Assembly (NCBI GenBank): GCA_964386835.1
Contig: CAYLUL010000001.1
Coordinates: 1-44,532 of the forward strand
Source: an uncultured Methanospirillum sp.
Lineage (GTDB): Archaea > Halobacteriota > Methanomicrobia > Methanomicrobiales > Methanospirillaceae
Length of the DNA stretch: 44,532 bases
Direction: 5' to 3'
The notes under the pieces were generated by a model. It was not told the DNA's origin and did no database searches. It worked only from the letters and a program-made list of their open reading frames with translations. Below, in pieces: positions 1 to 44,532 of the stretch (the stretch's first letter is position 1; every line of letters starts with the position of its first letter). The position numbers were made by a program, and so were the translations under genes.

Positions 1-1
1 A

Positions 2-262
2 ATCAATGACTTCGAGGTCGTGGCCTTTCTCGTGGTGCTGCCTGACCAAACCGATATCAGCGTTCAACTTGCCCCCGGGATCCATTTGAACATCCCGCTG
101 CTGTCCGCCGCGATGGATACGGTGACCGAGGCGCGCCTGGCGATTGCCCTGGCGCGCAAGGGGGGCTGCGGGCTGATCTTCTGCTCGCAGTCGGTGGAGT
201 CGCAGGCGGACATGGTGCGCAAGGTCAAGGAGCATAAGGCCGGCTTCGTGCAGTCGGACTCG
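2..262 (+). pseudogene. IMP dehydrogenase-family N-terminal fragment. It enters from the left window edge and homology ends near nt 255-262.
   Basis: The frame of ORF 20..781 reads ...HLNIPLLSAAMDTVTEARLAIALARKGGCGLIF...MVRKVK, the conserved IMPDH/GMP-reductase N-terminal barrel signature (SAAMDTVTE). After KAGFVQ the frame becomes P/G/S-rich text without CBS or catalytic-loop sequence. Neither other plus frame continues the homology: one hits TGA at about nt 310 and the other reads nonsense. Confidence 0.45.
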
Positions 263-348
263 AACCTGGCCCCGCAGGTCCCGCAGAACCGCTTCCCCGG
301 GGTCCTGGGTGAGCCGCACCCTGGGCAGAACTGTCCCTTCGGGCTCAT
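64..348 (-). pseudogene. Zinc-ribbon protein 5' fragment. Only the first ~30 codons (nt 259-348) look genuine.
   Basis: Starts MSPKGQFCPGCGSPRTPGKRFCGTCGARF, a double CxxC zinc ribbon like the two intact zinc-ribbon genes at 6381 and 6738. An SD-like GGAGAGTGG lies upstream. The remainder of the ORF is simply antisense to the IMPDH fragment. Confidence 0.3.
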
Positions 349-483
349 ACTTCCACTCTCCAGCCCTCTGTCCGGTGCGACGGCTCGCAGCGAACAACGG
401 CCGTTATCGAGTGTGCTTCAGTCCACAGACTGCATCTGCCGTGATACCCCGTTTCATCTAACATCATCATGGTCTCACCCAGG

Positions 484-3400
484 TTATCCACCCACCTTCG
501 GCTTCGCGAGAGCGAGGCTCTCCCAGCCGTTCGCCATCGCCTCGGTGAACGAGGTGATGTCCCCAAACCCCTCCTTGTCGAGCGCCCGGTTCGCTCGTTG
601 GATCTCGGCCGGGTCCCAGGGATGTTTCGCCGCCTCATGCACGGCGTCAGCGGCCCGTCGGAAGTTGTCCGGCAGGTCGGGGATCTCGTGGTTGTTCGAG
701 TACCCATTCCGGATTGTGTCGAGCATCTTCACCCCCTTCGAGGCCTGGACGAAGGCCTCGGGCGCCCCGAAGTGGTGGTAGGCGTCCCCCACCTTGGTCC
801 GGTACATCTGGGCGATTCCGGGGGGATCGTAGAGCCGGCCGTGCCCTGCCGCGACGCGAGTCACGTTCGACTGCATGGAGGGCTCTACCGAACGAACGAA
901 CGACCCGGTTGCATCATCCCACCGGATATGCCCCTGGTCCTTGAAGTCCATGCAGGCCTCTTCGTGTATCGCGTCCGTCCCGAGCTGCTGCCGCTGCTCC
1001 GCCCACTCCTTTGCCGCAACCGGGTCCTTCCAGTTGGGACATCTCGTCTCCCTCGCGAAGATCTCGTAGGAGGAGTCCTCCCATTTCGAGCGGGGCACCT
1101 CCCTGACGACCCTGGGAGTCCCGTCCGGGTTCCGCTCAATTACCTCCACCACGCGATAGTCGCGGTCGGTGTTCAGTTTTTCACCGGGTTTGGCCCCGGG
1201 AGTCCCGAACTCGGCGACGATGATATCCTTTCCGGCGTACTCAGGGTGAGTTGCCTTCAGGGCCTCGACGAGCTGAGTGTCGTGACGCCCGTAGATCTCC
1301 TGCCGTGTCCGTTCGAACCCGGCTCTCAACGCTGCATCGCCCTCGCGATCGAGCCGGCGCACCTGTTCGGGGTGGCGCATCAGATCGAGCACATCGCCCT
1401 CCAGCACGACCCACTCCCCGCCACCGTCCTTGTGAAGTCCTTTTCGAAGCCGGTTCCAGAGGATTTCAGCTTCGAACTGGCTGAGCGGCTTTGGTGGACC
1501 GCGCTTCCCTGCGGCTCCCCCTCGCGTTGCCTGCACCCATGCCTCGTTGAGAGTCCGGTCACCGCTCGCGTTCAGGAACTCCTGGAAGACCATCGCGAAG
1601 GTGAGGTGCGCCATGTCCCAGGACGACGCCTCGAAGGCCTCGTACCAGCTGCAGACCTTCTCCTTCGGTCCTGGCCGGACCTTGTGGTAGATGAACTTCC
1701 AGATCCAGAGCATCACCAGGATCCGGACACTGGGGTTCCGCGGGTCGAAGTTGACCATGATCAATGTATCGACGCCCGCGACGGCCTGCATCTCGATCCA
1801 CCGGGCCCGGTTCAGTTCGTAGTATTTCCACCAGACAGCGACGAGTTCGTCCTCTCCGGCTTCGTACCGGTCCGCGTAAAAATTGAAGAACTCGACCAGC
1901 TCGTCCTTGAGGAGCGGAACGAACTGCTGGCTCGCGAACGAGGCTGCGAACCCGAGGTTCCGCGTGTAGTACCCGACCACGGCCATGAAGGCGAAGTCGC
2001 CCACCTTCTTCGTCGCCCCGAGCCCGGAAAGAATGGTCGTCTCCCAGGGTTTCCAGGTGAGGTAGTCCTGCTGGTCCTCCCGCCAGATCCGCTGCGCCTC
2101 CTCCCAGATCACCTCACGGAGGATGGCGTAGTCCCTCGCCCCGGCATGCTTCTTCCCGAACGCCGCGAGGTCATGGACGAGGTGGGAGTACTCCGGCCGC
2201 CCCTGGGGAATTACATCCTCGATGAAGACCAGGAGGTGGGTCTGCTCCTCGGAGAGGGTGCCAATCTTTCTTTTTCGCCCGGCGGTGACGATCTCCAAGG
2301 GCACCGCGCACTCCCACGGCCCGGATCGGGCGATGATCCCGGCGGGGTACGTCCCTCCGTCACCGGGGACGAAACGCTTGAACTCGAATCGCCATGCCCC
2401 TTCGAGGCCGGAGTATGAGTCGGGATGCCGCTCGGGTTTCACCAGGTCCCCCAGCGAGAAGAGGATTCGGGCTGGCTCGCTGTCGCTCTCGAGCCGCTCG
2501 AACGCGATCGCCTCTTCCATCCTGGGGTCGTCCTCGACATGGGTCCCGTTCCAGGTCATCACAGAAAACCGGACGAAGGCAACGCGGTGGGGGTCTTTCA
2601 TCGGGAGATCCGCGCGGAGGGGCACGGTTGTCTCGTGGCCCGAGGTCTTCCAATCCCCCTTCTGCCAGGTGTAGATTCCGGCGACATACAGCCCCTCGAA
2701 CGAGACGGTGACCGGGACATCGGGGCCTCTCAGCACGAGGTCGCCCGACGTCGCCACCGGGTGGAGCAGGATCCGCCGCTCCCATGCCCCTGGGCCGATC
2801 GGGGGGTCGACAGGTGCCGCGTCGGAATTGACAGCGACACGAAAGGACGCCCTGTCCCCGACCCATTCCGGTGGGTCGACCTCTACCAGGCCGCGGGCGT
2901 CGTCGTCCGGGATCAGTTCAAAGGTCCACGTTCGTCCAGAGGTCGTCGAGACCGCGAGCGAGACGTCGACGTAGGTGGGTGCGGGCACTCTGCCCTGACG
3001 GTTCTCGGGGTGGGTCAGCAGGAATACCTCCCCGGGAGAGACGTCGAGGGCGGCCGCGTGCCCGAGCGGGATGTGCACCGTGGCGCGTGAGAGTTCGCTC
3101 CCTTCAACGGTCGCCACCACCTCGACCTCGACCGCGTCCGGGAGCCGGGTGTCCGCAGGACCCGTCGCTCGAGCCCGGACCTCGGCGGCGTACCACCACG
3201 GCTCGTCGACTGCGTTCAAGAGGGGGCAGGAGATGTCGAGGTTGTCGACCCGTGCCGCATCGAACCGGATGGTCGCGTTCCGTTCCCGCTCGCCGAGAAT
3301 CTGGCCTGGTTGGGGGTCCAGGCGTGTGTCGATCACGACGCGGCTCTCCGGGTCGAATGGATCGATCGTGCTCCCCCAGCGGGGGTCGGTTGCGGTCACC

Positions 3401-4452
3401 AGCACGACCGACGGCGCCTCCCCGAGGTCCACGGTTACCCGGCTGGAGAACGTCTCCCGGCCCACCCGGGCAGCGACGACCAGTCCGGCCGACTCCCCCG
3501 ACCCACCGCTGACCTGTGTGACCGTGCAGTCCACGCGACCAGTGCCTTCCCTGACGAGGATTTGGAGTCTCCCCGCCGCGTCCGACGCCTCCGTTACCGT
3601 GATAACGGCCTTGGGGACCGGCACCTCCTTGCCGGGTGCCGCCTCCTCGAGAAGGAGGGCGTGAAACACGGCGGGCCGTCCCTGGGAGACGGAGATCCGG
3701 TTCGCCGAGAGACGCAGGACGTAGGTCTTCTTCGGCACGAGGACGAGGGTTGTGCGCTGCTCGACCCTGCGCCCCCCGACCCGGACCGCGACGCCGACGT
3801 CGAACGAATCGTTCCCGGGGGTACCGGGCGCGAGGCCATGCGCCCGGAAGAGGGCGCGCTTGCCGCCACCCTCTGCCGTCTCAGTGACGAGGCCGACCCG
3901 TTCGGTCCTGGACACGACCCTGAACCAGTCCTGCCGTACTAGTCCGGCAATCTCGGCGTCCGTCGGGACGAGGAGGTCCGAAAACGTGAGGTGGGCCATG
4001 AGCGCCGCCATCGGGGTCCCATCGCTCGCGTCGGGGACCGGTTCGGGGGCGAGCTCGAGCGCTGCCGGCGAAAAGTCGGGGGGCCCGATCACCACGACCT
4101 CGGTCATCGGCCCCGGGCCGGCGGGGACGGGGACGCCGATCGTCGGGACAGGCAGGGCGAGCGGGTAGAGGGTCACCGAGAGACGGACCGGCTCCTTGCC
4201 GGCGATCAGGGCCTCGTACTCTCCCAGGGAGAAGTGTCCCTGTAGGGCAATGGTGAAACGGACCGCCTTTCCCGCCTCGATGATCTCCTTCTCCGTGACC
4301 ACCACCCGGTCCATCCAGGGGCACCCGGGCGCCACGACGACCCGGAAATTCGGGTTCAGCGGCACGGGCTCGACGTTCCAGCGAATTCGCGAGCGGATCA
4401 CCACGGGCATGACCGTGCCGCTCCCGGCATCATACATGAATGCGAAGGACAT
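484..4452 (-). CDS. Large (1,322 aa) uncharacterised protein with N-terminal beta-sandwich repeats, a central hydrophobic segment and a C-terminal globular region
   Basis: Longest uninterrupted ORF in the window. The ATG at 4452 is preceded by SD GAAGGTGA with a 5-nt spacer; the track's GTG at 4479 has no SD. There is no signal peptide. Protein-like composition holds throughout. The opposite-strand ORF 469..2418 is R/P/G-rich shadow. Confidence 0.8.
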   Translation of the reverse strand: MSFAFMYDAGSGTVMPVVIRSRIRWNVEPVPLNPNFRVVVAPGCPWMDRVVVTEKEIIEAGKAVRFTIALQGHFSLGEYEALIAGKEPVRLSVTLYPLALPVPTIGVPVPAGPGPMTEVVVIGPPDFSPAALELAPEPVPDASDGTPMAALMAHLTFSDLLVPTDAEIAGLVRQDWFRVVSRTERVGLVTETAEGGGKRALFRAHGLAPGTPGNDSFDVGVAVRVGGRRVEQRTTLVLVPKKTYVLRLSANRISVSQGRPAVFHALLLEEAAPGKEVPVPKAVITVTEASDAAGRLQILVREGTGRVDCTVTQVSGGSGESAGLVVAARVGRETFSSRVTVDLGEAPSVVLVTATDPRWGSTIDPFDPESRVVIDTRLDPQPGQILGERERNATIRFDAARVDNLDISCPLLNAVDEPWWYAAEVRARATGPADTRLPDAVEVEVVATVEGSELSRATVHIPLGHAAALDVSPGEVFLLTHPENRQGRVPAPTYVDVSLAVSTTSGRTWTFELIPDDDARGLVEVDPPEWVGDRASFRVAVNSDAAPVDPPIGPGAWERRILLHPVATSGDLVLRGPDVPVTVSFEGLYVAGIYTWQKGDWKTSGHETTVPLRADLPMKDPHRVAFVRFSVMTWNGTHVEDDPRMEEAIAFERLESDSEPARILFSLGDLVKPERHPDSYSGLEGAWRFEFKRFVPGDGGTYPAGIIARSGPWECAVPLEIVTAGRKRKIGTLSEEQTHLLVFIEDVIPQGRPEYSHLVHDLAAFGKKHAGARDYAILREVIWEEAQRIWREDQQDYLTWKPWETTILSGLGATKKVGDFAFMAVVGYYTRNLGFAASFASQQFVPLLKDELVEFFNFYADRYEAGEDELVAVWWKYYELNRARWIEMQAVAGVDTLIMVNFDPRNPSVRILVMLWIWKFIYHKVRPGPKEKVCSWYEAFEASSWDMAHLTFAMVFQEFLNASGDRTLNEAWVQATRGGAAGKRGPPKPLSQFEAEILWNRLRKGLHKDGGGEWVVLEGDVLDLMRHPEQVRRLDREGDAALRAGFERTRQEIYGRHDTQLVEALKATHPEYAGKDIIVAEFGTPGAKPGEKLNTDRDYRVVEVIERNPDGTPRVVREVPRSKWEDSSYEIFARETRCPNWKDPVAAKEWAEQRQQLGTDAIHEEACMDFKDQGHIRWDDATGSFVRSVEPSMQSNVTRVAAGHGRLYDPPGIAQMYRTKVGDAYHHFGAPEAFVQASKGVKMLDTIRNGYSNNHEIPDLPDNFRRAADAVHEAAKHPWDPAEIQRANRALDKEGFGDITSFTEAMANGWESLALAKPKVGG

Positions 4453-4489
4453 CAATGTCACCTTCCCGAACCCACCCACTGGGCGGACA

Positions 4490-5743
4490 TCAGTAGAACT
4501 CCATCGTGGGTGGCTCTCCGATCTCGACCGTGACTGTGGTCTCGGTCCCCCCTCCTGGGGCCGAGGCGGTCACCTTCAGGGGCACGGTACCGGACTGAGC
4601 GGAGGCCCCGGCGACGATCAAGAGGGAGAGGTGCTGCCGCCCGGTCATGGCAGGCGAGATCCGAAGCCCGCTGCCAGCAGGGGATACAACTGAGATCACA
4701 GCCTCAGGGGCGGGCTCAACCGGGCCGTCACCTTCCTGTTTCCAGGCGGTGATCTCGAGGGGGACCGGCTGGTCCCCGGAGACCCGGACCGTGGCGGTGC
4801 TCAGCTGCAGGATGTACCTGACCCCCTCCTCTTCCTCCTTCTCCCTCTCTTTCTTTTTCTCCTTCTCTTGTACGGGGGAGGTGGGCCTGCGCCGGGAGAC
4901 GGCCAGTGCGCCCCCCGCAATCCCGGCTCCCACCACCGCCAACGCGCCAATGACAACGGTCCAGTCGACGGGCTCCTTCGGTGGAACGGGATCGACCGTC
5001 GCCCCGGAATACCCGTAGAGGTAGGCCGTGATCCCGGTGATCGCGGGCTGGCCAGCGATGTAGCTCGACCCGGCAACCTGGCTCGAGACGACCGTCCGGG
5101 CGGTGCCGCCGACCACGACGACGAGGTGCTGACCTGTCGCCCCCTCAGGCACGGTCCAGGTCACGTCCCGCGTCCTGGGACCGTCGCCCGGTGCGATGGA
5201 GACACCGTCGTCGGCGATGCCCTGCATCTCGAGGTCGTCGAGCTGCGCGAAGGTAAGCGTCCGGATCCCGTCGAGCGACCCGCGGTCATCGACAACGCCG
5301 GCCTGCAGCGCGGTTGTTCCCTCGCTCTGCGCGGAGAACCCGGCCTGCAGCGAGGGGTTCCCTGAGTCCCGATCGGCGATATCGAGCCGGGTCATGATGC
5401 TGGACCCGGGTCTCAGTTCCGACGGAGGCGGGATCCAGGTGTGCGAAAATTCGAGGGTGATAGCCGTCCCAGGGACCGATAGGGACGATACGGCGGTGGA
5501 TCCGCCCGAGGGGATGTATGACCCCACGGCATCCCCGTAGGTGGTCCCGGGTGTATCGAGGACACGGTCAGTGTAGGTCCCCGACAATGTCCACGAACCG
5601 GCAGCGGCCGTGACGGGCAGGACAAAGAGGGTGAGGCCGACCACCCATACCCACAAGAGGCGTCCTGAGAACGTGGATCTCCCTGTCCCAGTATGCGTGT
5701 GATCGGCGGAACCTTGCCCGGCAGGACCGGGGCCGGGAGTCAT
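4490..5743 (-). CDS. Single-pass membrane protein with an N-terminal signal/anchor, extracellular beta-rich domain, TM helix, K/E linker and cytoplasmic beta-sandwich domain
   Basis: N-terminal hydrophobic LLWVWVVGLTLFVLPVTAAAG. Second TM WTVVIGALAVVGAGIAGGALAV followed by RRR, then EKEKKKEREKEEEEG. The start overlaps the upstream stop as ATGA (5740-5743). Confidence 0.65.
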   Translation of the reverse strand: MTPGPGPAGQGSADHTHTGTGRSTFSGRLLWVWVVGLTLFVLPVTAAAGSWTLSGTYTDRVLDTPGTTYGDAVGSYIPSGGSTAVSSLSVPGTAITLEFSHTWIPPPSELRPGSSIMTRLDIADRDSGNPSLQAGFSAQSEGTTALQAGVVDDRGSLDGIRTLTFAQLDDLEMQGIADDGVSIAPGDGPRTRDVTWTVPEGATGQHLVVVVGGTARTVVSSQVAGSSYIAGQPAITGITAYLYGYSGATVDPVPPKEPVDWTVVIGALAVVGAGIAGGALAVSRRRPTSPVQEKEKKKEREKEEEEGVRYILQLSTATVRVSGDQPVPLEITAWKQEGDGPVEPAPEAVISVVSPAGSGLRISPAMTGRQHLSLLIVAGASAQSGTVPLKVTASAPGGGTETTVTVEIGEPPTMEFY

Positions 5744-6381
5744 CCCTTCCTCTTCAGCACCGCACTTGTCGCGTACCGTTCGACGAGGGCGACCGCCTTG
5801 TCGAAGTTCTCCTCCGTGCCGTAGACCACGATCGGACGGAACAGGGTCCGGCGATAGAAGAGGATCGAGCGATCACGCCGGTCAACTGTCACCGAGCGCA
5901 TCTCGTCCCAGCGCATCGACTCCATCTCGCGGCTGATGTTGATCAGGCTTCCCCCCGTGCCAGCGAGGGAGCCGCCGATCGCGGACCCGACCAGGGTCGC
6001 CCGGTTGAGCGCCTTCGACTCCTTCCCGGCGTGATAGCCAACCCCCTCGCTCGTGATCGCAAACTCGCCCATCGGCCCGCCCTTCGAAAAGAACTGGATC
6101 GCCCCCCCGATCACCAGGCCGAGGACGACCAAGAGAAGAAAGATCCCGGCGATCCAGGGCAGAGCAAAGAACGAGCCCATCGCCACCATCAGGAGGGCGA
6201 CGAAGAGGGCCCCGGCACCGAGGGCGATGACGAGTTGCTTGACGACGACGGGACTCGTGACGACCGGCATCCGGGCCGACCAGGCAAGAGATCCGGGCTC
6301 GGGGTCCACGCGTGCCTCGCAGGACGGGCAGGACTCCGCCCCGGGAGGGAGGGTTGAACCGCAATCGGGACAGAAGGCCAT
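5740..6381 (-). CDS. Zinc-ribbon membrane protein with a C-terminal PH-like/unknown cytoplasmic domain (213 aa)
   Basis: MAFCPDCGSTLPPGAESCPSCEA zinc ribbon, then two hydrophobic helices (LVIALGAGALFVALLMVAMG; IAGIFLLLVVLGLVIGGAI), then a soluble tail. The ATG at 6381 was verified. The 169 codons upstream in track ORF 5740..6888 are R/S/P-rich and were rejected. Confidence 0.7.
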   Translation of the reverse strand: MAFCPDCGSTLPPGAESCPSCEARVDPEPGSLAWSARMPVVTSPVVVKQLVIALGAGALFVALLMVAMGSFFALPWIAGIFLLLVVLGLVIGGAIQFFSKGGPMGEFAITSEGVGYHAGKESKALNRATLVGSAIGGSLAGTGGSLINISREMESMRWDEMRSVTVDRRDRSILFYRRTLFRPIVVYGTEENFDKAVALVERYATSAVLKRKG

Positions 6382-6415
6382 GACGATCACTTCAGGATAT
6401 GCTCTTATCCCCTGG

Positions 6416-6427
6416 AAATAATAAAAG
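6416..6427 (-). promoter_or_regulatory. Candidate TATA box for the 6381 operon
   Basis: The minus strand reads CTTTTATTATTT, 35-46 nt upstream of ATG 6381. It is the only AT-rich block in an otherwise GC-rich spacer. Confidence 0.35.
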
Positions 6428-6697
6428 CGTCCCCAAAAGCATCCCACGGGGTTGTGCGACGCCACATCGCAAACGTGCTTCCTAAATTGTCGCTCTTTGT
6501 TCGCTCGATGACCGTCTCGCCGACAGGTCCGCGATCGCGAAGCAGCTGTGTGAGAAGTACTGTGATGACATCCCCTTGAGGAAGGAGCCGGCGATCCCCT
6601 CCAGGGGGGCGCTCGGGGATGCTGCCGATACTGGAGGAGGAGAACGGTGTCGTGACCCGCCGCCCCGTCGCCCCTTTCGTTGTTCTCCTCACCAGCA

Positions 6698-6708
6698 GGT
6701 ATAAGAGG
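6698..6708 (+). promoter_or_regulatory. Candidate TATA box for the zinc-ribbon gene at 6738
   Basis: GGTATAAGAGG lies 30-40 nt upstream of ATG 6738. Confidence 0.35.
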
Positions 6709-6737
6709 CCAGTGGCACACCATTTCAGCGATCGACC

Positions 6738-7115
6738 ATGTTCTGTCCCGACTGCGGAGCAGAGAACCCCGGGAGCAACCTCTTCTGTGAGCAGTGCGGG
6801 GCCTCCCTCGCACCTGACGGGGTGTCGTCCCCGCCCCCGGTGACATCGACGCCGCCATCACCGCCCCCGCCAGCACCGGTTCGAACACCGACCACCGTGT
6901 CCCCGCCCGACGTGGGGTGGTTCGGCACCGCTGGTATCATTGTCGCGCTCATCTCCACGGTCGTCATCCCGATCATCTTCGGCCCGATCGCAATCGTGCT
7001 TGGGTTCATCGGCCACTCGCGGGGAGACCCGAGGGGGAAGATAGCGATCGTCCTGGGTGTCGTCTGCATGCTGATCGGCTTCGTCCTCAGTTACATCGTC
7101 CTGTCCGGGTTCTGA
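6738..7115 (+). CDS. Zinc-ribbon protein with a Pro-rich linker and two C-terminal TM helices (DUF4190-like)
   Basis: MFCPDCGAENPGSNLFCEQCGA double CxxC. Linker PPPVTSTPPSPPPPAP. Hydrophobic GIIVALISTVVIPIIFGPIAIVLGFIG and IAIVLGVVCMLIGFVLSYIVL. Confidence 0.7.
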   Translation: MFCPDCGAENPGSNLFCEQCGASLAPDGVSSPPPVTSTPPSPPPPAPVRTPTTVSPPDVGWFGTAGIIVALISTVVIPIIFGPIAIVLGFIGHSRGDPRGKIAIVLGVVCMLIGFVLSYIVLSGF

Positions 7116-7249
7116 CCAGGACTCACGGTCCCCGCCGAACCGGTGGGTCCGTCTCGACGGGGCGATCGCCCATCACGCGCAGAGGAGGGTGACGGAGACA
7201 CTGTTCTGAACGGCACCCTTTACCCACCCGACGGCCAGATCTGTTGAGT

Positions 7250-7720
7250 ATGCGGGTTATCGGGATTGACCCGGGGTACGGCCGGGTGGGTTGGGGCGTG
7301 GTCGAGGGGCGCCGGCACCAGCTCGCCTGCTGCGCCTGGGGTTGCATCGAGACCTCGAAGGAGACGCCGATGCCGGACCGGATCCTCCAGGTCTGGCGGG
7401 CCCTGAACGCGCTCCTCGACGAATGGTCGCCCGACGAGATGGCAATCGAGTGCCTCTACTTCTCGAAGAACGTGACGACCGGGATCCAGGTGGCGGAGGT
7501 CCGCGGGGTGATCCGACTCGCCGCCGCTGAACGGGGAATTCCTACCGCGGAGTTCACACCAAACCAGATCAAACAGGCGGTGACGGGCTCGGGCCGTGCG
7601 GATAAGAAACAGGTCCAGGAGATGGTCCGACGCGTCCTCGCGCTTGAGACCGTGCCCCGCCCGGACGATGCAGCCGACGCTCTGGCCTGCGCCGTCTGCC
7701 ACCACCACTGCCGGCGCTGA
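7250..7720 (+). CDS. ruvC: Crossover junction endodeoxyribonuclease RuvC
   Basis: MRVIGIDPGYGRVGWGVV..., EMAIECLYF, IKQAVTGSGRADKKQVQEMV and PDDAADALACAV are classic RuvC catalytic and structural motifs. The ATG at 7250 is preferred over the TTG at 7244. Confidence 0.93.
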   Translation: MRVIGIDPGYGRVGWGVVEGRRHQLACCAWGCIETSKETPMPDRILQVWRALNALLDEWSPDEMAIECLYFSKNVTTGIQVAEVRGVIRLAAAERGIPTAEFTPNQIKQAVTGSGRADKKQVQEMVRRVLALETVPRPDDAADALACAVCHHHCRR

Positions 7721-7846
7721 GACTGAACTCGGAGGGTAGCCTCATTCGGGCCCATCATGCCCGGGGATCGCTGGGGTTCGACCGGCAATCCTGCCGAAAC
7801 GGAGCTCTTAACCCCCAACCGGCCCCAAATAGAGAGAGAAGGGCTC

Positions 7847-8437
7847 ATGTTCGCATATCTCGAGGGGACGATCGACTCGGTCGACGAGCGGGCAGTCGTC
7901 ATCGACGTGGGCGGGGTCGGCTTCCGGGTGCTGGCGTCGGGACCGGTGCTCGCGAGCCTGCGCCCGGAGCGCGGGCGGGTTCGTATCCACACCCACCTCG
8001 TGGTCCGCGAGGACGGTTGGACCCTCTACGGCTTTCTGGACCCCCGGGACCGCGAGGTCTTCCAGGCCCTGATCGGGGTGACCAAGGTCGGGCCGGCTCT
8101 TGCGCTCAAGGTCCTCTCCGAGGTTCCCGTCGACGAGCTGGTCCGCGCGGTTCAGGGCGAGAACGAAGCGGTGCTGACCCGTGTCCCGGGGATCGGGGCA
8201 AAGTCCGCAAAAAGGCTGATTCTTGAGCTCCGCGACCGGATCGCGGGGATCGGGACCGCCTCCGGCATACAGGTCCCGATCGCCGGCCCCGACGCCGATG
8301 CCACCGCCGCCCTGGTCGCGCTCGGCTTTGGACCCCGCGAGGCCCAGGAGGCGGTTGACTCCACCCGTGCCGAGGCACCGGACGCCGACCTCCAGGCCCT
8401 GATACGGGGGGCGCTCGCCCGCCTCAGGAGGACCTGA
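7847..8437 (+). CDS. ruvA: Holliday junction branch-migration complex subunit RuvA
   Basis: [28 protein letters not shown] (OB domain). HhH region [17 protein letters not shown]...[17 protein letters not shown]-terminal domain [19 protein letters not shown]. Confidence 0.9.
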
Positions 8438-8438
8438 G

Positions 8439-9443
8439 ATGCGGGACGATCGCGAGGTCTCGCCGGCCCTCCACTCCGACGAGCCCGAGGAGACCGCGAT
8501 CCGGCCCATATCACTCGACACGTTCATCGGCCAGCCCGAGGTGCGCGAATCCCTCGCAATCGCGATCGAAGCGGCGAAGCGGCGGGGCGAGCCGATTGAC
8601 CATATCCTCTTCTCCGGGCCGCCGGGGCTCGGAAAAACCACGCTCGCCCACATCATCGCCCGGGAGATGGGGGCCGCGATCCGGACCACCACCGGCCCTG
8701 TCCTCGAAAAGCCCGGTGACCTCGCCGCACTTCTGACCGCGCTCGGAGAAGGCGACGTCCTCTTCATCGACGAGGTCCACCGGGTTTCCCCGGTCGTCGA
8801 GGAGGTGCTCTACTCCGCGATGGAGGACTTCTTCATCGACGTGATGATCGGCGAGGGGCCGAGCGCCCGTTCGATCCCACTCACCCTCGAGAGGTTCACG
8901 CTGATCGGCGCCACCACGAAGATCGGCAACCTGGGAGCCCCGTTCCGCGACCGGTTCGGGATCGTCAGCCGGCTCAATCTCTACGACGAACCCGAGCTGG
9001 TCCGGATCGTGGAGCGGTCCGCCGGGATCATGCGGATTTCGATCACCCCGGAGGGGGCGCTCGAGGTCGCCCGCCGGTCTCGGGGAACGCCCCGGATTGT
9101 GAACCGCCTTCTCCGCCGGGTCCGCGACTATGCCCTGGTCCGGGGCGACGGCACGATCACCCGGGAGTCCGCCGACGAGGCTCTCTCCCTGCTCGGGATC
9201 GACCGGCTCGGCCTCGACGACCTCGACCGCCGAATTCTCTCTGTCATCGTTCGGGAGTTCGACGGAGGGCCGGTTGGGGTTCGGACGATCGCGATTGCAG
9301 TCGGCGAGGAGGTCCGGACGATCGAGGAGGTCTATGAGCCCTACCTGATCCGGATTGGGTTCATTAAACGGACCCCGCAGGGGCGCGAGGCGACCCCGGC
9401 GGCGGCAGCTCACCTGGCCCGTTCGTCAACCGGTCGTGCCTAG
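8439..9443 (+). CDS. ruvB: Holliday junction DNA helicase RuvB (AAA+)
   Basis: Walker [12 protein letters not shown], Walker B VLFIDEVH, sensor [24 protein letters not shown] and the C-terminal winged helix [17 protein letters not shown]. Confidence 0.97.
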
Positions 9444-10663
9444 CGGGCCGGTGACATCAGGTCGAGCGCGGCAGCAGTGAGCGCGGTCACACCCGCCTCC
9501 AGCACGGTACGGGGGTCGGGAGCGAATTGCGGAGAGTGGAGCCGCCCCGGCCCGGCCCCTATCCGCAGGTAGCAGAGCGGGACGGGAGGGTTGGCTGTTG
9601 CGAATGCCCCAAAGTCCTCGGAGCCCGACGATGGACCGAGCAGACCGACCCGGTCTGGACCGAGTGCTACCTCGACGGCGGACCGGACCCGGCGGACGAG
9701 GGCCGGGTCGTTGGAAAACGGCCGGGCGGACTCGGAAAGGAGGGTCAGCAGCGGAAGACGGTCCTCCGGAACCCCAGCGGCCCGGGCGAGATTTTTTGCG
9801 ACCCGCTCGATCCCGGCGAGGAGCCGCTCCCGAACCGCGTCGTCGAAGAACCGGATGTTCAGGCCGAGCCGGACCTCGTCCGGGATCGCGTTGTGTTTCG
9901 CCCCGCCGTGGACCGAGGCCACCGTCAGGACGGCGAAGGCCTGGGGGTCGATCTCGCGGGAGACGAGCCCCTGGAGGGCCACGATCACCTGCGCTGCGAG
10001 CAATACCGGATCCCGGGTCTCGTCCGGGTGGGCCGCGTGTCCCCCCACGCCCCGGATCACGAGGTCGAGCGACTCGCCGCCGGCCGACGCAGTCCCCTCG
10101 GTGAGAAGGACGCGACCCGGTGGATGACCCGGCGCAACGTGCAGGGCAAGAGCCGCATCCGGCCGGCCCACCCGCGAATAGAGGTGATCGGCGACCATCG
10201 CCTCCGCCCCTGAGACCCACTCTTCGGAGGGCTGGCCGATGAGAACGAGCCGGCCCTGCCACCGCCCACGGAGGGCCTGCATGCTCCGGGCGAACCCGAC
10301 CAGCCCTGCCACATGCAGGTCGTGGCCGCAGGCATGCATCACCGATACGACTCTCCCCTGCGGATCGATCCCGGTCGCGTGGCTGGCATACGGGAGGCCC
10401 GTCTCCTCCTGCACGGGTAGTGCGTCCATGTCTGCCCGGACGAGGATGACCGGACCATTCCCCATCTCGAGGACGGCGGCGATGCCATGACCCCCGATCC
10501 TGGTCTCTACCTTGAAACCGGCCTCGCCGAGAGCGGTGGCCAACCGGGCAGCGGTCCGCTCCTCCTGCCCGGAGAGCTCGGGGTGGGCGTGCAGGTCCTC
10601 GTAGAACGCAAGCAGGGAGGAGTCGACCGCGTCCGCAACGGCTGCCTCGATCGGGGAGGTCAT
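9440..10663 (-). CDS. M20D-family amidohydrolase / peptidase (hippurate hydrolase-like)
   Basis: [34 protein letters not shown] and GSEDF motifs. The ATG at 10663 was verified. The upstream extension of the track ORF was rejected. Confidence 0.9.
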
Positions 10664-10750
10664 GCAGGGTACGTCGCACCGCCGACAGATTAAGCCGGCG
10701 CCGGTCTGCGGGGATTCAGAATAAGAGGGGCGGGGTCGAACTCTTGTACG

Positions 10751-11275
10751 ATGAGGACAGTTGGCATTCTCCACGTGGCCCTTGCCGCCGTTATGCTCCT
10801 CCTGCTCGTCGTGCCGGCCGCCTCTGCAGCGGATAACGACACGCAGCAGGCCGTCGCCGCCGGGAACCCGCAGGTCGGTTATATCCAGATCAACACCACC
10901 CCCGACGGCGCGACCGTCTTCGTGAACCGCACGAAGATGACCGGGCTCACGCCTTTGACGATAAAGGTACCCGCAATGGTGCCACAGGAGATCCAGGTGA
11001 ACAAGTACGGCTACGCGACCGAGAAGAAGGTGATGATCGCCCCACCGAACGGGACTATCCCGTACACGCTTACGCTCCGGACCCTGCCGGGCGTGGACCG
11101 CCCCGAGACTGAGCGTCCGGGCGCTGGACGTTCCCCGACCGCCCCGGTGGTGGGGGCAGGGGCAACCGGTTATCCAACGGCCGCTGAGGCTGATGCACCA
11201 GGGTCGCCGCTCTCGCTGCTCGCCGTACTCGGTGCCATCGGTATCGCCGGGCTGCTCTTCTCCTTCCGGCGTTAA
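10751..11275 (+). CDS. Secreted PEGA-domain protein with a C-terminal hydrophobic anchor (PGF-CTERM-like)
   Basis: Signal peptide ...VVPAASA. YIQINTTPDGATVFVNRTKMTGLTPLTIKVP matches the PEGA pattern. The tail APGSPLSLLAVLGAIGIAGLLFSFRR resembles an archaeosortase sorting signal. Confidence 0.8.
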   Translation: MRTVGILHVALAAVMLLLLVVPAASAADNDTQQAVAAGNPQVGYIQINTTPDGATVFVNRTKMTGLTPLTIKVPAMVPQEIQVNKYGYATEKKVMIAPPNGTIPYTLTLRTLPGVDRPETERPGAGRSPTAPVVGAGATGYPTAAEADAPGSPLSLLAVLGAIGIAGLLFSFRR

Positions 11276-12171
11276 CGCCGCCGCCGGGCTGCGACAGCTG
11301 CCCCGAGAAGGGGGGCGTCGCCCCCGAGCGGGCTCGTGACGACGGCGGGAAGCGGCAGGTATTGCTCCATCCGGGCGACCGCAGGGCTGACAAGCAGATC
11401 CGCCTGGGCCTGGACGACCGCGCCGTCGAGCACGATCCGCTCGGGGTCGTATGCGACCACGAGGGTAGAGAGAGCGCGGCCGTTCAGGACCGCGACCGCT
11501 TCAAGAAACCGGCATGCGCACGGGTCGCCAGCCCGTGCCGCCGCGAAGATCGCCTCGGTCGTGGAATAGATCGGGTCGTCCGGCCGCTTTTCCAGCGCAT
11601 AGAACCGAGGCAGGTTTCGTCCCGAGCAGTAGCCCTCCCAGTGGTTCAGGGAGCCGCAGCCGCAGGCGAGCCCGTGACATGTCTCGACCGTGATGTGCCC
11701 GATCTCCCCCGCGTTTCCTCCGCGTCCCTCGATCAGGCGCCCGTCACAGATCACCCCCCCGCCGATCCCGGTCGAGATCGTGACGTAGACCAGGTTGTCG
11801 CACCCAGCCCCCGCGCCGAGGGCATGCTCACCGAGGACCCCCGCGCGGGCGTCGTTCAACAGCGTGACGGGCGCTTCGAGGGCCGCCTCGAGCGGTTCGA
11901 CCAGGTCGATCCTTGCGTAGGGAAGGTTCGGTGGGGAGATCACTGCGCCAGCAGCGAGGTCGAGTGGCCCAGCCGCTGCGATCCCGACCGGGAACGAATG
12001 GGGTCCGGCAACCCGGCGGACCGCTGCCAGGATTGCATCCGTCACCACCGTCCCCGTGGAACCGACCGTCGGGGTTGCGAAGACCTCACGGGCGAGCACC
12101 CTCCCAGCCTCATCGACGAGTGCAACCCGGGTCCGCGTTCCCCCAAGGTCGACCGCACAGACCGTCTCCAT
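11272..12171 (-). CDS. ROK-family sugar kinase (glucokinase-like)
   Basis: VDLGGTRTRVALVD ATP-binding motif, NDARAGVLGE, and ROK zinc motif GHITVE...CGCGSLNHWEGYCSG. Confidence 0.9.
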   Translation of the reverse strand: METVCAVDLGGTRTRVALVDEAGRVLAREVFATPTVGSTGTVVTDAILAAVRRVAGPHSFPVGIAAAGPLDLAAGAVISPPNLPYARIDLVEPLEAALEAPVTLLNDARAGVLGEHALGAGAGCDNLVYVTISTGIGGGVICDGRLIEGRGGNAGEIGHITVETCHGLACGCGSLNHWEGYCSGRNLPRFYALEKRPDDPIYSTTEAIFAAARAGDPCACRFLEAVAVLNGRALSTLVVAYDPERIVLDGAVVQAQADLLVSPAVARMEQYLPLPAVVTSPLGGDAPLLGAAVAARRRR

Positions 12172-12177
12172 GACAGA

Positions 12178-13404
12178 TCACTCCTTCTGGAAGAGCACGA
12201 TGCGGTTTGTATTGGTGCCCCCCTCGTGATTCGAGACCCCCCAGATATGGGATGTCTTGGTGAACCGCGACCGGTTGACGAAGACCGCCCGGCAGCTGAG
12301 GCCCGCCTCCTCCCCGAGCGGCACCACGTGCTCGTCGAGCGGGATCGTGCTCCGGCGGACCTCGCCCACCTCGAACGCGACGTGCCCCCCCGGTGCCGTG
12401 ACCCGGGCGAGCTCTTCAAAGACCTCGCCCATCACGACGGACCATGCCGCGACCGTCCGGCTCATCGTGATGCCGGCCCCGACCATCTCCTCGTCCAGCC
12501 CGTTAAACCAGCACCGGAGCCAGTTGTCCTTCGCGTAAGCGACCTGGTCGAGGAACGGCGGCGAGGTGACGGTCAGATGGACCGAGTTCGAAGCGAGTCC
12601 CGAGGTCGATCGGGCGTCACCGGTCATGAACTGGGCGTCCTGCGCTCGGCGATCCAGGTGGGCGCGGTCCTCATCCGTCAGATCGCGGAGGAGCTGGACG
12701 GTCTTGCGGACCACGATCTCGTTCACGTCCTTCAAAGGCGGGACCTGGTCGAGCCGCGCATTGATCCGGCGCTGGCTCATGGGGCTGGCCGCCTGGTTCG
12801 GCGGCAGGGTGTAGACCGAGAAGAAGTTCCGGGAGTGCCCGGTGAGACGGTTGGTTGCGACCATCCGTATCCACCGGTCGAGGGTGTCCTCCGTGCCGGA
12901 GAGGGCACGCTCGATCAGGACCTGGCGAAGCGAGACGAGGTGCGCCTCGGTCTTGAGGTGGTAGAACATCGAGAGGTCGCGGTCGGCCCGCGCGGTGGGG
13001 TCGACCGGGTAAGAATCGAGCCGTTCGGCAACCAGACCGGGGTCGGCAGGAGGGGTGAGCCTGGGGGCGGCAAGAAGGGCAGAGAGGGGGTTCGCATCGT
13101 TCGCCGCGACTCGCCGGTCAAGCAGGGCTGCTTCGAGCAGGGTTGTCCCCCTGCCCGAGAACGGGTCGTAGACGAGGTCCCCGGGCTCGGTGAGCCGCTC
13201 GATGAAGAATCGGGGGAGTTGGGGCTTGAAGCATGCGCGGTACGAGAGCTCATGGAGGGAGTGGGCCTGCCGCTGCCGCGACGTCCAGAACTCGGCCTCA
13301 AATCGTTTGACGCTCCGGCCCCCGCAGCAGACCATACCCGCCTGGACGCCGGGGGGGAGCGAGAGCTGGGCAGCCGCCAGGAAGGGATTGGTCGTGCCCG
13401 TCAT
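12178..13404 (-). CDS. SAM-dependent N6-adenine/N4-cytosine-type DNA methyltransferase, orphan, with motif I before motif IV
   Basis: Motif I region LVYDPFSGRGTTLLEAALLDRRVAANDANP, then about 220 aa, then motif IV TSPPF. The ATG at 13404 was verified. The first 122 codons of track ORF 12178..13770 are antisense to arsC and were rejected. Confidence 0.8.
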   Translation of the reverse strand: MTGTTNPFLAAAQLSLPPGVQAGMVCCGGRSVKRFEAEFWTSRQRQAHSLHELSYRACFKPQLPRFFIERLTEPGDLVYDPFSGRGTTLLEAALLDRRVAANDANPLSALLAAPRLTPPADPGLVAERLDSYPVDPTARADRDLSMFYHLKTEAHLVSLRQVLIERALSGTEDTLDRWIRMVATNRLTGHSRNFFSVYTLPPNQAASPMSQRRINARLDQVPPLKDVNEIVVRKTVQLLRDLTDEDRAHLDRRAQDAQFMTGDARSTSGLASNSVHLTVTSPPFLDQVAYAKDNWLRCWFNGLDEEMVGAGITMSRTVAAWSVVMGEVFEELARVTAPGGHVAFEVGEVRRSTIPLDEHVVPLGEEAGLSCRAVFVNRSRFTKTSHIWGVSNHEGGTNTNRIVLFQKE

Positions 13405-13470
13405 GCGATAAAGGAACGTGGGGGGGCTCGGAAGATAGGTATATGGGATGGCGGCACCCCTCTTTCCGGG

Positions 13471-13878
13471 ATGACTCTCAGGCATGTCCTCTTCCTCTGC
13501 ACTCACAACTCCGCCCGCTCCCAGATGGCGGAGGGACTCCTTCGCACTCGCTTCCCTGGTCGGTTCGAGGCCTACAGCGCTGGAACCGACCCAACGGCGC
13601 TCGATCCCTGTGCCGTCAGGGTGATGGCCGAGCTCGGGATCGACATCGCAGGCCAGCGGGCCAAGGGCCTGATGGAGGTCTTCGACACGCCGATCGACAC
13701 GGTGGTGACCGTCTGCGATCGGGCGCAGGAGACCTGCCCGTTCTTCCCCGGGGCCGAAGAGACCCTCCACGTCTCCTTCCCTGACCCGGCGGCGGTTGAT
13801 GGACAGGGACGGCTCGAGGCATTCCGCCAGACCCGGGATGCGATCGCTGTCTGGCTCGATGAGACGTTCGGAGAATAA
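13471..13878 (+). CDS. arsC: Arsenate reductase, LMW-PTP (thioredoxin-coupled) family
   Basis: VLFLCTHNSARSQMAEG (CX5R P-loop) plus downstream Cys residues (VCDRAQETCP). This is only the last 135 codons of the 838-aa track ORF. The ATG at 13471 was verified. Confidence 0.9.
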   Translation: MTLRHVLFLCTHNSARSQMAEGLLRTRFPGRFEAYSAGTDPTALDPCAVRVMAELGIDIAGQRAKGLMEVFDTPIDTVVTVCDRAQETCPFFPGAEETLHVSFPDPAAVDGQGRLEAFRQTRDAIAVWLDETFGE

Positions 13879-13886
13879 GCGGCAAC

Positions 13887-13895
13887 TATTTATAT
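13887..13895 (+). promoter_or_regulatory. Candidate TATA box upstream of the arsR-family gene
   Basis: TATTTATAT lies 41-49 nt upstream of GTG 13936. Confidence 0.35.
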
Positions 13896-13935
13896 CGATT
13901 GAGGATAAGGGACGTGTGCGCCTCTATCAGGCGGT

Positions 13936-14343
13936 GTGGGTGAGAAAAGCGTGGCAGTCCCAGACGATCTAAGGCAGGTGATCGAGGATCAGGGGGGTAC
14001 CGAGGCGCTGAAGGCGCAGTTGCCGGACCCCGACCGGATCCGGACCGATAGTCGACTGTTTCATACCCTTTCAGATCCGATACGCCTCTCCATCCTTTTT
14101 TTACTCCAGTCCCAGCCACTCTGCGTCTCGGTGATCAAGGAGGTCCTCCGGGTCCCTGATTCGAAGCTCTCCTACCATCTCTCGGTCCTGCAGTCGATGA
14201 GGTTGATCCGGGGGGAGCGGCAGGCGAACTGGATCGTCTATCACGAGACGCCGCTCGGACACCGTGTCGTCGCCCAGATCGAGGAACTCTCCCGGACTGA
14301 ACGCGAGCTGTCACCCCCTGAGGCGTCGAGCGCGGAGGGGTGA
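13936..14343 (+). CDS. ArsR/SmtB-family metalloregulator
   Basis: LFHTLSDPIRLSILFLL...PLCVSVIKEVLRVPDSKLSYHLSVLQSMRLI is the winged HTH typical of ArsR. It lies next to arsC. Confidence 0.85.
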   Translation: MGEKSVAVPDDLRQVIEDQGGTEALKAQLPDPDRIRTDSRLFHTLSDPIRLSILFLLQSQPLCVSVIKEVLRVPDSKLSYHLSVLQSMRLIRGERQANWIVYHETPLGHRVVAQIEELSRTERELSPPEASSAEG

Positions 14344-14360
14344 CCTGGAACCGGCGCCTT

Positions 14361-17327
14361 TTATCCCCGCGCCTCGTCGGTCTTTCGCTCGTGCAGGAGC
14401 AGTGCCGCCCGGTTCCGGACGAGGGGTGAGGGGTCGGCATACGCCTGCCTGATCAGGTCCGTCGCCCGGTCACCGCCGATCCCACCCAGGGCAATCACTG
14501 CACCGAGGCGAAGATCCGGGTCAGGGTGGACGAGAAGGGAGCCGAGCGGCTCGAGTGCCTCCTCGCCGAACCGGGCAAGCGAGCGCCAGTCCTCGGACGC
14601 CAGGGAGAAGCCCAGGGCCCCGCTCTCATCGGGGGCAGTCCACCCGGCTTCGCGGAGGATCTGGGAGACGCCGGAACGGACCTCCCGCTCGGGGCGCCCG
14701 AGCGCTTCGATGAGGGCCTCAAGGGCCCGGGGTCCTGCCCGGGCGAGAGCGGAGAGCGCCGCTTCGTGAACCGCGTAGTCGGAATCAGCGAGTCGATCGA
14801 CCAGGAGGTGCATCGCCCCGGGGGTGGAAAGGGCACCAAGCGAAGAGACGGCTGCCTCCCGGACTTCGGGGTCGGGATCATAGAGCGCCCCGGTAAGTGC
14901 GCCGACAGCCCCTTCGGCAGGCATCGACCGGAGTGCTTCTGCTGCAGCACGCCGTTCTGAGGGAGTGCCGGTAAAAAGTCGGCCTACGATCACCCCGAGT
15001 CCGCGTGGATCCCCGGTACGACCGAGCCGGCGGAGGAGAGACGGTGCATCTTCGGGCGTCCCAGCGAGGGCGCCGAGGAGAATGGACACGGGGTCCGGGG
15101 TCGGGGGCTCAGGAGTGGACAACTCTGAGGCCGGCTCCGGGGCATCCGGTTCCTGCCGTTCCGGCTCGGTGGACTCTGTCTCCGGGACGATTGCTGCGTC
15201 AACCCCTGGTTTTCGGGTCTCCTCTTCGGGCGGTCCAAGCGCCACAAGATGCAGTGTGGGCACGGGACCGGGAACGGTGACGACCGGCTCTCCCGGCTCC
15301 CGGTGCCATGCCTCGAGGGTCACCTCGTCCTCCTCGACCGTTGGGAGGATGACCTCCCGTATCGATGAGACGGGGGGCACTGGGTGCTCCCCCCCAAACC
15401 CTCCTGGCCGGAATGACTCGAGGGCGGTCCGCGCGGCATCGGCAACTTCTGGATCATGATCGTCCGCTAGCGGAGTGAGATAGTCCTCAGCCGCCATGCC
15501 AAGCTCCGCGAGGGCCCGGACGGCCCGCACCCTGACCGCGGTCGAACTCCCATCCTCTCGAGCGAGCGCGGCGATGGAGCTGGCCGCCGCCGGTCCGATC
15601 CCCCCCAGGGCGGCGATCGCGGCCGTCCCCGCTTCGGGCTCGTTGCGGACGAGGAGATCAAGAAGGCCCGGGACCGAGGCGCTATCGCGAAGGGCACCGA
15701 GGGTGCGGGCCGCGGCGATCGCCGCCGGCAGATCTCCTCCCGAGAGCACCGGGCGGAGGGCTGGCAGGATATCAGGGCCCAGGAGGATGAGTGCAGCAGA
15801 TGAGGCGGACCGGACCCGGAGGTACGGGTCCGATAGGGCGTCAATCAGCGCCGGCACGACGTCGGGATCGCCGGACTCCCCAAGCGCCCACGCCGCATGC
15901 TCCCGAACTGCTTCCTCCCCATCGGTGCGCAGCCTCTCCAGGAGGGGGGCCGTCGCCCTGGGGTCCATCAATCCAGCGAGGGCATCGACGGCGGCGCACC
16001 GGACCAGGTGGTCGGAGTCACGCAGCGACCCGATGAGGGGCTCGACTGCGTCCGGGCCGAGGCGGCCGAAGACCTCGACCGCAACGAGGCGAATTGAAGG
16101 GTCCATGCCCTCGAGGGCTGCATCAAGGGTGGCGAGGAGTTCGGTCGAGGGCGACTGGTGTCCTGCCTCCTCGCCGCGACGAAGCGCCTCATCGATAAAC
16201 TCCCGGATCGCGGTCTCCCGGTGCATCGAAGGCGGGGCCGAGATCCGGGTCCTGAGGGGAGCTCCACCTGCCACGGGGGTCGAGAGGGTTGCGAGCCGGG
16301 CGAAGAGCGAACCATCAACCCGGGGGTGCAGGACCGGGTCCGCGGACCCGGGGCCGTTACGAGAGGGCGCTGGAGCGAGGAAGGAATGCTCCTGGGCTGA
16401 AGAGATATCCTCGACCGGCATCTCCACGTCACCAGCCTGATCCCCGCGCGTCTCCACCGACCCGGGCACGGCGGAGAGGGCGGTTGGGGCGGGACCGGCC
16501 CGTACCAGAAGACCAATGGCGCCGTCACGGATCGTCGGGTTCGCGTGCAACCGCGCCTCTTCAAGGGCCCGCCGGCCTATGGGTCCGAGCCCGAGGAGGG
16601 CCTCGCCGGCCCCGGTCCGGATGCCGTAGTAATCGTCGGCGAGGGCGCGGACCAGGGCGGGAACGGCAGGTTCGCCGAGACGGACAAGAAGGGGCCACTG
16701 TTCAGTCGCCAGGAGGAGGGCAATCGTCTCCTCCTCAGTCTCCGGGAGCCAGCCGAAAGTCTCAAGAGCGCTCGCTGCGGCGAGCCGGACTGCGTGGGAC
16801 CGGTCGTGCAGAGCGTTCCGAAGAAGGGGGATTCCTCGCGGCTCCTCAAGGCGGCCCAGGGCCTCTGCCGCGGCGGCCCTCACCTCCTCTTCGGGGTCGC
16901 GAGTCAGCAGGGCCGCGAGGGGTGGGAACGCAGCGACGTCCCCGATCCTGCCCAGCGAGCGGATTGCCTCTTCCCGGATCCCGAAATGCGGATCCCGGAG
17001 GGCCCCGATCAGGGGCGGAACAGCGGCCTTACGCATCCGGACGATCGCGTCCCAGTCCTCCAGGGCGTACCGGAACGCGAACTCCTCGCGCTCGTCGGCG
17101 GCTGTCCACTTCGATTGCTCGAGCGCCTGGGCCGCCCCGAGCCGGACCCGGAACGAAGGGTCGGAGAGGCGGGGCTTGAGCGCTGGCCAGGCGGTTCGGC
17201 CCATCTGCTGGAGCGCGAGCACGGCCCCCCGGCGGAGCTCCTCGCGGCCCGAAGCGAGCGCCCGGACCAGCTCAGGGATCGCCTCCTCACCGTATCGGGC
17301 GATCAGGGACGCCACCGCCGGGTACAC
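14361..17327 (-). CDS. HEAT/PBS-lyase repeat protein (at least 988 aa; the repeat-coding frame stays open to nt 17705)
   Basis: Dozens of repeats of the form D.D..VR..A..ALG..G. A central P/E-rich linker. The first canonical start is the GTG at 17327, but clear HEAT repeats continue upstream in the same frame (see findings). Confidence 0.85.
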   Translation of the reverse strand: MYPAVASLIARYGEEAIPELVRALASGREELRRGAVLALQQMGRTAWPALKPRLSDPSFRVRLGAAQALEQSKWTAADEREEFAFRYALEDWDAIVRMRKAAVPPLIGALRDPHFGIREEAIRSLGRIGDVAAFPPLAALLTRDPEEEVRAAAAEALGRLEEPRGIPLLRNALHDRSHAVRLAAASALETFGWLPETEEETIALLLATEQWPLLVRLGEPAVPALVRALADDYYGIRTGAGEALLGLGPIGRRALEEARLHANPTIRDGAIGLLVRAGPAPTALSAVPGSVETRGDQAGDVEMPVEDISSAQEHSFLAPAPSRNGPGSADPVLHPRVDGSLFARLATLSTPVAGGAPLRTRISAPPSMHRETAIREFIDEALRRGEEAGHQSPSTELLATLDAALEGMDPSIRLVAVEVFGRLGPDAVEPLIGSLRDSDHLVRCAAVDALAGLMDPRATAPLLERLRTDGEEAVREHAAWALGESGDPDVVPALIDALSDPYLRVRSASSAALILLGPDILPALRPVLSGGDLPAAIAAARTLGALRDSASVPGLLDLLVRNEPEAGTAAIAALGGIGPAAASSIAALAREDGSSTAVRVRAVRALAELGMAAEDYLTPLADDHDPEVADAARTALESFRPGGFGGEHPVPPVSSIREVILPTVEEDEVTLEAWHREPGEPVVTVPGPVPTLHLVALGPPEEETRKPGVDAAIVPETESTEPERQEPDAPEPASELSTPEPPTPDPVSILLGALAGTPEDAPSLLRRLGRTGDPRGLGVIVGRLFTGTPSERRAAAEALRSMPAEGAVGALTGALYDPDPEVREAAVSSLGALSTPGAMHLLVDRLADSDYAVHEAALSALARAGPRALEALIEALGRPEREVRSGVSQILREAGWTAPDESGALGFSLASEDWRSLARFGEEALEPLGSLLVHPDPDLRLGAVIALGGIGGDRATDLIRQAYADPSPLVRNRAALLLHERKTDEARG

Positions 17328-17785
17328 CCGCCCCGTATCATCCCCGAGGGCCGGGATCAGCTGGGCGGCATCGAAACCCGGACGCAGGGCAAGGACCTCG
17401 ATTGTCCGCCGCTGGATCTCGCGAGTCCCGGTTCGGAGGAGTTCGAGGAATTGAGACAGGTCCTCATCAGCAAGGTCATTGAGGGCCTGTACTGCCTCCT
17501 CGCGGACGACAACGTCACGGTGGTCGAGGAGGGGCAGAAGCGCCCGAAGATCGCGTTCAGCGGCAAGCCGCTGTACGTTCGGCCGAAAGAGGTCAAAGAG
17601 CCCGATGACAGCATCACCTGGATTGGTACCCGATATCTGGAGCGAACGAGTATTATCAGTATTGGCCCGTAGAGCCTTTCCGACAGGGGTGTTAACGACC
17701 GCTGATCACCGGCGATTCTCCCAGGAGACCCGGGGATTATTTCCCAACAAGAGCAGATAACAGGGAAGAGATAGACAACTGTACC

Positions 17786-18271
17786 ATGTTTCTCCGTCGC
17801 ATACTCGAGACAACCTTCCAGACCGCCCTTACCGAGGAGCTGGCGCGGCGCGACATGACAATACGGGAGCTCTCAAACCAGACAGGGATCCCCCTCCCGA
17901 CCCTCTACAAGATCTCGTCGGGGGAGCGCGACCCCCGCCTCTCGACCGTGAGGGGGATCGCCGAGGCGTTCGAGCCCCGCCAGCAGCGCTCGGTCGCGGT
18001 GATCGCGGCGCGATTCCTCCTCGACCCGGTCGCCGGCAAGGAGATCGAGGTCAGGGACCGACAATATCCGGTCAGGGGTTACGCGGCCAACTCGCTCGAG
18101 GAGTGCCTTGTCGCCGCTGTCCGCGCCGAGAAGGAGGGGGCGGTCGCGATCATCTGCGCCCCGGTGCTCGCCTCCATCGTCGAACGGATCGTTGACATCC
18201 CTGTCGTGATCCTGAAGCCCCGGCCCGAGACCCTGGAAGAGGCCCTCGAAGGCGTTCGCCGTCGGCTCTAG
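17786..18271 (+). CDS. HTH (XRE-like) transcriptional regulator with a C-terminal alpha/beta domain
   Basis: RRDMTIRELSNQTGIPLPTLYKISSGERDPRLSTVRGIAEAF is a helix-turn-helix. The ATG at 17786 was verified. Confidence 0.75.
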   Translation: MFLRRILETTFQTALTEELARRDMTIRELSNQTGIPLPTLYKISSGERDPRLSTVRGIAEAFEPRQQRSVAVIAARFLLDPVAGKEIEVRDRQYPVRGYAANSLEECLVAAVRAEKEGAVAIICAPVLASIVERIVDIPVVILKPRPETLEEALEGVRRRL

Positions 18272-18319
18272 ACGAGATCGCCGAGGGGACGGTGACGGCA
18301 CTTCATACCGAACGCGATG

Positions 18320-18589
18320 TCAGTCCTTCCAGTTCCACCAGCGGAGGAGGGAGGGGGCGGGGTGCGCGGTGTCGGCAAAATAGACCGCGCACCGAAACGC
18401 GTAGAGGACGCAGCGGTCGACGTGGCACCCGCGTCTTGCTTCGTGAGCCAGGTAGAGGGCCTCTGGATCGCACCCCCGGAGGTCGTCGACCGAGTGGAGC
18501 CCGAGGTCGAACAGGTCCCGAGCGAGCGAGGGGCCGATCCCGGGACAGCGCTGCAGGTCCCGGAGCGCGGCACGCTCATCCATGGACAT
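18320..18589 (-). CDS. Small helix-hairpin-helix protein (Cdd1/pathogenicity-locus-like, 89 aa)
   Basis: LQRCPGIGPSLARDLFDLGLHSVDDLRGCDPEALY...CHVDRCVLYAFRCAVY. This is the C-terminal part of track ORF 18320..19096. The start MSMDE at 18589 overlaps the upstream gene by 14 nt. Confidence 0.75.
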   Translation of the reverse strand: MSMDERAALRDLQRCPGIGPSLARDLFDLGLHSVDDLRGCDPEALYLAHEARRGCHVDRCVLYAFRCAVYFADTAHPAPSLLRWWNWKD

Positions 18590-19415
18590 ACCTCCGATAG
18601 AGCATGTCGAAGGCGGCGAGCTGCCCCTCGTAGAGCCCCCCACCGGCGTCCTTGTATTCCAGGCAGGTCGTGTTCTCCGGGTGCGCCCGGATCCAGGCAA
18701 AGACGTGTTCGAACGGCACCCCACCGCCCGGTGCGTCGAGCGGAGTGTGTCGGTCGAGAACCGACTTCGCTGGAGAGTTCGAGAGGTGGTGGAAGAGAAC
18801 GGGAAGGTCATCGAACGCGGCAAGCGCCACTGCGAACTCCCAACCGAAATAGTTCGAGGCGACGTAGAGGTGGGCGAGATCCAGGCAATAGCCCTGGACT
18901 CGCCCATGGCCGAGTGTCCGGAGTTCGTCGGCCGACACGCCGAAGAATCGCAGGTCGCGAGAGATGGCGGGCAGGTTCTCGAGAAGGAGGCGGGGGTCGG
19001 CCCATTCGTCAAAGTAGAGGGCCATTGCGGCGAGACCCTCGGCGGGAGTGGACTCGACCAGGCACCCTCCATGGATGATGATCCGGTCCGCGTCAAGGAG
19101 ATCGGCGACCTCGAGTGAGGCCATCATGCCGTCACGGAGCTGGGCCCGACCCTCCGCCGGGGAGAGACCGAAGGGAGCGGTCGGCTCCACAGGGTTGAAC
19201 CCGTCCTTGTGATGAGGGGCGTGGACGACAAACCGGGCCTCTAGCGCCGCATAGCCCTCGATAACCAGCCGGTCGTCGGGTGTCAGCGGACCACGGACAT
19301 AGACCTGGATTCCATCGAGCCGCCCGTCCTCAACAAGCCGGGAGAAGGCCGGGAGGGCCGCCTGGTCGTGGAGCTTTGTCGCACCGGCGATGCGGTAGGG
19401 GCGGGACGTGGACAT
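18576..19415 (-). CDS. Xylose-isomerase-like TIM-barrel protein (sugar phosphate isomerase/epimerase or AP-endonuclease-2 fold)
   Basis: FVVHAPH, IIIHGG, LLLENL and YCLDLAHL are the metal-ligand pattern of the AP_endonuc_2 TIM barrel. Confidence 0.85.
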   Translation of the reverse strand: MSTSRPYRIAGATKLHDQAALPAFSRLVEDGRLDGIQVYVRGPLTPDDRLVIEGYAALEARFVVHAPHHKDGFNPVEPTAPFGLSPAEGRAQLRDGMMASLEVADLLDADRIIIHGGCLVESTPAEGLAAMALYFDEWADPRLLLENLPAISRDLRFFGVSADELRTLGHGRVQGYCLDLAHLYVASNYFGWEFAVALAAFDDLPVLFHHLSNSPAKSVLDRHTPLDAPGGGVPFEHVFAWIRAHPENTTCLEYKDAGGGLYEGQLAAFDMLYRRYVHG

Positions 19416-19624
19416 GCTGGACCATGGGCGCCGATCGGTGATGAAACCCGGGTCCGGGGCAGCTTTCTGCGATACGGGCCGCGATGATGACTGGGAGAAC
19501 GATCCTGTCGAAAATCTCAGGCCCGCCGATCAGGACTGTCCCCGCCCCGAGGTTTGCACTCTTGCCGGAGGAGGAGGAGGGCGGGACAGGCAGGACGAAA
19601 GAGACAAGGGAGTCGGCCCCCCCC

Positions 19625-20230
19625 CTAATCCACCCGGTGCCCGAGGATCGCGAGGTGATCGCGGTGGTGCGGCACCAGGGAGCGGACCGAGTCGACCACA
19701 AACCCCCCCTCCTCGAGGAGACCGACGGCCTCGTTTCCGACCTCGTCGAGAGGACGGCTCTGGTCGATGGATCGGACCTTGAGCATCAGGGCAAGTCGAC
19801 CCCCCGGGGTGAGGAAAGGCCGGTTTCGGACCGCGATCGCCGCCTGGTTGGGCTGGGCGACGTCCTGGAAGAGGAGGTCGACCGGCTCGAGCAGGTGCGC
19901 ATACTGGCCGGGCCGGCCCGCATCTGCCAGGATCGGAATGATGTTCGAGCGCCGCCGCGCCACCGCGAGCAGGTCCTGCATCGGCCGCGGGGCGAATTCG
20001 ACGGCGTAGACCACCTCAGCGTAGTCGGCCACGTGTGAGACGGTGGTGCCGTTTGCCGCCCCGAGGTAGAGAACCCGGGTGCCCGGGGCGAGGTCGAACG
20101 TCGGGTCAAGATGCGCGAGGGCGGCGAACTTGGATCGGCGCGGATCCCAGACCCGGTAGCCCCCGCGCGTCCGCTCGCCGTACACGCCGCCCTCCCCAGG
20201 CGAGAGGAGAGTGCCGTCCCGCCAGATCAT
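19625..20230 (-). CDS. flpA: Fibrillarin-like rRNA/tRNA 2'-O-methyltransferase
   Basis: YRVWDPRRSKFAA, VLYLGAANGTTVSHVAD, VYAVEFAPR, IIPILADA and DVAQPNQ. The start overlaps the nop5 stop as ATGA. Confidence 0.95.
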   Translation of the reverse strand: MIWRDGTLLSPGEGGVYGERTRGGYRVWDPRRSKFAALAHLDPTFDLAPGTRVLYLGAANGTTVSHVADYAEVVYAVEFAPRPMQDLLAVARRRSNIIPILADAGRPGQYAHLLEPVDLLFQDVAQPNQAAIAVRNRPFLTPGGRLALMLKVRSIDQSRPLDEVGNEAVGLLEEGGFVVDSVRSLVPHHRDHLAILGHRVD

Positions 20231-21120
20231 TCGAGCACCCCGTCGATCCGGGCATTCGAGCCCTCAATGAAGACCGGATCGAGATCGCCCCGGTAGCGGT
20301 CGATCCTGGCCGCGATGGCAAGGCGGGACGCCAGCACGCGGGCCACCTTCCCCCGGACGGCGAGCGGGGCGTTGTGAACCCGCCGGTGCTGGAAGATGAG
20401 ACCGTGCTTCGGTGGCGGCGTCCCGGCCCGAATGTGGGAGAAGAGGGCGCTCTTCGCCCCGAGCACCTGGAGGCCCGAGGCGGGGAGGCGGGCGAGCGCG
20501 TCGAGCGATCCGGCCGCCGCCATCAGCCGCGCGGCGACGAGCCCCCCTACGAGCTCGGAGGAGTTCGGCATCACCCGGAATGCCACCCGGGTCACCTCGC
20601 GGGCGAGCTCGGACCGTGCTCCCCCGAGCGCCTCGACCTGGACGAGCACTGCCCGGAGCGGACCCCGGGCCCGGGGTGAGAGAACCTGGACGAGCCGCCG
20701 GGCGGGCATCGCCCGGAACTTGCGCGTGAACTTCGGGTCCTGGGTCGCGTACCATTCTACTGCCCGCTCGGTCAGGAGGTTGATCACCCCATCGAGCTCG
20801 TCAAGAGTTCGAACCATCTGGAGGAGCTCGAGATCGGGCCCGCGGAGGGCGTCAGCCACACGGTCGGCCGCGAGACGCATGGCGAGGGTGTGAAGCCGGG
20901 CCAGGTATGCAGCCCGATCGGGGACGGCACCACAGGCGACCGCCGCCTCCCAGGTACCCGGGACCGTCCCGTCCATCGGGCTTTCGAGCGAGGCGATCCG
21001 AAGAAGAGCCTCGCCGTCATCAGACGAGGCCGTGATCGCGGCCCCGCTCTCATCGACCTCCCCCCACCAGTACCGCGCCGTCACGGGTACGGATCGGGGG
21101 CCGGCCGGTAAAAAAGGCAC
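20227..21120 (-). CDS. nop5: Box C/D snoRNP protein Nop5 (Nop56/58 homologue)
   Basis: NOP domain GGLVAARLMAAAGSLDALARLPASGLQVLGA...ALF...PKHGLIFQH, upstream of flpA as is usual in archaea. The start may be the GTG at 21120 or the GTG at 21084. Confidence 0.9.
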   Translation of the reverse strand: MPFLPAGPRSVPVTARYWWGEVDESGAAITASSDDGEALLRIASLESPMDGTVPGTWEAAVACGAVPDRAAYLARLHTLAMRLAADRVADALRGPDLELLQMVRTLDELDGVINLLTERAVEWYATQDPKFTRKFRAMPARRLVQVLSPRARGPLRAVLVQVEALGGARSELAREVTRVAFRVMPNSSELVGGLVAARLMAAAGSLDALARLPASGLQVLGAKSALFSHIRAGTPPPKHGLIFQHRRVHNAPLAVRGKVARVLASRLAIAARIDRYRGDLDPVFIEGSNARIDGVLE

Positions 21121-21123
21121 CGC

Positions 21124-22341
21124 CTAGAACCCGGCGAAGCCGAAGGCCCAGGCCATCACCGGGAGCATGATCGCCCCCATCGCGTGGACCCGGCGGACGT
21201 TCACGAGCGATGGCACGGCACCAACCAGGGTGGCGAGGCAGAGGACGAAGAGCCCGAACGGCCCGGAGAGAAGAAGGGAGAGGAGGACGAGGAGCGCTGC
21301 CACTGCAAGGTTCAGGCGCCGGCCATCAATCCGGGCGAGGTGCCGGGCAGATCGGGAGAGCCGGACCGTCAGGAGAAAGCCGCCGATGGCGGCGGCAAGC
21401 CCAGCGGTCATCAGCACGGGCATCGAGGGGAGCTCGAGCCCTGCCATCGCCGCCAGCACGCCGTTTCGAGTCCGCCCAAGGGCGAAGAAGGCCGCGAGCC
21501 CGATGAACGCGTTCGCGGTGTTCGCCGCTGAGGTCGCCACGATGAAGCCGCGCCGGTCGCGATCGTACCCGACCACCGCGTCGAGGATACCGTTCGCAGT
21601 CGCGTTCGACAAACCGGGAAGCCACCCCACGAGAAGGCCGGCGAGCGTCCCCAGGAACGAATGGCGGGCAAGGACACCTGACGGGATCGAGATCCCGGAG
21701 AAGTGCTGGTCGGGCACCGTGCCGTGCGAAGCAGAGAGAAGGACCGGCAGGCCGAAGAGACCCGAGAGGAGGGGGAGAAAGATAGCTTCGCCGCCGAGAG
21801 TGTGCCAGGTGAGGAAGCCATACCGGAGCGCGAAGAGACCGAGAGCGCCCGAGACCGCGAAGATGCCGAAGGCCCATCCCGGGGAGTCGGAGGAGAGGAC
21901 CAGGTAGCCCGCCACCGCCACCAGGACGATCCCGATCCCCCAGTCAAGTGCCGGCTGGAGGGGAGGAAGGATGAGGACGCAGGCGAGCGAAAGCGGCACC
22001 GCAAAGCCCATCGAGAGGGCCGATCCAAGGGCTGAACACCGCACCGCCTCCTCGCCGCGCCCCTCGAGGCAGAGGGCGTGGGCTGGCAGGACAGCGAGCG
22101 CGGTGTCGGGCTCCGGCACCCCAAGAAAGGTCGAGGGGATGTTATCAAGGAAGGAGTGGGTGATCAGGGCCGCGAACATCGCCGCAGCGAGGCCCTCCTC
22201 CCCGAGCAGGGCGCCGAGCCCGGCCCCGGCGGCCAGCAGGGCGGAGGCGAGCGTGTTTGCGTGGATCCCGGGGGCAAGGCCAGAGAGGGCGCCGAGGACG
22301 ACGCCGAGCAGGGTCCCGGCCACCAGCCCGAGCATACTCAT
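21124..22341 (-). CDS. TctA-family (DUF112) integral membrane protein
   Basis: GLAPGIHANT, ITHSFLDNIPSTFLGVPEPDTA, and more than 10 hydrophobic helices. The start is ambiguous (ATG at 22362, 22341 or 22335). Confidence 0.85.
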   Translation of the reverse strand: MSMLGLVAGTLLGVVLGALSGLAPGIHANTLASALLAAGAGLGALLGEEGLAAAMFAALITHSFLDNIPSTFLGVPEPDTALAVLPAHALCLEGRGEEAVRCSALGSALSMGFAVPLSLACVLILPPLQPALDWGIGIVLVAVAGYLVLSSDSPGWAFGIFAVSGALGLFALRYGFLTWHTLGGEAIFLPLLSGLFGLPVLLSASHGTVPDQHFSGISIPSGVLARHSFLGTLAGLLVGWLPGLSNATANGILDAVVGYDRDRRGFIVATSAANTANAFIGLAAFFALGRTRNGVLAAMAGLELPSMPVLMTAGLAAAIGGFLLTVRLSRSARHLARIDGRRLNLAVAALLVLLSLLLSGPFGLFVLCLATLVGAVPSLVNVRRVHAMGAIMLPVMAWAFGFAGF

Positions 22342-22409
22342 TCGGTGGGAACACCAGACCATAAGGGGATCGATATCGTTTAGTTCGGGCGCGCCGACGA
22401 CTCTGGCGG

Positions 22410-23087
22410 ATGAGAATCGCCATCACCAGGCTGCCGGACAAGGGTGGGGACGACGCAGAACGGTGCGCCCGGTTCGGCCATGCCTGTTACCCTGTCTCGC
22501 CCCTCAGGGCCGAGGTCTACCCCGATGCACAGGATGCCTTCGTTGTTGCATTGGAGGATGGACGGTTTGACGGCCTCTTCTTCACCTCCGCCCTGCCGGC
22601 GGAACTGGTCGGGCCAGCACTGACTCGTTCGGGGCACCGGCCCCGTATTATCGCGATCGGACCGGCGACACGGGCGGCACTCGTCCGCCACGGGGTCGAC
22701 GCCGAGGTTCTTCCGAGTTTCTACTCCCGGGACTTCGCCCCGCACCTGGGCTCGTGGCTCCAGGGGCGGACGATCGGGATCCCTCGCGCAGACGTGCCGA
22801 ACGAGGCCCTCCTGGAGGCGATCCGGGCGAAGGGGGGCAACCCCGCCGAGTTCCGAATCTATGGCCTTATCCGGACCGGCGAACCTCTTGACCTCGCCAG
22901 GGCCGATGCGGTCCTCTTCACCTCGGCCAACTCGTTCTCTGAAGCGGTCTGGACACCCCGACCGGACCTGCTGGTCTGTGCGATCGGGGAGGTGACCGCA
23001 GAGCGGATGCGCGATGCCGGGATCGAGCCCTATGCTGTCGGCGACGGATCGCTTGAAGGTGCACTCCGGGCGATCGAGGCACGATGA
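22410..23087 (+). CDS. hemD: Uroporphyrinogen-III synthase
   Basis: MRIAITR..., FTSALPAE, IIAIGPATRAAL, VLFTSANSF and VCAIGEVTA give the HemD two-lobe pattern. Confidence 0.8.
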   Translation: MRIAITRLPDKGGDDAERCARFGHACYPVSPLRAEVYPDAQDAFVVALEDGRFDGLFFTSALPAELVGPALTRSGHRPRIIAIGPATRAALVRHGVDAEVLPSFYSRDFAPHLGSWLQGRTIGIPRADVPNEALLEAIRAKGGNPAEFRIYGLIRTGEPLDLARADAVLFTSANSFSEAVWTPRPDLLVCAIGEVTAERMRDAGIEPYAVGDGSLEGALRAIEAR

Positions 23088-23974
23088 GCGAGAGCCTCTT
23101 CCCTGGACCAGGGATCGTCGTTGTCGACAAGCCGCGCGGCCCCTCGAGCCATCAGGTGGCCGCATGGGTCGGAGAGATCCTGGGTGCCGAGGTCGGTCAC
23201 GCGGGCACGCTCGACCCGCAGGTTTCGGGGGTGCTTGTGGTGATGCTCGGCCGGGCTGTGCGCCTCGCTCGCCTGCTGCTCAGGCACGACAAAGAGTATG
23301 TCTGCGTCCTCCGCCTCCATGGTGACGTGGAGGAGGCGCGGATCCGGGAGGTCGCAGAGGGATTCGTCGGCCGGCTCTACCAGCGCCCCCCACGCCGATC
23401 GGCCGTGAAGCGACAACTCCGGATCAGGCGCGTCCACGCCCTCGAGGTGATCGAAGTGAAGGGGCGCCTGGTGCTCTTTCGGGTCCAGTGTGACGCTGGA
23501 ACCTACATTCGATCGCTCTGCCACCATCTCGGCCTGGTGATCGGGTGCGGCGGGCAGATGGTTGAACTCCGCCGGACCCGATCGGGTGCCTTCAACGAGG
23601 AGCAGGCCGTCTCTCTTCATACCCTCAAGGATGCGGCAGTCCGGGCAACGGACGGTGACCTGTACGCGCTTGAGTCCGTGGTCCTGCCCGTAGAGGCAGC
23701 GGTCCCGGACCTGAAAGTGATCGTGATCGGGGACCGGGCGGTCGACGCAGTCTGCCACGGTGCGGCGCTCGCCGGGGTCGGGATTCTGGAACTTCCGGCG
23801 TTCCGCGCCGGAGAGACCGTTGCACTCGTGACGGGGAGAGGAGAACTCGTCGCACTAGCCCGAACACTCGTCGAGAGCTCCGCAACGGCCCCGGGCCGGA
23901 CCGGGCTCGTCGCCGCACCCGAGACCGTCTTCATGGCACCTGGGACGTATACCAGAGGGTGGACCTCGAAATAA
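23084..23974 (+). CDS. cbf5: tRNA/rRNA pseudouridine synthase Cbf5 (TruB family with a C-terminal PUA domain)
   Basis: VVVDKPRGPSSHQV, GHAGTLDPQVSGVL (catalytic Asp), KEYVCVLRLH, YQRPPRRSAVKR, AGTYIRSLC and ELRRTRSG. The start overlaps the hemD stop as ATGA. Confidence 0.93.
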   Translation: MSESLFPGPGIVVVDKPRGPSSHQVAAWVGEILGAEVGHAGTLDPQVSGVLVVMLGRAVRLARLLLRHDKEYVCVLRLHGDVEEARIREVAEGFVGRLYQRPPRRSAVKRQLRIRRVHALEVIEVKGRLVLFRVQCDAGTYIRSLCHHLGLVIGCGGQMVELRRTRSGAFNEEQAVSLHTLKDAAVRATDGDLYALESVVLPVEAAVPDLKVIVIGDRAVDAVCHGAALAGVGILELPAFRAGETVALVTGRGELVALARTLVESSATAPGRTGLVAAPETVFMAPGTYTRGWTSK

Positions 23975-24031
23975 GGCGCATAGTGACTTAATTCTGTTCG
24001 GATAGATTTCTCACCCAATTTCCTCATAGCA

Positions 24032-24043
24032 ATATTTTTAATA
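24032..24043 (+). promoter_or_regulatory. Candidate TATA box for the C1-peptidase gene
   Basis: ATATTTTTAATA lies in the AT-rich spacer. SD GGAGGTGA is at 24059-24066 and the ATG at 24080. Confidence 0.4.
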
Positions 24044-24079
24044 CTCAGAGTGAGATAAGGAGGTGAGGTGTGCAAGGCA

Positions 24080-25711
24080 ATGCGTAACCAGACCTGGCTG
24101 ATCACAACCGTGGCCCTCCTGCTCCTCTTCTCCGGTGTTCCAATCACCGCCTCCGCCGGGGAGCTCTCGCACCCGATCATCCGTGGTGGCGATGCCGAAC
24201 TCCAAGCCTGGATCGCACAGTACGAGTCGGCGCCGACCGTCCCGGTCGACCTCTCGCGTCAGCGGGCGGTAGCTGGGGCCACCGGCGCGAAGAGCCTGCT
24301 TCACCTTGTCCCCTACACCACCCAGGAGAGGAACCAGGGGGCCGCCGCGAACTGCTGGGTCTGGGCAGGGAACGGCATCCTGGAGACGGCTCACGCAGCC
24401 CGGGACGGCGTCCGGGACCGCCTCTCGGTCCAGTGGGTCGATTCCACCTATAACGGCGGGAGCGGACCGTCCTGGGCCGGGAACGGCGGATCTCTGGGCG
24501 AATTCGTTCGGTTCTACAACACCGAGCGGATCGCGGTCCCCTGGTCGAACCCGAACGCCTCGTACCAGGACGGACGGACCTGGTGCCGTGACAACCAGCG
24601 CGCCTGGGTACCGGCCGGTTCAATCGCAACAGAGCCGCACTACGACCTGGAGACGATCGTCCAGCAGCGGATCGTGACGCGTGGCGTCGGCGATGCGGCC
24701 GCCCGGGCAAATATCAAGACCGTCCTCGACAGCAACCGTGCAATCTATCTCTCCGTGCGGCTGCCGGACAGCGAGGCCTGGTCCGCATTCGACACGTTCT
24801 GGAACAGCCAGCCCGAGACGTCGATCTTCAATATTACGTCCTACAACGGACGCCCCTGGTCAACAACGGCGGGAGCACACGCTGTGATGGTGGTCGGGTA
24901 CAACGACACGGACCCGGCAAACGCATACTGGATCGTCCTGAACTCGTGGGGAGACGGGAACGGCCACCGGCCACAGGGGACGTACCGCCTCTCGATGAAC
25001 ATGCCCTACGATGGTTCGTACCAGGGGTCGTTCTCAGTCCCCTCGACCGAATGGCAGACGCTGGCTGTGGAGTTCGACTCGATGGCCCCTGCAGAGACAC
25101 CAACTCCCACAGCGACGCCCACCCCAATTGTCACCCCCGTGACACCGGGATTCGACGGAGCTTGGGAGACCGAGTCGGGCCTGATGGTCCTCGAGGTCGC
25201 TGGCACGACGGTGACGGGCAGGTACGAGATCGAGGAGGGAAAGATCACGGGAACGCTCTCTCCTGACGGGCGCACGCTGACTGGGACCTGGTCTGATGCT
25301 CCGAGCCACGCCCCGCCCTATGATCAGGGAACCCTCGTCCTGGTTCTCTCGGAGAACGGTACCACGTTCGAGGGACACTCATTCTCGGCGGATATGCAGC
25401 GCCAGGCGATTCTCTCGGGACAGCGCATCGCGTCAACCCCCACCCCCACCCCAACCCCGAAAGTGACGGTGACCCCAACGACACCCACCGTTCTCGCGTT
25501 CCCGTCGTCCTCCTGCCTGCCAAGGGACATGAACAGGGATGGGAAGTACGAGGACGTGAACGGCAATGGCCGGACCGACTTCGCTGATGTCACCCTCCTC
25601 TTCAACAATCTCGACTGGTGCTGCGCCAACGAGCCTGCCTGCTGCTTCGACTTCAACGGGAACAGCCGGATGGACTTCGGTGACGTGGTTGCCCTCTACG
25701 AGGGGATCTAG
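24080..25711 (+). CDS. Secreted papain-like (C1 family) cysteine peptidase with TP linkers, a middle domain and a C-terminal dockerin-like module
   Basis: Signal peptide ...VPITASA. Catalytic Cys context QGAAANCWVWAG. His context AHAVMVVGYND. Asn-Ser-Trp in VLNSWG. Linkers TPTPTATPTP and TPTPTPTP. The track start GTG 24068 sits only 1 nt after the SD ends (24066), so ATG 24080 is preferred. Confidence 0.85.
   Translation: MRNQTWLITTVALLLLFSGVPITASAGELSHPIIRGGDAELQAWIAQYESAPTVPVDLSRQRAVAGATGAKSLLHLVPYTTQERNQGAAANCWVWAGNGILETAHAARDGVRDRLSVQWVDSTYNGGSGPSWAGNGGSLGEFVRFYNTERIAVPWSNPNASYQDGRTWCRDNQRAWVPAGSIATEPHYDLETIVQQRIVTRGVGDAAARANIKTVLDSNRAIYLSVRLPDSEAWSAFDTFWNSQPETSIFNITSYNGRPWSTTAGAHAVMVVGYNDTDPANAYWIVLNSWGDGNGHRPQGTYRLSMNMPYDGSYQGSFSVPSTEWQTLAVEFDSMAPAETPTPTATPTPIVTPVTPGFDGAWETESGLMVLEVAGTTVTGRYEIEEGKITGTLSPDGRTLTGTWSDAPSHAPPYDQGTLVLVLSENGTTFEGHSFSADMQRQAILSGQRIASTPTPTPTPKVTVTPTTPTVLAFPSSSCLPRDMNRDGKYEDVNGNGRTDFADVTLLFNNLDWCCANEPACCFDFNGNSRMDFGDVVALYEGI
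25523..25708 (+). repeat. Dockerin-like 62-aa module, copy 1 (Cys-rich variant)
   Basis: RDMNRDGKYEDVNGNGRTDFADVTLLFNNLDWCCANEPACCFDFNGNSRMDFGDVVALYEGI contains two DxNxNxxxDxxD Ca-loop/helix segments. Confidence 0.8.
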
Positions 25712-25767
25712 GGTGAAGGCATAGGCTTAATTGCCTGTCCCGACAACCTGATCCCCTGTTCTATTCT

Positions 25768-25852
25768 GCTGAGGTAGTCTAGACCGGTAGGGCGCAGGCC
25801 TGGAAAGCCTGTGGGGCTTTGCCCCTCGGGAGTTCAAATCTCCCCCTCAGCG
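25768..25852 (+). tRNA. tRNA-Ser (anticodon GGA)
   Basis: Hand-folded cloverleaf. Acceptor GCUGAGG/CCUCAGC, D stem GUCU/GGGC, anticodon stem CAGGC/GCCUG with loop CUGGAAA. Long variable arm GGGGC-UUU-GCCCC. T arm GGGAG-UUCAAAU-CUCCC. Discriminator G. No encoded CCA. Confidence 0.95.
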
Positions 25853-25869
25853 TCTCGAGGCAACGGCCC

Positions 25870-27054
25870 ATGACCATTGGGACCGATTCTCGGTCGTCCC
25901 GGATTTTTCTCCTACTCTCCCTCGCAGGAGGGGCTGCGATCTTCTCCTCGACGATCGCCAAGAACCCGGTCCTTCCGCTGCTGGCCACCAGCCTTGGTGC
26001 TGGACCAGGAGAGATCGGTCTGATTGCGGCGGCCTCGACCGTGACCGGGATCGCGACAAGCCTTGCGGCTGGCCGACTCTCCGACCGATTTGGCCGACGA
26101 CCATTGCTCCTCCTCGCGGGCGTTGTCTTTGTCACCGCCCCGCTCCTGTATCTCGTCATCGAAAATCCCTTTGAGCTTGCCCTCGTCCGGGCCTATCACG
26201 GGCTCGCCACCGCAGTCTTCGGGCCGGTCGCCGCCGCTCTCATCACCGACCTCACCCCCGTGCGGCGGGGGGAGCGGCTCGGTTTGTTCTCATCAGCCCA
26301 GCTCACCGGCCGGGCCCTGGCCCCGGCGGTCGGTGGCGCCCTGATCGTGGCCGGGCCGTGGGAGTGGGTCTTCTTCACCTCGGCGCTCTCCGGCCTTGCC
26401 GCCCTCGCCGGGACATGGCCCCTTCCCGAGCCGGGGTCGAAGGCGAACGAAACATCCAGTCGGAAGGAAACGAGGACAGGCCAGCCCGCATCGCCGGCGA
26501 TCCTGGCGACATCGATCGCAGAGGCAGGCCAGTTCTTCGCCTTCGGAGCGATCGAGACGTTTCTGCCGCTGTACGCCATCTCCCTCGGGATCTCCCCTAC
26601 CCTGATTGGCCTCCTCTTCGTCGCGCAGGTTGCTGCCCGGACCGTCTCCCGGCCCATCCTCGGACGACTTTCCGACGAACGAGGACGCCGTGGCCCCATC
26701 ATTGCCGGCCTCGCCATATCGGGCCTTTCCACCGCCCTCCTGCCGTTCACGGACGCTTGGATCGGCCTGCTCCTCCTCTCGGTGCTCTTCGGCCTGGGAC
26801 TCTCGATCTCGCAGGCCGCGACGCAGGCCCTTGTTGCTGAACTCGCTCCTCCTGGGGACAGGGGGGCCGCTCTGGGCCTTATGGCAACGATCATGGATAT
26901 CGGCCAGGCAGCCGGGCCGATAGTGACGGGCCTCTTGATCGGATTCAGTTCGTATTCAGCAGGATTTCTTAGCGCTGCCGCTGTGCTACTCGCCGCCGCC
27001 CTGCTCTTTGGGAGCGTCCTTGGGAGAGATTTTGGCATTGATGACCATAAATGA
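25870..27054 (+). CDS. MFS transporter
   Basis: About 12 hydrophobic helices. Loop motif GRLSDRFGRRPLLL and its second-half repeat GRLSDERGRRGPII. The ATG at 25870 was verified. The track start at 25819 lies inside the tRNA. Confidence 0.9.
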   Translation: MTIGTDSRSSRIFLLLSLAGGAAIFSSTIAKNPVLPLLATSLGAGPGEIGLIAAASTVTGIATSLAAGRLSDRFGRRPLLLLAGVVFVTAPLLYLVIENPFELALVRAYHGLATAVFGPVAAALITDLTPVRRGERLGLFSSAQLTGRALAPAVGGALIVAGPWEWVFFTSALSGLAALAGTWPLPEPGSKANETSSRKETRTGQPASPAILATSIAEAGQFFAFGAIETFLPLYAISLGISPTLIGLLFVAQVAARTVSRPILGRLSDERGRRGPIIAGLAISGLSTALLPFTDAWIGLLLLSVLFGLGLSISQAATQALVAELAPPGDRGAALGLMATIMDIGQAAGPIVTGLLIGFSSYSAGFLSAAAVLLAAALLFGSVLGRDFGIDDHK

Positions 27055-27369
27055 TGAACAGAGTCGCACGGCAAACTCTCATCTGCCAGCACCACTGAAA
27101 GGGGTACTGTTCCCGCGGGCACCGCATCACTGTCCCTGTGGATGGACGCACAATCCGGGCCGCACTCGCGTTCGCGTCCGTCCATTCGCCCCGGGTTCGT
27201 TGTTTTCGTGTCTCTGGTTTACGAGGCAATCAGGTTCGATTGTCGTCAGCCGCTGCCCCCCGTATCATGATTCCGGTCAACTTCCCGTTCGTGCCCGAAG
27301 ACACGGTAGGCCAATTTCGCACACGAAAGAATTCGGCACGGTTATCCCCGCCCCCCGCCACCTTCACCC

Positions 27370-29199
27370 ATGCGAATGCTGCCTGCCGCGCTCGCCGCGA
27401 TCGTTCTCCTGGTCGCGCCGGCGCTCGCCTGCTCGACCTTCATCATCACCCCCGGCGCCTCGGACGACGGGTCAATGTACATCGCGCACTCCAACGACGG
27501 ATTCGGTCCCGGGGTGCTCGGACACAACCTCTCAGAGGAGGACACGCACCTGGTATACGTTCCTGCCGGAGACCACCCGTCCGGGGCGAAGCGGACGGTC
27601 CATTTTGACCCGAACTCGGGGTCCGACGACCCGGTTGACCGGGCTTCGACCGACCACCGCAACACCTCCGAGATCGATGAAGTCCCGCACACCTATGGGT
27701 ACCTGACCGGGAGCTACGGGATCATCAATGAGGTCGGGCTGATGGCGTCCGAGTGCACGGACTACGCACGAGTCCAGCCGAACTGGGACCCCGAACGCCG
27801 AATCTTCTACTCGTCTGAGCTCTCCAACATCGCGCTCGAACGGTGTCGTACTGCGCGTGATGCGGTCGAGCTTGTCGGTGGGTTGATCGACCGCCACGGG
27901 TTTTACGGGACCGGCGAGACCCTGCTCTTCGCCGATCCTGAAGAGGCCTGGGTGATCGAGATGTGCGGGTACGACATGAACGCAACGGGGGGACTCTGGG
28001 CGGCAGAACGCATCCCCGACGGACATGTCTTCGTCGCCGCCAACACCTTCCGGATCCGCGATATCACCCCCGGACGCGATGATCAGCTCCACTCGGAGAA
28101 CCTCTTTCGGGTTGCCGAGGACCGAGGCTGGTGGCGTTCGTCGGACGGACCCCTCGACTGGCTACAGACGGTCTCGACCGGCGAGTACTCCCACCCCTAC
28201 TACTCTCTCTCGCGGGTCTGGCGCCTCTACGACCGGATGGCCCCATCGCTCCACCTCTCCCCCTACGTGGAGGGAACATACACCTCCGCCTATCCATTCT
28301 CCTCGAAGCCCGACAAACCCGTGAACGCCACGACAGTGCTCTCGCTCTTCCGTGACCATTACGAGGGGACGGTCTTCGACCTCACGAATGGGACGGCGGC
28401 GGGCCCATACGGCGACCCGTACCGTAACTCCGGCTTCTTCGACAACCACCAGCCCTTCGCGCCCGGAGAAGTTCGACCTGGTGCCTGGCCACGGCCGATC
28501 TCGCCGCTCTTCTGCAGTTACAGCTACGTCTGCCAGGGTCGCTCCTGGCTCCCGGCCGACGTGGGCGGCATCGCCTGGATAGGATTTGCCGTGCCGGCCG
28601 AGACGGTCTATCTCCCGATATATGCCGGTTCGAGCGCGCTGCCGGCATCGTTCTCGAAAGGGAATCGGAGCGAAGTCTCACGCGACTCCGCCTGGTGGGC
28701 CTTCAACCTGGTGACCAACTGGGCACGCCTCCGGTACAGCGATATGATCCCGGAGATCCAGGCCGAACAACAGGCGATCGAGGCGGCGGCGCTGAACAAT
28801 CGAACCACCGTCGACGGCGAGGTTTTGCGGTTGAGAAATGTCTCAGGGGAAGCGGTGTCCCGGGAGTTCCTGACGAACTGGACGGTGGCGAACGCCGAGG
28901 CAAGCGTGGACCGCTGGTGGCATTTTTCAGACCGGCTCATCGCACGGTACGCGAATGGGATGGTGAACGACTTCGTGAACGGGACGACAGCGAACCCCGG
29001 GTATCCGGTAACCTGGTACGACTCGAACGGATACCAGTATGGACCGAGGGTCTACGACATGGAGGGACTTGGTGCGATCTCCGGCCTTGCCTATGTCAAC
29101 AACACGGTGTTGGTCAGTCCCGGTGACGAACTCCGCCTGATCCGCGAGACCCAGCGGCGCGCCGGGAACGGGACCGCCTCCCCCTCCCCATCGCCCTAA
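27370..29199 (+). CDS. Secreted C69-family (Ntn-hydrolase) dipeptidase
   Basis: The signal peptide ends ...APALA, followed by CSTFIITPGASDDGSMYIAHSND (N-terminal nucleophile Cys). Later come GETLLFADPEEAWVIE and FVAANTFRI. Confidence 0.85.
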   Translation: MRMLPAALAAIVLLVAPALACSTFIITPGASDDGSMYIAHSNDGFGPGVLGHNLSEEDTHLVYVPAGDHPSGAKRTVHFDPNSGSDDPVDRASTDHRNTSEIDEVPHTYGYLTGSYGIINEVGLMASECTDYARVQPNWDPERRIFYSSELSNIALERCRTARDAVELVGGLIDRHGFYGTGETLLFADPEEAWVIEMCGYDMNATGGLWAAERIPDGHVFVAANTFRIRDITPGRDDQLHSENLFRVAEDRGWWRSSDGPLDWLQTVSTGEYSHPYYSLSRVWRLYDRMAPSLHLSPYVEGTYTSAYPFSSKPDKPVNATTVLSLFRDHYEGTVFDLTNGTAAGPYGDPYRNSGFFDNHQPFAPGEVRPGAWPRPISPLFCSYSYVCQGRSWLPADVGGIAWIGFAVPAETVYLPIYAGSSALPASFSKGNRSEVSRDSAWWAFNLVTNWARLRYSDMIPEIQAEQQAIEAAALNNRTTVDGEVLRLRNVSGEAVSREFLTNWTVANAEASVDRWWHFSDRLIARYANGMVNDFVNGTTANPGYPVTWYDSNGYQYGPRVYDMEGLGAISGLAYVNNTVLVSPGDELRLIRETQRRAGNGTASPSPSP

Positions 29200-29217
29200 C
29201 GGTGTCCCCGTACCGGT

Positions 29218-30441
29218 ATGGACAAGGATGAAATAACCAGAACCACCACATCCACTATGGACGACGAACAGGGCCTTGTTCCGGCTGAACAGGTGCTGGG
29301 ACCTGATCCAGCGCCGGACAGGACCGGGTACCGGGCCCTGATGGTCGGGACTGCAGTCGCCGGCCTGGTGGTCTCCCTCCTCCTCCTCTCGAGCCCCGAT
29401 CTGAACGCCGAGCTCCTGCTCCTCACGGCGGGGGCGCTCCAGGTCGCACCTTTCGTCCTCATCGCGTTGGCCGCCTACCTGGCCGAAGACTCGCGCCCTC
29501 TCCGGTACATGACCGGGCTTCTGCTGTTCGGCCTGATCGGGGTCCTGGTCCTCCTCTCGTTCGCGCTCGGCCTGATGGCGATCCTCCCTGCGGGCGCCCT
29601 CGAGAGCGCGGCCCTTCCGCCGGGGATGGAGGGGACCGTGCTCGCCCTCTTCGGGCTCGGGTCGATCTGCGGGCTCGTCTCGCTCGCCGGGTTCCTGCCC
29701 CCGGTCCGGCGCCTGCTCGCCAGGGTGATCCCGCTCGACCCGAACTCCTTCGTCCACGCAGTTGCCCTCGTCCTCGTGCTCGCCATGGTCCTCGTGCCCC
29801 CTGTGCCCCTGGTCGTGAACGGTGCCCCACCATTCCTCTCGGAAGCCCTCCTCGGCGGGGATGAAACCGTCGAGAATCCGGGTGACTTCGCCCGCTCGGA
29901 GGCCTACTCCCTTCTCTTCATCATCTACGGCTCGTTCCTGATCGTTGGGCTCTTTGTCCGGCGAACCTTCTCCGAGGCCCTTGAGCGCCTAGCTTTTGTC
30001 CGCCCGACGGGCCGGCAGGTCGTCTTCGCGGTCGTCGCCGCCCTGGTGCTGGTCGTGGTCTTCGGGCTCGTCGATCGGGCAATCGCCGCCGTTTGGGGGG
30101 CACTGGGGTGGGCTGTCACGGATGACGAGGCGTACCGCCGCCTCTTCTCCGACGTCCTGACCCCGGTCGGCGCTGTGACAGCGGCGGTCTCTGCCGGGAT
30201 CGGGGAGGAACTGGCTGTCCGGGGGGTGCTTCAGCCGGTCTTTGGGATCGTCCTGCCGAGCCTCCTCTTCGCTGCACTCCACGCCTGGCAGTACTCCTGG
30301 GACGCCCTCCTCTCGGTCTTTCTTGCTGGGCTCGTCTTCGCCTGGATCCGGAGGCGGGCGAACACGACGACCTGCGCCATCACCCACGGGCTCTACGACC
30401 TGGTGCTCTTTGGTGCGCTGGCGACCGGGTTCACGATCTGA
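29218..30441 (+). CDS. CPBP-family (CAAX-type) intramembrane metalloprotease
   Basis: Multi-TM protein with GIGEELAVRGVLQ (EExxxR), FAALHAWQY (FxxxH) and AITHGLYDL (HxxxD/N). Confidence 0.85.
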   Translation: MDKDEITRTTTSTMDDEQGLVPAEQVLGPDPAPDRTGYRALMVGTAVAGLVVSLLLLSSPDLNAELLLLTAGALQVAPFVLIALAAYLAEDSRPLRYMTGLLLFGLIGVLVLLSFALGLMAILPAGALESAALPPGMEGTVLALFGLGSICGLVSLAGFLPPVRRLLARVIPLDPNSFVHAVALVLVLAMVLVPPVPLVVNGAPPFLSEALLGGDETVENPGDFARSEAYSLLFIIYGSFLIVGLFVRRTFSEALERLAFVRPTGRQVVFAVVAALVLVVVFGLVDRAIAAVWGALGWAVTDDEAYRRLFSDVLTPVGAVTAAVSAGIGEELAVRGVLQPVFGIVLPSLLFAALHAWQYSWDALLSVFLAGLVFAWIRRRANTTTCAITHGLYDLVLFGALATGFTI

Positions 30442-30447
30442 GGTACC

Positions 30448-30891
30448 ATGACCGCGAAGCTGCTCCCCCTTGTTCTTCTCCTCGCACTCGCCGCTGTCGG
30501 GTGCCTCTCCCCGGACTCGGCCGATCCACCCAACGGGCTTGCACTGAAGACCGGCCCCGTGACGTCCGAGCCTGCACCACCCGTGGATCAGAGCACCGGG
30601 GTTCTCTTCTTCTGGGGCGAGGACTGCCACGCCTGCCATGATGTACGCCCGTTTGTCGAGGAGCTGGCCCGGACACACCCCGATATCCAGTTCGACTTCG
30701 TCGAGATCTACAGAAACGAGACGAACGCAACCCGGTATCATGAGGCCAACAGCGCCCTGAATGTCACGCCCCGCGGCATCCCCGAGGTGATCGCCGGCAG
30801 ATCGGCGTTCTTCGGAGATGAGGAGATTCGCGAGAAGCTCCCCGGGGCCGTCCAGGCGATCGAAGCGGGGAGAGGGGAGGGGGGCGGTTGA
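30448..30891 (+). CDS. Thioredoxin-fold lipoprotein (CxxC)
   Basis: Lipobox-like LAAVGC. FFWGEDCHACHDVRP gives a WxxxCxxC redox motif. Confidence 0.6.
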   Translation: MTAKLLPLVLLLALAAVGCLSPDSADPPNGLALKTGPVTSEPAPPVDQSTGVLFFWGEDCHACHDVRPFVEELARTHPDIQFDFVEIYRNETNATRYHEANSALNVTPRGIPEVIAGRSAFFGDEEIREKLPGAVQAIEAGRGEGGG

Positions 30892-30944
30892 GGAACCGGT
30901 CCCTGGGCGCCACGTATATACCCCCCCGCGACGACCGATCGTCC

Positions 30945-31298
30945 ATGGCTGATTCACGCCGTGAACTCGAGAAAGAGCTCGTCTGGGATCTCGCTGGGCT
31001 TGTCGACTACCAGCCCGGTTCGATCGCCTCCCGGATGCTGGTCTTCAAGCACGCGGGGACGATCACGCTCTTCGCCTTCGACGAGGGCGAGGGGCTTCCA
31101 GAGCACACGGCGCCGTACGATGCAATCGTGACCGTGCTCGAGGGAACAGCCCGCGTCACCATCCGCGACAAAGAGTTCACCCTCAAGACGGGCCAGGTGA
31201 TCGTCATGCCTGCATCCATTCCGCATGCGGTGCACGCGGTTAGTCGGTTCAAGATGCAGCTCGTGATGATCCACGAGGAGGACCGGCCTGGATCCTGA
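30945..31298 (+). CDS. Cupin-domain protein (117 aa)
   Basis: FDEGEGLPEHTAPYDAIVTVLEGTARVTI...GQVIVMPASIPHAVHA are cupin motifs 1 and 2. The ATG at 30945 was verified. GTATATA at 30914-30920 lies 25-31 nt upstream, suggesting a leaderless transcript. Confidence 0.8.
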   Translation: MADSRRELEKELVWDLAGLVDYQPGSIASRMLVFKHAGTITLFAFDEGEGLPEHTAPYDAIVTVLEGTARVTIRDKEFTLKTGQVIVMPASIPHAVHAVSRFKMQLVMIHEEDRPGS

Positions 31299-31361
31299 AC
31301 GCAATTGGACCTGTGCTAACATCGGAAAGGTTGAACCGGTCAGGGGACCCATTCACGATGG

Positions 31362-32180
31362 ATGAAGCAGATCGCCCTCTACGGCAAGGGAGGTATCGGG
31401 AAGTCGACGACCTCGGCAAACCTCTCAGCCGCGCTCGGAGAGAGCGGGCGATCGGTCCTCCAGGTCGGGTGCGACCCAAAACACGACTCGACACGGATGC
31501 TGATGCATGGTGAACCGCTCCCGACGGTGCTCGAGCTGGTGCGGGAGCGAGGGGCGGCCGGTGTCGCCCTCGAGGATGTGGTCCGGCCTGGTTATGCTGG
31601 CGTCCGGTGCGTGGAGGCCGGCGGGCCTGAGCCCGGTATCGGATGTGCCGGCCGGGGCATCATCGCAACCTTCCAGCTCCTGGAAGAGCGAGGTGCCCTC
31701 GAGGCGGACGTGATCGTCTACGACGTCCTCGGCGATGTGGTCTGTGGCGGCTTCGCCATGCCGATGCGGGAGGGCTATGCCGAGGAGGTCTACCTGGTCA
31801 CCTCGGGCGAGCTGATGTCGCTCTACGCGGCCAACAACATCGCGAAGGCGATCGCTCGCCTCGCCGAGCGGCCGCGTTGCCGCTGCAGGCTCGCCGGCGT
31901 AATCCTGAACGCAAAGGGGATGGAGCGCGAGGAAGAGCTGGTGAGCGAATTCGCGGTTGCGATCGGCTCCCGGCTCGTGGCCGCGATACCCCGGGACCGG
32001 GTGGTCCAGCTCGCCGAACTTCACCGCCAGACCGTGATCGAGTATGCGCCCGACTCGGCACAGGCCGGGGTTTACCGACGGCTTGCCGACGATCTGCTCC
32101 GCAACACCGACCTCGCGATCCCGCGACCCCTCACCCAGGATGCCCTCGAGTCCCTCGCCTTTGCGTACGCCCCGTTCTAA
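31362..32180 (+). CDS. NifH/BchL/CfbC-family Fe-protein-like ATPase (nitrogenase-like reductase component)
   Basis: P-loop [23 protein letters not shown], 4Fe-4S ligands GIGCAGRG and [10 protein letters not shown], and switch [12 protein letters not shown]. Confidence 0.95.
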
Positions 32181-33174
32181 CGGGTGCACCCTTGCTGGCG
32201 CCCTCTCGGTCGCCACCGCGGTCTCGGATGGCCTCACCATCGTCCACGGCCCGGCCGGGTGCGCTCACCACCATGTCTCGCTCCTCCTCACCACGCTCCT
32301 CGACCAGCCCGGGGTCCGGATGCCGACACTCCTTTCGGATGATCTCCGTGAGGAGGAGGTGATCTTCGGAGGAGAGGAGGCCCTCGCCCGGGCCCTCGAT
32401 GAGGCCACTGCGCGGTCTCCGGAATCGATCGCGATCCTCTCGACCTGCGTGGCCGAGGCGATCGGCGACGACTGCGAGGCGGTGTCTGCCCGTGTCCCAG
32501 AGACAGTCCCGGTCGTCGTGATCCCGGTCGGAGGATTCTTCGGCGGGGGGTTCCTCGAGGGGGAGCGGACCGCCCTCCAGGCCTACGGAGTGCTCGCCTC
32601 CCGGCTCTCAACCCCAGAACGGAGCGACGAGCCCGTGATCGCGCTGGTGGGCGAGAAGAACCTGGAGTTCGATGCTGACACCCACGCTGAAGAGCTCGGT
32701 CGGCTTCTTGGGCATCTCGACCAGGAAGTCGGGCTCCGGTTCGTCCGCAAGGCCCCAACCAGCACACTCGGCCTCTTACCCAGCGCCGATCTGCTGATCC
32801 TTCGCGAGCCGGCTCTGGCATCGGTCGCGGTCCGGCTACCGGTCCGACCTGGCACGCCGCAGATCGACGGGTTCCCAGTTGGCCTCACGGCGACAGTCTC
32901 GTTCCTGGGAGCGGTGGGTGCAGCCCTGGGGCAGGATGCGGAAGCCGCCTGCGAGGCCGAAGCCTCCCACCAGGAGACGACCCTCGCCCGGTTCGCCGGC
33001 CTCGCGGGGAGTCGGGTGTGGTTCCCAACGGGGGGACAATGGCTCGCTGAGCTCGCAGACGCCCTCGAACTGGTCATTGACCCCGCTGGGGTCTTGCTCC
33101 CGGTGCCTGAACCCGCCCCGGTCGGAACTGCGGGAATCGCCCGACTCCTCTCGCGCTGGAGGCGAGCACTCTGA
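32161..33174 (+). CDS. Nitrogenase component-1-type oxidoreductase subunit (short NifD/NifE/BchN/CfbD-like, about 337 aa)
   Basis: [30 protein letters not shown] and [17 protein letters not shown] give three Cys in NifD/BchN-like positions. The only canonical start near the fold's beginning is the TTG at 32161, a 20-nt overlap with the H gene. The ATG at 32044 would add 39 codons read across the H gene. Confidence 0.8.
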
Positions 33175-33215
33175 CACGATCGTCGTGCCGGGCCGGGCCA
33201 CTCGTCCCGTGTGCC

Positions 33216-34307
33216 ATGGTCGGGGCGGTCGCCTGCCTCTCGGCCTATAGCGGCATGGGGGTTGTCGTCCATGGATCATCCGGCTGCTGGTTTTACCCCT
33301 CTTCCCTCCTGAAGATCGACCTGGGGTGCACGGATCTTTCGGCCGAAGATGCGATCCTGGGAACCGGGGACCGGGTCAGGGCGGTTGTCGAGGCAGCACT
33401 CACTCGCAACCCCCATGTCGCGGTGGTAAATACCTGCGTCCCTGGGATCATCGGGGAGGACTTCATAGGGCTTTTCGACGGTCTGTCGGTCACCGTCGTT
33501 GACGCGCCCGGCTTTCTTGGAGGAGCACCCGTTGGGCATAAGGCCGCCATCGCCGCCCTCGAACCGGTCGTCGATCCGGAGGTTGAGTCGATCGGGATCG
33601 ACGGGCTTTCGCCCCTTGACCCGTTCTTTCGCGGAGACCTGCACGAGACCGAGCGCCTCCTCCGCCTGGCAGGGGCCGAGCCGGGAACAAGGTACGCGGG
33701 TGGCCCGGTCACCTCGGTTCAGCGGGCATCCCCTGTGACGGTGGTCGCGAACCCGGCTTACGCGGCCGGCCCTGGTCTTCGAGCCGGCGACCTCATGGGG
33801 CTTGAGGCTGTCCGGGCGACCTTCAACCGGCTCGCAGACCTCGATCCCCGGATTGACCCCACCCCGATCGAGGACGAGTGCCTCGAGACCGAGGATCGAT
33901 GCCGGCGCGCCGGGAATAGATTCCTCGCCCGGCACGATCCACCCCGCGTGGCGGTCTTCGGAGATGGTGCTCGGGTGCGGGCCGCAGCCCGAACTCTCGA
34001 GAGGTACCTGGACGCAGACTGCGTCCTCCTCGGGGATCGGGGTGATCCCGCGGGGAGCGACAGGTCCCGATGGTGCCGGGGCGACGACCTCGGCCCGGTC
34101 GAGGAGGCCCTCTCGGCTGCCGGCCCGGACCTCGTGCTCGGGTCCTCATTCGAGGAGCGATTGGCGCCCGGCGCAGCATTCGTCCCGTTCGGTCCCCCAG
34201 TCAGGGGCCGGCCACGCCTGGCCTCCGTTCCCCTCTGCGGAATCGAAGGGACGCTCGCCCTCGTCGAGGCGGTGCTCATCGCGTGTGCGGCCCGACGAAA
34301 GGCTTGA
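33216..34307 (+). CDS. Second, divergent nitrogenase component-1-type subunit (NifK/NifN/BchB/CfbD-like, 363 aa)
   Basis: MVGAVACLSAYSGMGVVVHGSSGCWFY and VVNTCVPGIIGEDF show the same fold signatures as the preceding gene with low identity to it. The ATG at 33216 was verified. Confidence 0.8.
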   Translation: MVGAVACLSAYSGMGVVVHGSSGCWFYPSSLLKIDLGCTDLSAEDAILGTGDRVRAVVEAALTRNPHVAVVNTCVPGIIGEDFIGLFDGLSVTVVDAPGFLGGAPVGHKAAIAALEPVVDPEVESIGIDGLSPLDPFFRGDLHETERLLRLAGAEPGTRYAGGPVTSVQRASPVTVVANPAYAAGPGLRAGDLMGLEAVRATFNRLADLDPRIDPTPIEDECLETEDRCRRAGNRFLARHDPPRVAVFGDGARVRAAARTLERYLDADCVLLGDRGDPAGSDRSRWCRGDDLGPVEEALSAAGPDLVLGSSFEERLAPGAAFVPFGPPVRGRPRLASVPLCGIEGTLALVEAVLIACAARRKA

Positions 34308-34327
34308 AGCCGGTGGGCACCCAGGAG

Positions 34328-34552
34328 ATGAGGATGACGGGTACGCAGCGTGACTCGATCCAGGTCGGTTTCAGGGTTGCAATCATCCAGAAGCAGGACC
34401 AGCGGACCGGCCGAACGGTTGAGGGCGTCGTGGCGGAGCTCCTGACGCGCTCGTCGACGCACCCGCACGGCATCAAGGTACGGTTGACTGACGGTCGTGT
34501 TGGGCGCGTTGCGAGCGTGCTCGGGAATGATTCGGTGGCCCCCGATAGCTGA
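34328..34552 (+). CDS. YwbE-family small protein (DUF2196)
   Basis: IIQKQDQRTGRTVEGVVAELLTRSSTHPHGIKVRLTDGRVGRV matches the YwbE signature (KKDQRTG...SxxHPHGIKVRLxDGxVGRV). It is the C-terminal part of track ORF 34070..34552. Confidence 0.85.
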   Translation: MRMTGTQRDSIQVGFRVAIIQKQDQRTGRTVEGVVAELLTRSSTHPHGIKVRLTDGRVGRVASVLGNDSVAPDS

Positions 34553-34667
34553 ACGGGGCCCGCCCCCTGAAGACGTCGTGCAAGGTCCCACGAAACAAAC
34601 GGAAAAAATGGCCGGGATGATAGGGCTCCCGGTGGCCCGAACGACCCTGTCCGGCTCAATTCCCGGT

Positions 34668-35132
34668 TCAGCTCCCTTCTGAGAGTTCCTCGACCACCCC
34701 CCGCCCGAATGGATCAGCCACAAAGACCTCCTCGACAGTCTGCCTGATCCCCTCATCCCCAATTCGGTTCAGGGCGGCCGCCGCCATCCAGCGGCAACAC
34801 TCATTTTTTCCATGCAGGTTCTCCATCAGCGACGGGATTGACCGCGAGTCACCGATGTGTTCGAGTGCCCAGATCGCCGGCACCCGGACCCGCCAGTCCA
34901 GATCCCCTGCCGCCACCATCAGGGCTTCAACGGCTGGAGGCCCGACACGCTCGAGCGCCACGGCGGCACGCCACCGTGTCTCACGGTGGACGGACCGGAG
35001 TAGCGGTGCGACGTCGAGGACCGCCCCCTCGCCGATCGTCCCGATCGCCGCGGCCGCATCGAGCATCTGGTAGGTCGTGCCATGCACGAGCATCCGGACG
35101 AGCTCGCTCGTCCTCGTACCATCATCACTCAT
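34668..35132 (-). CDS. HEAT-repeat protein (154 aa)
   Basis: Repeats ...HRETRWRAAVALERVG and DLDWRVRVPAIWALEHIGD. The ATG at 35132 is preceded by GGGGAGGGAGAGAG. Confidence 0.75.
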   Translation of the reverse strand: MSDDGTRTSELVRMLVHGTTYQMLDAAAAIGTIGEGAVLDVAPLLRSVHRETRWRAAVALERVGPPAVEALMVAAGDLDWRVRVPAIWALEHIGDSRSIPSLMENLHGKNECCRWMAAAALNRIGDEGIRQTVEEVFVADPFGRGVVEELSEGS

Positions 35133-35248
35133 CTCTCTCCCTCCCCTTGTCGACGTGGTATCGACGGACCAGACTCGGAACGGAGCGATATTATTAATTT
35201 GCAGCACGATGTCGCCCGGCAACGTCGCCCGGCGAAAAATAACGGGGG

Positions 35249-36601
35249 TCAGGAAGTGCCGTTGCCGTCCCCATTCGATTCGATCGGCATTGGTGGAAGG
35301 GTGGGGATCGTGACCACTGGCAGTGGATTGGGGAGTGTGGTCGGTACCTCCGGAGTCGTCGGCTCGGGGATCGGCACGGTCGTTGGAATCGTGGTATCGA
35401 CCGGCGTTGGCACGCTTGTGACCGGCTCGGGGATCGGCACTGTTGTCACCGGCACCGGGGTTGAGGGGGGCGAAGTTGCCGGTGGTAACGTCGGAGAACT
35501 CGTCGTCTGGTCCGGCACCGTGGTGGGGGCGCTGGTCTCGGTCGAAGGCCCTGCTGTCGTGGGCAGGGGGGTGGCGGGGTCAGGGAAGAGGGTCGTGGCG
35601 GGCACCCCCGTCGTCCTGGTGATGATCGGGGTCCAGCTCACCCCTGGATCGATCGTCGCCGTGGACTGGCTCACCACCCGGACCGTCTGAAGAGGCGTCG
35701 GGGTGTACTTGCCACCGGTGTAGGGATCATCCGGAGACCGGGTGGTCGCGACCGTCGTCGTTCGATCCGAGGCTGGACTGGTCGTGCCGGCCGACGATGC
35801 CCCGGCCGTCGACGTTGGACTCGGAGCAGCGGTGGGCCCCTCGCCGAGTCCGCTCAGGCTCCCCGACGGAGCGAGGACCACGGGGCGGAGGTCATCTGAT
35901 CCGCCGGAGATCACACCAGGAGCCCGGTCGCCGGAGTGCAGCCAGAGCGGTCGGCCTCTGAACGCGGTCTGCGGTGTCCCGTTGATACCCACGACCTCGG
36001 AGAAGTCGCCTGATGTCACGAGCGGGGACGGCCCAACGACCGGGGAGGCACGGAACGGGAGCAGGCCGGCGCTCCGCACAGTGGCGTTGGCGTTCTCAGG
36101 GGCATACAGGGTGAGCCCATCCGGCGTCGTCAGGTAGATGCCATAGCTCACGTTCTCGAGGACCATCAATGTGTACTCGGTCCGCGCGAGGAATGTGATG
36201 TTGTTTGCGCCCTGACTCTTGGCATCGCCTGCCGCCCGGTCGTTTAGATAGTAGTAGAGGGGCCATCCGCGGTAGGTGGTCTGCTTCGAGCCGTCGGGGC
36301 GGGTCAGGATGCCGAACTCGGTCGTATCGATCCCTCGTCCGCCGGGCATGCTCTCGGCGAAGAAGGGTGGGTAGAACCGCGACACGTCACCGAGGTCGGC
36401 GATGATACCGGTGTTCGGGATGTCTCGCGCGATCACGTAGAGGGAGCGGCCGTTCGAATCCGTGAGAATCTTCCCATAGGTCGGATGGTCGCTGAGCTGG
36501 ACCGAGAGGGGCTGTGTCCTGGTGCAGCCGGCCATGAGGACTGCCGCACCCAGGATGAGAACCAGCATCAGTACCAGCGCAGTGCGGGATGAACGGATCA
36601 T
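35249..36601 (-). CDS. Lipoprotein with COG4315/Lipoprotein_15 secreted repeats and a Thr/Pro-rich C-terminal tail
   Basis: Lipobox LMAGC. Repeats GKILTDSNGRSLYVIARD, GWPLYYYLND, LTTPDGLTLYAP and FRGRPLWLHSGD. The tail has an imperfect 63-nt (21-aa) duplication TVPIPEP... at 35361 and 35424. Confidence 0.8.
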   Translation of the reverse strand: MIRSSRTALVLMLVLILGAAVLMAGCTRTQPLSVQLSDHPTYGKILTDSNGRSLYVIARDIPNTGIIADLGDVSRFYPPFFAESMPGGRGIDTTEFGILTRPDGSKQTTYRGWPLYYYLNDRAAGDAKSQGANNITFLARTEYTLMVLENVSYGIYLTTPDGLTLYAPENANATVRSAGLLPFRASPVVGPSPLVTSGDFSEVVGINGTPQTAFRGRPLWLHSGDRAPGVISGGSDDLRPVVLAPSGSLSGLGEGPTAAPSPTSTAGASSAGTTSPASDRTTTVATTRSPDDPYTGGKYTPTPLQTVRVVSQSTATIDPGVSWTPIITRTTGVPATTLFPDPATPLPTTAGPSTETSAPTTVPDQTTSSPTLPPATSPPSTPVPVTTVPIPEPVTSVPTPVDTTIPTTVPIPEPTTPEVPTTLPNPLPVVTIPTLPPMPIESNGDGNGTS

Positions 36602-36625
36602 GGCGATGAAGTGGTTGGGACCCTG

Positions 36626-36637
36626 AATATTTTATAG
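36626..36637 (-). promoter_or_regulatory. Candidate TATA box for the lipoprotein gene
   Basis: The minus strand reads CTATAAAATATT, 25-36 nt upstream of ATG 36601, consistent with a leaderless or short-leader archaeal mRNA. Confidence 0.45.
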
Positions 36638-37510
36638 CTCTGATCGGATGCCGGACCAGGGAATTTTTCATCCTGGCGGGCATCGATCAATCCACGTGCA
36701 GAGGGCACTTGTGGGACGTTAAGGACCTTATGAAGACCGGTACTCCCTCAACGACCCGATCCTCGGGAATCGATCGTGTTTCATGGTGACCTTCTGATAC
36801 TTCCCTGTGGATCATGGTCAGGACGGCCAAACTCACGGACCATCACGGTCTTCGGTCATGGATCGGGGGGAGCAAGCAGCGCCCAGTTCAGAATGCAGGC
36901 TGAACCAATCGCCATCCAGGACATCTGGGTGAGTAGAGCCTGGTGCGCGCGGATAACGCTCTGTGAGATGTGGCAGAACCACTTCAGTTCGAGCGATGCC
37001 GTGGTCCTCGATGGGTGCACGGGAGCGCGATGGGTGAGCCTTACCGGGAACCATGGGGCGGATTCAATAGAAGCGGTCCATTTTCTGTGGGGAAAAAAGG
37101 ACAGGAGTTAGAGACCGGCCAGACGGAGGAAGGTCCCGATCGTGCACCCGGTCATCGTCGTTGTCGCGGCAAGGAGACCGAGACAGAGGGCGCGAATGCT
37201 CTCCGGGAGCTCGACCGCCTGGTACGGCCGATCGAGGCTTCGTCGCCGAGTCTCCCTGGAGACAGGAGCGTTTCCCGACACCAGCGGGCGGTTCTTTCGT
37301 ATCCGTACCATGTCGATCACCACGATGGGAACAGTCGTGCAACCGTTCAATAGAAGGAGATCCACCACCATCCATAAAAATATTCTTAAGGAATCGGGCG
37401 ATGCCAGCTCGGAACCATGAAACGGAAGCCTGTCCCGGTCCAGCGGAATCGCCGATGGAGGGGGCATGGACAGGGCCCCCCGTACGCACGAGGCGGAACT
37501 GGACTGGCGC

Positions 37511-37765
37511 CTAGAGAACCTCGTTTGGCTCGACCGTGATCACATCAGCAGGCTCGGGGGGGGCATCCATCGTCGGCGGCACCTCATCTTCTGGGATGAT
37601 GATCCATGCCAGCAGGTACGCGAGAAGGCCAAGCCCGACCCCGAAGACGGTCAATACCACCCAGATCAGCCGGATCACATTCGGGTCGATCCCGAGGTAG
37701 ATCCCGATGCCACCGCAGACTCCGGCTACCATCCGGTCAGTCTGAGAACGCTTCAGTTCCTTCAT
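37511..37765 (-). CDS. PspC-domain membrane protein (84 aa)
   Basis: LKRSQTDRMVAGVCGGIGIYLGIDPNVIRLIWVVLTVFG is the PspC signature. The ATG at 37765 was verified. Confidence 0.85.
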   Translation of the reverse strand: MKELKRSQTDRMVAGVCGGIGIYLGIDPNVIRLIWVVLTVFGVGLGLLAYLLAWIIIPEDEVPPTMDAPPEPADVITVEPNEVL

Positions 37766-37895
37766 GCGCCTCCTGTCGGCGACTGGAGATTTATAGGTTT
37801 CCGGCGCCAGTTTGAAGTCGTTTAAAGGCCAAGGATCGATTCGTGCGAGGGTGGGACCGGTCACACGGTGGAGTCAGGGGGAGGAGGGAACGAGA

Positions 37896-39992
37896 ATGGT
37901 CCTGAATGCCCTCGCTCTTGTGTATCTATGTGCGGGGCTCCTGATCGCGGGGGTCGCCGCCGCCACCTGGCCCCGGCGTCAGGTACCCGGCGGTTTCTCC
38001 ATTCTCTTGCTTCTGTTCGCCCTGGCGGTCTGGGCGGGGGCCTACGGCCTTGAGCTGATGGTCGAGGCGAAGGAGATGATGGTCGTACTCGGTGTCATCC
38101 AGGACATCAGCATAGCGACGCTCGCTCCCCTCTGGCTCTCCTTCACAGGCGCTTTCTCCGGCCGCCTGACATTGTCCCGTTCAGGGTGGGGAGTGATCCT
38201 GGCCGTCCCGACCCTCACCATACTCCTCGTGCTGACAAACGACCTGCACCACCTCTTCTATGCGGGGATCGAACTCGACTCAAGTGGACCCATCCCCCTC
38301 CTCCACCTCGTTCCCGGGCCGTGGTACGCAGTCCAGGTCGCGTACTCCTTTATTGCAATGTGCATCGGTGCCGGCCTCCTCCTCGGTCATGCCTGGTCCT
38401 CCCCACCACCGCTTCGCCGCCAGATCCTGGTGTTCGTGTCCGCGGCGATCATCCCTGGCGTGGCCCTCGTCCTCTACACGGTCGGTATCCGCCCGCTCGA
38501 CGAGGTCGACCTGACACCGCTCGGGTTCGCCCTCGCCGCGCTCGTCATCGCCCATGCGCTCTTCCGACACCGGTTCCTCGACCTGGTCCCGATCGCGGCG
38601 CCCACCGTGATCGATCGGATCCCGATCGGCGTCCTCGTGGTGGACCAGATCGATCGGGTCATCGCGATAAACCCGGCGGCAGCCCGCATCTTCGAGTGCG
38701 AACCTGACCAGGTGATCGGCAGCCCGTTCTTGAACCTTGCAGACGGATGGGATGGGTTACGGGCAGTCCTCGACCAGACATATGTGGACGGACCGGTCGT
38801 GGTCGGACGGACACGGGACGGGAGGCCCAGCGAGAAGTATGAGGTCGACCTCGCACCTCTTGAGGAGTCCGGCGGGCGGGCGGTCCTCGTTCGGGACATC
38901 ACGGCCCGGACTCGTGCAATCACTGCGCTTCAGGAGAGCGAGACCTTCATTCGGGGCCTTGTCGACAACCTCCCCGACCTTGTCGTGGTCTTCGACCAGG
39001 ATCGGCGAATACTCTTCGTCAACCCCGCGGTCGAACACGTGCTCGGGGCACCGGCCGAACTCCTTATCGGCACGAAGACCACGGACCACATTGCTGCCGG
39101 ATCACTCGGGATCATGGAGGCAATGGACGGGGTGACCGAGATCGGGAGATCCGTGCCGCCGTACGAAGCGGAGATCCGGACCGTCCACGGGCGGTCAATC
39201 AGCGTCTCCGTTCGGATCGTCCCGGTCCCGTACCACGATCAGCCCGCAAGACTGGCCCTGCTCAGGGAGATCACCGAGCAGAAAATGCTCGAGGCGGCCC
39301 TGCACCGAAGAACCGCGGAACTCGAGGAGGTCTCGGAAGCGGCACTCCGCGCCAACCGGGGTCTCAACCTCATGAACGCCCTGACGAGGCACGATATCGG
39401 TAACCAGCTCGTCGCGATCCGGGGGCACCTCGACCTCGCTTCGGATCTGACGAAGACGGACGAACTCGCTGACCGCCTCGCCCGCACCCGTGCCTCCATC
39501 GGCCGGGTCGAGGCGATGGTCAGGTTCATGGGCGAATACGCCTCGCTCGGAACCGCAGCGCCGGCTTGGCAGGAGATCTCCGCCCTCGTCCGGGCAGCGG
39601 CGAACGGGCTCCCGCTCGAAGGGGTCGCCATCGAGGATCAGACCGGTGGTGTCGAGGTGCTGGCGGACGCCCTCCTCGAGCGTGTCCTCTCCACGCTCCT
39701 CGAGAACGCGGTCCGCCACGCAGGCCCGACCCTCTCGCGGATAACGATCGCCACCAGGACCGAGAAGGGCGGGCTCATCGTCACCGTGGAGGATAACGGC
39801 ACAGGTGTCGCATCAGACGAAAAACAACGCATCTTCGAGCAGGGATACGGCAGGAACACGGGGCTCGGTCTCTTCCTTGCACGGGAGGTGCTCGCGATTA
39901 CTGGGATCGGGATTGCGGAGACAGGCGAACCGGGGCGGGGAGCCCGGTTCGAGCTTCACGTCCCGGCAGAGGCCTGGCGTCTCGCCTGCTAG
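37896..39992 (+). CDS. Sensor histidine kinase with an N-terminal 7TM sensor, two PAS-like domains, HisKA and HATPase_c
   Basis: Seven hydrophobic helices. PAS-like IDRVIAINPAAARIFE and RRILFVNPAVEHVLG. H-box LTRHDIGNQL. N, G1 and G2 boxes LENAVRHA, VEDNGTGV and GLGLFLAREV. The ATG at 37896 follows GGGGGAGGAGGG. Confidence 0.92.
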   Translation: MVLNALALVYLCAGLLIAGVAAATWPRRQVPGGFSILLLLFALAVWAGAYGLELMVEAKEMMVVLGVIQDISIATLAPLWLSFTGAFSGRLTLSRSGWGVILAVPTLTILLVLTNDLHHLFYAGIELDSSGPIPLLHLVPGPWYAVQVAYSFIAMCIGAGLLLGHAWSSPPPLRRQILVFVSAAIIPGVALVLYTVGIRPLDEVDLTPLGFALAALVIAHALFRHRFLDLVPIAAPTVIDRIPIGVLVVDQIDRVIAINPAAARIFECEPDQVIGSPFLNLADGWDGLRAVLDQTYVDGPVVVGRTRDGRPSEKYEVDLAPLEESGGRAVLVRDITARTRAITALQESETFIRGLVDNLPDLVVVFDQDRRILFVNPAVEHVLGAPAELLIGTKTTDHIAAGSLGIMEAMDGVTEIGRSVPPYEAEIRTVHGRSISVSVRIVPVPYHDQPARLALLREITEQKMLEAALHRRTAELEEVSEAALRANRGLNLMNALTRHDIGNQLVAIRGHLDLASDLTKTDELADRLARTRASIGRVEAMVRFMGEYASLGTAAPAWQEISALVRAAANGLPLEGVAIEDQTGGVEVLADALLERVLSTLLENAVRHAGPTLSRITIATRTEKGGLIVTVEDNGTGVASDEKQRIFEQGYGRNTGLGLFLAREVLAITGIGIAETGEPGRGARFELHVPAEAWRLAC

Positions 39993-41539
39993 AGTGCAGA
40001 GAAGAGCCGAACCGCGTCGGCGAAGTCGATCCTCTGGTTCCCGTTGAAATCGAACGCGGCGAGGGGCTCGTTCTCACCGATCCACGCCATCTGGTTAAAA
40101 AAGAGCACGACGTCCGCAAAGTCCGCACGGCCGTTCCCATTCACATCCTCGAAGAGTCCGTCGCCCTCCTTATCACGAGGGGTGCCCGATCCACCGGGGA
40201 TGGGGACCGGCATGTCACCCGTTGTGACGGAGAACTGGAGCCGGTCCAGGTTCAGGTTCCCAGCCGGGAACCGGACCACGAGGGTGTGGGGGCCCGGCGC
40301 CAGGGACCGTTCTTCGGCCGCCCCAGCCGAGATGTAGGTTCCGAACCCACCGCTGTTCGGGACAGCGACGGTGTAGGTTGTTGTACCGTCGACGAGCACC
40401 TCGATCCGGCCGTTCGCATTCGGCGAGGCGACCCGGCCTTCGAGGCGGTAGACGCCAGCCTGACCCACGGTCAGGTTATATGCGAGGTACTCGCCGTCGC
40501 GGACATAACAGACGGCGTACCCCCCAGGGATGGCCTCGATGTCGACGTCATCGGACCGGTAGGCGCCCCCCTGGTTACCGGGCGTCGTGTCCGAGAACCC
40601 GCCCGGGCGGTAGTCCTCCGCCTCGACGGTCCCAGGGAGCTGGATCGGCGTCAGCTGGGGGACAGGTGTCGTGGTCGAGGTCGGGGATGACGGGTTCCAT
40701 CCAGCGAGCCGGGCGAAGAGGTGCCAGGCGGCGTAGGCCTTCCGGTTCGCGTTCAGGGGCTCCGTGTGTGCCGCACTGCAGGGGTACCAGTCCGTGCCCT
40801 CCACATGCGAGTCCTGCCAGGCCCGCGCCCAGTTGCCTCCGTCGTAGTCACAGGCGTCGTTCGCCCCGCGTGCGAGATAGCTGTGTCCGTCGGGATCGAA
40901 GGACTCGATATCTGCAAAGTCGTAGAGAACCCCGTTATGACTCCGGACCCAGGCCCGGATCTGTTCGTTCCGCTGGTTGAGGTTTCCTTCCACCCCGGTA
41001 CCATCCAGGTGTCCGGTCATGTACACAAAGGTGACCGAGGGGAAATCTCGCTCCAGGGCGGACATGAGCGAGAGATAGGTGTTGATATTTGACTCGGACG
41101 CCCCTGAGACCTGCCCGCACCAGGACCACATGACGACGTTGACGTCGTCGTTCGCGGGATTGGAGAGATAGGCCCTTGTACGGGTGGCCCAGGAGGTGAA
41201 ATCAGGATTGCCGAGATCGCCCGAGGCGAAGTAGTCATCGATGTCCAGGGCGCCGCCTGCTCCTCCCTCGCTCCATGAGTACGTCGCTGGCGAGAGCGGT
41301 GCCCCTTCAAACGTGACGAGACCGGACATACCGCCGATCAACTGGGAACCATGGGAGGTGTGTCCATAGGCTACGTGGAGGTGTGCCTTCGCGTTCTCTA
41401 CCGCCGAGGCCGGGATGGCGTTGAGATCGACCGAGGTGTGATCGATGACCAGAGGTGAGGTGCGGGCACCAGCGACAGGCAGGGTCGCGAACACGGCGAC
41501 CACCATCGCGGCGATCAGGAGGAGACGGAAGGTGTGCAC
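39989..41539 (-). CDS. Secreted protein with an N-terminal hydrolase-like domain, a CBM6-like carbohydrate-binding module and a C-terminal dockerin-like module
   Basis: Signal peptide ...LPVAGA. TVEAEDYRPGGFSD...GGYAVCYVRDGEYLAYNLTVGQAGVYRLEGRVASPNANGRIEVLVDG matches the CBM6 pattern. GTG start at 41539, with AATTTTATT at 41569-41577, i.e. 30-38 nt upstream. Confidence 0.8.
   Translation of the reverse strand: MHTFRLLLIAAMVVAVFATLPVAGARTSPLVIDHTSVDLNAIPASAVENAKAHLHVAYGHTSHGSQLIGGMSGLVTFEGAPLSPATYSWSEGGAGGALDIDDYFASGDLGNPDFTSWATRTRAYLSNPANDDVNVVMWSWCGQVSGASESNINTYLSLMSALERDFPSVTFVYMTGHLDGTGVEGNLNQRNEQIRAWVRSHNGVLYDFADIESFDPDGHSYLARGANDACDYDGGNWARAWQDSHVEGTDWYPCSAAHTEPLNANRKAYAAWHLFARLAGWNPSSPTSTTTPVPQLTPIQLPGTVEAEDYRPGGFSDTTPGNQGGAYRSDDVDIEAIPGGYAVCYVRDGEYLAYNLTVGQAGVYRLEGRVASPNANGRIEVLVDGTTTYTVAVPNSGGFGTYISAGAAEERSLAPGPHTLVVRFPAGNLNLDRLQFSVTTGDMPVPIPGGSGTPRDKEGDGLFEDVNGNGRADFADVVLFFNQMAWIGENEPLAAFDFNGNQRIDFADAVRLFSAL
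39992..40177 (-). repeat. Dockerin-like 62-aa module, copy 2
   Basis: RDKEGDGLFEDVNGNGRADFADVVLFFNQMAWIGENEPLAAFDFNGNQRIDFADAVRLFSAL. Confidence 0.8.
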
Positions 41540-41691
41540 GGGAGATTGATCGCCGTCGGCGTGAATAAAATTATCCAGGTATATCCATGTCGAGTAATTA
41601 ACAATTGGTGATCGCTTCGATCGGGACCGGGAACGAAAGGCACAAACCGGAGTCTCCGTCTGGTTCCCGTATCATTTGAGATCGTCGACAT

Positions 41692-43128
41692 TCAGAGTCC
41701 TCGAAAGAGCACGACCACATCTGCAAAATCGATTCGGCTATTCCGGTTGTAATCGAAGGAGGCGAGCGGTTCGTTCGCGGCAATCCAGGTCATCTGGTTG
41801 AAATACAGAGTCACGTCTGCAAAGTCGGTCCGGCCATTCCCGTTCAGGTCCTCGTACAGTTCATCGCCGTCGAGATCCCGGGGGATGTCGGATCCGCCTG
41901 GCACCCTCCGAAGGCCGGCACCGATATGGAATACATGGATGAGGAATGAGTCTCCGTCGCCTCGAAATTCACAGACGTAGAAAATGTGCATGGACGGATC
42001 GTACGTGGCCGCACCGAGTCGACGTTTCTCCTGTATTCCCCGCGATCTGAACAGGATGGGGTCCACCACCATCTCGGCAATCGGTTGCGGAGCATACGGG
42101 GAGAGCCGGCCGGAAGCGACCAGCGCGAGGTCTTCAGGGTCGTAGAACAGGAGGACGGCTTCGAAGGAATCTGCCCACCACCCCCGGTCCCCGTATGCAG
42201 GCCCGGGATCAGGTTCCTCCGGCACATAGCGCTTTCCGTTCGCCCAACCATACCAGCAGTCACCTCTCGCCCTGGTGCCTGCGAAGACGACTGCCGAGCG
42301 GTCCTCAGCAGTCAACCAGGCGCACCCCGACCATTCGTCTGCATCCCGGTACCCGTTCATTACGTTCGATGAGCCCTCGTATCCCTTCTCGTACAGGAGG
42401 AGTGGTACCACGTGAGAGAGTGTGGTGTTCGGACCTGGAGGGTTCCCGTCGAGCCAAGGAGCGAACAGAACGAGTGATGGGCCGGAACCGCCGAGCGAGC
42501 CCTCCCGATATCGCCCGGTGGCGAGCAGATACCCGGGTGCGTGAACCCTGGCCCACGGCTTCGGTACGGTGGCCATATAATCGTCGGTCGCAAAATTGGG
42601 AAGATCTCCAAGGAGCCACGGACCGTTCGCATCGGGGGAGGATAGGTCAGGAGAGACCGAAGCATGTCGGGCGGTCTGTTCGTACTCGTAGTGTTCGGCA
42701 AAGGAAAAGTATAGTCGCGCTTCGCGCCCATCATCCGGGGGCAGGTAGGCAAGGTCACCCGATTTCGGAACGCCGTCCCCTGAATCCACAAAAATCCCCG
42801 CCTTGATATCCTCGAAAGGCTGTATAAGGCGAGCTTTCGGTAGATCCTCCGGGTTATGCGACTCCGACAGTTCAGGTACTGGGATTGATATCTCCGCGAC
42901 GTGGTTCTGTTGGTCGTGGCCCATCACAAACAAGGATCCCCGTCCCCCGTCTCCGTCGGGACAGAAAGTGAGTCCGCCACCACCATAGGGAAAGCCATAA
43001 TCCGTTCCGTCATCCGGCATGCGGAAAGAGCCAAGGTACGTGAGATCACCCGGTCCAAGGGAGGACGCACCGGTTGGCAGGATGAGAAGGAACAGGGCCA
43101 GAACAACCAACAGGGGATGCGGCGCCAT
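41692..43128 (-). CDS. Secreted protein of unknown N-terminal fold with a C-terminal dockerin-like module
   Basis: Signal peptide ...LILPTGASS. About 400 aa rich in G/D/W/Y with no motif I recognise. Dockerin-like tail. TTAATAT lies 22-28 nt upstream of the ATG. Confidence 0.75.
   Translation of the reverse strand: MAPHPLLVVLALFLLILPTGASSLGPGDLTYLGSFRMPDDGTDYGFPYGGGGLTFCPDGDGGRGSLFVMGHDQQNHVAEISIPVPELSESHNPEDLPKARLIQPFEDIKAGIFVDSGDGVPKSGDLAYLPPDDGREARLYFSFAEHYEYEQTARHASVSPDLSSPDANGPWLLGDLPNFATDDYMATVPKPWARVHAPGYLLATGRYREGSLGGSGPSLVLFAPWLDGNPPGPNTTLSHVVPLLLYEKGYEGSSNVMNGYRDADEWSGCAWLTAEDRSAVVFAGTRARGDCWYGWANGKRYVPEEPDPGPAYGDRGWWADSFEAVLLFYDPEDLALVASGRLSPYAPQPIAEMVVDPILFRSRGIQEKRRLGAATYDPSMHIFYVCEFRGDGDSFLIHVFHIGAGLRRVPGGSDIPRDLDGDELYEDLNGNGRTDFADVTLYFNQMTWIAANEPLASFDYNRNSRIDFADVVVLFRGL
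41695..41880 (-). repeat. Dockerin-like 62-aa module, copy 3
   Basis: RDLDGDELYEDLNGNGRTDFADVTLYFNQMTWIAANEPLASFDYNRNSRIDFADVVVLFRGL. Confidence 0.8.
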
Positions 43129-43732
43129 TGATGATTTATTACCGCGTCGATATTAAGGTTGGATCATAAAGTACCTTTGAAATGGAGTCGAATAGATGAA
43201 GAAGCGGTAAGCCGTTTGGGACGCCCACATCAGATCATCTGGCCCGTATTGGCTGGAACACCGTGGGAAATCCTCCAAGAGCGGCTTACAGGAGTATCGA
43301 TCGCCCCCCCCCCCAATATGGGCCTGAGCCCAGAGGTAGAGCGAGAGATCGGGAATAAGCGGGCGCGGACCCGTTCGCAGAGTGATGGAGAGCACCACCT
43401 CTGCTTGAGCGGCTCCGAGTATCAGCTGCAGGAAGTATTATGAGATACCTGAATTTTCTGAAAAAATCGCATTTGCATCAGTAAGAGACTACTGAGGCAG
43501 CAGGCTCTGCACCCGATGAACGAGGGGGCGCGCTCGGGATGAGGTGACCGGTCGCAGTACCCCTGTCCGATGGGGGGAGGGGGCCGGCCCGCGGCCATTC
43601 GCCTCGAAGAACTGCAAAAAGGCGGCAATTCAGCGTTTTCCGCGGATTGGACCCCGCATATCCCACCGATGAGATTATCTATCTTGGATGGCCAATCTGG
43701 ATCATACAGCGCCCGGCGCGCACGTGATCCTG

Positions 43733-44532
43733 ATGAAACTCATAACCGCAATCCTGCTGATCGCCTTCCTGGCACTGCTCGTTCCAATGCACGCAGCAGC
43801 TGCTGGCCCGACCATCATCGTGGCCGCAGCCGATGCAAGCCAGGCATCCAAGGCGCAAGCACAGATCCTCTGCAGCGGTGGCAGCGACCAGCAGCAGATC
43901 AACTACGCCTTCACCCTGCTCCCCCCGGAGGGAGGCACCGTGCAGCTGACAGAGGGGACGTATCAAACGAACGGCTGGATCCACCCGAAGATCAACTCTA
44001 ACTTCTACGGTGCGGGCGAGGACCGAACCGTGATCAACGTCTTCAATCCGACCCAGTATTTCAACCCGATCCACCTCTCCCGTCCGAATGTCCATGTCAA
44101 GGGTTTCACCCTCCGGGGTATGGGCTTCTTCCTGGTCCGGACCAATGGAGTCCTGATCGAAGATGTCACCGTAACGAGCCTTGACGTCAACGGCGTCCGG
44201 CAGCCGGTAGGCGGCAATGGCATGTTCTCAATCTGGGTGGATAACCCCGAGACGGGCGACATCACCTTCAAGAACTGCAAGGCGATCGACTGCAACACCC
44301 ACGGGTTCAATATGAATTCTGACCGGAATGCCTCGCAGGAGCAGAGTACCGGATTACCCACATGGACGATCAGCAACCTCAAGTTCATCGACTGCCAGGC
44401 AATCCGCTGTGGTTTCGGGATGGAGAACGGGTCGAACTCCGAGTTCTCATGCGGGTTCGACGTCCAGGAGGCGAACAACCTCGAGAACGTCCAGCTGATC
44501 AACTGCCTGGCCGAGGACAACTGGGAGAACGG
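43733..44532 (+). CDS. Secreted right-handed parallel beta-helix repeat protein (partial; runs off the right window edge)
   Basis: This is not in the ORF track because no stop is reached. I translated it by hand from the in-frame ATG at 43688 to 44532 without a stop. Signal peptide MKLITAILLIAFLALLVPMHAAAAG. GGTVQLTEGTY...GAGEDRTVIN, then periodic turns V.V.GFT..., I.DV.V and FKNC.AIDCNTHGF typical of NosD/pectate-lyase-like helices. The start is 43733, or less likely 43688. Confidence 0.75.
   Translation, partial: MKLITAILLIAFLALLVPMHAAAAGPTIIVAAADASQASKAQAQILCSGGSDQQQINYAFTLLPPEGGTVQLTEGTYQTNGWIHPKINSNFYGAGEDRTVINVFNPTQYFNPIHLSRPNVHVKGFTLRGMGFFLVRTNGVLIEDVTVTSLDVNGVRQPVGGNGMFSIWVDNPETGDITFKNCKAIDCNTHGFNMNSDRNASQEQSTGLPTWTISNLKFIDCQAIRCGFGMENGSNSEFSCGFDVQEANNLENVQLINCLAEDNWEN

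What the first reader, a model, noticed from the sequence alone, without database searches (positions are those of the whole stretch)
484..6381. Tightly coupled three-gene membrane-associated operon built around a 1,322-aa protein with no recognisable family
Seen in sequence: three minus-strand genes are packed as one unit. The zinc-ribbon/2-TM protein (6381-5740) overlaps the next start as ATGA. The 417-aa single-pass protein (5743-4490) ends 37 nt before an SD-preceded ATG (4452) of the 1,322-aa ORF. The giant protein has no signal peptide. It carries several beta-sandwich-like repeats in its N-terminal half. A tryptophan- and hydrophobic-rich central block follows (DFAFMAVVGYYTRNLGFAASFA ... 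VRILVMLWIWKFIYHK). The last ~330 aa form a globular C-terminal region. The cytoplasmic tail of the 417-aa protein (nt ~4493-4820: YILQLSTATVRVSGDQP...AVISVV...TVTVEIG) visibly resembles an internal repeat of the giant protein (nt ~3420-3729: YVLRLSANRISVSQGRP...AVITVT...RVTVDLG). The receptor-like partner and the giant protein therefore share a homologous module. Inference: the architecture (extracellular domain, TM, cytoplasmic module matching a huge cytosolic partner, plus a Zn-ribbon membrane adaptor) suggests a trans-membrane sensing or effector complex. That could be envelope-, conflict- or defence-related. I could not assign any component to a described system.
Basis: partly seen in the sequence, partly recalled or inferred. 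Interest (0 to 1): 0.72.

Follow-up and report, generated by a model that had tools for sequence, protein, structure and literature searches.

The report
Split giant membrane receptor, zinc-ribbon partners
The three genes are real and belong to an undescribed gene system found in many bacterial phyla and a few methanogens: a giant protein anchored under the membrane, carrying a swappable enzyme-like head of unrecognised fold, that always travels with small zinc-ribbon membrane proteins.

Summary
Three tightly packed minus-strand genes (P1 6381-5740, P2 5743-4490, P3 4452-484) match no Pfam, NCBIfam, PADLOC or PDB family apart from P1's zinc ribbon. The cytoplasmic tail of P2 is homologous to P3 residues 241-350 (hhalign 99.5%, E 8e-23).

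New here: the family is not methanogen-specific. Exhaustive HMMER finds 206 protein clusters, mostly bacterial. In 38 of 39 bacterial giants one chain carries a hydrophobic N-terminus, an ectodomain, a TM helix, a K/E linker and the P2-type module, followed by the P3-type body. Archaea therefore encode a split version, P2 as anchor and P3 as body.

The only recurrent neighbours are zinc-ribbon proteins (49 of 74 loci; 3.05 vs 0.40 per 10 kb). On the same scaffold the C-terminal head is swapped between at least three unrelated types.

The head in this window has invariant polar residues (HD, TPG, NTDRDxR, E, TD). Its AlphaFold model is confident (pLDDT 86) but has no significant Foldseek match.

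Best reading: a trans-membrane sensor/effector device with a possibly nucleotidyltransferase-like head. The function is unproven. Defence, toxin and structural readings remain open.

The parts
6738..7115 (+). Divergently transcribed 125-aa protein with an N-terminal zinc ribbon and C-terminal hydrophobic segments. It is a conserved neighbour of P1.
   Evidence: ORF and translation. It has homologues beside P1 homologues in L001 (E 2e-73) and in the distant locus L007 (E 6e-15). Pfam DZR/Zn_Ribbon_1 is recorded on the L001 orthologue.
6416..6427 (-). A/T-rich CTTTTATTATTT element about 40 nt upstream of the P1 start. Possible archaeal TATA box (inferred only).
   Evidence: Read directly from the sequence. 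No test was run. The sigma-70 scan found nothing.
5740..6381 (-). P1, 213 aa. N-terminal zinc ribbon, two TM segments, and a conserved cytoplasmic C-terminal domain (motif GYRAGKESKAINRATL...GGSLAGAGGSLINISRE...W.EMRS).
   Evidence: There are 45 homologues down to 44% identity (alignment A4). Full-length homologues lie beside giants in bacterial loci L063, L027 and L025. A PDB profile search found nothing.
4490..5743 (-). P2, 417 aa. N-terminal hydrophobic segment, ectodomain of about 210 aa, one TM, K/E-rich linker, and a cytoplasmic module.
   Evidence: Only residues ~250-417 are conserved in distant homologues. The gene is lost in L012.
4901..4957 (-). P2 transmembrane helix (residues 263-281), followed by SRRRP.
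   Evidence: Kyte-Doolittle score 2.22. The same Gly/Ala-rich TM sits 15-90 aa before the module in 38 of 39 bacterial giants.
4493..4843 (-). P2 cytoplasmic module (residues 301-417, starting with the YILQL motif).
   Evidence: BLASTP against P3 gives E 3e-6. hhalign gives 99.5%, E 7.8e-23. BLASTP against the post-TM region of the Lutibacter giant gives E 1e-5.
484..4452 (-). P3, 1,322 aa. Cytoplasmic giant: beta-rich N-terminal region (1-720), helical Trp-rich middle domain (~721-990), and conserved C-terminal head (~995-1322).
3403..3732 (-). P3 module (residues 241-350, YVLRL...), homologous to the P2 tail.
   Evidence: Alignments of bacterial giants to P3 begin exactly here.
1483..2292 (-). 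P3 helical middle domain (residues 721-990). Nearly invariant G818-D819..F822, K849 and D895.
   Evidence: The AlphaFold model is all-helical here, with most 10-residue blocks at pLDDT 72-95 and dips to 52-61 at residues ~721-730, 791-810 and 961-970. Conservation. The domain is shared by homologues that carry other C-termini.
487..1470 (-). P3 C-terminal head (residues 995-1322), a mobile domain of unrecognised fold.
   Evidence: 206 clusters. Invariant or near-invariant residues: R1032, H1057-D1058, T1084-P-G, N1094-T-D-R-D-x-R1100, E1118, W1124, F1132, T1159-D1160, E1165, K1220, Q1236, K1239. Most 10-residue blocks are at pLDDT 90-98, with loops at 56-68. It is the most conserved part among close relatives, 91-95% identity.
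1153..1173 (-). Codons for N-T-D-R-D-Y-R (residues 1094-1100), the invariant acidic motif at the start of a predicted beta-strand.
253..348 (-). First ~32 codons of the downstream multi-zinc-ribbon gene (204-210 aa in relatives). It is cut off by a breakpoint at nt 253.
   Evidence: Similarity to relatives ends at window nt 253.

Best explanation
The locus encodes the archaeal, split form of a widespread giant single-pass membrane protein system.

Shown by the evidence:
- In bacteria one chain of ~1,250-1,600 aa runs as follows: hydrophobic N-terminal segment (read as a signal peptide), small ectodomain, TM helix, K/E linker, module, further beta-rich region, helical domain, enzyme-like head.
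- In this methanogen the first part is P2 and the rest is P3. Each keeps a copy of the module.
- The unit travels with zinc-ribbon proteins, most of them membrane-anchored: P1, the 125-aa protein, and the downstream multi-zinc-ribbon protein.
- The head is swapped for unrelated domains on the same scaffold in relatives.

Inferred:
- P2 anchors P3 under the membrane by module-module pairing.
- The zinc-ribbon proteins dock on the scaffold as co-anchors or relays.
- An event at the envelope switches on the C-terminal head.
- The head is a metal-dependent enzyme acting on nucleotides. The predicted order of elements resembles a Pol-beta/CD-NTase-type nucleotidyltransferase: long helix, strand, Gly-containing loop (TPG), strand starting D-x-D, a conserved Asp about 62 residues later, and a C-terminal helical bundle.

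Whether the output is a signal or a cell-arresting effector activity is not decided.
For: Unit and topology.

P2/P3 module homology.

Bacterial fusion.
- jackhmmer aligns P2 231-414, including the TM helix and linker, inside bacterial giants at ~170-420.
- 38 of 39 bacterial giants have a TM 15-90 aa before the module. None of 9 archaeal giants does.
- The 'KEEEE..YILQL' region matches by BLASTP at E 1e-5.

Conserved operon order. P2-like, then giant, then multi-zinc-ribbon is kept in distant archaeal loci whatever the head type.

Zinc-ribbon association.
- 49 of 74 loci found through the head domain alone have a terminal zinc-ribbon ORF within 3 kb.
- Density is 3.05 per 10 kb near the giant against 0.40 further away (binomial p 2.6e-16).
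- Zinc-ribbon families were the only ones found in more than 3 of 139 neighbour ORFs from 21 loci (29, 16 and 13 ORFs); the next most frequent, Mur-ligase, POR and TPR, occurred in 2 each. The Lutibacter operon is an example.

Head as an enzyme.
- It has invariant charged residues.
- It is the most conserved region among close relatives.
- The model is confident.
- The head is swapped on the same scaffold. Type B is a divergent homologue (hhalign 97%). Types C and D are unrelated.
- Type D gives weak EF/CyaA-cyclase Pfam hits in two members (E 6e-4 and 1.5e-3). That would fit a nucleotide theme.
Against: - No function is demonstrated.
- The nucleotidyltransferase reading rests on motif order and predicted secondary structure only. 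Foldseek gave no significant match. Pol mu, NF90 and CdnE appear only at E 1.7-3.7 with TM-scores of about 0.1. Pfam and PDB profile searches found nothing. The canonical G[GS] motif is replaced by TPG.
- Type C heads carry an E...HxH...SxxD pattern more like a JAB peptidase, which does not fit a nucleotide-signalling theme. Pfam did not confirm it.
- P2 is missing in one close relative, so it is not strictly required. A P2 paralogue downstream might substitute for it.
- The P2 ectodomain shows no special variability among close relatives.
- No interaction was modelled.
Confidence: 0.45

Rival explanations
1. Anti-virus or abortive-infection defence system. The membrane part senses envelope perturbation or genome injection, and the C-terminal head (nucleotide-modifying, peptidase or cyclase) arrests or kills the cell.
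For: - The effector-like C-terminal domain is swapped on a conserved scaffold.
- Distribution is patchy across many bacterial phyla plus a few methanogens, with 35-50% identity between domains of life. That suggests horizontal transfer.
- Some loci (L028, L042) carry two giants in tandem, and one Bradyrhizobium MAG has giants on two contigs (L034, L057).
- The type D locus has an extra small gene overlapping the giant's stop.
Against: - None of the three proteins hits PADLOC.
- Among 139 neighbour ORFs, PADLOC matched only single generic domains.
- Neighbours are housekeeping genes such as Mur ligase, TrkAH and GatB.
- There are no copies on plasmids or phages.
- Synteny looks stable in Bacteroidota.
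Confidence: 0.25
2. Polymorphic-toxin-like exported effector. The giant is delivered out of the cell by the zinc-ribbon membrane proteins, and its variable C-terminus is the toxin.
For: - C-terminal domain swapping.
- Weak similarity of type D heads to the EF/CyaA/ExoY toxin cyclase family.
- An extra downstream gene in the type D locus could be an immunity gene.
Against: - Archaeal P3 has no signal peptide or TM.
- In bacterial giants the stop-transfer TM, followed by basic residues, puts the bulk and the head in the cytoplasm.
- No known trafficking or pre-toxin domains occur. Only TPR and ankyrin repeats co-occur.
- The downstream zinc-ribbon gene stays the same whatever the head type, and types A and C have no head-specific extra gene.
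Confidence: 0.08
3. Non-enzymatic structural scaffold. The system would be a sub-membrane platform that organises membrane proteins, for envelope biogenesis, membrane remodelling or cytoskeleton-like duties, with the zinc ribbons as attachment points.
For: - The giant has a large beta-rich region, and variants carry TPR or ankyrin repeats.
- It has several membrane partners.
- Its neighbourhoods are housekeeping genes.
- A weak, non-significant similarity of the C-terminal helices to ESCRT-III CHMP1B (E 0.24).
Against: - The invariant His/Asp/Glu/Lys/Arg constellation and the strongest purifying selection fall on the head.
- The head is exchanged for other enzyme-like domains.
- Distribution is sporadic rather than universal.
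Confidence: 0.15

Closest known systems
Pol-beta-fold nucleotidyltransferases of the cGAS/DncV/OAS (CD-NTase) type
   Same: The order of predicted elements in the head is alike: long helix, beta-strand, Gly-containing loop, beta-strand beginning with an invariant D-x-D, a conserved Asp about 62 residues later, and a C-terminal helical bundle. The spacing is compared with DncV and OAS from my own knowledge. Pol mu, NF90 DZF and CdnE appear among the weak Foldseek hits.
   Different: There is no significant sequence or structure match (Foldseek E 1.7-3.7, TM-score about 0.1; Pfam and PDB profile searches empty). TPG stands in place of G[GS]. There is an extra invariant HD pair. The head is attached to a giant membrane-tethered scaffold.
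Polymorphic toxin systems
   Same: A conserved N-terminal body carries C-terminal domains exchanged between relatives.
   Different: Topology is cytoplasmic. There are no secretion or trafficking domains and no head-specific immunity gene in types A and C.
Membrane-anchored defence sensors such as Zorya or Kiwa
   Same: The logic is similar: membrane proteins are coupled to a cytoplasmic effector. This comparison rests on my own knowledge of those systems.
   Different: None of the window's three proteins hits a PADLOC model. Among neighbours, PADLOC matched only single generic MotB-like domains. The loci are not in defence islands.
Receptor-type single-pass enzymes (receptor kinases and cyclases)
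   Same: The bacterial giants run from a hydrophobic N-terminus through an ectodomain and a TM helix to a cytoplasmic catalytic-looking domain.
   Different: About 750 residues of beta-rich and helical scaffold lie between the TM helix and the head. No known sensor or output domain is present. Zinc-ribbon membrane partners are obligatory. Archaea split the chain into two genes.
Zinc-ribbon (DZR / Zn_Ribbon_1) membrane proteins, and ArnA-type zinc-ribbon regulators
   Same: P1 and the neighbouring proteins carry the same CxxC...CxxC ribbon. The P1 profile touches the ArnA ribbon weakly (E 0.38).
   Different: The rest of P1 (its C-terminal domain) has no known relative. These ribbons have no established function, so they offer nothing to transfer.

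Membership tests
Any Pfam, NCBIfam or PADLOC family (all three proteins) | A profile hit at or above the curated threshold. | tested here: not met
   Only sub-threshold zinc-ribbon hits for P1. Nothing for P2 or P3. Scanning 13 head domains at E<=10 gave no recurrent family.
Pol-beta-fold nucleotidyltransferase superfamily (head domain) | An hG[GS] motif before a helix or loop that leads into the catalytic strand. | tested here: inconclusive
   F-[RG]-T-P-G (1082-1086) lies 10 residues before the acidic motif. It is not the canonical GS/GG.
Pol-beta-fold nucleotidyltransferase superfamily (head domain) | A [DE]x[DE] pair on a beta-strand plus a third carboxylate downstream. | tested here: inconclusive
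   D1096-R-D1098 is invariant at the start of a predicted strand. E1118 is 99% conserved and D1160 is 95% conserved. The pattern is compatible, but the geometry was not inspected because no model coordinates were available.
Pol-beta-fold nucleotidyltransferase superfamily (head domain) | Significant structural similarity to a known member. | tested here: not met
   The best nucleotidyltransferase-fold hits (NF90, Pol mu, CdnE) have E 1.7-3.7 and probability <=0.05. The search used a two-domain model, so an isolated-domain search is still needed.
Polymorphic toxin systems | An N-terminal secretion or trafficking domain and extracellular delivery. | tested here: not met
   P3 has no signal peptide. 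In bacterial giants the TM places the C-terminus inside the cell. Only TPR and ankyrin repeats co-occur.
Polymorphic toxin systems | A variable C-terminal domain with a cognate immunity gene immediately downstream. | tested here: inconclusive
   C-terminal variability is present. The downstream gene is the same zinc-ribbon protein for types A and C. Only type D has an extra gene.
Known anti-phage defence systems | A match to a defence-system model, or residence in a defence island. | tested here: not met
   Neighbours are housekeeping genes.
Alpha-2-macroglobulin / complement-like proteins (Ig-type domains plus a helical thioester domain) | A CxEQ thioester motif and significant similarity to a thioester domain. 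| tested here: not met
   None of P3's seven Cys residues lies in a CxEQ context (sequence). C3b, C3d and (alpha/alpha)6-barrel hits appear only at E 0.4-2.8.

The most novel reading that the evidence does not exclude
This is an undescribed trans-membrane machine shared by Bacteria and Archaea. In it the very common but functionally blank zinc-ribbon membrane proteins are the working partners of a giant receptor. The receptor's head is a new enzyme fold, or a very divergent nucleotidyltransferase, that converts an envelope event into a nucleotide-based signal or a cell-arresting activity. The archaeal split (P2 plus P3) would show how the receptor is assembled.
Probability: 0.3. Interest if true: 0.85.

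Novelty: categorically new. Interest (0 to 1): 0.72.

Why it matters
Zinc-ribbon membrane proteins are among the most numerous unannotated proteins of archaea and many bacteria. This system gives them a conserved partner, and so a handle for experiments.

The head domain forms 206 clusters at 50% identity and has invariant catalytic-looking residues. Its AlphaFold model is confident yet has no structural neighbour in the PDB or in viral predicted structures. It is therefore a candidate new enzyme family.

The bacterial fused form and the archaeal split form give a natural test of which parts interact. Cultured isolates carry the system: Lutibacter maritimus, Maribellus luteus, Algoriphagus taiwanensis, Petrimonas sulfuriphila and Blastochloris sulfoviridis. 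Function is therefore directly testable.

If the rival readings hold instead, it would be a new type of membrane-coupled defence or effector system.

Tried and rejected
- Family scans: Pfam, NCBIfam and PADLOC on all three proteins found only sub-threshold zinc-ribbon hits.
- PDB sequence and profile searches found nothing significant. They covered P3, the 721-1322 alignment, the head alone, the full-length giant alignment and the P1 family.
- Single-sequence AlphaFold of residues 721-1322 was unusable (pLDDT 40). With a 37-sequence alignment it reached pLDDT 86.
- Foldseek against PDB and BFVD found no hit below E 0.2. The scattered (alpha/alpha)6-barrel and nucleotidyltransferase hits are not significant, and I treat them only as leads.
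- tblastn of the head against plasmids and phages found no match.
- Source names are all 'hypothetical', or are taken from repeat domains.
- A second word-index search with the head profile returned only 5 proteins and no Pfam context.
- Literature searches for such a system, and for DUF7575, DUF7577 and DUF8367, found nothing relevant. One paper I wanted was not held.
- Alpha-2-macroglobulin-like reading: rejected. There is no thioester motif and no signal.
- ESCRT-III-like reading of the C-terminal helices: not supported (E 0.24).
- JAB identity of type C heads and EF-cyclase identity of type D heads could not be confirmed.
- The idea that the central Trp-rich block is a TM segment is rejected for this protein. 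The equivalent stretch does reach TM-like hydrophobicity in a few homologues.
- Promoter/terminator and tandem-repeat scans were uninformative.
Full report
**1. The observation**

- P1 (6381-5740, 213 aa) ends in GGATGA, and that ATG opens P2 (5743-4490, 417 aa).
- P2's stop lies 37 nt before the ATG at 4452 of P3 (4452-484, 1,322 aa). That ATG is preceded by GGAAGGTGA.
- The orthologue in L012 starts with GTG at the same position.

A Kyte-Doolittle scan gives the topology.
- P1: peaks at 38-56 (borderline, 1.59) and 77-95 after its zinc ribbon, read as two TM segments.
- P2: an N-terminal hydrophobic segment (29-47) and one TM (263-281), followed by SRRRP and a K/E-rich linker.
- P3: no TM-strength window.

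Pfam, NCBIfam and PADLOC give only sub-threshold zinc-ribbon hits for P1. P3 has no relative among PDB sequences.

**2. The shared module**

The P2 tail aligns with P3 244-349 at BLASTP E 3e-6. With family alignments, P3 241-350 against the P2-tail family scores hhalign probability 99.5%, E 7.8e-23 over 100 columns. The other N-terminal windows of P3 resemble each other only weakly (best 41%). 'Several beta-sandwich repeats' therefore remains plausible but is not shown.

**3. Relatives and conservation of the unit**

- The word-index search found only six close P3 homologues (84-100% identity), one of them named Methanospirillum sp..
- Their loci all keep P2 directly upstream of P3, and the five complete ones keep P1-P2-P3. 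A 204-aa multi-zinc-ribbon gene follows, and in the five complete loci a 341-aa P2 paralogue on the other strand.
- P1 has 45 homologues down to 44% identity.
- Loci of three distant P1 homologues (L007, L009, L011) also hold P3 homologues: 845 aa in L007, 723 plus 734 aa in L009, and 1,524 aa in L011.
- Those loci also hold P2-like proteins, in which only the TM and module are conserved, and multi-zinc-ribbon proteins.
- In two of the three (L007, L011) the P2-like gene lies directly upstream of the giant.
- The window's divergent 125-aa zinc-ribbon gene (6738-7115) has a homologue directly after the P1 homologue in L007. It belongs to the unit.
- One close relative, L012, has lost P2. Only a 24-codon remnant lies between P1 and P3.

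**4. P3 is modular and the family is mostly bacterial**

An exhaustive HMMER search with residues 721-1322 found 206 clusters at 50% identity. Mapping the hits shows three parts:
- an N-terminal region, 1-720;
- a helical middle domain, ~721-990;
- a head, ~995-1322.

The head also occurs on its own, at the N-terminus of other large proteins, and inside a 3,222-aa protein.

A scan of one genome per GTDB species with the head alignment returned 76 loci.
- Most are bacterial: Bacteroidota including cultured Lutibacter, Maribellus, Petrimonas and Algoriphagus; Planctomycetota; Verrucomicrobiota; Acidobacteriota; Alphaproteobacteria including Blastochloris; Actinobacteria; Chloroflexi; Firmicutes.
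- Three are Methanomicrobiales.
- The closest (96% in the head) is a Methanoregulaceae MAG.

**5. Bacterial giants fuse P2 and P3**

- Iterative searches with P2 align its residues ~231-414 (TM, linker and module) inside bacterial giants at about residues 170-420.
- 38 of 39 such giants have a hydrophobic TM-like segment 15-90 aa before the module, and most also have a hydrophobic N-terminus. None of nine archaeal giants does.
- The Lutibacter giant reads '...RKILKK...KEEEEEAHYILQL...', matching P2's '...KEEEEGVRYILQL...' (BLASTP E 1e-5).

The archaeal P2 plus P3 pair is therefore a split form, with a duplicated module, of a single-pass giant. By the Rosetta-stone argument the two act together.

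**6. Conserved partners**

- In Lutibacter maritimus the giant is followed by three proteins with an N-terminal zinc ribbon and 1-4 TM segments, and by one protein with two TMs and a C-terminal ribbon.
- Across the 74 loci found through the head alone, 49 have a terminal zinc-ribbon ORF within 3 kb. Density is 3.05 per 10 kb near the giant and 0.40 further away (binomial p 2.6e-16). The loci are phylogenetically related, so the p-value is indicative only.
- Among 139 neighbour ORFs from 21 diverse loci, the only Pfam families found more than three times are Zn_Ribbon_1 (29 ORFs), Zn_ribbon_3 (16) and DZR (13). Mur-ligase, POR and TPR families appear twice each, and the rest are housekeeping singletons.
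- PADLOC gives only singletons.
- Full-length P1 homologues accompany giants in Anaerolineae, Smithella and Eubacteriales loci.
- A further family has a conserved 'LAWWDR' stretch and C-terminal zinc ribbons. It follows the giant directly in Methanolinea, Algoriphagus and Anaerolineae.

**7. The head**

Seventy-eight head sequences share these residues (P3 numbering): R1032, H1057-D1058, F-x-T-P-G (1082-1086), N-T-D-R-D-x-R (1094-1100), E1118, W1124, S1128, F1132, T1159-D1160, E1165-A1166, D1169, D1172-Q1173, L1207-x-D-P, K1220, Q1236, K1239, R1248 and Y1251. The window's copy keeps all the invariant ones.

Among close relatives the head is the most conserved region (91-95.5% identity). The two modules are the least conserved (75-81%), and the P2 ectodomain is not unusually variable (87%).

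AlphaFold with a 37-sequence alignment gives mean pLDDT 86.3, with most head blocks at 90-98 and a few loops at 56-68. The predicted order is: long helix 1040-1068, strand 1077-1081, TPG loop, strand 1097-1107 starting at the DRD motif, strand 1113-1118 ending at E1118, two helices, a short strand before T1159-D1160, two more strands, then five helices.

Foldseek finds nothing below E 0.3 in the PDB or below E 0.2 in BFVD. Profile searches of PDB sequences and Pfam scans of 13 heads at E<=10 are empty. There are no copies on plasmids or phages.

From my knowledge of Pol-beta-fold enzymes, the order 'helix, strand, Gly loop, strand with DxD, third Asp about 60 residues later, helical bundle' is that of cGAS/DncV/OAS-type nucleotidyltransferases. 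NF90, Pol mu and CdnE do appear among the weak hits (E 1.7-3.7). This is a lead, not a finding. I give it about even odds.

**8. Head swapping**

Homologues that share residues 1-990 carry other C-termini.
- Type B is a divergent homologue of our head (hhalign 97%, E 9e-11).
- Type C (three proteins) has an E...HxH...SxxD pattern reminiscent of JAB/MPN peptidases. Pfam does not confirm it.
- Type D (three proteins) gives weak hits to Pfam Anthrax_toxA, which I recall (not checked here) to be the EF/CyaA/ExoY cyclase family, in two members (E 6e-4 and 1.5e-3, below the cut-off) and has a GDYDV motif.
- Types C and D are unrelated to type A.
- The type C and type D loci keep the order P2-like, giant, multi-zinc-ribbon. 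Type D has an extra DUF8367 gene overlapping the giant's stop.
- In 39 proteins of variant architecture, only TPR (6 proteins) and ankyrin (6 proteins) repeats accompany the head. No secretion or signalling domains occur.

**9. Interpretation**

Shown:
- a conserved multi-gene unit;
- the P2/P3 homology and the bacterial fusion;
- cytoplasmic placement of the bulk, by hydrophobicity and the positive-inside rule;
- association with zinc-ribbon membrane proteins;
- a strongly constrained, exchangeable head.

Inferred:
- P2 tethers P3 by module pairing;
- the ribbons dock on the scaffold;
- an envelope-side event controls the head;
- the head acts on nucleotides.

The exchangeable head and the patchy distribution fit a conflict or defence role. 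The housekeeping neighbourhoods, the absence from mobile elements and the lack of PADLOC signal fit a resident signalling or envelope function. A secreted-toxin role is unlikely from the topology. A purely structural role is unlikely given the catalytic-looking head.

**10. Novelty**

No component beyond the generic zinc ribbon matches a described family, structure or system in any library available here. Literature searches found no description. I rate it as categorically new. Two caveats apply: arCOG/COG and AlphaFold DB could not be consulted, and the function is unknown.

Noticed in passing
window 1-252 (and 253-348): Similarity to all relatives stops at nt 253. Nt 20-~250 encode, on the + strand, an IMPDH-like N-terminus (…IHLNIPLLSAAMDTVTE…). 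The downstream multi-zinc-ribbon gene is therefore cut after about 32 codons. This is either a real rearrangement or a chimeric contig end.
   Followed up: partly
window 7244-9443 (+): Bacterial-type RuvC, RuvA and RuvB genes lie next to the unit in a genome whose relatives are labelled Methanoregulaceae or Methanospirillum. The same arrangement is in L001 and L002 (Pfam RuvC, RuvA_N, RuvB_N). This is unusual for an archaeon, as far as I recall, and suggests a bacterial acquisition.
   Followed up: no
L012 1700-1810: The closest species-representative relative lacks P2. After the conserved ATGA overlap only a 24-codon ORF remains before P3. A 342-aa P2 paralogue is still present downstream on the other strand.
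   Followed up: yes
L089 6903-7679: In the locus whose giant carries the type D head (weakly EF/CyaA-cyclase-like), an extra 258-aa DUF8367 gene overlaps the giant's stop codon, ahead of the usual multi-zinc-ribbon gene. It could be a head-specific regulator or immunity-like protein.
   Followed up: no
L017 8940-10252; L075 8955-10001; L063 8266-9672: An unannotated family of about 330 aa has a conserved '...LAWWDR...' stretch and one to three C-terminal zinc ribbons. It lies immediately downstream of the giant in a methanogen and in bacteria of two phyla. It is a further candidate core component.
   Followed up: partly
L014 813-10523; L016 675-10523 (and P0054): Planctomycetota encode proteins of about 3,230-3,280 aa with the head domain embedded internally, 48-51% identical to the window's head. 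P0054, a 3,222-aa metagenomic protein of the same layout (taxon not given), carries CarboxypepD_reg, CARDB and Big_7 domains. This is a very different context for the same head.
   Followed up: no
L007 6300-7061; L011 660-1496: Distant archaeal versions of the cluster include an FHA plus double-zinc-ribbon protein and a PrsW-protease plus zinc-ribbon protein. These hint at phospho-dependent or proteolytic control in some lineages.
   Followed up: no
L028 4149-13883; L042 179-8915: Some bacteria carry two giant paralogues in tandem. In L028 a zinc-ribbon/2-TM gene lies between them.
   Followed up: no

Follow-up and report, generated by a model that had tools for sequence, protein, structure and literature searches.

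A putative three-component nitrogenase-like reductase of Methanomicrobiales

Described nitrogenase-like systems

Nitrogenase-like (NFL) enzymes carry out some of the hardest reductions in biology. Finding the function of the uncharacterised members has been counted among the greatest challenges of the field in a 2026 review (PMC13474568). Dos Santos et al. 2012 distinguished 'NifHEN-like' clades, which include Methanocorpusculum labreanum Mlab_1039/Mlab_1040 and Desulfitobacterium Dhaf_1539/1540. These clades comprise a NifD/E-like and a NifK/N-like protein without the FeMo-co ligands, are often situated beside ABC transporters and were assigned no function (PMC3464626). The homodimer of CfbD has one type of subunit and a symmetric [4Fe-4S] site, the DPOR cluster is held by three cysteines and one aspartate, and the position of NifD C275 has been equated with the Mar cofactor ligand Cys270 (PMC13474568). 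In the Group VI NFL proteins (Elusimicrobia type) the Fe protein is sister to BchL/BchX, the D and K subunits are without some of the P-cluster cysteines and the neighbourhood is rich in radical-SAM genes (bioRxiv 10.1101/765248).

In the current analysis we describe a cluster encoded in 44,532 nucleotides of DNA from an uncultured Methanospirillum sp., the whole of which is referred to as the window. It consists of an Fe protein (H) and two different component-1 subunits (D1 and D2), and judged by its sequence it looks like a working, uncharacterised heteromeric nitrogenase-like reductase. An earlier sequence-only reading had proposed as much, namely a heteromeric group-IV-type reductase that is neither a duplicated CfbD nor MarHDK, and this core inference is supported by the model and profile scores given below. 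From the organism and the genomic context, rather than from the 2012 sequences, we infer that the family is the Mlab_1039/1040 group glimpsed in that study; the Methanocorpusculum locus shares the gene order and the transporter neighbourhood. Fewer conserved cysteines (two and one) were given for that pair (PMC3464626), whereas corrected N-termini give three in D1 and 3+1 in D2.

Layout, distribution and neighbourhoods of the locus

The five open reading frames lie where they had been placed, on the plus strand, with family matches far beyond chance (Table 1), and the 20-nt gap between the D2 stop (34307) and the YwbE ATG (34328) is likewise as described. The cupin and YwbE genes had been taken as partners of the triad, possibly in a single five-gene operon. 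They are however present only in the clade of the window and in Methanosphaerula: among the related loci the cupin adjoins H only in L003-L014, L016 and L084-L086, and YwbE lies 3' of D2 only in L003-L016 and L084. They are lineage-specific neighbours, and the conserved core is H-D1-D2.

Table 1. Features of the cluster, in positions counted from the first letter of the window
Feature	Position	Strand	Product or content	Family match or remark
TATA-like box	30914..30920	+	GTATATA	~28 nt upstream of cupin ATG; read from sequence
cupin	30945..31298	+	Cupin_2 protein, 117 aa	Pfam Cupin_2 7.7e-14
Promoter-like element of H	31298..31337	+	AACGCAA, CTAACATCGG, purine-rich BRE-like stretch, TATA-like GGTTGAACC	
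Part of H element	31298-31304		AACGCAA	
Part of H element	31316-31325		CTAACATCGG	followed by purine-rich BRE-like stretch
Part of H element	31329-31337		TATA-like GGTTGAACC	centre ~29 nt before H ATG
H	31362..32180	+	NifH/CfbC-type Fe protein, 272 aa	Fer4_NifH 2.6e-105
D1	32140..33174	+	alpha-type (NifD/NifE-like) component-1 subunit, 344 aa	Oxidored_nitro 1e-45
D2	33171..34307	+	beta-type (NifK/NifN/BchB-like) component-1 subunit; 378 aa from the proposed start	Oxidored_nitro 6.5e-29
YwbE	34328..34552	+	YwbE/DUF2196 protein, 74 aa	DUF2196 1.8e-28; TIGR03833 7.4e-29

The five-gene operon is doubtful because H has a promoter-like element of its own, conserved across most of the order, in the very spacer between cupin and H that had been read as free of a TATA element. 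The skeleton AAC[GA]CAA-N11/12-[CT]TAAC[AT]TC[AG]G, then TATA, recurs in 41 loci at positions -45 to -47 relative to the H ATG, the TATA part taking the form CTAATATAAA in Methanoregula, and we infer from this pattern that the element works as a promoter. The GTATATA box ahead of the cupin is a possible promoter for a leaderless transcript; AT-rich boxes stand at an equal distance from the cupin in the relatives L003-L014.

Domains of the cfbA, cfbB or cfbE type, the genes of which had been stated not to be adjacent, are missing from the whole 44.5 kb window, and neither a third PF00148 gene nor a CfbD-type gene was detected within ±10 kb of the cluster in 89 related loci. There is no nifB, nifE, nifN or nifI near the cluster, and no adjacent NifB, NifX or radical-SAM gene in the window or in the related loci whose gene calls were inspected.

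Relatives of D2 are encoded in at least 295 GTDB species genomes, and the best 80 all belong to Methanomicrobiales; with a minimal three-gene core kept so widely, the family offers a clean study case. H, D1 and D2 are contiguous in most loci having all three genes. D2 is on the other strand at a distance of a few kb in about ten Methanoculleus-type loci, and an insertion parts it from H-D1 in several more. Across genera the identity is 70-78% for H, 39-50% for D1 and 38-51% for D2, the three genes being under purifying selection. A NJ tree has also been built, the deep branches of which are unsupported.

Importers adjoin the triad sporadically, in two of about ten archaeal genera: CbiQ/CbiO in Methanofollis, and NikR with CbiM in Methanocorpusculum. 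In the closest bacterial relative TonB, Peripla_BP_2 and FecCD immediately precede the homologous triad. Those neighbours that are conserved most widely, namely rubredoxin, FprA, SOR, PRK and TrkH as well as LeuB/LeuCD, are uninformative on function.

The three subunits

H is a clear member of the NifH/BchL/CfbC superfamily PF00142 (352 bits; gathering threshold 25). The Fe-protein hallmarks noted earlier, a P-loop GKGGIGKS and the cysteines of CAGRG and VCGGF (VCGGFAMP), are confirmed by translation and by alignment to NifH. It scores 394.0 bits on the CfbC model NF033200, below the curated cut-off of 402, and 375.8 on the NifH model (cut-off 394); against solved NifH structures the score is 310 bits. 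Its orthologues reach 415-427 bits on the CfbC model, only just clearing the cut-off, and carry the name CfbC at NCBI; a true NifH reaches 386 on the same model. The placement of H in a 'BchL/CfbC-type branch' is correct only by half, the BchL model giving no more than 222 bits (BchX, 196).

The start of D1 had been placed at TTG 32161 (337 aa, overlapping H by 20 nt). An N-terminus M-x-S-x-P-S-P common to the family makes ATG 32140 the most likely start, with 344 aa and an overlap of 41 nt; overlaps of ~35-41 nt are likewise called in two other loci (L084 and L087). D1 belongs to the nitrogenase component 1 superfamily PF00148 (156.8 bits against a threshold of 28.6), and its profile matches NifE at 123-159 bits, NifD at 120 and BchB at 97 among PDB entries, as compared to 92 and 94 for the methylthio-alkane reductase component-1 chains 9d9u_A and 9d9u_C. 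On the models of defined families it stays far below the cut-offs: 78.4 bits on NifE (TIGR01283; cut-off 505), 57-90 on NifD/NifK (486-654) and 47.8, from the N-terminal region only, on CfbD (TIGR03282; 268.4). The AF2 model has a pLDDT of 89. By these comparisons D1 is assigned as an alpha-type (NifD/NifE-like) subunit.

The first ATG of D2 is at 33216 (363 aa), and the true N-terminus lies upstream, without a canonical start codon. We propose CTG 33171, which would give 378 aa and overlap the stop of D1 (cTGA). The upstream peptide C-RAGPLVP-C-A (33186-33215) contains conserved N-terminal cysteines and is under purifying selection, with 236 synonymous and 34 non-synonymous codon differences. 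The pattern C7-x16-C24 reported earlier is not upheld, Cys7 being Ala in many homologues; the spacing Cys(-2)-x24-Cys24 equals that of D1. The two overlaps, of H with D1 and of the D1 stop with the D2 start, suggest that the three genes are co-translated.

D2 scores 101.4 bits on PF00148 (threshold 28.6), and its best PDB relatives are AnfK (77 bits) and NifK (75). It gives 29.9 bits on the CfbD model (cut-off 268.4), again from the N-terminal region only, and no reported match to the NifN model TIGR01285 at E <= 0.01. In Foldseek comparisons the AF2 models of both subunits match NifE, NifD, NifK and BchB with a probability of 1.00 and have the three-domain Rossmann-type fold. The D2 model (pLDDT 87) superposes on the beta-type AnfK, VnfK, BchB and NifK with TMq 0.81-0.83 (TMt 0.75 for BchB) and on alpha subunits with 0.65-0.74. 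Profile and model together place D2 as a beta-type (NifK/NifN-like) subunit. The expectation of the earlier reading that D1 and D2 would fall outside CfbD is supported by these scores, as is the want of orthology to MarHDK, D1 being nearer to NifE/NifD than to either 9d9u chain and D2 nearest to AnfK and NifK.

Cluster site, proposed mechanism and competing explanations

Invariant C16, C41 and C103 of D1 align with NifD C62, C88 and C154. D2 has four invariant cysteines in the extended numbering, C6, C14, C39 and C89, the last three of which align with NifK C70, C95 and C153. All D1 and D2 sequences examined have Cys at the six P-cluster columns; the NifN anchor has Cys at only one of the three D2 positions. 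At the NifD C275 column, where both NifE anchors have Cys, D1 has Arg and no conserved Cys is found; there is no His at the H442 column, and the H195 position is likewise not conserved. A full set of P-cluster ligands with no cofactor site is a combination not known from any characterised enzyme, nor do we know of a characterised precedent for a P-type site of six cysteines that lacks a second cluster.

It is likely, on this sequence evidence, that H, D1 and D2 constitute a three-component NFL reductase with an interface-cluster mechanism. H would be a homodimer that binds and hydrolyses MgATP; each monomer would contribute Cys95 and Cys130, which align with NifH Cys97 and Cys132, to a bridging [4Fe-4S] cluster. 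The homodimer would dock on a (D1D2)2 heterotetramer and pass low-potential electrons to an Fe-S cluster at the interface between D1 and D2, held by the P-cluster ligand set of three cysteines per subunit. The quaternary structure, the cluster type and the electron path are predictions. Since D1 has no counterpart to the residues that ligate FeMo-co or the L-cluster, reduction of the substrate probably takes place directly beside the interface cluster. DPOR, COR and CfbCD work in this way, whereas Nif, Mar and Nfa use a complex cofactor; the parallel is an analogy only, the six-Cys site being without characterised precedent.

A metal chelate or a metallo-tetrapyrrole is a tentative guess at the substrate, made because Ni/Co or Fe-chelate/haem/B12-type importers adjoin the triad in three separate lineages and H is CfbC-like. 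A more specific version is doubtful: H would be the sole Fe protein of the CfbC type in Methanomicrobiales, its gene standing in an operon with an additional alpha/beta pair of catalytic subunits instead of with cfbD. It would serve both CfbD and D1D2, and the latter would reduce a nickel tetrapyrrole (an intermediate or variant related to F430) or an imported metal chelate in a second ATP-driven reaction. If H is indeed the CfbC of the order, this would be the first nitrogenase-type reductase known to us that is shared by two catalytic partners, and would connect the family with the metabolism of nickel cofactors and, through it, with methane formation.

Among the other readings, an F430 reductive cyclase in duplicated-subunit form, with H as CfbC and D1D2 replacing CfbD or being its diverged form, draws on the NCBI name and the CfbC scores of the H orthologues, on the CfbD-like size of D1 and D2 and on the nickel/cobalt uptake genes adjoining the cluster in two genera. 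CfbCD, itself an NFL of methanogens, has in common with the triad an Fe protein of CfbC type, short (~350 aa) catalytic subunits and the lack of a complex cofactor site. The cyclase reading is nevertheless very unlikely. D1 and D2 are two distinct alpha/beta paralogues more than 220 bits below the CfbD cut-off, nearer to NifE/NifD and NifK respectively, and their 3+3 P-cluster cysteines are unlike the symmetric site of the CfbD homodimer. The H of the window is under a CfbC cut-off that true NifH itself approaches, and Methanosphaerula palustris has a separate single-subunit NflD/CfbD gene, Mpal_0679 (PMC3464626), a long way from its cluster, which occupies 260-281 kb of the genome. A NifEN-like scaffold or maturase, which with H would take a NifB-made cluster and hand it on, for instance to the MCR activation complex, keeps some plausibility because the best sequence matches of D1 are to the maturase NifE. 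All methanogens have NifB and depend on it, with L-clusters in McrC/Mmp7 (PMC12176620; bioRxiv 10.1101/2023.10.20.563283), and the M. palustris cluster is ~6 kb from an mmp/McrC-like operon. We still hold this role to be improbable: that neighbourhood occurs in one genome only, NifB and NifX genes are lacking beside the cluster in the window and in the loci with inspected gene calls, and the best 80 of at least 295 genomes are of one order whereas MCR activation is universal. Identity with NifE/NifN, likewise an alpha/beta heteromer served by NifH and without a His442 equivalent, is rejected on the scores, on the missing Cys at C275 and on the three ligand cysteines of D2 against one in the NifN anchor, and D1 and D2 are each ~100 residues shorter.

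A C-S bond reductase of the Mar/Isr type for sulfur acquisition is suggested by the same broad group-IV-type superfamily, MarHDK/IsrHDK (Group IV-C and IV-F sulfur-compound reductases) being likewise heteromeric with their own Fe protein, and by the many uncharacterised group IV systems tied to sulfur metabolism (PMC13474568). There is, however, little probability in it, and identity with MarHDK is rejected: the solved 9d9u chains, of 519 and 466 aa, match D1 less well than NifE or NifD and exceed D1 and D2 in length by 90-170 residues, D1 has Arg at the NifD C275 column where the sulfur-context NFL anchor from Chlorohelix has Cys, and the triad is not flanked by a radical-SAM B (NifB-like MarB) in the window or in the loci with inspected gene calls, nor by sulfur-metabolism genes, unlike the Chlorohelix locus. 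A decaying remnant without current function would fit the missing canonical start codon of D2 in the window and the parting of D2 from H-D1 in Methanoculleus, where an IS605-type HTH gene and a PIN gene lie between them in L001. It is extremely improbable in view of the 76 or more of the 89 loci that have all three ORFs intact, invariant ligand residues, the codon differences of the upstream D2 peptide and the conserved promoter-like element of H.

The remaining identities tried do not hold either. NifDK/VnfDK/AnfDK share the six P-cluster positions, the alpha/beta architecture and an Fe protein matched by H; their subunits are ~480-520 aa long as against 345-378 aa here, and identity with NifD/NifK is rejected by scores under the model cut-offs and by the want of Cys275, His442 and His195 equivalents. 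With DPOR and COR (BchLNB, BchXYZ) the reductase favoured here would have in common a chemistry beside an inter-subunit Fe-S cluster without complex cofactor, and D2 superposes well on BchB. H is unlike BchL/BchX in its scores, and D1 and D2 were judged to be different proteins from BchNB/YZ. Group VI identity is excluded by the model scores of H (CfbC 394, NifH 376, BchL 222), by the presence of the P-cluster cysteines and by the lack of adjacent radical-SAM genes.

In current automatic annotation H is called 'CfbC' and D2 is mis-started, as is D1 in Methanocorpusculum, so that ligand cysteines are hidden. The hosts of the cluster include the environmentally dominant methanogens Methanoregula, Methanoculleus and Methanolinea.

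Gene models and putative transcription signals of the cluster

A nitrogenase-like gene cluster has been identified on the plus strand of the window, coding for a cupin, a NifH/CfbC-type Fe protein (H), an alpha-type (D1) and a beta-type (D2) component-1 subunit, and a YwbE-like protein. The five genes that the sequence-only reading had placed at 30945-34552 are all present there, as judged from the ORFs and their domain matches. The window is GC-rich (59-70%) and derives from a Methanoregulaceae-like archaeon; the best genome-locus matches are MAGs of Methanoregulaceae and Methanomicrobiales.

Features of the nitrogenase-like cluster and their supporting matches
Feature	Position	Strand	Match or remark
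cupin	30945-31298	+	Cupin_2, 7.7e-14
promoter-like element of H	31298-31337	+	also at this site in 41 related loci; most of the order
H	31362-32180	+	Fer4_NifH, 2.6e-105
D1	32140-33174	+	Oxidored_nitro, 1e-45
D2	first ATG 33216, stop 34307	+	Oxidored_nitro, 6.5e-29
YwbE/DUF2196	34328-34552	+	1.8e-28

The start of D1 has been assigned to the ATG at 32140, giving a protein of 344 aa and an overlap of 41 nt with H, because the N-terminus M-x-S-x-P-S-P...GC is common to the D1 homologues (alignment A1); the previously chosen TTG at 32161 is less likely. A similar overlap of H and D1, of 35-41 nt, is found in the gene calls of Methanosphaerula palustris (L084, CP001338) and of another related locus (L087). 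Tight translational coupling of H, D1 and D2 is suggested.

The N-terminus of D2 is characterised throughout the family by a C-x7-C peptide (...C-x-N-P-L-W-P-C-A-M-T-G-A...) that follows a normal start codon. The window shares with 12 close relatives (L003-L014) the peptide C-RAGPLVP-C-A, encoded in frame 5' of the first ATG; in the window this region (33171-33215) contributes two invariant cysteines. From the in-frame upstream stop to 33216, the D2 frame of the window lacks ATG, GTG and TTG codons. Third positions make up 8 of the 11 variable nucleotide sites in the 10 codons of the peptide among the 13 members, the pairwise codon differences are 236 synonymous versus 34 non-synonymous, and the D1 stop is always separated from the first ATG of D2 by 42 or 45 nt. 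These features argue that the upstream peptide is translated. An in-frame CTG (33171-33173), which overlaps the D1 stop (cTGA) in all 13 members and stands 8 nt after a GGAGG in the window, suggests CTG initiation or termination-reinitiation, which would give a D2 of 378 aa. The AF2 model of the extended D2 has a mean pLDDT of 87, with a value of 87 for residues 11-20, which include the second N-terminal cysteine (Cys14), and of 51 for residues 1-10. The D2 Cys7 earlier put forward as an N-terminal cysteine is replaced by Ala in many homologues.

An apparent fused D1-D2 ORF in one of the close relatives (L008, 8924-11308) has been rejected as a fusion and is put down to a frameshift in the assembly, since D1 runs to its usual stop there. 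The bases just 5' of the D1 stop show no obvious slippery sequence at which a programmed frameshift might occur. As in L008, D1 is split, or fused to D2, through apparent frameshifts in the MAG loci L014, L040 and L080, and these cases are most likely assembly indels rather than real fusions.

A GTATATA is located about 28 nt 5' of the cupin ATG. The element preceding H has the skeleton AAC[GA]CAA-N11/12-[CT]TAAC[AT]TC[AG]G followed by a purine-rich stretch and a TATA-like box, whose centre is about 29 nt 5' of the start codon of H and which reads CTAATATAAA in Methanoregula and GGTTGAACC in the window. The upstream half of the element may be a transcription-factor site. Because the cupin-H spacer holds this promoter-like element, which recurs at the corresponding place in 41 related loci, H-D1-D2(-YwbE) is probably transcribed from a promoter of its own into an mRNA with little or no leader, and the single five-gene operon envisaged in the sequence-only reading is doubtful. 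The operator of NrpR has the consensus GGAA-N6-TTCC; by eye no such site is seen in the H promoter region, the nearest sequence being GGAA-N6-AACC.

Identity and potential function of H, D1 and D2

The hallmarks of an Fe protein claimed for H, namely the P-loop and the cluster cysteines of CAGRG and VCGGF, have been confirmed by translation and alignment to NifH, as has its CDPKHDST motif. On the CfbC, NifH and BchL models H scores 394 (cut-off 402), 376 (cut-off 394) and 222 bits, respectively, and it matches solved NifH structures with 310 bits. Its orthologues, named CfbC by NCBI, reach 415-427 on the CfbC model and a genuine clostridial NifH reaches 386, so that the H family stands at the edge of this model. 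The best 120 matches listed in the search with H were all orthologues.

D1 is an alpha-type and D2 a beta-type subunit. Among solved structures NifE is the best match of the D1 profile (123-159 bits), with NifD (120 bits) and VnfD/AnfD next, and the D2 profile matches AnfK (77 bits) and NifK (75 bits). The scores of D1 on the NCBIfam NifD/NifE models, 78-90 bits, are far under the cut-offs. The AF2 model of D2 superposes best on AnfK, VnfK, BchB and NifK (TMq 0.81-0.83) as against 0.65-0.74 for alpha subunits, whereas the structure search with D1 is non-discriminating, since all component-1 proteins match about equally (TMq 0.62-0.75). For the alignment, a Bradyrhizobium plasmid supplied NifD, NifK, NifE and NifN as anchors, Clostridium butyricum supplied NifD, NifK and NifE, and Chlorohelix a sulfur-context NFL, all taken from plasmid records. 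In a rough NJ tree with NifDKEN, clostridial Nif and the Chlorohelix NFL as anchors, the D2 clade (bootstrap 100) lies on the NifK/NifN side, and D1 joins the alpha subunits without falling inside the NifD+NifE clade, whose bootstrap is also 100; support for the deep nodes is below 50, and the tree is used solely for placement outside NifD/E.

Residues C16, C41 and C103 of D1 align with NifD C62, C88 and C154, and residues C14, C39 and C89 of D2 (extended numbering) with NifK C70, C95 and C153; a fourth invariant cysteine of D2 is C6. Invariant residues of D1 also include H43/H44, R200, R222, E274 and Q278. The NifD C275 column has an Arg in D1, and in the alignment with the Nif anchors no His is found in the H442 and H195 columns of D1. 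The pair therefore has the full P-cluster ligand set and no FeMo-co or L-cluster site. H-D1-D2 combines an Fe protein showing all catalytic hallmarks with an alpha/beta pair that has a P-type six-cysteine site devoid of cofactor ligands.

In the proposed mechanism H2 would hydrolyse ATP and reduce an interface cluster on (D1D2)2, and the substrate would be reduced beside this D1/D2 cluster, as in DPOR, COR and CfbCD. A metal chelate or metallo-tetrapyrrole is tentatively suggested as the substrate class, because importer genes recur in the neighbourhood and the Fe protein is CfbC-like.

The same likeness to CfbC raises the possibility of a variant F430 cyclase, which is considered very unlikely: D1 and D2 score 47.8 and 29.9 bits on the CfbD model (cut-off 268.4). 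For cfbA, cfbB and cfbE, noted earlier as not adjacent, a domain search of the whole window gave no corresponding domain. Nothing relevant to a separate canonical cfbC/cfbD pair was seen in the flanks reached via window-encoded proteins, and the literature searches gave nothing on cfbC/cfbD in Methanomicrobiales. In M. palustris the gene Mpal_0679 is listed as a single-subunit NflD/CfbD (PMC3464626); the cluster, at 260-281 kb of that genome, lies a long way from it. Non-diazotrophic methanogens can have two nifH homologues, as in Methanocella paludicola (PMC3146512).

A NifEN-like scaffold would agree with NifE as the leading match of D1 and is unlikely, given the pair's lack of an L-cluster site. 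A Mar/Isr-like C-S reductase is likewise a heteromeric candidate, of very low probability; the component-1 chains of methylthio-alkane reductase (9d9u_A, 92 bits; 9d9u_C, 94 bits) are among the lower matches of the D1 profile, together with BchB (97 bits). That the triad is a decaying remnant is scarcely credible; purifying selection acts on H, D1 and D2 alike. The preferred reading of H-D1-D2 is a reductase whose substrate would be reduced beside the interface cluster.

In a review on nitrogenase-like (NFL) systems (PMC13474568), Nfa, CfbCD, Mar and Isr are the only members of group IV whose function has been verified or proposed, and no characterised member is given for two other clades of that group or for any part of group VI. 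A NifD/E-like and NifK/N-like pair near ABC transporters was described in Methanocorpusculum labreanum (Mlab_1040/1039) by Dos Santos et al. 2012 (PMC3464626). This pair almost certainly belongs to the same family as D1/D2, and the existence of the family is therefore not new; the literature searches found no paper assigning it a function or name. Public gene calls shorten the D2 N-terminus in the clade of the window, dropping cluster-ligand cysteines, and in a Methanocorpusculum locus (L088, 8982-10008) the called D1 start drops two ligand cysteines; such shortened calls may account for the lower published cysteine counts of Mlab_1040/1039. The current analysis adds that the family is widely distributed in Methanomicrobiales, that all six cysteines come to light only once the N-termini are corrected, that D2 has a putative non-canonical start, that the promoter-like element is conserved and that H is a borderline CfbC.

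Distribution and genomic neighbourhood

Homologues of D1 and of D2 were found in Methanomicrobiales only (5.8-billion-protein collection), in Methanoregulaceae, Methanoculleus, Methanofollis, Methanosphaerula, Methanolinea and Methanocorpusculum. Relatives of D2 are encoded in 295 GTDB species genomes, of which the best 80 are all Methanomicrobiales. H-D1-D2 is contiguous in most loci with all three genes; in about 10 Methanoculleus-type loci D2 is a few kb off on the opposite strand, and in several other loci an insertion sets it apart. No third component-1 gene is present within +-10 kb in 89/89 loci.

The cupin and YwbE genes, earlier regarded as partners of the cluster, do flank the core in the window's clade and in Methanosphaerula, where the five-gene unit occurs in two different genomic settings, and are absent from the core's flanks elsewhere; they are lineage-specific companions and not defining parts. 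Just 5' of the cupin, on the same strand (27370-30891), are genes spaced 6-53 nt apart that code for a C69 peptidase, a CPBP/Rce1-like protease and a thioredoxin-like lipoprotein, an arrangement kept in the window's clade only. Other loci have rubredoxin-FprA-SOR-(PRK)-TrkH upstream of the core, and a 136-aa domainless protein, a PAS protein and LeuB/LeuCD downstream; these widely conserved flanks gave no functional lead.

Nickel/cobalt uptake genes are encoded next to D2 in Methanofollis (CbiQ/CbiO) and Methanocorpusculum (NikR, CbiM). Outside the archaea, the closest relative of D1 is a Limnochordia-type protein of 372 aa on a metagenome contig (L092, LSQX01234917.1). It is part of a homologous H-D1-D2 triad, whose D2-like protein starts with a comparable motif of two cysteines (C-x7-C). 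Immediately 5' of this triad (region 197-7352 of the contig) are genes for TonB, a Peripla_BP_2 binding protein and a FecCD permease, an importer of the Fe-chelate/haem/B12 type.

Two candidate partners have been rejected. Ahb haem genes are near the cluster in four relatives only (L003, L007, L008, L014). The mmp operon (DUF2112, BcrAD_BadFG, DUF2113, MCR_C-type) is near it in M. palustris alone, at 1-2808 of that locus, about 6-7 kb 5' of the cupin and separated from it by seven unrelated genes.

Other genes of the window

A 184-aa HEAT-repeat protein (34668-35222, minus strand) is encoded convergently with YwbE, and is followed by an A-run at about 34604-34610 (a T-run on the minus strand), a likely terminator. 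Another protein, of 988 aa (14361-17327, minus strand), consists almost wholly of HEAT/PBS-lyase repeats.

Archaea normally use other Holliday-junction enzymes than RuvA, RuvB and RuvC. The window encodes bacterial-type RuvA and RuvB (7757-9443) on an archaeal contig, and on a related contig sharing these genes (L094, 6301-8494) they are adjoined by a RuvC gene. The same contig has called genes for two ORFs of 1331 and 417 aa without a Pfam match (484-4479 and 4490-5743 of the window, minus strand). Two dockerin type I proteins, one also with CBM6/CBM35, are encoded on the minus strand at 39989-41539 and 41692-43128; such cellulosome-style modules are unexpected in a methanogen.
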